A stretch of DNA of 32,094 nucleotides from positions 1-32,094 of the forward strand of contig CAZIDC010000002.1 in assembly GCA_964537885.1 (NCBI GenBank), read 5' to 3'. Below are positions 1-32,094 of this stretch, in pieces. The position numbers and the translations under genes are program-made. The DNA comes from an uncultured Syntrophaceae bacterium. GTDB taxonomy: Bacteria > Desulfobacterota > SM23-61. Each line of letters starts with the position of its first letter. Positions within the stretch are counted from its first letter, which is position 1. A model generated the notes under the pieces. The model was not told the origin of the DNA, searched no databases, and worked only from the letters and a program-made list of their open reading frames with translations.

Positions 1-287
1 CCTGGGTCGCTGCCCCCGATAAATTTGCCCAGATTGCCCGGGCTATGGGCGAAAATGTAAATGAGCTCCCCTTCCCTCAGGCCGCTCAAAAAGCCGTTGA
101 AGCGGTTAAAAAATTGGGTGCGGATATCCAGATACCCAGATTACGGGACTTGGTGAAAGAGGAAGATTTCCGTAGGGTAGTCGTCCAGATGGCCAAAGAC
201 GGCCTGGCCTCCGGAACGCCTCAAGTCAATCCCCGCGTCCCTACGGAAAAAGAAATGATCGAGCTCTTCAATCTAACGTACGACTAA
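1..287 (+). CDS. Iron-containing (group III) alcohol dehydrogenase, C-terminal fragment (5' end outside the window)
   Basis: Frame 3 is open from the window edge (WVAAPDKFAQIARAMGENVNEL...) to the TAA at 285-287. The tail ...DGLASGTPQVNPRVPTEKEMIELF resembles the C-terminal helical end of Fe-ADH family proteins. Confidence 0.6.
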   Translation, partial: WVAAPDKFAQIARAMGENVNELPFPQAAQKAVEAVKKLGADIQIPRLRDLVKEEDFRRVVVQMAKDGLASGTPQVNPRVPTEKEMIELFNLTYD

Positions 288-352
288 ATTTGATGATCTC
301 GTAAGATGCCCTATAGCTTGCTCAAAATGGAGTGAAACAGCCCCGGTTCCTT

Positions 353-871
353 TCATCCTCCACCACTGCTGGTTGGTTGCAGGCTGATCATGATGGGACC
401 CAAGTCTATTTCCTGGAATGTACCTTCTGGGGGGGCTTCCTGACTAATGCCGGTTTGAAAGCGGAGATGGAAGAAAACCGGATCGCTGAAATTTCCAGCT
501 CGATCCTGGATTTGAACGGTCAGAGCGAGGCTGGATAGATTCAGACTGCCTACCCCTACTGTGTTCAAGTAGATGTATCCAGAAAATTCCTTTTGGTTTT
601 CCCTTTTAATTCTTGTCAGAGCGGCTGGATAGGTTGCCATTCCCGGCTGGTCCATGGTGCACATGATATATTTCATATCCCCATCCTGGTCAGAGGCCTT
701 CAGGTAAATTTTCCAGGTATCTCCCAGCCGCAGAGATTGGGCCGCAAAAGAATGGCTTATGACCGGGGTGGCTTTGCCCTTTTTCTCCTGGTTTTTTGCC
801 GGAGACCCGAAAGAAGCGAATCCGATGAGCAGAAAGGCCATGGTGATCCCGATGAAAAATTTTCCTTCCAT
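353..871 (-). CDS. Hypothetical secreted protein (signal peptide plus a domain of about 140 aa with no family I recognise)
   Basis: The ATG at 871 (MEGKFFIGITMAFLLIGFASFG...) lies about 8 nt downstream of AGGAGGAGG (reverse complement of 878-888). The hydrophobic N-terminus looks like a signal peptide. The track ORF extends 13 codons further upstream, without an SD. Confidence 0.55.
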   Translation of the reverse strand: MEGKFFIGITMAFLLIGFASFGSPAKNQEKKGKATPVISHSFAAQSLRLGDTWKIYLKASDQDGDMKYIMCTMDQPGMATYPAALTRIKRENQKEFSGYIYLNTVGVGSLNLSSLALTVQIQDRAGNFSDPVFFHLRFQTGISQEAPPEGTFQEIDLGPIMISLQPTSSGGG

Positions 872-1084
872 TTTTCTTCCTCCTCCTTTGACGATTGAGA
901 TGGAAAGCAAGCCATAATATTATACTCCGTAGTTCCATTTTTTAAATCTTCCTCTAAAAAATGTGCTAAATTGGGAGGCAACTTTAGCCAATGGATTTAC
1001 AGGTGGCGAGTTGCAGGTTACGAATTAAGTGGACAAATTTGAAAAAAGGAAGATTTTCTGCAATAAGTTTTAAGGAGTAAAAAT

Positions 1085-2620
1085 ATGCGCAAGGAAGTTG
1101 TCAAAGCAGTCATCGTTGTTTTTATCGCCAGTTTTTGCACGATGGTCATCGAGCTTGTGGCCGGAAGAATCATGGCTCCCTATGTGGGGATGTCGCTTTA
1201 TACCTGGACATCCATCATCGGGGTAGTTTTAGCAGGGATCAGCATCGGGGCCTACGTCGGCGGGGTATTAGCAGACCGTTTTCCCACGCCGCGCACCCTG
1301 GGCTGGCTCCTCTTTCTTTCGGGGCTGGGAGCGCTTTCCATTTCCCCTCTCACCGAGGCCGTAGCCCGCTGGCCCTTACAGACCAGTCTCATGCTGCGCA
1401 TCCTGATCGTCACGGGAGCCATCTTCTTCTTGCCGTCCTTCCTTTTAGGGATGATCTCCCCCGTGGTCGTGCGGCTCTCTCTTGACCGCTTAGAGCGGTC
1501 GGGGAACGTGGTGGGCAAGATTTACGCCTTCTCCACCCTCGGGTCCATTCTGGGAACATTCGCCACCGGATTTTTTCTGATCTCCTGGATGGGGACCCGT
1601 AACATTCTCCTGCTCATGGCGGCGATCCTCATCGTCTCCTCTCCTTTCTTCGGGGGGGCCTTTTTGCGCAAGCGGGTATTCCTGGTCCTCTTCCCAGCGC
1701 TCGTGGTTTTCCTTTGGTCCATCCATGACCAGGCCTTCAAGAAACAGCGGGATGAAGATTCCTACTTTTACGAAGAGACCGATTATTTCACCGTCGAGCT
1801 CAAGCATATGGCCAAGAACGGGAGAACCCTGGAAACGGTCATCCTGGATAATTTGATCCATTCCTATGTTGACCTCAAGGATCCGTTCCATCTGCAATAT
1901 GGATACGAGAGGGTCTACGCGGAATTGGTGGCCTGGAAAGCCGCAGCCAATCCTGAATTTCGGGCTTTGATCATCGGCGGTGGGGGGTATACGTTTCCCC
2001 GTTATCTGGAAGCGAAATATCCGCGGGCGCAGATCGACGTCATCGAAATCGACCCTCGCCTGACCGAGATTGCCTATGAGCACCTGGCCCTCGCGCCCGA
2101 CACCCGGATCCGCTCCTTTAATCAGGACGCCCGCTGGTTCCTGATGAATTCCCCCGAGCGGGGAGTGTACGACTTTATCTTCGGCGATGCTTTCAATGAT
2201 CTGTCTATTCCTTACCACCTGACCACTAAGGAATTCTCGATGATGATCAAATTCCTCCTCAAGCCTGACGGAATGCTGATTGTCAACATCATCGACCACT
2301 TCCAGAGGGGTCTCTTTTTGCCTTCCTATGTGCGCACCCTGAAGGAAGTCTTCGGGCAAGAAAAAACCTGCCTGGTCGCTGATAGCGACTTTCCCGATAT
2401 GGGCATCAACACCATCATCGTAGCGGCGAGCGTGGCCGATTATTCATGGAAGGCCGTGGAAAAACATTCGGAAGGCCGATGCTTCACCCTGGAGCCGAAG
2501 GAGCTGGACCGGCAGTTCAGCAGCAGGCCGGCGGTTCTTCTCACGGACGACCATGCTCCCGTGGATAATCTGATGGCACCCATATTCGAAGAAAGATTCG
2601 GGAGGAATAAAAAAGGATAA
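1085..2620 (+). CDS. Fused polytopic membrane domain / spermidine synthase-like (class I methyltransferase-fold) protein
   Basis: The N-terminal ~210 aa are strongly hydrophobic, with multiple TM helices. The C-terminal half carries spermidine-synthase-like motifs (ALIIGGGGYTFPRYL, IDVIEIDP, IFGDAFND). AAGGAG lies 6 nt upstream of the ATG. Confidence 0.85.
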   Translation: MRKEVVKAVIVVFIASFCTMVIELVAGRIMAPYVGMSLYTWTSIIGVVLAGISIGAYVGGVLADRFPTPRTLGWLLFLSGLGALSISPLTEAVARWPLQTSLMLRILIVTGAIFFLPSFLLGMISPVVVRLSLDRLERSGNVVGKIYAFSTLGSILGTFATGFFLISWMGTRNILLLMAAILIVSSPFFGGAFLRKRVFLVLFPALVVFLWSIHDQAFKKQRDEDSYFYEETDYFTVELKHMAKNGRTLETVILDNLIHSYVDLKDPFHLQYGYERVYAELVAWKAAANPEFRALIIGGGGYTFPRYLEAKYPRAQIDVIEIDPRLTEIAYEHLALAPDTRIRSFNQDARWFLMNSPERGVYDFIFGDAFNDLSIPYHLTTKEFSMMIKFLLKPDGMLIVNIIDHFQRGLFLPSYVRTLKEVFGQEKTCLVADSDFPDMGINTIIVAASVADYSWKAVEKHSEGRCFTLEPKELDRQFSSRPAVLLTDDHAPVDNLMAPIFEERFGRNKKG

Positions 2621-2887
2621 AGAATATAATGCCCGATCAACCCCGATGACCCAAAACCCAAAGGCCATACTGAAAACGGGGGAAAGTTCCTTTTCCACAT
2701 TAATCCCGTATTTGCGAATTGTCTGTTGCAGGTTCTGGCGAAACATCCGGGATTTTCGCGAAGCCCCGGAAATGTTCCAGTTCCTTTCTTTAAGAAGGTG
2801 GGTGATGTAGAATTTCTCGAATTCATTTTTGGCCTGGCTGAATGGAGAACTTACCCAACTTTCCTGGGACGTAATCCGGTCGGCCAT
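2444..2887 (-). CDS. Small Fis/NtrC-type HTH (HTH_8-like) protein, or a remnant of an activator C-terminus
   Basis: Residues ~20-62 (AKNEFEKFYITHLLKERNWNISGASRKSRMFRQNLQQTIRKYGI) follow the pattern of the C-terminal Fis-type HTH of sigma-54 activators (...FEK.YI...L....N...A......R..L..K..KYGI). The SD is weak or distant. The last 177 nt overlap the convergent gene 1085..2620. Confidence 0.35.
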   Translation of the reverse strand: MADRITSQESWVSSPFSQAKNEFEKFYITHLLKERNWNISGASRKSRMFRQNLQQTIRKYGINVEKELSPVFSMAFGFWVIGVDRALYSLSFFIPPESFFEYGCHQIIHGSMVVREKNRRPAAELPVQLLRLQGEASAFRMFFHGLP

Positions 2888-2910
2888 CCGGGTCAGGAAA
2901 TCCTCTATCT

Positions 2911-2939
2911 TTGACTTGGATTAGTTGATTCGCTATAAT
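2911..2939 (+). promoter_or_regulatory. Sigma-70-type promoter candidate for the kinase/activator operon
   Basis: TTGACT (2911-2916), 17 nt spacer, TATAAT (2934-2939), about 65 nt upstream of the ATG at 3006. Confidence 0.45.
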
Positions 2940-3005
2940 TAATTTAAAGGCTCAAAGGGAACGAAAGGACCTAAAAAAATCCTTATCCGCCTTTAAAAGG
3001 AATGA

Positions 3006-5186
3006 ATGAAACAGTACCGTTTGCCCCTGATGCCCGTGATCTGGGGGGTTACCTGTCTGATCATCGGGGCCTTGGTAGCCATGGGCTTCCTGGGTTATAA
3101 ATCTGCGGAAAAGGCCATAGCTTCGCAATTCAACGATCAACAACTGATGCTGGCCAACCAGGCCGCACGGGGGATTGAAGATTTCTTGGCCGACATTTGT
3201 GAAACCGCTACCCTCCTCACTCGAACCCCGGAAATCCAAAAGCATCCAGGCCAGATAGAAAAGCAGAATCTCCAAACTATTCACGAAAGTTTTAAGAACA
3301 AAGTCAATTTTCTTTTCCTGGTCGACTCCCGGGGAATCATAACCGCCTTTTATCCCCCGGGGGAGGCGAAACGAATCAGGGGGAGCGACGAAAACTCTCA
3401 ACCTTACTTCCAGAAAGCCCGGAGCACGGGGAGGCCGGTGGTTTACAGCGCCAATCCATTGTCCGAGGGGTCTCAGCGGTTGACGCTCATTCGGATTGCT
3501 GTTCCGATCGTTCGCGGTTCAGAATTTATCGGGGTCCTGGGATTCGGCTTGGATTTTGGCAAGGTGAACGAACGGTACATCCATCCGATCCGTTCGGGAG
3601 CTACGGGGGGAGCCTGGATGATTAACCACGAGGGGAAATTTATCGCCCACTATGACCCTGATTTTCTGGGCAAGGACGCTTTCCTTGCCCGAAAGGAGCG
3701 GAATCCTGATTTCTCCTTCGAAAGGATTAACCGGATCGTGAAAGAGGAGATGCTCCAGGGAAAAGCGGGAATAGATGAGTATATCTCCGACTGGCACCGT
3801 GGAGAACGCGGGCGGATCAAGAAATTGATTGCTTATGCTCCCGTAAAAATCGATGACCAGATCTGGTCTATTGCCGTGGTTGCTCCCTATTCGGATGTTA
3901 CTCGGGTGGTCTGGGGGAGTTTTAAGAATTCCGTGCTGCTCCTGGCGGTTATGGCTTGCACCCTTCTGGCGGGAACCTACGTGGGCCACAAGATCAACCA
4001 GGGGCGCATCCGGGCCGAAGAGAAGGTCAGGTGGGGGGAGGAAGTGATGAAGAGCCAGAGCCGCCTGCAAACTCTCTTCGACGGATCTCCCGAGGCCATC
4101 ATCATCGTCGACCGGAATTTTAAGGTCTCCATGGTGAACAAGACCGCTTTGAACTGGTATAACCAGACCCTAAAAGAATTTAGCGGCAAGTTTTGTTATC
4201 AAGTTTTCCAAGGACGATCCGACCTCTGCCGGAACTGCCCGGCGCAAGAATCCTTCCAAACGGGCCAGCCGGCCCACCGGGAAAAAGCCAGCCTAGTGGC
4301 CGATGGAACCAAGCGTTCCCTGCAGCTTTTTACCTTCCCTCTTCGGGATCGAAGGGGGGAGGTGATTGAAGTCGTGGAGTATGTCAAAGATGTGACCGCT
4401 GAAAAGATGCTCCAGCAACAGATCATTCAATCCGAACGGCTGGCCATTGTGGGAAGAATGTCGGCCAACGTGGCCCATGAGATCAAGAATCCTATGGGAA
4501 CCATCATGCTGAACGCGGAACTCCTCGAAGAAGAATTGAATCGGTTTTCCGGACAGGACACCACCGAAGCCCGCAGCCTTTTGGGCGTGATCAAAGCGGA
4601 GCTTGATCACCTTATCCATGTTATCGAAGAATACCTGCAGTTTGCCCGTCTGCCCAAGGTGAAGCTGGAGAGGGGGAGTGTGAACCAGGTGATCTCCGAT
4701 TTGCTCCTCTTCCTCCGGGAGGAGACCTGCGGCCGCAAGCTAGTGGTAGTTGAGGAGTTGGAGGCCGCCCTGCCCGAGGTCCATCTGGATGCCCAGCAAT
4801 TCCGCAGGGCCCTTTTAAACATCATCAAAAATTCCTTCGAAGCCATGGACGAAGGAGGCAAGCTGAGCGTCTCCACCGCCTCCAGGGATGGGCGAGTCGA
4901 GGTAACCATTGCCGACACTGGAAAAGGCATCCCGGAAGAAAATTTGGAGTCGATCTTCACTCCCTTCTTCAGCACCAAGCAGGGAGGGACAGGATTGGGT
5001 CTTTCCATTACCTCCCACATCGTCAAGGAGCATCGGGGGACTGTCGGCTTTAAAAGTTATCCCAATCTGGGAACGGCCTTTCGGATCTGTTTACCCGCGC
5101 TTTCTTCCACTTCGCCGGTATTGCTGGAAAAGGAGAGCATCCAAGAACAGCCCGCTAACGAAAGAGGAGGACCATGGTCCATTTGA
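3006..5186 (+). CDS. Sensor histidine kinase (TM, periplasmic Cache-like domain, TM, PAS, HisKA, HATPase_c)
   Basis: There is an N-terminal TM helix, a ~270 aa extracytoplasmic region typical of dCache sensors, and a second TM (VLLLAVMACTLLAGTYVG). A PAS domain and the H-box (ANVAHEIKNPMG) follow, then N/G boxes (LLNIIKNSFEAM, DTGKGIP, GGTGLGLSI). Confidence 0.9.
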   Translation: MKQYRLPLMPVIWGVTCLIIGALVAMGFLGYKSAEKAIASQFNDQQLMLANQAARGIEDFLADICETATLLTRTPEIQKHPGQIEKQNLQTIHESFKNKVNFLFLVDSRGIITAFYPPGEAKRIRGSDENSQPYFQKARSTGRPVVYSANPLSEGSQRLTLIRIAVPIVRGSEFIGVLGFGLDFGKVNERYIHPIRSGATGGAWMINHEGKFIAHYDPDFLGKDAFLARKERNPDFSFERINRIVKEEMLQGKAGIDEYISDWHRGERGRIKKLIAYAPVKIDDQIWSIAVVAPYSDVTRVVWGSFKNSVLLLAVMACTLLAGTYVGHKINQGRIRAEEKVRWGEEVMKSQSRLQTLFDGSPEAIIIVDRNFKVSMVNKTALNWYNQTLKEFSGKFCYQVFQGRSDLCRNCPAQESFQTGQPAHREKASLVADGTKRSLQLFTFPLRDRRGEVIEVVEYVKDVTAEKMLQQQIIQSERLAIVGRMSANVAHEIKNPMGTIMLNAELLEEELNRFSGQDTTEARSLLGVIKAELDHLIHVIEEYLQFARLPKVKLERGSVNQVISDLLLFLREETCGRKLVVVEELEAALPEVHLDAQQFRRALLNIIKNSFEAMDEGGKLSVSTASRDGRVEVTIADTGKGIPEENLESIFTPFFSTKQGGTGLGLSITSHIVKEHRGTVGFKSYPNLGTAFRICLPALSSTSPVLLEKESIQEQPANERGGPWSI

Positions 5187-6628
5187 ACAATCCCGAGGAT
5201 AAGACGGTCGAACCTCCGGAGACCAAGAATATTCTATTGGTGGATGATCACAAGCCTTTCCGGGATTCCCTGGCCAAGGTTTTGCAGGGGGAGGGATTCC
5301 ATGTATTCCCGGCCAGCGATGGGGAAGAGGCTCTGGATACCCTGCGCAAGGAATATATCCATCTGGTCATCACCGACTTGAAGATGCCCAGAATGGATGG
5401 GGTTGAATTGCTCAAAGTGGCCAAGACCATTCGTCCAGAAGTGGAAGTCATCCTTATTACCGGGTACGGGACAGTGGACACCGCCGTGACCTCGATGAAA
5501 GATGGGGCTTTTGATTACATCCAAAAACCTTTCAAGCCGCGGGAGATCCTCAAGCTAATCCGGAAGGCCATCGAAAAGCAATCCCTGGTTTTAGAAAACC
5601 GCATGCTTCAGGAGCGGATCAAGTATTTTCAAAAGTTTGAGAAGATTGTCGGCCGGAGTCCAGCGATGAAACGGACCCAGGAAATCGTCGCTCAGGTAGC
5701 TCCCACCTCGGCAACCGTTTTGATCCAAGGAGAGAGCGGGACAGGAAAGGAAGTCATCGCCCAGGCGATCCATGATCTGAGCCCCCGAGCCAACAAACCG
5801 TTTATCAAGGTGAGCTGCGCGGCCCTGCCGGAAACTTTGTTGGAGGCGGAGCTTTTCGGATATGAGCGGGGGGCCTTTACGGGGGCGATGGCTCGCAAAG
5901 AGGGGCGGTTCGAGTTGGCCAACGGGGGAACCCTTTTTTTGGATGAGATTGGGGAGGTCAGCCCCACCGTCCAGGTAAAACTTTTACGAGTCCTGCAAGT
6001 AGGGGAGTTCGAACGCCTGGGAGGGACTAAAACCATCCGGGCGGATGTGCGGCTGGTTGCAGCCACGAATATAAATCTCCTGGAGGCAGTGGAACGGAAG
6101 GCTTTTCGGGAGGACCTCTTCTCCCGCTTAAATGTTATTACCATCCCCTTACCCCCTCTAAGGGACAGGGAGGGGGACATTCCTCTGCTGGCGCACCATT
6201 TTTTGGAGATTTTCAAGAAGAAAAACAACAAAGACGTGAAAGGATTTACCCAGGAAACTTTGGAAATAATGCTGTCGTACCCCTGGCCCCGGAACGTGCG
6301 CCAGATGGAGAATGCGATTGAGCGAGCGGTGGTTTTGAATAGGGGGGAAAGGATCGCTCCCCAAGACTTACCGCCGGAGGTTCTTAAAGCAATAGAAATG
6401 CCTACGGCCCGGGAGGCTGCTTTGATGGACGATAAAACCATTTCTGTCCCCCTCGGTACCCCCCTGGAAGTGATCGAGAAGAAAGTGATCGAAGAAACGC
6501 TCAAGCATTCACGGGGCGATAAAAACGTGGCCTCAAAAATTTTGGGAATATCGGCCCGGACCATTTACCGGAAAATTGAAGAGGATAGAGAGGATAATAA
6601 AATTGAGGCGAAGGAAAAGTTAGAATAG
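5174..6628 (+). CDS. Sigma-54-dependent response regulator (NtrC/AtoC family: REC, AAA+, Fis HTH)
   Basis: The receiver has DD...D (LVITDLKMPRMDG). The AAA+ domain has Walker A (GESGTGKE), the GAFTGA loop (ELFGYERGAFTGA) and Walker B (LFLDEIGE). The C-terminal HTH reads NVASKILGISARTIYRKI. The start overlaps the kinase stop by 13 nt and follows GAGGAGG. Confidence 0.93.
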   Translation: MVHLNNPEDKTVEPPETKNILLVDDHKPFRDSLAKVLQGEGFHVFPASDGEEALDTLRKEYIHLVITDLKMPRMDGVELLKVAKTIRPEVEVILITGYGTVDTAVTSMKDGAFDYIQKPFKPREILKLIRKAIEKQSLVLENRMLQERIKYFQKFEKIVGRSPAMKRTQEIVAQVAPTSATVLIQGESGTGKEVIAQAIHDLSPRANKPFIKVSCAALPETLLEAELFGYERGAFTGAMARKEGRFELANGGTLFLDEIGEVSPTVQVKLLRVLQVGEFERLGGTKTIRADVRLVAATNINLLEAVERKAFREDLFSRLNVITIPLPPLRDREGDIPLLAHHFLEIFKKKNNKDVKGFTQETLEIMLSYPWPRNVRQMENAIERAVVLNRGERIAPQDLPPEVLKAIEMPTAREAALMDDKTISVPLGTPLEVIEKKVIEETLKHSRGDKNVASKILGISARTIYRKIEEDREDNKIEAKEKLE

Positions 6629-6629
6629 T

Positions 6630-6714
6630 TGACAAAATGTCACAAAGTTAAGCCTTTAAAGGTGATGATTGCCATTTTTTACAAAAATTTTAGAGCTTTT
6701 TTGTCAAATTGTCA
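6630..6714. promoter_or_regulatory. Candidate enhancer (UAS) half-sites for a sigma-54 activator
   Basis: Perfect palindrome TGACAaaaTGTCA at 6630-6642 and direct repeat TGTCAaatTGTCA at 6702-6714. They lie about 115-200 bp upstream of the -24 element at 6827. Confidence 0.35.
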
Positions 6715-6778
6715 TTGTTTTTACAACCGGGCGAACGGCCATCTTTTGGTGGTTATAACATTTGAAAAACGTATTTTA

Positions 6779-6791
6779 TATCAATAGGTTA
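6779..6791 (+). promoter_or_regulatory. IHF-like bending site
   Basis: TATCAATAGGTTA fits WATCAANNNNTTR exactly. It lies in an AT-rich tract between the repeats and the sigma-54 promoter. Confidence 0.35.
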
Positions 6792-6826
6792 TTATAGTGT
6801 CGCCCTTCTCCTCCCTTTGTTTTTTT

Positions 6827-6841
6827 TGGCACATCTTTTGC
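6827..6841 (+). promoter_or_regulatory. Sigma-54 (RpoN) -24/-12 promoter
   Basis: TGGCACatcttTTGC. GG is at 6828-6829 and GC at 6840-6841, exactly the canonical 12-nt register of TGGCACG-N4-TTGCW. It sits immediately downstream of a sigma-54 activator gene. Confidence 0.7.
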
Positions 6842-6931
6842 TTTATAATTAAGAAAAATTGTTAAACCCCGGAGGGACTTGATCTTCACAGGCCACGAAC
6901 GAGCGAACTCTCCTGGTCATCTGTGACTGGC

Positions 6932-6981
6932 AACCGAAGCAACAACCCTCCTCTATAAGATCGAATCCCTTCGGTTTTTTT
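6932..6981 (+). terminator. Hairpin plus U-run inside the sigma-54-driven leader (attenuator or sRNA terminator candidate)
   Basis: aaCCGAAG (6932-6939) pairs with CTTCGGtt (6969-6976) and is followed by a T7 run (6975-6981). The 29-nt loop contains CCTCCTC (6947-6953). The long loop makes this atypical for an intrinsic terminator. Confidence 0.3.
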
Positions 6982-7032
6982 GGAGGAGTTGTGGGAGTGC
7001 TGTTCTTCTCTAACTCCGCAGGGGGAGGAAAT

Positions 7033-7533
7033 GTGGATAAAAAAGTTATTTTAGTGGTGGATAATGAGGAGACGATTCGCGAAACCCTTCTGAAAATACT
7101 GGAACGGGAAGGCTATCAGGTGCTGGCTGCTGAGGACGGACAGGAAGCCCTGGAGGTCATTCGGGAACGTAAGGTCAATATAATCCTCTCCGATGTTTGT
7201 ATGCCAAGGATGGACGGCAATAAGCTGCTCAAGATGGCTAAAACGATCCTTCCCGATGTAGAAATTATCCTAATGACCGGCCACGGGAAGATGGAAATGG
7301 GTTTAGACGCTCTAAAAGAAGGCGCTTTTGATTTCATCCAGAAACCGTTTACCAAGTTGGCCTTGAGCAAGACCGTGAAGCATGCTCTGGAGAAGCAAGC
7401 CATGGCTGCGGAGATACGCTTCCTCAAAGAGCGGCTGCGGGAGCTGGTCGTGGAGATTATGGAAATCGTCGATGACCCCGCAGTCCATCGATTGGAATAT
7501 TCCCGGTCCCTGGGAGCTAATTCCGCCCCTTGA
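7033..7533 (+). CDS. Stand-alone receiver domain with an NtrC-type linker helix (truncated-activator-like response regulator)
   Basis: The sequence VDKKVILVVDNEE...LSDVCMPRMDG...KEGAFDFIQKPF is a canonical REC. It is followed by a coiled-coil-like linker (EKQAMAAEIRFLKERLREL), but no AAA+ or HTH domain. I prefer the GTG at 7033 because GGGGGAGG lies 4 nt upstream. Alternative starts are GTG 6991 and 6997, after GGAGGAG. Confidence 0.8.
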   Translation: MDKKVILVVDNEETIRETLLKILEREGYQVLAAEDGQEALEVIRERKVNIILSDVCMPRMDGNKLLKMAKTILPDVEIILMTGHGKMEMGLDALKEGAFDFIQKPFTKLALSKTVKHALEKQAMAAEIRFLKERLRELVVEIMEIVDDPAVHRLEYSRSLGANSAP

Positions 7534-7783
7534 ACCGAGATGGAACCCCAAACCGGCGGGGCTGGATTTTAAAAGATTCAATAAAACCTTATATCCGTGA
7601 AAACTTGCTTTTCAACCCATCCCCCTTTAAGGATCTCTTTTCCCACGAATCGCGTCCAGGAATTTTTTAACGAAATTAGCAGGGAATATAAGCCCCCTGC
7701 CTCCCTGTGAGTTTGCACTTGCTGAAACGAAAGGTTTCAATCCATAATATAGAAGTAGGAAAACGTTTTATCGGAGGTACTTT

Positions 7784-9757
<1,974 letters not shown>

Positions 9758-9767
9758 AATCCCCAAT

Positions 9768-9813
9768 CCGTAGAGACCGTCCTCCGGGATGTCTCTACGG
9801 GCAGTTATTTTTT
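9768..9813 (+). terminator. Intercistronic hairpin (partial terminator or processing site) between acs and the transporter
   Basis: A perfect 10-bp stem, CCGTAGAGAC (9768-9777) with GTCTCTACGG (9791-9800), has a 13-nt loop. A T6 run follows at 9808-9813, 7 nt after the stem. Confidence 0.35.
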
Positions 9814-9829
9814 AAGGAGGCTGCGCTTC

Positions 9830-11128
9830 ATGTCGGGTCATTCATCAATCTCCGCCCATCCGGGGAGTAGTCAAAATCGCGGTTGGATCGTTACCTTTGC
9901 CGGCACCGGGATTAATTTAGCCCTGGGAGTTCTTTACGCCTGGTCCATTATCTCCAACCAGATCGCCAAGGAATGGGGTTGGAGTGAAACGCAAACCGCC
10001 CTTCCTTACTCCATCGCCATCGCCGTCTTCGCCGTAGCCATGGTTCTCGCGGGAAGGCTGCAGGACAAGGTGGGACCGCGGCTTGTAGCTACGCTGGGAG
10101 GAGTTTTTTGCGGTGTTGGGTTCATTATATCCAGCCTGAGTCAATCCTTGGCCGGGCTGGTTATTGGCTTTGGGGTTTTGGCGGGAACAGGGATTGGTTT
10201 CGGCTATGCTTCGGCAACTCCGCCGGCGGTGAAATGGTTTCCCCCGGCGCGCACGGGTTTTATCGCCGGCCTGGTTGTAGCCGGGTTCGGATTGGCTTCC
10301 GTCTACATTGCTCCCATGGCCAATTATCTTCTGGGGAAGGTCGGAATTCAGAACACTTTCTTGCTCCTGGGCGTTGCTTTCCTGGCTGCAGTCGTACTCC
10401 TCGCCCAGTTGCTTAAAAATCCTCCGGCCGGATACAAAATCCAGGCTGGGCCTTCTATTCCAAAGGCTGAGGCCAAAGGGGAGGTGCCAACAGCTCCAAC
10501 CTCTATGGATTATGAATGGCATGAGATCATCCGCACCCCCCAATTCTATCTTCTATGGGTTATGTTTGTTTGCGCATCAGGTGCCGGGTTGATGATCATC
10601 GGCAAACTGGCCAGGATCGTCGACCTGCAGGCTGGCATTAAAGCCGGCTTTATCTTCGTGGCTTTGCTGGCTGTGGGGAATGCCGCGGGACGGATCGTCG
10701 CTGGCGTCCTTTCCGATAAAATCGGCCGCACCTGGACGATGTTTTCCGTCTTTGTTTTCCAGGCCGTGCTCATGTTTTTGCTGCGCGGTCTCAACACGTA
10801 TAGCACCCTCTTCTTGGCCTCGGTATTCATCGGGTTTAACTACGGGGCAAACCTCTCGGTCTTTCCTTCGGCTACGAAAGACTATTTTGGAATGAAAAAC
10901 TTCGGGGTTAATTACGGGTGCGTTTTTACCGCCTGGGGAGTGGGAGGAATTCTGGGTCCTTTACTCAGTGGCTGGATCTTCGACACTTCCCAAAACTTTA
11001 ATACCGCCTACCTCATCGCCTCCTTCTGCTTGCTTATTGCTGCGGGGTTAACCTTTGCCACCCATGCACCGAAAGCGAAGGCAGAGGAGAAAATTTTGAG
11101 AAAGGCGGCTTTACATAAGGAGTGCTAA
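9830..11128 (+). CDS. MFS transporter, oxalate/formate antiporter (OFA)-like family; likely a carboxylate carrier
   Basis: About 12 TM segments. The N-terminal region GWIVTFAGTGINLALGVLYAWSI...LPYSIAIAVFAVAMVLAGRLQDKVGPR is typical of OFA-type MFS proteins. AAGGAGG lies 8 nt upstream. Confidence 0.85.
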   Translation: MSGHSSISAHPGSSQNRGWIVTFAGTGINLALGVLYAWSIISNQIAKEWGWSETQTALPYSIAIAVFAVAMVLAGRLQDKVGPRLVATLGGVFCGVGFIISSLSQSLAGLVIGFGVLAGTGIGFGYASATPPAVKWFPPARTGFIAGLVVAGFGLASVYIAPMANYLLGKVGIQNTFLLLGVAFLAAVVLLAQLLKNPPAGYKIQAGPSIPKAEAKGEVPTAPTSMDYEWHEIIRTPQFYLLWVMFVCASGAGLMIIGKLARIVDLQAGIKAGFIFVALLAVGNAAGRIVAGVLSDKIGRTWTMFSVFVFQAVLMFLLRGLNTYSTLFLASVFIGFNYGANLSVFPSATKDYFGMKNFGVNYGCVFTAWGVGGILGPLLSGWIFDTSQNFNTAYLIASFCLLIAAGLTFATHAPKAKAEEKILRKAALHKEC

Positions 11129-11183
11129 TACTTTTTCCCTTGGCTGCATCTCTTTGACAGGGGAATTAAAACCGGACCAAAAA

Positions 11184-11218
11184 CCCCTTCTCCGCGCCCG
11201 CGGGGAAGGGGTTTTTTT
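11184..11218 (+). terminator. Rho-independent terminator
   Basis: A GC-rich stem of about 11 bp, CCCCTTCTCCG...CGGGGAAGGGG, is followed by T7 (11212-11218). Confidence 0.85.
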
Positions 11219-11317
11219 ATAGGAAAATGGCCGGTCTTTCTTCCCGGTCGACGAGCAACGGGGGGGAAAGCAAGGGAAAACCGGGGAGAGCACCCTTACG
11301 CCTTAAATGCAAAAGGT

Positions 11318-11346
11318 TTGAGATTTTGCCTTGGGTCTGATATATT
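11318..11346 (+). promoter_or_regulatory. Sigma-70-type promoter candidate
   Basis: TTGAGA (11318-11323), 17 nt spacer, TATATT (11341-11346), about 28 nt upstream of the ATG at 11374. Confidence 0.4.
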
Positions 11347-11373
11347 TCTGCTATAGATAAAAAGGCTATTTCT

Positions 11374-14199
11374 ATGAAACCTTTCAGGTACTGGAAAATC
11401 CGGACCAAGTTAATCAGCTTCACCCTCCTTTTAGCCCTCGCGCCCATGGGGGTGGCAGCCATGCTTTCTTTGCAAAAATTCACGGAGGACCTGAAGCAGT
11501 CTTATGAATCAGATCTTGAACACATCGTCGCCAACATCCAGGCGATGTGCAAAGCCCAGCAGGAGATTTTGCAGAATAAGCTTACTTCAGACTTAAAAAT
11601 CGCTCATTATACCTTTTCCCGGAATGGCCAATATGTATCCATCTCTTCCGACCGACTCGTGGAATTTTGGGCCGAAGATCAACTTACCAAAGAAAAATCC
11701 CGGGTTCGAGTTCCCTTCTGGTCCATCGGCGGAATGCCCATCACTGGGGATAACACTATTGTGGACACCGTTCAACGGTTGGTCGGAGGAACCTGTACGA
11801 TTTTTCAACGCATCGAAGGCGACCGGCTATTGCGCATCTCCACAAACGTGCTGCGAGGTGATGGATCAAGGGCCGTGTCCACCTATCTTTCGGCCTCCAG
11901 CGAGGTGACGAAAACGATCCTTAAAGGAAAGGCTTACCGTGGCCGGGCCTTTGTGGTCAACGCCTGGTACATTACCGTTTACGAGCCGATTCGGAATGAA
12001 AACAACCAAGTCATCGGAGCCCTTTTCGTGGGCATACCGGAACAGAGTGCCCATTCCTTAAAGACAGCGGTCAAGTCCATCAAGATCGGCAAGACCGGAT
12101 ACGCCTATATTATGGACAGTTCCGGTGGGTTGGTCGTCCACCCGGCCAAGGAAGGCGAAAATATAATTGGCGTTAAGGACTCCAGCGGCTTTGAATACAT
12201 GCGCGAGATGGCCCGCAAGGCTCCCCTTTTAAAAGAAAATGAAGTGGGGACCATCCGCTACCCGTGGGTGAATGTGGAGTTGGGGGAGACCAGCCCACGG
12301 ATGAAGATCAACAAGTACCAATATTTTCGGGATTGGGACTGGATTATCGCGGCAGGAAGTTATGAAGAGGAGGTCTTCGAGGGCGTGGCCCGGACAAAGT
12401 TCTTTATTACCTTAGTGGCCATGGGTAGTGTGGCCTTAGCGATTTTGCTGACGGTTATTCTTTCCCGGGTGCTCACCGGACCCGTCATGGAGCTTACCGA
12501 AGTCACAGCGAGGATGGCGGGGGGAGATCTGACCCAGAAAGCCCGCATTACTACGGGAGACGAGATTGGCACTCTGGGCAGGTCTTTTAACCGCATGGCG
12601 GATCAGATTCTCCATTATACCCGGAACCTGGAAGGTATCGTGCACGCTCGCACCGAGGAGATTCAGGAGAAGGAGGAGAAATACCGCAACCTCTCCAATC
12701 TTCTAAACAGCGTGCTGGAAAGTTCAACGGAATATTCCATCATCGCCATGGACCCCGGAGGGATTATCCTGGAGTACAACAGCGGTTCGGCCAACCTTTT
12801 CTACTGGGCCAAAGAAGAAGCGATTGGAAAGATGTGGATTGGGAAGACTTTCCGCAAAGAGGACCGAGCCAGGGGAGTCCTCCTGGAAATATCCCGCAAG
12901 GTGGAAGCCGAAGGCATGACCGAGTTAAAGCTGGAGCGAGTTCGCAAGGATGGAACCTCTTTTCAAGCCGACTCCATCGTTACCATTCTGAAAGATGCGA
13001 CCGGGAAAATATTGGGATTCCTGGAGATCGCCCGGGACATCACGGAGAAACTGGCCCTTGAAAAAGAATTATGGGAGACCAAAGACTACCTGGAAAACAT
13101 CGTTCAAAGTTCGGTAGATGCAATCGTAACCACGGACCCCAAAGGGCGGATTACTTTCGTCAACCGGGCTATGGAAGAGATGGTGGGAACATCCCGGGAG
13201 GATATGCTCGGATCCCCCATCTCCCAGTTTTATTTTGATGGCCTTGCTGAGGCGCGGAAGATCATGGCCATCCTCCGGGAGAAAGGGCGATTGCAGAATT
13301 ACGATTCCTTTGTGCTGAAGCGGGGTGGCCAGACCGTTCCCATCCTCACTTCCGCCTCTCTGCTCAGGGATGAAACCGGCAAGATCATCGGCACCTTGGG
13401 GGTGTTCAAGGACCTGACCGAGAAGAAAAAATTAGAGGAGGAATTGAAAAAGACCCAGGCCCATTTAGCCCAAGCGGGGAAGATGCGCGCCTTGGGAGAA
13501 TTAGTGGCCGGTGTGGCTCACGAATTGAATAATCCGCTGATGGCTGCGGATACCTTCTTGCATGTCATCCGGGAGAACTTAAAAGAAGGGGATGAAAACC
13601 GGCATCGCTTGGAACTGATTCAAAGATGCAACGATCGCATCGCCAAAATTATCAACCACCTGAGGGATTTTTCCCGGCAATCTCCCTTCGCCTTTCGGCC
13701 CATCGATGTCAGAGAGCCGATTGAAAATGCCCTGATGATCACCGGTCAACAGCTTCTCAACCACAACATTCGCATCGTTAAAAATTTTCTGCCGGATCTG
13801 CCCACCCTCTGGGGGGATGCTAACCAGCTGGAGCAGGTTTTCCTCAACCTGATTGCCAATGCCAAGGACGCCATGGAAAAAATCGAGCGCAAGAGGGAAT
13901 TGACCATAACCACTGGATTGGTGCGCCGTAACGGATGGGAAAATATTGAAATCTTGATCAAAGATACGGGGGCAGGGATTCCCGAGGGGAACGTGGATAA
14001 AGTTTTCGAACCGTTTTTCAGCACCAAAGAGGTGGGGAAGGGCACGGGCCTGGGGCTCTCCATTTGCTATGGAATCATCGAGGCTCACGGTGGACAGATC
14101 GAGGTGGAAAGCAGGATAGATGAGGGAACCACCTTGCGCATCATTCTCCCGGTCTTGAAGGATCCCTTGGGGCCGATTGAGGAATGGACAGAAAGGTAA
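11374..14199 (+). CDS. Sensor histidine kinase (TM, dCache-like, TM, HAMP, 2-3 PAS, HisKA, HATPase_c)
   Basis: The N-terminal TM is followed by a ~300 aa extracytoplasmic region with Cache-like motifs (GKTGYAYIMDSSGGLVVHP) and a second TM. A HAMP domain (GDEIGTLGRSFNRMADQI) and PAS repeats follow. The H-box is VAGVAHELNNPL and the G-boxes are DTGAGIP and GKGTGLGLSI. Confidence 0.9.
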   Translation: MKPFRYWKIRTKLISFTLLLALAPMGVAAMLSLQKFTEDLKQSYESDLEHIVANIQAMCKAQQEILQNKLTSDLKIAHYTFSRNGQYVSISSDRLVEFWAEDQLTKEKSRVRVPFWSIGGMPITGDNTIVDTVQRLVGGTCTIFQRIEGDRLLRISTNVLRGDGSRAVSTYLSASSEVTKTILKGKAYRGRAFVVNAWYITVYEPIRNENNQVIGALFVGIPEQSAHSLKTAVKSIKIGKTGYAYIMDSSGGLVVHPAKEGENIIGVKDSSGFEYMREMARKAPLLKENEVGTIRYPWVNVELGETSPRMKINKYQYFRDWDWIIAAGSYEEEVFEGVARTKFFITLVAMGSVALAILLTVILSRVLTGPVMELTEVTARMAGGDLTQKARITTGDEIGTLGRSFNRMADQILHYTRNLEGIVHARTEEIQEKEEKYRNLSNLLNSVLESSTEYSIIAMDPGGIILEYNSGSANLFYWAKEEAIGKMWIGKTFRKEDRARGVLLEISRKVEAEGMTELKLERVRKDGTSFQADSIVTILKDATGKILGFLEIARDITEKLALEKELWETKDYLENIVQSSVDAIVTTDPKGRITFVNRAMEEMVGTSREDMLGSPISQFYFDGLAEARKIMAILREKGRLQNYDSFVLKRGGQTVPILTSASLLRDETGKIIGTLGVFKDLTEKKKLEEELKKTQAHLAQAGKMRALGELVAGVAHELNNPLMAADTFLHVIRENLKEGDENRHRLELIQRCNDRIAKIINHLRDFSRQSPFAFRPIDVREPIENALMITGQQLLNHNIRIVKNFLPDLPTLWGDANQLEQVFLNLIANAKDAMEKIERKRELTITTGLVRRNGWENIEILIKDTGAGIPEGNVDKVFEPFFSTKEVGKGTGLGLSICYGIIEAHGGQIEVESRIDEGTTLRIILPVLKDPLGPIEEWTER

Positions 14200-14275
14200 A
14201 GATTCTATAGCCGGCATGGAGGATGGGGTCACTCGGGTCGGGTAAGGCAACCGCAAGCTACAGGAGCCAAAACGT

Positions 14276-14641
14276 ATGCTTAAAAAAATTTTGGTCGTGG
14301 ATGATGATGAATTGGTCGTAATTGCCGTTCAAGAACTCCTGCACCCTTTAGGGTTTTCTGTGGTTACGTCTCCCAGCGGGCCGGATGCCCTGGAAAGAGC
14401 CATGAACGATCAATTTGACCTGGTCATTCTGGATGTCAACATGCCCGAGATGGACGGATTCGAAGTCTGCCAGAAGATCCGCCAGATCGGCTCTTATACG
14501 GAAACCCCCGTCATGATGCTTACCGCCCGAAGCGGGGAAGCGGACAAACAAAGGGGCGTAGAAGTTGGGGCTAACCTCTATCTTCCCAAGCCCATTTCAC
14601 CAAGACGCCTCATCGCTTTGGTCGAGGAAGCCATGAAATAA
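14276..14641 (+). CDS. Single-domain (CheY-like) response regulator
   Basis: 121 aa, KILVVDDDE...LVILDVNMPEMDG...MLTA...YLPKP. This is a canonical receiver with no output domain. Confidence 0.9.
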   Translation: MLKKILVVDDDELVVIAVQELLHPLGFSVVTSPSGPDALERAMNDQFDLVILDVNMPEMDGFEVCQKIRQIGSYTETPVMMLTARSGEADKQRGVEVGANLYLPKPISPRRLIALVEEAMK

Positions 14642-14646
14642 TTTCA

Positions 14647-14679
14647 GATTGCGGGTTATTTATTCCGTATGCCGCAATC
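14647..14679. repeat. 8-bp perfect inverted repeat (operator or RNA hairpin) between the receiver gene and the Fe-ADH gene
   Basis: GATTGCGG (14647-14654), 17 nt spacer, CCGCAATC (14672-14679). No U-run follows. Confidence 0.3.
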
Positions 14680-14709
14680 CCCAATCGGCAATTTTAGGGA
14701 GGAGGATCT

Positions 14710-16026
14710 ATGGACCGGATTATAGAAAAAGCGCGAAAAATGCTGATCGAATGGAAAGGGGATTCTTATGCCTTTGGGTTTGATGTCCTTGGCCAGACCG
14801 GTGAGTTCGTTTCCCGGTATGGGAAAAGAGCCCTTCTGATCGTGGCGGATCTCAGCGAAGCCTGGGTTGCCCGGACGGCCACACCGGTCATGGATTCTCT
14901 GGAGACCCATGGGGTGGAATTTGAAGCCGTCACCGGCGCCAGGCCGAACGCCCCGAGGGAAGACCTTTACCGGCTGGCTCTGCACGTGGCCCGCTCCCGG
15001 CCCGATGTGATCGTGGCCGTAGGGGGCGGAAGCACCATCGATGCGGCCAAGGCTGCGGGCGTTCTGGCGACCTACGCACCCTCCGCGGCCAAAGATATTC
15101 TCCAGGTTCTCGAGTCAGCGGCCAGCACGGTCGATCCCTATTTCGGCGTGGGAAATGTGACGAAGGTGAAGAACCAGACGAATAAACCTCTCCTCCCCCT
15201 GGTGGCTGTGCAGACCGCCGCCAGCTCGGGGGCCCATCTGACAAAATATTCTAATATTACCGACTTAGTCACGGGCCAGAAGAAACTCATCGTTGACGAA
15301 GCGATCGTGCCCCCGGCGGCCGTCTTCGATTATGGCGTGACTCTGGACTCTCCGATCGGCCTAACCCTGGATGGCGGGCTGGATGGCATCGCCCATGCCT
15401 GGGAGGTCTTCATGGGAGCGAGCGGACAAGCCTATTATGACCGGATGAAGGAAGTGGCCGGAGCCTGCCTCAGCTTGACGGTCTATGGACTTCCGAGGGT
15501 AAAAAAAGATGGCCACGACCGGCAGGCTCGGCTTTGCCTGGGGCTGGGCACGGATCTGGGCGGGTATTCCATCATGCTCGGAGGGACCAGCGGACCCCAC
15601 CTGGGGAGCTTTTCCCTGATTGACGTACTGAGCCACGGGCGGGCCTGCGCCATTTTGAACCCTTATTATACCGTGCTGTTTGCGCCCAGCATCCAGGATC
15701 AACTGTTGGTCTTTGCCGCAATCCTGCAAGAGGCTGGTTTCATCAAAGCCAAGGTTGAAGGGAAGAAGGGGCGAGCTTTATCCGTGCTGGTGGCCAGGGG
15801 CATGATCCAATTCTCCAAAGCCCTGGGCTTTCCGGCAACGCTCGCCGAAGCAGGCGTATCCAAAGCCCATCTAAAACGAATGATCCAGGCGGCCAAAGAC
15901 CCGCAGCTGAAGATGAAGCTGCAAAACATGCCCACGCCCATGGAAACGGAACGGGGAGATGTGGACCGTTTGATGAAACCCACGCTGGAGGCAGCCTTCA
16001 CGGGCAATTTGGATTTGATCCCGTAA
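14710..16026 (+). CDS. Iron-containing (group III) alcohol / hydroxyacid dehydrogenase family protein
   Basis: NAD-binding motif VAVGGGSTIDAAKAA. Metal-ligand histidine regions are DGIAHAWE and GPHLGSFSLIDVLSHGRA. At 438 aa it is longer than classical ~385 aa members. GGGAGGAGG lies 5 nt upstream. Confidence 0.88.
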   Translation: MDRIIEKARKMLIEWKGDSYAFGFDVLGQTGEFVSRYGKRALLIVADLSEAWVARTATPVMDSLETHGVEFEAVTGARPNAPREDLYRLALHVARSRPDVIVAVGGGSTIDAAKAAGVLATYAPSAAKDILQVLESAASTVDPYFGVGNVTKVKNQTNKPLLPLVAVQTAASSGAHLTKYSNITDLVTGQKKLIVDEAIVPPAAVFDYGVTLDSPIGLTLDGGLDGIAHAWEVFMGASGQAYYDRMKEVAGACLSLTVYGLPRVKKDGHDRQARLCLGLGTDLGGYSIMLGGTSGPHLGSFSLIDVLSHGRACAILNPYYTVLFAPSIQDQLLVFAAILQEAGFIKAKVEGKKGRALSVLVARGMIQFSKALGFPATLAEAGVSKAHLKRMIQAAKDPQLKMKLQNMPTPMETERGDVDRLMKPTLEAAFTGNLDLIP

Positions 16027-16100
16027 AGGGAAGAAGAAATAAGAGAGAAAAAATAACCCTCCGCCCGGCGAAGGGGAGGGAGAGGGTGGGGGATTGTAAG

Positions 16101-17537
16101 ATGAGACCAGATCTCCTTTCGGTTTTGCAAAAGGCCGAGATTAAGGGATGGAAAAAGGTGATGGTAGAATTCACCGGGGGGCCGCTCGTTGTCTCCATCC
16201 CGCCGGATGGCGTCGTGATGGCCATGAAAAAGGCTGAGGTGTTGAAAGATCCAGCGCAGAAGATCGAGCGGGTCCTCCATAAACCCATCGGAAGCCCGAG
16301 TTTAGAAAAAATCGTGAAGGGAAAGGGAAAACCGGCGGGCGCATTGAAAGTCGCCATTACCGTCTCGGACATTACCCGTCCTGTCCCCTACAAAGGAGAA
16401 AAGGGGATTCTTTTACCCGTTCTCCAAAAGCTTCAGGCCGTCGGAATTCAGAGGAAGAACATCCGGATCATCGTGGGAACAGGGACCCATCGAGCGAGCA
16501 CCCCGCAAGAAAAAATCAATATGTTGGGGAAAGAGGTTGTTGCTGCCTATGAGGTCAGGGACCATGATTGCGAGGATAAAGCAGCGCTGGTTTACATCGG
16601 CAAGACACCGGCAGGGACCGAGGTTTTCTTAAATAAGCTTTTCCACGAGGCCGACCTGAAGATTGCCACCGGCCTGACGGAGAGCCATTTCATGGCCGGC
16701 GCTTCCGGCGGGAGAAAGGCCATCTGCCCCGGATTGGTGGACCTGCGGACCATCCAGAAATTTCACAGCCCGGATTTTCTGGAATCCCCTTGCGCCACCA
16801 ACCTGGTTTTCGAAGGGAATCCTTGCCATGAAGAATCCCTGGCCATAGCCCGGGCTGTGGGAGTCGATTTCACCGTTACCGTGACCCTCGATAAAGATAT
16901 GCGCCTGACCGGCGTTTTCGCCGGGGACCTGGAGGGGGTTCTGGAAAAAGCCGTGAGCAAGATCAAAGAGTATATCGAGATACCCGTAGGAGAAGAGTTC
17001 GATATTGTTTTTACCCATGGGGGATATGTAGGCCGGAACCACTACCAGCTGGCCAAGGCCGCAGTGGGGGCGATTCCGGCGGCAAAATCCGGGGGGACGA
17101 TTATTATCGCCGCGGACAACCGGGATGAAGAGCCCATTGGCGGACCGGAGTATAAAACTTTGATCCATTTATTGAAACTCCAGGGCCCGGACGGGTACGT
17201 GGATTTGCTCAAATCCCCGGCGTGGAAATTCACCAAAGACCAGTGGGAGCCTGAAGTCTGGGGGCGGGTGCTGAGAAAGGTTGGAGAAGAAGGCCTGATC
17301 TATTGCACCGCGGATATTCCCGAGAAGGATTTAACCCTCCTTCCCGGGGTCAGCGGTTATGAATTTCTCACCCCGGCTGGGGAGAAGAAAGCCCGGGCCA
17401 AAAAGGTTCAGGAGATGGTGCAGAACGCCATCCTCTATTGTTACAGCCGATATTCGAACAGGCAGATTTCCCCTCGCCTCGCTTTCATCAGCGAAGGTCC
17501 GTATGCGGTCCCGGTAAAAAAGGGCGATAGGCAATAG
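16101..17537 (+). CDS. LarA-family protein (nickel-pincer-nucleotide-dependent 2-hydroxyacid racemase/epimerase homologue, DUF2088)
   Basis: N-terminal domain motifs are VSDITRPVP and IIVGTGTHR. The segment ESHFMAGASGGRKAICPG matches the conserved SGGRK region of lactate racemase. The track ORF starts at GTG 16086; I prefer the ATG at 16101. Confidence 0.85.
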   Translation: MRPDLLSVLQKAEIKGWKKVMVEFTGGPLVVSIPPDGVVMAMKKAEVLKDPAQKIERVLHKPIGSPSLEKIVKGKGKPAGALKVAITVSDITRPVPYKGEKGILLPVLQKLQAVGIQRKNIRIIVGTGTHRASTPQEKINMLGKEVVAAYEVRDHDCEDKAALVYIGKTPAGTEVFLNKLFHEADLKIATGLTESHFMAGASGGRKAICPGLVDLRTIQKFHSPDFLESPCATNLVFEGNPCHEESLAIARAVGVDFTVTVTLDKDMRLTGVFAGDLEGVLEKAVSKIKEYIEIPVGEEFDIVFTHGGYVGRNHYQLAKAAVGAIPAAKSGGTIIIAADNRDEEPIGGPEYKTLIHLLKLQGPDGYVDLLKSPAWKFTKDQWEPEVWGRVLRKVGEEGLIYCTADIPEKDLTLLPGVSGYEFLTPAGEKKARAKKVQEMVQNAILYCYSRYSNRQISPRLAFISEGPYAVPVKKGDRQ

Positions 17538-17661
17538 GCCACAGTCGTGGGAAAAGAAGATTGGTTTCTCTCCAAGTTGGGAAGATGGGGGATTTTCGCT
17601 GAAGGAGACTGGAGATTTTTTCGGCTTTTTTAAAAAGGGCCGGCGGAAGGAGGAGGCACCC

Positions 17662-18534
17662 TTGGCCAAGAAGAAAACTGTGCAGGATTTCATCTTGATG
17701 AAACAATCCGGCGAAAAGATCACTTTCCTCACCAGCTATGACTACCCTGCGGCCCATTTTGCGGAAAAAGCCGGAATGGATATGCTTCTGGTAGGAGACT
17801 CCTTGGGGATGGTGGTTTTGGGATATTCCACCACCGTCCCGGTTACCATGGAAGAAATGATTATCCACGCGAAGGCAGTCCGGCGGGGCGCCCCCAATAC
17901 TTTCGTCATCGGCGACATGCCCTTCATGTCTTATCAGGAATCGGGGGAACAGGCCGTACGCAACGCTGGAAGGTTTTACAAAGAGGCGGAGGTTGATGCG
18001 GTCAAGCTTGAGGGGGGAAGGCGGGTAGCCGATCGCATCAAGGCCATCGTCGATTCAGGCATGTCCGTTATGGGGCATATCGGATTAACTCCCCAGAGCT
18101 CCGGCCAGATGGGTGGCTTCAAAGTCCAAGGGAGGACCGCAGAAAGCGCCTGGGAACAGGTGCTTGATGCAAGGGCCGTGGAGGAAGCGGGGGCTTTTGC
18201 CATCCTCCTCGAGGCCGTCCCGCCAGAGGTGGGGAAGGGCATTACGGAATCCATAAAGATTCCCACCCTGGGAATCGGCGCTGGAGTTTATTGCGACGGC
18301 CAGGTGGTGGTTATCTCCGATTTACTGGGAGCCTTCGCGGACTTTACTCCCAAGTTCGTAAAACGCTATGCCAACATCGGTGAAACCATGTTCAAGGCCA
18401 TTGGCGAATATATTGCCGATGTGAAGGCCAAAGCGTTCCCCGAGGAGAAACATACCTACCGAATGCCTCCGGAGGAGATAACCAGGTTTCAGGGGATGCT
18501 CCGCAATAATCGTTTTAACCCGGATGATGCCTGA
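17662..18534 (+). CDS. panB: 3-methyl-2-oxobutanoate hydroxymethyltransferase (ketopantoate hydroxymethyltransferase)
   Basis: The sequence KITFLTSYDYPAAHFAEKAGMDMLLVGDSLGMVVLGYSTTVPVTMEEMIIHAKAVRRG...VIGDMPFMSYQ...VKLEGG is a typical PanB pattern. The TTG start lies 5 nt after GGAGGAGG. Confidence 0.93.
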   Translation: MAKKKTVQDFILMKQSGEKITFLTSYDYPAAHFAEKAGMDMLLVGDSLGMVVLGYSTTVPVTMEEMIIHAKAVRRGAPNTFVIGDMPFMSYQESGEQAVRNAGRFYKEAEVDAVKLEGGRRVADRIKAIVDSGMSVMGHIGLTPQSSGQMGGFKVQGRTAESAWEQVLDARAVEEAGAFAILLEAVPPEVGKGITESIKIPTLGIGAGVYCDGQVVVISDLLGAFADFTPKFVKRYANIGETMFKAIGEYIADVKAKAFPEEKHTYRMPPEEITRFQGMLRNNRFNPDDA

Positions 18535-19550
18535 TGGAGGGCATACCCAGTCGATCTACCTTGAAACCTCTTCTTCACGCTCAACTGCTCAACGGCCCTT
18601 TGGGGGACCCGGCCCTTTTCGTAGAGGTCCTCTGGGAACGCCGGGCCCTGCTTTTCGACCTGGGAGAACTGGGAGGGGTTCGGCCTTCCAAACTCATGAA
18701 GGTTTCCCATGCCTTTATCTCTCATACCCATATTGACCATTTCATCGGCTTTGATTCCCTCCTGCGCCTGATGCTGAACCGGGAAAAGATCCTGAAAATT
18801 TTCGGCCCCCCGGGTTTTCTTGCCAATATCCAGGGAAAACTTGCCGGTTATACCTGGAACCTGACTGCGGAATATCCTTTTTCCGTGCAAGCGGCCGAAG
18901 TTCATCCCGACAGAATTTTTACCAGGGTCTTCCATTGTCAGGAGCGTTTTCTACCGGGTGAGGAGAAGGAGGAGGACTTCCAGGGAATGTTGGAAGAGGA
19001 TTCTCAAATCCAGATTCGCGCCACCCATCTCGACCACCTTATTCCCTGCCTGGGTTTTGCCCTTCAGGAGCGATTTCACATCAACGTGCACAAGGATGAC
19101 CTTGCCCGGATGGGCCTGCCCGTAGGGCCATGGCTCAAGGAAATGAAAGAGGCGATCTGGAGGGGGGAGGGGAATGATTTTTGTCTGGTGGTTCCCTTAA
19201 AGGAAAAAGGGAAAGATGAAAAGGAAATGGCTCTGGGGGAGTTAAAAAAAAGCGTTACTTTTACCCCCGGCCAAAAAATCGCTTACGTCTCCGATTGCCA
19301 GTTCAGCGAAGAGAACCGCCAAAAGATCATTTCCTTGGCAGAGAAGGCCGATTTGTTTTTTTGCGAGGCAGCTTTTTTGGATGAAGACCGGAAGCGGGCG
19401 GAGGCAAGAGCCCACCTCACTGCTCGCCAGGCTGGAGAACTCGCCCGCGAGGCTGAAGTAAAAAACTTACAAATATTCCATTTTTCACCCAGGTACGAGA
19501 AGCAAGCCGATCGGCTCTACCGCGAAGCAGAAGAAGCCTTTAAAGGATGA
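18534..19550 (+). CDS. MBL-fold metallo-hydrolase, RNase Z/ElaC-like
   Basis: The HxHxDH motif is in FISHTHIDHFIGF, and the C-terminal FHFSPRY is typical of the RNase Z-like clade. The ATG overlaps the panB TGA by 1 nt. Confidence 0.75.
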   Translation: MEGIPSRSTLKPLLHAQLLNGPLGDPALFVEVLWERRALLFDLGELGGVRPSKLMKVSHAFISHTHIDHFIGFDSLLRLMLNREKILKIFGPPGFLANIQGKLAGYTWNLTAEYPFSVQAAEVHPDRIFTRVFHCQERFLPGEEKEEDFQGMLEEDSQIQIRATHLDHLIPCLGFALQERFHINVHKDDLARMGLPVGPWLKEMKEAIWRGEGNDFCLVVPLKEKGKDEKEMALGELKKSVTFTPGQKIAYVSDCQFSEENRQKIISLAEKADLFFCEAAFLDEDRKRAEARAHLTARQAGELAREAEVKNLQIFHFSPRYEKQADRLYREAEEAFKG

Positions 19551-19565
19551 CCTCTTTATTACAGA

Positions 19566-20030
19566 CTATTTCACCCGTGTCCAGTTGTTGGTTTTACCGA
19601 TCAGGGCAATACCGATGAAGCCCCGAACCTTCAAGTGATCGGGAGTTTCTAAAGTTATCTTGCATTTGTAGGTTTTTCCATCTCTGGGGTCGTATATAAA
19701 GCCGCCTTCCCAAAGATTCTCCCCGGCATAAGAAAACCCCCATACTAAGTTCATTCCCAGGATGGGGCGTTCCCTTTTTGAGGGATCTGGATTTTCGCGG
19801 TCTATCTTGGGTTTTCCGCCCATGTTTTTTGGGTCGTTGGCAGGATAATGGGGTTCTTTCAGCCAAACAATCTTCCCACAGTATTTGCCCTCGCAGGGGT
19901 AGATTTCAATCTGGGCTTCCTTTTCCTGATTCCACCATTGGGCCACGATGGCATCCTGGTTTTGGGCCTGGACGAATGAGACCCAAAAAAGAGCAGTTCC
20001 TATACCGATAATGAGAAAAAATTTTTTCAT
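19566..20030 (-). CDS. DUF2147 domain-containing secreted protein
   Basis: A signal peptide (MKKFFLIIGIGTALFWVSFVQA) is followed by the DUF2147 pattern (AQWWN...IEIYPCEGKYCGKIVWLK...DRENPDPSKRERPILGM...WEGGFIYDPRDGKTYKCKITL...LKVRGFIG). GGAGGGAGA lies immediately upstream. Confidence 0.85.
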   Translation of the reverse strand: MKKFFLIIGIGTALFWVSFVQAQNQDAIVAQWWNQEKEAQIEIYPCEGKYCGKIVWLKEPHYPANDPKNMGGKPKIDRENPDPSKRERPILGMNLVWGFSYAGENLWEGGFIYDPRDGKTYKCKITLETPDHLKVRGFIGIALIGKTNNWTRVK

Positions 20031-20300
20031 TCTCCCTCCTGCGGCGACGAGATAGAAGGCCTTGGGCCCGAGAAAGATTCAGTCCGGAGGCCTCCGTGCA
20101 ATCCGTGATGCCAAGCCGCCGGTCTTGCTGCCATCCGAGTTTCTGGGGAAAATATAACAGAAGATAGTGAGTTGAACAAGAGTTCTAACAATTAAAACTC
20201 AGCTTCATTATTTAGCGTCATGAGGACCTGCATCCTTACCCCGCCCGGAGGTGAGGCCAAGGTTGGGAAAGGAATCGGGGAGTTAAGAAGAAAACGATTA

Positions 20301-20330
20301 TTGACCGGCATAGTTCCCTTTCGCTATACT
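20301..20330 (+). promoter_or_regulatory. Sigma-70-type promoter candidate
   Basis: TTGACC (20301-20306), 18 nt spacer, TATACT (20325-20330), about 70 nt upstream of the ATG at 20403. Confidence 0.4.
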
Positions 20331-20402
20331 GAACTTGTATTGAGCTCCGATTTCATCAGTTGGCTATAGAAGGGGCCGGAATTTTTGCCAAGGGTATCCA
20401 GG

Positions 20403-22064
20403 ATGAACGACAAAAGAAAAACAAAAACCCAGCTCACCGAAGAGCTGGTGAGGCTGCGCCAACGGATTAAGGACCTGGAGCTATCGGTAAGCCGGGGAAA
20501 ACAAGCGGAAAAGTCCCTGCGGGAAACCGAGCAAAAATTTCAGCGGGTATATGATGAGGCGCCCTTCGGCTGCCATGAACTCAACACGGAGGGACAGATC
20601 ACCCGGGTCAATCGCAAGGAACTGGCAATGTTAGGATACACAGCCAGGGAGATGCTGGGCCGGCCGGTGTGGAGGTTTGTCCTGGAGGAGGAAATGACCC
20701 GGCGGATAATCCTGGCTAAGCTTTCGGGGGATGTGTCTTTTCACGAGACCTTTGAGCGGACCTACCGGCGGAAAGATGGAACAACATTACCGGTAATCGC
20801 CCAGGACCGAATCGTCTGGGAAAAGAGGAGGAAGATCACAGGAATCCGTTCCACCCTTGAAGATATCACTGAGCGGAGGCGGGCGGAAGAAGTCCTCCGC
20901 AAGAGTGAAGAACAGTTACGCCAGTGGCAAAAGGTGGAAGCGATTGGAAGGTTAGCAGGGGGGGTGGCCCATGATTTCAACAACCTTTTAATGACCATCA
21001 AGGGCTGCAGCGAACTTTTACTCGGCGAATTCGATGAACATGACCTACGACGGGAGGAGGTTGAAGAAATACGCAAGGCCGCAGAAAGGGCGACTTCCTT
21101 AACCCGGCAGCTCCTTGCTTTTGGGCGAAGGCAGGTTCTTCTGCCTCAAGTACTCAATCTGAACGACATCGTTGAAAACATGAATAGGATGCTTTCCCGC
21201 CTGATCGGTGAGGATATCCAACTGTTAACGGTTCTGGGACCAGACCTATGGCCGGTGAAGGTCGATCCAGGACAGATTGAGCAGGTCCTGATGAATCTGG
21301 CCGTGAATGGACGCGACGCAATGCCCAGAGGGGGCAAACTTACGATCGAGACTGCCAACAAGGAACTTGACGAAGACTATGCCCGACGTCATGTGGCCGT
21401 CAAACCCGGAGCATACGTATTGCTGGCAGTGAGTGATAACGGCTGTGGAATGGACAAGGAAACTCAATCGCATCTCTTCGAGCCTTTCTTCACTACCAAG
21501 GAACAGGGGAAAGGGACCGGGTTGGGTTTGTCGACAGTATATGGAATTATCAAACAAAGCGGCGGTAACATCTGGGTGTATAGTGAGTTAGGACAAGGGA
21601 CATCTTTCAAGATTTACCTGCCAACCGTAGAAGAGGAGGTTGAAACATACAAAACGGCTGCCCTTTTCTCCCCGCCCCCCGGCGGGACGGAAACCATCCT
21701 GCTGGTGGAAGATGAAGAGGCAGTGAGAACCATGATCAGCAAGGTCCTCCAGAGTGGCGGTTATACGGTGCTGGAAGCTCAGCACGGCGTCGAGGCCCTC
21801 CGGGTTTGCAAAAAGCATAGCGGTCCGATTCATTTGATGATTTCCGATGTTGTTATGCCCCAGATGAGTGGCCGGGAATTAGCCGGACGCCTGGCCTTGC
21901 GGCGGCCGGAGATGAGGGTGCTTTACATTTCCGGATATCCGGACAATGCCATCGTCCACCATGGAGTGCTGGAAACAGGGACGGCGTTTCTTCAGAAACC
22001 CTTCACCCTGAATGCCCTGGAGTACAAGGTGCGGGAAGTACTTGACGGACAGCAGCAGAGTTGA
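20403..22064 (+). CDS. Hybrid sensor histidine kinase/response regulator (coiled coil, PAS, HisKA, HATPase_c, REC), cytoplasmic
   Basis: A PAS domain is followed by the H-box (LAGGVAHDFNNLL), then the N-box (LMNLAVNGRDAM), G-boxes (DNGCGMD, GKGTGLGLS) and a C-terminal receiver (ILLVEDEE...LMISDVVMPQMSG...LQKPF). I prefer the ATG at 20403 over the track's TTG at 20385. Confidence 0.9.
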   Translation: MNDKRKTKTQLTEELVRLRQRIKDLELSVSRGKQAEKSLRETEQKFQRVYDEAPFGCHELNTEGQITRVNRKELAMLGYTAREMLGRPVWRFVLEEEMTRRIILAKLSGDVSFHETFERTYRRKDGTTLPVIAQDRIVWEKRRKITGIRSTLEDITERRRAEEVLRKSEEQLRQWQKVEAIGRLAGGVAHDFNNLLMTIKGCSELLLGEFDEHDLRREEVEEIRKAAERATSLTRQLLAFGRRQVLLPQVLNLNDIVENMNRMLSRLIGEDIQLLTVLGPDLWPVKVDPGQIEQVLMNLAVNGRDAMPRGGKLTIETANKELDEDYARRHVAVKPGAYVLLAVSDNGCGMDKETQSHLFEPFFTTKEQGKGTGLGLSTVYGIIKQSGGNIWVYSELGQGTSFKIYLPTVEEEVETYKTAALFSPPPGGTETILLVEDEEAVRTMISKVLQSGGYTVLEAQHGVEALRVCKKHSGPIHLMISDVVMPQMSGRELAGRLALRRPEMRVLYISGYPDNAIVHHGVLETGTAFLQKPFTLNALEYKVREVLDGQQQS

Positions 22065-22333
22065 GATGATTCCAGCAGGAAGCCCTCAAGACCATTCTCT
22101 TTAAACCTCCCCCATTGCGTATCCAGGGAATGCCTTTTATTCAGCTTTAAAAATCCCTTTTGAATGTGGACTGCGTTAACATTTGGCGGGAAAGCCCGGG
22201 GAGAAGTTTTGCTCTCCATCTTCTGCTGGGAAGGAAATATTTTTGCTCAAGTTTGCCAAAAATTAACCGATAAAATAATAGAAAAAACAAGAAGAAGCTA
22301 AAATAACGGATGGGAATCCACTAAAAACCTAAA

Positions 22334-22540
22334 ATGATTTCTGATGATATCTTGAACATTAAAGAAGTTTCCGATTATTTAAAAATTCCCGTATCGACGG
22401 TTTATAAATTGGCCCAGGATGGAAAACTCCCGGCCGTAAAAGTCGGGAAACACTGGAGGTTTTTAAAAAGAGACCTCGATCATCTCTTTAAGAAAAAGCC
22501 AGTGGAAGCCCTCCACGGACACCCCCCCCACAATCCCTAA
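22334..22540 (+). CDS. Small excisionase/MerR-superfamily HTH (HTH_17-like) DNA-binding protein
   Basis: LNIKEVSDYLKIPVSTVYKLAQDGKLPAVKVGKHWRFLKRDLDHLF matches the excisionase-family DNA-binding domain pattern (...T.Y.....G.[IL]P..K.G..WRF....[IL]..W). No SD is visible, and a C8 tract lies at 22522-22529. Confidence 0.7.
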   Translation: MISDDILNIKEVSDYLKIPVSTVYKLAQDGKLPAVKVGKHWRFLKRDLDHLFKKKPVEALHGHPPHNP

Positions 22541-22579
22541 GCTCCTTAAAGTATTGAAGTTTACTTTCCAATAAAAAAA

Positions 22580-22608
22580 TTGACAGAATAAAATAATTAT
22601 TCTAAAAT
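22580..22608 (+). promoter_or_regulatory. Sigma-70-type promoter candidate for the second activator gene
   Basis: TTGACA (22580-22585), 17 nt spacer, TAAAAT (22603-22608), about 100 nt upstream of the ATG at 22707. Confidence 0.5.
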
Positions 22609-22706
22609 ATCCTCAAAACCTTTCCTCTTGCCGGATATTTACGGGGGGTGGAAAAGAGGGATTTTTAGAAAGACCTTGGCTGTTATTTTTAGCGGGAAGA
22701 TGAAAA

Positions 22707-24092
22707 ATGGGTAGTGAGAAAATCTTGGTCATCGATGATTCGATGGAAATCCTTACCCTTTTCCCTGAGTATTTAAAAGGAGAAGGGTACGATGTTGAGA
22801 CATCGAGGGATGGAGCAAACGGCATCTCGATGATGGAGAATAAATTTTATGACTTGGTTCTTACTGACTTGAAAATGCCCGGTGTCGACGGGATGGGGGT
22901 TTTAAAATATATCAAAGACCATTCTTCCGATTCCATCTGCATCATTCTGACCGGGTACGGCACAGTCAAAAATGCGGTCGAGGCGATCAAATTGGGCGCT
23001 TTTGATTACCTGACCAAACCCGTGAAGCTGGATGAGATAACGATTGTCTTGAAAAGAGCGTTAGAATATCGTGATTTGAAGCGGGAGAATATAAACCTGC
23101 GGAATCAGCTAAAAAAAAAATACCGCTTTGAAAATATTATCGGCAACCATGAAAAGATGGAGAAGATATTCGAGGTTATAGAGAAAGTAGCGGATTCAGA
23201 TAGTACCATTTTAATTTTAGGAGAAAGCGGAACCGGAAAGGAGTTAATTGCCAAGGCCATCCATTACAACAGTTATCGACGGGAGAAACCTTTTATTCCT
23301 GTAAATTGCGCGGCCATCCCGGGCGAACTTTTGGAGAGTGAGTTGTTCGGCCATGAAAAGGGGGCTTTTACCAATGCCATCCGCACCCGCATCGGTCGCT
23401 TCGAACTCGCCAACGGGGGAACTGTGTTCCTGGATGAAATCGGCGACATGACCCCGGTTCTCCAGAGTAAATTATTGAGAGTCTTGCAGGAGAGACAATT
23501 TGAACGGATCGGAGGGGTTAAAACAATCAAGACGGACATCCGAGTCATTGCCGCTACGCACCAGGATTTGAAACTGGCGGTGCAGCAGAAAAGATTCCGG
23601 GAAGATTTATATTATCGATTGAATGTTATCCCCATCAATATTCCCCCCCTAAGGGAGCGGAAATCGGATATTTCCCTCCTGGCCCTCCATTTTTTAGAGC
23701 ATTTTAACGGGAGCAAGAAGAAAAAGATCAAAGGAATTAACAATGAAGCTATGGATCGGTTGATGCAGTATGATTGGCCCGGCAACGTTCGGGAACTTGA
23801 AAACACCATTGAGCGGGCTGTCATTCTATTGGATGCGGATATCATTACCCCAGAAGATTTACCCCCAAAATTCCAGGATTTTTCCAAGTCAGGCTCGCCC
23901 GCTCCGCTGGAAATTCCCGAAGAGGGAATATCCCTGGACACAGTGGTTAACGAATTTGAGAAGAAATTAATCCTTCAGGCGCTTATCAAAACCGGGTGGG
24001 TTAAAAATAAGGCCGCCCAACTTTTAAATCTAAATCGAACGACCTTGATCGAGAAGATAAAACGCCAAAATCTCCAGCCTCCCAGCCCCTAA
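22707..24092 (+). CDS. Sigma-54-dependent response regulator (NtrC family; FlrC/FleR/FlgR-like by context)
   Basis: The receiver has an intact phospho-acceptor context (ILVIDDS...LVLTDLKMPGVDG). The AAA+ domain carries GESGTGKE, ELFGHEKGAFTNA (GAFTGA variant) and VFLDEIGD. The C-terminal Fis HTH reads NKAAQLLNLNRTTLIEKIK. Confidence 0.93.
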   Translation: MGSEKILVIDDSMEILTLFPEYLKGEGYDVETSRDGANGISMMENKFYDLVLTDLKMPGVDGMGVLKYIKDHSSDSICIILTGYGTVKNAVEAIKLGAFDYLTKPVKLDEITIVLKRALEYRDLKRENINLRNQLKKKYRFENIIGNHEKMEKIFEVIEKVADSDSTILILGESGTGKELIAKAIHYNSYRREKPFIPVNCAAIPGELLESELFGHEKGAFTNAIRTRIGRFELANGGTVFLDEIGDMTPVLQSKLLRVLQERQFERIGGVKTIKTDIRVIAATHQDLKLAVQQKRFREDLYYRLNVIPINIPPLRERKSDISLLALHFLEHFNGSKKKKIKGINNEAMDRLMQYDWPGNVRELENTIERAVILLDADIITPEDLPPKFQDFSKSGSPAPLEIPEEGISLDTVVNEFEKKLILQALIKTGWVKNKAAQLLNLNRTTLIEKIKRQNLQPPSP

Positions 24093-24113
24093 GCTTTCGG
24101 ATCACAGCAGCTC

Positions 24114-24147
24114 TGTCAAACCATTGACTCTGAATTCGTCAAGTGAC
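24114..24147. promoter_or_regulatory. Candidate enhancer (UAS) inverted repeats
   Basis: tGTCAAaccaTTGAC (24114-24128) and GTCAagTGAC (24138-24147), about 90-120 bp upstream of the -24 element at 24235. Confidence 0.35.
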
Positions 24148-24195
24148 TGAAATCCAGCCCAATCCTATCTCCGCATAATATTTAAAGTAAAATAA

Positions 24196-24208
24196 TATCA
24201 ATAAGTTA
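24196..24208 (+). promoter_or_regulatory. IHF-like bending site
   Basis: TATCAATAAGTTA fits WATCAANNNNTTR exactly. It is 12/13 identical to the box at 6779-6791. Confidence 0.35.
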
Positions 24209-24234
24209 ATGACAATAAAAGATCATCTTTATAT

Positions 24235-24250
24235 TGGCATGACCATTGCA
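24235..24250 (+). promoter_or_regulatory. Sigma-54 (RpoN) -24/-12 promoter
   Basis: TGGCATgaccaTTGCA. GG is at 24236-24237 and GC at 24248-24249, in the canonical 12-nt register. It lies directly downstream of a sigma-54 activator gene and upstream of the FliN-like gene. Confidence 0.7.
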
Positions 24251-24411
24251 CAAAAGATCATAAGAAATAGGCGAATGGTGGAAAGAAAAATATTAATAGG
24301 TATTGATGTCTTTATTCCGGGACAAGATAAAAGGATAGGCAGAATCAAATATTAAATAGCTTTAAGGTCCAACCGATTTATTTTTTTGAATTCGCAACCC
24401 ATTAAAAAACG

Positions 24412-24834
24412 ATGGAAAAATTATTATCTCAAGACGAAATTGATGCCTTACTCCGGGGGGTAGAGAATGGCCAAGTTGAAACCGCTGCCGAGCCAAGGGG
24501 AGGAAAGAAAGGAATGAACGGAGGAGGGTCTTCCTCCAAAGAGGAACCAACAGTTCCCGGTTCAAAAGAGATTCCCAACCTGGATTTCATCTTGGACATC
24601 CCCTTAGAAGTTTCAGTAGAGTTGGGCCGGGCGAAGATGTTGATCAGCGATCTTTTGCAATTGGGGCAGGGTTCGGTCATCGAGCTGACCAAATTGGCCG
24701 GAGAGCCGCTGGAAATATTCGTCAACCAAAAGCTCATCGCTCGAGGAGAAGTCGTGGTCTTAAACCGGAAGTTGGGGATCCGCATGACTGACATCATCAG
24801 CCCGATAGAACGGGTTCGACAATTGAACGCGTGA
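24412..24834 (+). CDS. fliN: Flagellar motor switch protein FliN-like (SpoA domain) with an N-terminal LSQDEIDALL peptide
   Basis: The C-terminal ~85 aa (ILDIPLEVSVELGRAKMLISDLLQLGQGSVIELTKLAGEPLEIFVNQKLIARGEVVVLNRKLGIRMTDI) are a typical FliN/SpoA domain. The N-terminus is MEKLLSQDEIDALL, the FliM/FliY-type EIDALL motif. No SD is present (aaaaaacgATG). Confidence 0.85.
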   Translation: MEKLLSQDEIDALLRGVENGQVETAAEPRGGKKGMNGGGSSSKEEPTVPGSKEIPNLDFILDIPLEVSVELGRAKMLISDLLQLGQGSVIELTKLAGEPLEIFVNQKLIARGEVVVLNRKLGIRMTDIISPIERVRQLNA

Positions 24835-24977
24835 AGAATTGGATGATCTGGCCTGAAGTTTAACGGGCTAGGGGAAGATGATGCCGCAAATTGCGGAAGA
24901 TATTTTGCTGGCCATTAGGGACGGGTGGCCAATCTGGTTGTTAAAACGGTCCAAGGGAAGAAATGGGGTCGATTTAT

Positions 24978-25916
24978 ATGGATCAAGCAGGCGGATTGGG
25001 CAGGGTAATGGAAAAACCTTCCAGAAAAGCGGGGATTTCAATTCCACCCCCCGCCGCAATAAAGAGCCTTCCTCTTGGCAAAGGGCCAAGGGTAATAACG
25101 GTCAGCAGTGGAAAGGGAGGAGTTGGAAAAACCAACGTGGTTGCCAACCTGGCCTTTGCCTTAACGCAAATGGCCAAGAGGGTTTTGGTTTGGGACGCTG
25201 ATTTGGGGTTGGCCAATATCGACATCCTTTTAGGGTTAACTTCTCGTTACACGATTGAACATCTTTTAAAACTTAAAAAACCAGTTTCCGATATTTTGAT
25301 CAAAGGCCCCGGGGGAATGTCCATTCTGCCAGCCAGTTCCGGTGTCCTGGAAATGCTGGATTTAACGGAAAGTCAGAAAATTTTTCTTTTAAATGAGCTG
25401 GATATTCTTGCCGAAACCATTGACTTTTTGCTGATCGATACCGGGGCCGGGATCTCTTCTAACGTTATCTTTTTCAATATGGCCGCGGAGGAATCGATTG
25501 TCCTGGCCACCCCGGAACCGACTTCGATCACCGATGCCTATGCTTTAATTAAGGTCTTAGCACAAAAATATCGGAAGAAAAAATTCACCATCCTGGTGAA
25601 TTCTGCCCAAAATAGCCAGGAGGCCAAGGAGGTTTTCAAAAAAATAAGCATGGTTGCCGATCGCTTTCTGGGTAATTTAGCCATAGATTATTTAGGCTTT
25701 ATTCCCTTCGATGAAAAACTTCCTCTTGCCGTAAAACATCAACGACCGGTTTTAGAGATTTATCCCCAGGCGCCTTCCAGTCGCAGTTTTGTGGAGGTAG
25801 CCAGAATCCTCGCCGAAAAACCATTGCCCGAAGCATCCACAGGTAATGTCCGATTTTTCTGGGGAAAAATTTTTCACTGTCACCAGGCAGAAGAAAAAGA
25901 AAGGGGGGCTGATTGA
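24978..25916 (+). CDS. flhG: MinD/ParA-family ATPase FlhG (YlxH/FleN-like)
   Basis: The deviant Walker A is SSGKGGVGKT. The N-terminal MDQAGGLGR resembles the DQAxxLR activator helix of FlhG, which argues for the ATG at 24978 rather than the track start at 24963. The C-terminal amphipathic VRFFWGKIF looks like a membrane-targeting helix. Confidence 0.85.
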   Translation: MDQAGGLGRVMEKPSRKAGISIPPPAAIKSLPLGKGPRVITVSSGKGGVGKTNVVANLAFALTQMAKRVLVWDADLGLANIDILLGLTSRYTIEHLLKLKKPVSDILIKGPGGMSILPASSGVLEMLDLTESQKIFLLNELDILAETIDFLLIDTGAGISSNVIFFNMAAEESIVLATPEPTSITDAYALIKVLAQKYRKKKFTILVNSAQNSQEAKEVFKKISMVADRFLGNLAIDYLGFIPFDEKLPLAVKHQRPVLEIYPQAPSSRSFVEVARILAEKPLPEASTGNVRFFWGKIFHCHQAEEKERGAD

Positions 25917-26704
25917 AAGCCAGAGCCATTCCTTACAAAACATTTTGTCCCAACGTGGTAGCCACCTCGCCGCCAAACGACGAGTCCTTGAATCGCGAGG
26001 AAATGATCCTAAAGTATACGCCGTTGATTAAGTATATCGCTCACCGCCTGGCCATGCGTCTGCCCCCCCATATTGCCGTGGAAGACTTGATCAGCGCCGG
26101 GGTATTTGGGTTAATGGATGCCCTGAACAAGTTTGATCCGGCCAGGAAAGTGCAGTTTAAGACCTTTGCCGAGTTCCGGATAAAAGGGGCCATGTTGGAT
26201 GAACTGAGGTCGCTGGATTGGGTTTCTCGCTCCGTAAGGCAAAAGGCAAACCAATTGGAAAAAGCTTTTTTTAATATAGAGAAAAAAAAGGGGCGGGCGG
26301 CCGAGGATGAAGAGGTGGCCCAGGAATTGGGCCTATCCCTGGATGAATACTACAAAATGGTAAACGAAATTCACGGAGTTTTTTTGCTGGATGTGCCGCG
26401 ACTGCGGATAAAAATTCCCAACCTTCCCGAAGAAGATTTAATCGATCTACTCGTCGCCGAAAAAGAAAACCATCCGTTTCATCTACTCAGTCTGGCGGAA
26501 ATAAAAAAGGTTTTAACCCAAGCGATTGAAGGACTCACGCCTAAAGAAAAAACCGTGATTTCACTCTATTACTATGAGGAATTAACCTTGAAGGAAATCG
26601 GGGAGATATTGGGGTTTACTGAATCCCGGATATGCCAGATTCACACAAAATCTGTTTTAAAACTGCGGTTGAAAATACGGCATTACATGAAAGATGGGCG
26701 GTAA
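25913..26704 (+). CDS. fliA: RNA polymerase sigma factor FliA/WhiG (sigma-28)
   Basis: Region 2 is YTPLIKYIAHRLAMRLPPHIAVEDLISAGVFGLMDALNKFDP...FKTFAEFRIKGAMLDELR. Region 4.2 is LTLKEIGEILGFTESRICQIHTKSVLKLR. The start is uncertain: TTG 25913 overlaps the flhG stop by 4 nt, and ATG 26003 is an alternative. Confidence 0.9.
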   Translation: MKARAIPYKTFCPNVVATSPPNDESLNREEMILKYTPLIKYIAHRLAMRLPPHIAVEDLISAGVFGLMDALNKFDPARKVQFKTFAEFRIKGAMLDELRSLDWVSRSVRQKANQLEKAFFNIEKKKGRAAEDEEVAQELGLSLDEYYKMVNEIHGVFLLDVPRLRIKIPNLPEEDLIDLLVAEKENHPFHLLSLAEIKKVLTQAIEGLTPKEKTVISLYYYEELTLKEIGEILGFTESRICQIHTKSVLKLRLKIRHYMKDGR

Positions 26705-26751
26705 GGGCTGATCTGATCGGGGATTTTTTCTCGGGTTCCAATGGACAAATT

Positions 26752-26777
26752 AAAAAGCCGGTCAAGACCGGCTTTTT
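26752..26777. terminator. Bidirectional rho-independent terminator between convergent fliA and flgM
   Basis: AAAAA-GCCGGTC-aa-GACCGGC-TTTTT. The hairpin overlaps the last codons of flgM. Confidence 0.6.
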
Positions 26778-27118
26778 AATTTCTTAGGCCTGGGGGGGGA
26801 AAATCCGCGATTCATCAACAGGATGGATTCTTTTAGCATTTTATCGGCAATGGCTTCAGCCTTGATATGATAGTCTCCTTCGGCGATTGCTTTTTTCAGG
26901 ACAGCCACTCGCCCAGACCGCCCTTCCGGGAGCAAATCAAGAAGGGCACGAATTCTTTTAATCTCCCTTGATTGATCCGAAGGTTTGATTTTTTTTAGCG
27001 AGAAAATCTGATTCTTAACTTTTTGAGGGATACGGGTTTTATCCGCAGGGTTGGATTTATTGGCCCGATTGATCAGGGCTATATAATTCATTTTTTTATT
27101 GCCGTCTGAAAGCTTCAT
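26762..27118 (-). CDS. flgM: Anti-sigma-28 factor FlgM-like
   Basis: A 118 aa, largely polar protein. Its C-terminal part (RVAVLKKAIAEGDYHIKAEAIADKML) matches the conserved FlgM sigma-28-binding region (...KV..[IL]K..I..G.Y.[IV]D...IA.K[ML]). It is convergent with fliA, and AAGGA lies 9 nt upstream. Confidence 0.7.
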   Translation of the reverse strand: MKLSDGNKKMNYIALINRANKSNPADKTRIPQKVKNQIFSLKKIKPSDQSREIKRIRALLDLLPEGRSGRVAVLKKAIAEGDYHIKAEAIADKMLKESILLMNRGFSPPRPKKLKSRS

Positions 27119-27737
27119 GAGATTTTGTCCTTATAGCAAGTCCTCATATGACCCTGGTTTCATTATTGCAAAAATGATTTCCTTTAACGGTCCGGCTTCG
27201 GCGATTGAAGAGAAATGGACACCCTCTCCCCAGAATCGTTTTGGTAGGAATGCTTACCTTTTTTCTGGGGGCCCGAGATCCCATCGACAACTGCTGAATA
27301 TATATCGTGAAAACCTGCTGGGTTTGGAAGGTATTTATAACCATAATCTTTTGTTTTCATAAAACTTGTCGTCAGACCCTTAAAAAACTTTAGGCTTTTT
27401 AAGTTATTCGTTGTTTTATGCAGGCCTTTTCATAAACCGCATTAGAATTTTCATCCGTGATTTACCCCGTTGGGAGAGAAGACGGCGAACCTTCTTGCAT
27501 AACCGGTCCTTTCTCATAAATAACTTAGCAAAACTTTAATAGGTTTTCGTTCTATAGACTGACCCAATCCTTGCCTCCCGTAAAGGAGAATTAGTTCTAT
27601 AAAGGACGGGAATATCATTGCAATTGTTCCCCCCATTATGATATAGGGGTTTTTAAAGGGGGATTTTTTAGCTAAGAAGAATCTAAGGGGTTTGGGCGCA
27701 AGACATTCTGCCGGTGCGGAACGAAGGAGGTTTTTCG

Positions 27738-28520
27738 ATGGGGTTACCAAAAAATTTTCCAACCAGGGGAAAACCTCGTTCCTCCCAACGGCCTGAATTT
27801 ATAACCGCTTTCATCGAAAGGTATCGATATTCGGCGCTGGGGGAATTGGTCAAAGGGATCATCCATAATCTGAATGGATCTCTCCAGATATTATCCATGC
27901 AGATGGAACTTCTCGAGAGAATGCTGGTTCGGGAAGGGGAAAAGGTTCCCCCGGCCATTCAAGAACAGATGCGCCGGTGTCTGGAACAACTCGAAAAATT
28001 CAATGGACACCTAAAGGTTTTAATCGAGAAAGGGGTCCATGATGAAGTAGATACTCCCCAGATCATTCAACTCAACGATCTTTTAGAAGAAGAACTTTCC
28101 CTCTTGCACCACAACTTATTTTTTAAACATCAAATCCAGGTGCAAAAAATTCTGGCCCCCGACTTGCCTTATCTGCAAGGGTATTACGTTGACTTCAGTC
28201 AGGGGCTATTGAATCTGATCCATAATGCGGTTGAAGCGATGGAAGAAGCCAGCCTTAAAAAGCTTACCCTGGTTACGGAAAAGAAGGGCGATCAAGTTCA
28301 GATTGTCATTAAAGACACGGGATGCGGGATCTCCCAAAAAATCAGGGACCACCTGTTTCAGCCCTTTGTTACCAGTAAGGGCGGGAAGCATCGGGGGTTA
28401 GGATTATTTATTTCGCGGGAGCTGTTGGCTCGTTACGGAGCTTCCTTCTCTTTCTCCTCGAAGAAGGGAGAAACGACTTTTACGGTTCATTTCCCGACCT
28501 CACGCAATCGGGGGATTTGA
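27738..28520 (+). CDS. Soluble histidine kinase without a recognisable sensor domain (HisKA-like plus HATPase_c)
   Basis: The H-box is LGELVKGIIHNLNGSLQIL, the N-box LLNLIHNAVEAM, and the G-boxes DTGCGIS and HRGLGLFIS. No TM segment is present. The ATG at 27738 lies 7 nt after GAAGGAGG; the track start at 27714 is less likely. Confidence 0.8.
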   Translation: MGLPKNFPTRGKPRSSQRPEFITAFIERYRYSALGELVKGIIHNLNGSLQILSMQMELLERMLVREGEKVPPAIQEQMRRCLEQLEKFNGHLKVLIEKGVHDEVDTPQIIQLNDLLEEELSLLHHNLFFKHQIQVQKILAPDLPYLQGYYVDFSQGLLNLIHNAVEAMEEASLKKLTLVTEKKGDQVQIVIKDTGCGISQKIRDHLFQPFVTSKGGKHRGLGLFISRELLARYGASFSFSSKKGETTFTVHFPTSRNRGI

Positions 28521-28536
28521 AGGGATGGCTGAAGTC

Positions 28537-28581
28537 GCGGGTTCTCTTTCTGGGGCCCGCTTTTTTCCACTCTTCGAGTGG
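28537..28581 (+). terminator. Terminator-like tandem hairpins after the kinase gene
   Basis: GCGGG (28537-28541) pairs with CCCGC (28556-28560), followed by T6 (28561-28566). A second hairpin, CCACTC-ttc-GAGTGG, lies at 28567-28581. Confidence 0.45.
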
Positions 28582-28783
28582 AGAGGGGAATCCGTTGAGG
28601 GGTGACAGGCCACCCAGTGTTCGCTGCCATCCATCTGGACAAAATGGGCCCTTCTTTCCGGCGTTTGGGGAAAACCGCCTTTGGCCAGCGAGGGTGAATT
28701 CGAAGAATCTTTTCCAGGCGGGAAAGAGGAGAGAATAGAAAATGGCTGATAAAAAAGGAAGGGGTTTAAATTTTTCAGATTTA

Positions 28784-29938
28784 TCATCCCCGGGAACTGC
28801 GGATGCGGGAAGCCAATAATAGGCTGATGAGGACACAAGCGAGGCAGGCCAGGCGAACCCCGGAAATGGAAAAGGGAACGTAGAAGAGAGAGAGGATCAG
28901 CGGAGCAACGGCATAGCCCGAGAATTTTAAACAATTGTATACCGAAGCTACTGGCTTGCGCAATTCGGGAACAATCTCCACGGCCAGGGTGTTCAAGGAG
29001 GTCCAGGCTGTGGACGCCCCGGCTCCAAACAAAGCAAACCAGGCAAGATATTGGCCGTAGGAGTATTCCGTCATCTCCAGCCCGAGAATGGCGCTGACCA
29101 TAATTATCCCCCCGGCATAGGCAACAATTTTCCTGCCGAGGCGGTCGCCTATGACCCCAGCAATGGGAGCAACCACCACGCCTGTTGATCCGGTCATCGA
29201 AAGAACGAATCCGATCTTGTCCGAAGGAAGGGAGAAGGTGGTTTTCAAATAATCGGCTATGAAAGTCATCAGGCCGATGTACCCCATAAATAAAAAAAAG
29301 GCTGCCAAGCTCAGAAATTTTACACCGGCATAGGAGAATGATTGCTTCACGTAGGAAAAAGCCTCCCAGAGCCTCCCGGGTTTTACCGTCGATTGATCCC
29401 CTTTGTCGCCTGTAATTCCATAGAGCACCCCAATGGTCGAAGCAAAGGCCATGAGAAAGAAAAAGAACCAAGGCCACCCCAAATACACCTCCAGGAGTCC
29501 GGATATCAATGGCCCCATCGTCACGCCCACCGTATACATGACCCCCAGCAGCCCAATGGCTTTGCCCATTCGCCCCGGTTCTACCATTTCCCCCACCAGG
29601 GCCAGGACGATCGGGGCAATGAAGGCCGCGCCAAAACCTTGGATGAACCGAGCACCCACCAACGTTTCCAGACTGGGGGAGAGGCCGCAGAGAAGTCCTC
29701 CCAGGCTGTATACCCCGAATCCGAAAAGGAGGGTGCGGCGGGTATTGAAGACTTGGGCGATGGATCCGGAAAACAGCTGAAAGATGACGTAGGGAATCAT
29801 GTAAAGGGTAACCGTGAAGGAAACCCATTGAATGCTGACATTCCATTCCCTGGCCAAAACAGGCAAGAGAGTGATCACCCCGACTCCTCCCATGGGACCG
29901 ATCACTGCTCCGAGATAGATGGGGAGAAGACGTCTCAA
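28784..29938 (-). CDS. MFS transporter (12-TM type, substrate unknown)
   Basis: 384 aa and highly hydrophobic, with MFS-like motifs (LFSGSIAQVFNTRRTLLFG, GARFIQGFGAAFIAPIVLALVGEMV, IGDRLGRKIV). Confidence 0.85.
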   Translation of the reverse strand: MRRLLPIYLGAVIGPMGGVGVITLLPVLAREWNVSIQWVSFTVTLYMIPYVIFQLFSGSIAQVFNTRRTLLFGFGVYSLGGLLCGLSPSLETLVGARFIQGFGAAFIAPIVLALVGEMVEPGRMGKAIGLLGVMYTVGVTMGPLISGLLEVYLGWPWFFFFLMAFASTIGVLYGITGDKGDQSTVKPGRLWEAFSYVKQSFSYAGVKFLSLAAFFLFMGYIGLMTFIADYLKTTFSLPSDKIGFVLSMTGSTGVVVAPIAGVIGDRLGRKIVAYAGGIIMVSAILGLEMTEYSYGQYLAWFALFGAGASTAWTSLNTLAVEIVPELRKPVASVYNCLKFSGYAVAPLILSLFYVPFSISGVRLACLACVLISLLLASRIRSSRG

Positions 29939-30108
29939 GTTAAGTGCCTAACCCGGCATAGCCGGAACGAAAAATTCAAAAGGCAAAACTCAAAAGGGTA
30001 TAAAAGGGTTTTCCCGAGCTATTGGCTCGACGGACTTTCTTGCCAATTGGTCCCCGACTTCATTCGTACCGGCTTAAAGTCATTAAAAAAATTATTCCCA
30101 ATATTTTT

Positions 30109-30873
30109 TTATTCCGCTTGGTTCCTGGATTGAATTCTCTTTTGCACCTTTTTCCAGGATTGGGTGATGAGAAAGCTCTCCTCCATGTTGGCGATCATCC
30201 GGACGAACTTGTTCATGGGCACGGAAAAAGTGAGAGCGTCCCCGGGGACGAAGGGTCGCGCTGAAACATCAAACATTCCCAAGACACATCGAGGCCGGTC
30301 GGAAATTTTCTCGCGATAAGGATACTGGACGATGGTACCGCAGCCAGCGGCAAAAGGCGCGAATACCCCATTGGGTTCGGTCTCATCGAAGTTGGCAAGG
30401 GTAAAAAGGCCGGCCAGCACATCCGGCCGGGCGAAAAAAATAACAACCTCCGGCTCATCGGCTGGGAGAAGAAGATCCCACCGTTTGAACACGATGAAAG
30501 AGCCAGGCGCTTGAAAATGCGGCCAGGTTTTCATCGCCTCCTTGACCAGCTCGGGTGTTTTCTTGTAACGCTCCCCTTCCAGTTTTCCAGGAATCCCATA
30601 GGAGAGGAAATATTCGAAATGAGGCATAATCTCTTCGGCAAAGCCGAGGTATCTTTTCCCGCCGAAGCAGCCGACGGATTCCTTGCTGAAACAAAGAGAT
30701 TTCCCTTTTCGTACCCCGTACAAATCTGCCATGAGGCAGCGGTGAACAGAAGAAGGTTTCACCTGTTCGGCATTTTCTTCTGTATGGGTATAGTAAAATA
30801 CAATGGGCAGGTCCGCTCCGTTAAAAAATTTTGTCCAGAGGTCGATAAAATTGTCCCGGATTTTCGTATCCAT
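30109..30873 (-). CDS. DUF169 domain-containing protein
   Basis: The pattern (VHRCLMADLYGVRKGKSLCFSKESVGCFGGKRYLGF...FARPDVLAGLFTLANF...FAAGCGTIVQYP...VLGMFDVSARPFV) matches my recollection of the DUF169 (COG2043) family. The ATG at 30873 lies 7 nt after AGGAGGAGGA. The track ORF starts 17 codons upstream. Confidence 0.8.
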   Translation of the reverse strand: MDTKIRDNFIDLWTKFFNGADLPIVFYYTHTEENAEQVKPSSVHRCLMADLYGVRKGKSLCFSKESVGCFGGKRYLGFAEEIMPHFEYFLSYGIPGKLEGERYKKTPELVKEAMKTWPHFQAPGSFIVFKRWDLLLPADEPEVVIFFARPDVLAGLFTLANFDETEPNGVFAPFAAGCGTIVQYPYREKISDRPRCVLGMFDVSARPFVPGDALTFSVPMNKFVRMIANMEESFLITQSWKKVQKRIQSRNQAE

Positions 30874-30925
30874 CGTTTGCTCCTCCTCCTGGGCGCGAGG
30901 TTTTCTTGCAGGACTTGCGGCCAAT

Positions 30926-31411
30926 TCATTGGCCCTGCTTTTTCATCTCCCGTATCTTTTCCAGAGTATCCCTGTAAATACCTTCTTTCAAGGGATTCAG
31001 TTCAATAGCCTTCCTGGCCAGGCCTTCGGCCTGGTCCAGATTTTCCTTTTTCGTATAATACAGCCAGGCCAGGTTGTTATAGGCATCGGCATTGTTGGAT
31101 TCTTTCCGGATGGCCTTTTGGTAATATTCTTCCGCCTTATCCATCTCCTTTTTCTGGAAATAGGCATTGCCAAGGTGCAGGTAAGCCAGGGGAAGCTTTT
31201 TGGCGGCCAGTTGATATTCTTTTAGGGCGGCATCGAGTTCACCCTGTCTTTCGTAGGCTACGCCGAGGTTCAAATGTTCTTGGGGAGTGAGCGGGTCCTT
31301 GAGAATAATAATTCTCGGTAGGGCGCAGCCGGAAAAAAACAGCAGGACGCAAAGCGCAAAGCGCAGAGCGTAAAAATTTCCTTGCTTATGGAGAAACCGG
31401 GTTCTGATCAT
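30926..31411 (-). CDS. TPR-repeat lipoprotein
   Basis: The lipobox is LLFFSGC. At least three TPR units are present (HLNLGVAYERQGELDAALKEYQLA, YLHLGNAYFQKKEMDKAEEYYQKAI, AYNNLAWLYYTKKENLDQAEGLARKAI). The ATG at 31411 forms an ATGA overlap with the upstream peptidase stop. Confidence 0.8.
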   Translation of the reverse strand: MIRTRFLHKQGNFYALRFALCVLLFFSGCALPRIIILKDPLTPQEHLNLGVAYERQGELDAALKEYQLAAKKLPLAYLHLGNAYFQKKEMDKAEEYYQKAIRKESNNADAYNNLAWLYYTKKENLDQAEGLARKAIELNPLKEGIYRDTLEKIREMKKQGQ

Positions 31412-31956
31412 TGGGGAGTTACCCGAAGAGTCCAGAATTTTGCCCGCTCCCACGTTTTTAAAAAATTATCCAGGGGAATAAACTTATGTTTTTCTTTCCC
31501 GGAATTGGCAATAATGCCCCCCTTGGCGTAGCCCACCACCACCATAAAATGGTCCTGCTCATATACCCAAAACCCGTAATCGACCAGGACGATGAGAGGA
31601 TTTCGGGAATGAATGTTCCGCTGCAAGTCATCCAGATTCCCCTTAAACTGGACGGCTTTCAGCCCCTTCCTCTCCGCATAAAAAATCATATCGATGTCCA
31701 GAGTGCCTTTGGCCTTGGCGCTGAATATCTCAGCGGCGATGTCCGCCGGGGAAACCTGGACCCCCCAGTAATTTAACACGCCGGCAAGCGCGGCCGGGCC
31801 GCATTGATAGGCCTCCTGGGGGTAGAAAGGAACGTTGGGGATAGTGGGGAAGGTTCCGCCTTCCTTTAGGGGAGAAGGCCCAGCGCAGGAAAAGAGCAAA
31901 GAAATTAGCAGAAAAAAAAAGAAGGGGCAACCCTTAACGAGGCCGCCCGTTTTCAT
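31408..31956 (-). CDS. C39-like cysteine peptidase lipoprotein (stand-alone bacteriocin-processing-peptidase fold)
   Basis: The lipoprotein signal is MKTGGLVKGCPFFFFLLISLLFSCAG. The catalytic Cys context is QEAYQCGPAALAGVLNYWG and the His context is HFMVVVGY, typical of Peptidase_C39-like domains. An alternative TTG start lies at 31971. Neither start has a clear SD. Confidence 0.78.
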   Translation of the reverse strand: MKTGGLVKGCPFFFFLLISLLFSCAGPSPLKEGGTFPTIPNVPFYPQEAYQCGPAALAGVLNYWGVQVSPADIAAEIFSAKAKGTLDIDMIFYAERKGLKAVQFKGNLDDLQRNIHSRNPLIVLVDYGFWVYEQDHFMVVVGYAKGGIIANSGKEKHKFIPLDNFLKTWERAKFWTLRVTPQ

Positions 31957-31999
31957 TAATTTATTTGCCAAGGGACCGATTCAACAAGCGGAGGTTTGT

Positions 32000-32094
32000 T
32001 CATTTTACAACAATTCTATGCCCCGTTAGCTGGAGAATTAAAATCACGAGGATGGCAATCACCAAAAGGGCAATCACAATCCCCAAGCCGCTAT
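32000..32094 (-). CDS. 3' end of an upstream gene encoding a hydrophobic C-terminal (TM) tail; 5' part outside the window
   Basis: The minus-strand frame reads ...SGLGIVIALLVIAILVILILQLTGHRIVVK, then TGA (32000-32002). Only 30 codons are visible. Confidence 0.3.
   Translation of the reverse strand, partial: SGLGIVIALLVIAILVILILQLTGHRIVVK

Follow-up and report, generated by a model that had tools for sequence, protein, structure and literature searches.

Several non-flagellated species of Legionella retain flagellar regulators: L. israelensis and L. londiniensis keep fleQ, fleN, fliA and flgM, L. longbeachae keeps fliA, fleN, fleR/fleS and flgD, and L. oakridgensis keeps fliA and flgM. In these bacteria FlgM is sigma-28-dependent, and its degradation rather than its secretion has been suggested (PMC5655016). 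In polar flagellates such as Pseudomonas and Vibrio, two accounts describe FleQ-FleN (FlrA-FlhG) loops, in which the activator drives a sigma-54 operon containing flhG/fleN and fliA, a FliA-FlgM loop, in which FliA drives flgM, and the gene order flhF-flhG-fliA (PMC13556257, PMC6424431). In a related 'deltaproteobacterial' group, FgrM, an enhancer-binding protein that depends on RpoN, is required for Geobacter to synthesise flagella (PMC8844916).

The Legionella remnants are the closest precedent for the locus described here, an AT-rich block (22065-28520) within the 32,094 nt of DNA that were analysed, hereafter the window. As in those remnants, structural genes are gone but genes for a sigma-54 activator, a FleN/FlhG ATPase, sigma-28 and an anti-sigma factor persist, loss has occurred several times within the group, flgM lies under a predicted sigma-28 promoter, and FlgM would need non-secretory control. 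The differences are that the block comes from Thermodesulfobacteriota rather than Gammaproteobacteria, that its activator is a phosphorylatable NtrC-type response regulator rather than of FleQ type, that FliN and one kinase have survived too, and that fragments of fliL, fliM and flhF, together with the operon enhancer and promoter, can still be read at their original site. The Pseudomonas and Vibrio loops are matched in predicted wiring, and their flhF-flhG-fliA order is that of flagellated relatives of the window, but the window lacks FlhF and the structural targets. The activator, EBP2, resembles FgrM in being a sigma-54 activator and stands at the head of the relatives' flagellar cluster. 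G. sulfurreducens PCA presents the opposite situation, having kept structural genes without the activator (PMC8844916).

Profile searches of the window proteins show that the block encodes only regulators and FliN. As the initial annotation had observed, no further flagellar, export, motor or chemotaxis genes were found anywhere in the 32 kb. The features are listed below; promoters were assigned by motif matches and conservation.

22247..22273 (+): sigma-28-type promoter, TCAAGTTT-N11-ACCGATAA, about 60 nt 5′ of the HTH_17 gene
22334..22540 (+): HTH_17/excisionase-family DNA-binding protein, 68 aa (PF12728, 61.6 bits; TIGR01764, 54 bits)
22580..22608 (+): sigma-70-like promoter match 5′ of EBP2, TTGACA-17-TAAAAT, 11/12 consensus positions (consensus match only)
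22707..24092 (+): EBP2, NtrC-type response regulator and sigma-54 activator (Pfam receiver, Sigma54_activat (AAA+) and HTH_8)
24115..24153 (+): fliL-operon promoter's upstream activator sequence, made up of palindrome GTCAAACCATTGAC and a second site, GTCAAGTGACTGAAAT
24235..24250 (+): retained fliL-operon sigma-54 promoter, TGGCATGACCATTGCA, a perfect match to TGGCAY-N5-TTGCW
24316..24411 (+): non-coding fliL 3′-end remnant, last ~95 nt, by alignment to L002, L004 and L008
24412..24834 (+): fliM′-fliN ORF (FliMN_C/TIGR02480, 109 bits, cut-off 84)
24888..24962 (+): flhF 3′-end remnant, last ~70 nt, directly 5′ of flhG
24963..25916 (+): flhG, fleN-type MinD/ParA ATPase (Pfam ParA, CbiA, AAA_31); native start probably ATG 24978 (MDQA...)
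25913..26704 (+): fliA, sigma-28 (TIGR02479, 264 bits, cut-off 190; Sigma70 r2, r3, r4)
26747..26782 (unstranded): perfect 17-nt inverted repeat I2 with a 2-nt loop between convergent fliA and flgM, likely a bidirectional terminator
26762..27118 (-): flgM, anti-sigma-28 (PF04316, 47.9 bits; TIGR03824, 49.8 bits, cut-off 40.75)
27366..27392 (-): sigma-28-type promoter, TAAAGTTT-N11-GACGACAA, about 250 nt 5′ of flgM
27714..28520 (+): histidine kinase core lacking a sensor domain (HATPase_c, 73 bits; alignable with AtoS and NtrB over their DHp and catalytic domains); start probably ATG 27738, preceded by GGAGG
28537..28560 (+): terminator-like hairpin and T run 3′ of the kinase, 9 pairs, 6/9 G-C (terminator scan)

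The start-codon contexts quoted in the initial annotation are correct. The long non-coding spacer of 620 bp that it reported exists before the kinase and measures 595 bp to GTG 27714 or 619 bp to ATG 27738. Outside the block there is another long spacer rich in A+T (6629-6990, GC 0.38). A small ORF 5′ of flgM carries a frameshift in the relative L023.

The window's left flank reads Lactamase_B_2, DUF2147(-), hybrid kinase, HTH_17, EBP2, and the same order is found in flagellated relatives. There EBP2 is the first gene of a continuous flagellar supercluster of ~22 kb that ends with flhG-fliA; its orthologues in L018 and L020 (79-82% identity) head flrC-flgBC-fliEFGHIJ, and the window's EBP2 has in common with flagellated orthologues both the LTDLKMP context of its receiver Asp and its GAFTNA loop. 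Full loci run flgE-fliL-fliM-fliN-fliOPQR-flhB-flhA-flhF-flhG-fliA-..., fliA lying 3′ of flhG in all of them as in the window, and their FlhG and FliA homologues are 62-78% identical to those of the block. On one relative's contig ~22.3 kb separate the EBP2 stop codon from the start of flhG, versus 870 bp in the window. The position and strand of flgM are the same in L023, L103, L089, L091 and the full-locus relative L011.

The sequence between EBP2 and flhG preserves pieces of what fills this interval elsewhere. A GTCAA-N4-TTGAC element, to which we infer that EBP2 binds, occurs ~120 nt 5′ of the fliL-operon sigma-54 promoter in six full loci (L002, L004, L005, L007, L008, L011), as a close variant in the full locus L101, in L023, L006, L089 and L091, and as GTCAA-N4-ATGAC in L013, L019, L009 and L010. 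The sigma-54 promoter at 24235 differs by 1 nt from that 5′ of fliL in L002, L005 and L007, and is kept in L006, L023 and L103. Downstream, the fliL remnant aligns with the last ~95 nt of fliL and the start of fliM in L002, L004 and L008 (82-85 identities over 123-125 positions; tblastx E = 3e-4 against L002 and L008). The ORF previously labelled FliN-like contains a genuine FliN, and what comes before it, in the same frame, is left over from FliM. Codons 1-28 encode the N-terminal peptide of FliM, their N-terminus MEKLLSQDEIDALLRGVENGQVETAAEP matching relatives' FliM, and codons 29-34 are the old fliM-fliN intergenic ribosome-binding site read in frame. Native FliN (106 aa) is intact from Met35 (24514), where the source contig's gene call P0242 also starts, and residues 38-140 are 71-75% identical to relatives' FliN. 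Finally, window 24888-24990 matches the flhF end and flhG start of L007 (9934-10037; blastn, 76% over 104 nt, E = 3e-15), and L005, L011 and L008 match the flhF remnant too.

The kinase tells a similar story. Its homologues (46-64% identity) are followed by motB(-) in 51 metagenome loci, with motA(-) and flbD(-) after motB(-) in longer sequences and a 250-aa receiver gene usually 5′ of the kinase. Judged by these surroundings, the 'orphan' kinase is what survives of a neighbourhood that ran response regulator-kinase-motB-motA-flbD.

We conclude, with a probability of roughly 85%, that the block was inherited vertically and is a relic, still in place, of a large sigma-54/sigma-28 flagellar cluster in a Thermodesulfobacteriota lineage whose nearest named database relatives are Syntrophaceae. 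This reading follows from the scars, synteny, equal synonymous divergence, purifying selection on every surviving gene and conserved promoter motifs. Several deletions would have removed structural, export and motor genes, ~21 kb of flagellum-building DNA in all, leaving regulators at their original chromosomal site. The losses would run from the flrC-like activator gene to flgE, take in most of fliL and almost the whole of fliM, extend from fliO through the greater part of flhF, and include the genes 3′ of fliA; next to the kinase, flbD-motA-motB and the gene for the response regulator would be gone as well. The survivors are the HTH_17 gene, EBP2, the fliL-operon enhancer and sigma-54 promoter, fliN, flhG, fliA, flgM and one kinase.

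Two collinear relatives, L023 and L103 (94-96% nucleotide identity), and L006 (84-89%) share the layout of the window. The same enhancer-promoter-flhG-fliA core is left in L013, in L019 and L102, in L089 and L091, and in L009 and L010. Between the reduced L013 and the full locus L011, FlhG identity is 87.6%, and comparison of the loci indicates that the reductions in these other lineages are independent.

It is unlikely that the organism is still flagellated through a gene set elsewhere, with this locus as a degenerate or specialised second regulatory copy. The metagenome-assembled genome VGSF01 offers a model, carrying L008, a full locus, as well as L010, an orphan flhG-fliA pair, with FlhG proteins 86% identical, but its two loci could stem from two organisms binned together. 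FliN is strongly conserved although the locus lacks FliM and FliG, which would suit a second copy; however, by its position the window locus is the orthologue of flagellated relatives' main cluster, and the stator genes beside the kinase are gone too. FlhG keeps its KGGVGKT motif and C-terminal FFWxxI/L helix. Its DQAxxLR motif, which has a role in FlhF activation (bioRxiv 10.1101/2022.03.19.484964), is canonical in six full loci, whereas most of the reduced loci have it changed, missing or out of frame, in line with the relic reading, in which the FlhF partner has been lost. Close relatives L023 and L103 retain it intact, but it is altered in L006 and in the window, where it reads DQAGGLGR.

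Quite unlikely, too, is a functionless, decaying remnant whose leftover genes are heading for loss. Such decay would fit the non-coding scars, the degraded FlhF-activating motif, the frameshift 5′ of flgM in L023 and the absence of fliN from other reduced lineages. Further, neutral evolution is seen in the N-terminal extension that stems from FliM (pN/pS ~1.0-1.3 in codons 1-34), and dN/dS is raised in flgM (0.38) and the kinase (0.39-0.42); these two values exceed those of the flanks and therefore suggest that some relaxation is under way. Against decay, none of the seven island genes is disrupted in the window, L023 or L103, nor is any covered gene in L006, and dN/dS lies well below 1 throughout (0.11-0.42), at 0.11-0.15 for EBP2, 0.14 for HTH_17 (versus L023), 0.21-0.27 for flhG and 0.24 for fliA, while the last 88 codons of fliM′-fliN, the FliN domain, give a pN/pS of 0.13-0.17. 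Enhancer and promoters are also conserved, and several lineages have kept the core independently. By these ratios, the surviving regulators of the relic are still conserved by selection.

The compositional distinctness reported by the initial annotation is real, and its six hand counts of GC are all exact (20, 20 and 26 per 60 inside; 36, 35 and 37 outside). GC is 0.442 in the block, against 0.525 in the left flank and 0.508 in the right, and the hairpin at 28537..28560 marks the right edge, beyond which GC returns to 0.51-0.53. GC3 is 0.45-0.57 (mean 0.51) in the seven island genes and 0.54-0.70 (mean 0.62) in 18 flank genes (Mann-Whitney p = 8e-6; p = 6e-4 against the six flank regulator genes alone). 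The tetranucleotide L1 distance from block to flank profile is 0.29, 2.4 times the maximum of 0.12 among 32 equal-sized flank windows. This shift is only partly explained. Non-coding DNA makes up 24% of the block (GC 0.39, versus 0.458 for coding DNA), so the GC drop is in part due to spacers and extra non-coding scar DNA. The remainder is a GC3 deficit, possibly caused by relaxed codon-usage selection after flagellum loss, although its association with the reduced state is uneven among the three reduced lineages and two flagellated relatives compared.

The excisionase-family HTH at the left edge does not mark a mobile element: it occupies the same place beside the hybrid kinase in flagellated relatives (up to 91% identity). 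Orthologues lie between hybrid kinase and EBP2 in L013, L018, L020, L089 and L102, and by this synteny HTH_17 is conserved next to the flagellar master activator. The original proposal, lateral acquisition of a self-contained sigma-54/sigma-28 cassette or genomic island, would fit the compositional shift and the presence of this HTH but is most improbable. It was rejected on left-flank synteny with flagellated relatives, which carry the island genes within a full locus, and on the internal flagellar scars; further, no integrase, tRNA, Rfam match or flanking repeat was found around the block, dS against the 94%-identical L023 is equal in island (0.11-0.15) and flanks (0.12-0.13 for LactB2, hybrid kinase and MFS384), and the nearest homologues of both come from the same group of Thermodesulfobacteriota/Syntrophaceae metagenome-assembled genomes.

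The relic looks wired as the sigma-54 to sigma-28 cascade envisaged by the initial annotation, with the sigma-54 promoter at 24235 and sigma-28-type promoters at 22247 and 27392, the only two matches at ≤3 mismatches in the 32 kb (0.25 expected). The former sigma-28-type promoter is kept in L023 with 1 mismatch, and HTH_17 orthologues of the flagellated L018 and L020 and the reduced L013 and L089 are also preceded by a matching motif; the latter is kept in L023, and flgM of L011 has a comparable TAAAGAAT-N11-GACGATAA. Both promoter types, sigma-54 and sigma-28, have been conserved, which makes it probable that the circuit remains wired. EBP2, made from the sigma-70-type promoter and probably controlled by phosphorylation, would bind the GTCAA-N4-TTGAC enhancer and, with sigma-54, transcribe fliN-flhG-fliA. 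FlhG may feed back on EBP2, as FleN does on FleQ, but in contrast to that loop the interaction is hypothetical, and EBP2 has a normal receiver and GAFTNA loop. FlgM would hold back FliA, and because there is no export apparatus to secrete FlgM, this restraint would have to be relieved by another route, such as proteolysis. FliA, in turn, would drive flgM and HTH_17, together with a non-flagellar regulon elsewhere in the genome.

We place a probability of roughly 85 to 90% on the reading that the AT-rich block at 22065-28520 is a relic, left in place, and not a transferred element. By composition alone it resembles a foreign island, and the initial annotation had read it as laterally acquired or separately evolving. 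The underlying observation holds: the six hand counts of G+C in 60-nucleotide lines recount exactly, and GC in the block is 0.442, versus 0.525 to its left and 0.508 to its right. Further, GC at third codon positions (GC3) spans 0.45-0.57 (mean 0.51) in the seven island genes and 0.54-0.70 (mean 0.62) in 18 flanking genes (Mann-Whitney p = 8e-6), a difference that persists when the comparison is limited to the six flank genes for two-component proteins and activators (p = 6e-4). The tetranucleotide distance between the island and the flank profile is 0.29, while 32 equal-sized flank windows do not exceed 0.12. The block is 24% non-coding, and this fraction has a GC of 0.39; since GC3 and tetranucleotides deviate as well, these spacers are not the sole source of the shift. 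The profiling proposed at first inspection thus separates the block from its background in GC, GC3 and tetranucleotides, as would be expected of a genomic island.

Pfam and NCBIfam agree on the genes of the block: HTH_17, the sigma-54 activator EBP2 (receiver, AAA+ and HTH_8 domains), FliN, a MinD/ParA-type FlhG, FliA, FlgM and a sensorless kinase core. Neither collection identifies any flagellar structural, export or motor gene other than fliN within the 32-kb window, upholding, with that one exception, the earlier statement that such genes and those for chemotaxis are missing. EBP2 carries the AAA+ domain of an activator in a sigma-54/sigma-28 hierarchy (PF00158, 248 bits), and its GAFTNA loop is the same as in flagellated orthologues. 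Its receiver is standard (PF00072, 95 bits; Asp context LTDLKMP), and not the N-terminal domain without phospho-acceptor Asp found in the FleQ family. EBP2 occupies a master-regulator-like position, yet is NtrC-type. FliA (TIGR02479, 264 bits, cut-off 190), FlgM (TIGR03824, 49.8 bits, cut-off 40.75) and the C-terminal, SpoA-type domain of FliN (TIGR02480, 109 bits, cut-off 84; PF01052, 87 bits) are all recognised. FlhG has the deviant Walker A motif SSGKGGVGKT and a C-terminal FFWGKIF, as in FlhG from full flagellar loci; in the NCBIfam scan it fell under the MinD equivalog cut-offs and matched no FlhG/FleN-specific model. Elsewhere in the window, a 511-aa protein (1085-2620, plus strand) shows an MFS-like membrane region match of 21.6 bits, below the 33.4 cut-off, and a weak spermidine-synthase-like domain match of 24.8 bits (cut-off 22.9). 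At 30926-31971 (minus strand), a gene for a C39-family peptidase (PA2778-like) overlaps one for a TPR protein; L024 and L103 conserve the pair.

The ancestry of the block can be traced through its relatives. FlhG has thousands of homologues, and the best beyond its own clade (62-78% identity) come from metagenome-assembled genomes (MAGs) of Syntrophaceae, Thermodesulfobacteriota and 'Deltaproteobacteria'. In every long contig examined (L002, L004, L005, L007, L008, L011, L012), flhG-fliA lies within a full flagellar locus ordered flgE-fliL-fliM-fliN-fliO-P-Q-R-flhB-flhA-flhF-flhG-fliA, with genes for rod, ring and hook-associated proteins beyond it. Orthologues of EBP2 (76-84% identical) head the same cluster in the flagellated loci L018 and L020, where a second activator comes next, then flgB, flgC, fliE, fliF, fliG, fliH, fliI and fliJ, and where the genes ahead of EBP2 are Lactamase_B_2, DUF2147 (minus strand), a PAS-HisKA-HATPase-receiver hybrid kinase and HTH_17. 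The left flank of the window (18534-22540) holds this same gene set at 67-91% amino-acid identity, the exception being HTH_17 of L018 (40%). The synteny comparison suggested earlier therefore finds the same order within a full flagellar locus, and the excisionase-family HTH once taken as a hint of mobility, HTH_17, proves to be a conserved neighbour. On the one contig where L018 and L101 overlap, about 22.3 kb of flagellar genes separate the stop of EBP2 from the start of flhG, versus 870 bp in the window. Small PilZ, HDOD or FliL-like genes occupy the HTH_17-EBP2 interval or a place close to fliA in L018 (6995-8601) and L020 (8142-8669), and likewise in the reduced loci L013 (7094-7381) and L089 (8851-9309). 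They are missing from the 166-bp HTH_17-EBP2 spacer of the window, which hints at loss of c-di-GMP input in this lineage.

The 870 bp can be read piecewise as remnants of the missing genes:

24316-24411: final ~95 nt of fliL, in which stop codons now occur
24412-24495: opening 28 codons of fliM, MEKLLSQDEIDALLRGVENGQVETAAEP, where relatives carry MEKILSQDEIDALLKGIENGNVETTTPEP
after 24495: six codons, GCCAAGGGGAGGAAAGAAAGGA, formerly the ribosome-binding site between fliM and fliN
24514: start of FliN at native length, from Met35
24888-24962: last ~70 nt of flhF, continuing into flhG

This arrangement implies at least four deletions between EBP2 and flhG, measuring ~13, 0.4, 0.9 and 6.4 kb in reference relatives. 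When the 595-bp spacer between flgM and the kinase and the other spacers were compared with the fetched loci (tblastx, blastn), no gene remnants emerged besides the pieces of fliL and flhF, and no trace of a lost response-regulator gene was detected.

The fliM remnant is in frame with fliN, and the N-terminal peptide of FliM is a known docking site for CheY and FlhG. We nevertheless downgraded a functional FliM-FliN fusion. The last 88 codons of the ORF have a pN/pS of 0.13-0.17, whereas the 34 FliM-derived and linker codons, compared with L006, a relative of the same layout, have one of ~1.0-1.3 (small counts), so the extension resembles a scar evolving neutrally. A GGAGG of its own precedes Met35, and FliN probably functions as the 106-aa product, matching the source contig gene call (P0242), which starts there.

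The kinase at the other end of the block also has flagellar neighbours elsewhere. Among 80 metagenome loci with homologues 46-64% identical, the kinase is followed by motB (minus strand) in 51, with motA and flbD (both minus strand) beyond where the contig extends. A 250-aa receiver protein usually lies 5' of it, and FlaF/FlbT are nearby in some loci. The receiver and motB-motA-flbD are gone from the window clade and from L089, L090, L091 and L093. In three further loci (L025, L026, L029), flgM (plus strand) lies directly 5' of the kinase homologue (about 9371-10858 in L025), with no other flagellar gene within reach; the flgM-kinase adjacency recurs in three layouts. Next to the pair in L025 and L026 is a housekeeping cluster whose sequence resembles ffh, rimM, trmD and rplS.

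The reduced block has probably been inherited together with its flanks. Two close relatives, L023 (10.6 kb) and L103 (14.7 kb retrieved from a contig of 21.8 kb), share the window's gene order at 94-96% nucleotide identity from Lactamase_B_2 or the hybrid kinase through the right flank, and L006 retains EBP2, the spacer, fliM'-fliN and flhG at 84-89%. Relative to L023, dS is 0.11-0.15 in the island (0.19 for HTH_17, of 68 codons) and 0.12-0.13 in the flanking LactB2, hybrid kinase and MFS384 genes. The corresponding dN/dS values are 0.14 for HTH_17, 0.15 for EBP2, 0.27 for the fliN ORF, 0.21 for FlhG, 0.24 for FliA, 0.38 for FlgM and 0.39-0.42 for the kinase, with most flank genes at 0.15-0.17; against L006 they are 0.11 for EBP2, 0.25 for the fliN ORF and 0.27 for FlhG. 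The activator, FlhG, FliA and FlgM are all intact, with dN/dS of 0.11-0.38 across both comparisons, as the relic reading requires.

Lateral transfer, which the deviant composition had favoured, was rejected on the relatives' synteny, the deletion scars and a dS equal to that of the flanks. The site is not empty in relatives (L018 and L020 carry the same activator), nor is its divergence discordant. Pfam and NCBIfam scans found no integrase or transposase in the window, and no tRNA, Rfam match or flanking repeats were detected; the first inspection had likewise noted no integrase, tRNA or convincing repeats. GC3 of EBP2 equals that of its hybrid-kinase neighbour in flagellated L018 (0.81 vs 0.80) and L020 (0.74 vs 0.72), and falls below it in reduced loci (0.54 vs 0.61 in the window, 0.50 vs 0.62 in L013, 0.68 vs 0.74 in L089). 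This hints that codon selection relaxed after loss of the flagellum, although the fit of L013 and L089 versus L018 and L020 is uneven and the sample small.

The cluster was also reduced, independently, in other lineages. In L013, the left flank seen in the window is followed by HTH_17, EBP2 and flhG-fliA, without fliN, and the FlhG of L013 shares 87.6% identity with its counterpart in the full locus L011 and only 66% with the window's. L089 and L091 carry Lactamase_B_2, DUF2147, the hybrid kinase, HTH_17, EBP2, flhG, fliA, flgM (minus strand) and the kinase; L019 and L102 have HTH_17, EBP2, flhG and fliA in different surroundings; and L009 and L010 have only flhG-fliA, between cobalamin/TonB-type and hydrogenase genes. 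Across all reduced loci, the fliL enhancer and sigma-54 promoter lie just 5' of flhG. A single clade of 'orphan' FlhG-FliA paralogues was rejected, as full and reduced loci interleave in neighbour-joining trees and identity matrices. One MAG holds both a full flagellar locus (L008, VGSF01000079.1) and a flhG-fliA pair (L010, VGSF01000047.1), the latter with the fliL enhancer/promoter and between cobalamin/TonB-type and NiFe-hydrogenase genes. Their FlhG proteins share 86% identity; either the pair was duplicated recently or the bin mixes two organisms.

The N-terminal DQAxxLR motif of FlhG is required for activation of the FlhF GTPase (bioRxiv 10.1101/2022.03.19.484964). It reads MDQAEGLR in six full loci and is altered in the window (DQAGGLGR) and L006 (DQAEGLPT), missing in L019, L089 and L091, mutated in L009 and L010, out of frame in L013, and intact in L023 and L103. 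Walker A and the C-terminal amphipathic helix are kept everywhere. In L013 (9880-10045), a flhG frameshift splits the MDQAEGLR N-terminus from the P-loop, and many genes are fragmented in L004 and L101. These breaks are probably long-read assembly errors, which makes pseudogene calls in these MAGs unsafe.

Candidate regulatory sites also survive in the block:

24235-24250, plus strand: sigma-54 promoter TGGCATGACCATTGCA, one base off the fliL promoter of L002, L005 and L007
24115-24128: palindrome GTCAAACCATTGAC, the enhancer, found ~120 nt 5' of the fliL sigma-54 promoter in full loci
22580-22608: sigma-70-like promoter of EBP2, a consensus match

The palindrome occurs in the full loci L002, L004, L005, L007, L008 and L011, and L101 carries a closely similar form. 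Across the whole 32 kb, the sigma-28 pattern TAAAGTTT-N11-GCCGATAA, allowing up to three mismatches, matched only two sites (0.25 expected), one 60 nt 5' of HTH_17 and the other 5' of flgM. L023 conserves both; sites corresponding to the one before HTH_17 occur in the flagellated loci L018 and L020 and the reduced loci L013 and L089, and flgM of L011 is also preceded by a sigma-28-type site. A perfect 17-nt hairpin lies between the convergent fliA and flgM. A 58-aa ORF between the sigma-28-type promoter and flgM (27184-27360, minus strand), which an extra A seems to frameshift in L023, is probably non-coding or decaying. A second perfect sigma-54 promoter, TGGCACATCTTTTGCT (6827-6842, plus strand), lies in an AT-rich spacer (6629-6990, GC 0.38) 3' of the first sigma-54 activator (5174-6628) and 5' of a 180-aa response-regulator gene (6991-7533), and appears to belong to an unrelated sigma-54 unit.

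We propose that the sigma-54 enhancer/promoter unit would drive fliN-flhG-fliA, with the enhancer bound by EBP2, an activator with a phosphorylatable receiver, EBP2 restrained by FlhG, and FliA acting on non-flagellar targets. The enhancer binding, FlhG restraint and FliA targets are modelled on the FleQ-FleN and FliA-FlgM paradigms (PMC13556257; PMC5655016). The earlier description of a 'sigma-54 to sigma-28 regulatory cassette' stands as regards the activator, FliA, FlgM and the motif-matched promoters, and falls as regards lateral acquisition. Whether the circuit still works for a non-flagellar purpose we regard as about an even chance. A more specific proposal, somewhat less likely than not, is that the module serves a second, non-flagellar task in these anaerobes, controlling a sigma-28 regulon for another cell-surface, polarity or lifestyle trait; FlhG would then be freed from FlhF, and FliN would act as a partner protein, not a motor part.

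The nearest precedent is the non-flagellated Legionella, which show the same phenomenon in another phylum. There, the structural regulon was lost several times while fleQ, fleN, fliA and flgM were kept (PMC5655016), and in L. oakridgensis flgM is sigma-28-dependent, with degradation of FlgM, not secretion, being suggested (reviewed in PMC5655016). As in Legionella, regulators here persist after loss of structural genes from the locus, repeatedly and independently, as judged from the window and short related contigs; the present case differs in its phylum, its NtrC-type activator, the additional FliN and kinase, and its legible breakpoints. The activator, the fliL-operon enhancer/promoter, FlhG and FliA are repeatedly retained in lineages that have apparently lost the flagellum, joined here by FliN, FlgM and the kinase.

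What looked like a foreign island becomes a dated and legible record of the dismantling of a flagellar supercluster, preserving which pieces were lost, where the breakpoints fell, and which pieces selection has held. A compositional island does not imply transfer, and calls of FliN, FlhG, FliA and FlgM in MAGs do not imply motility. Retention of the same regulators in unrelated bacteria, Legionella and several Thermodesulfobacteriota lineages, points to duties beyond flagellum building, and these reduced loci offer a natural system for studying non-flagellar sigma-28 targets and FlhF-independent roles of FlhG.
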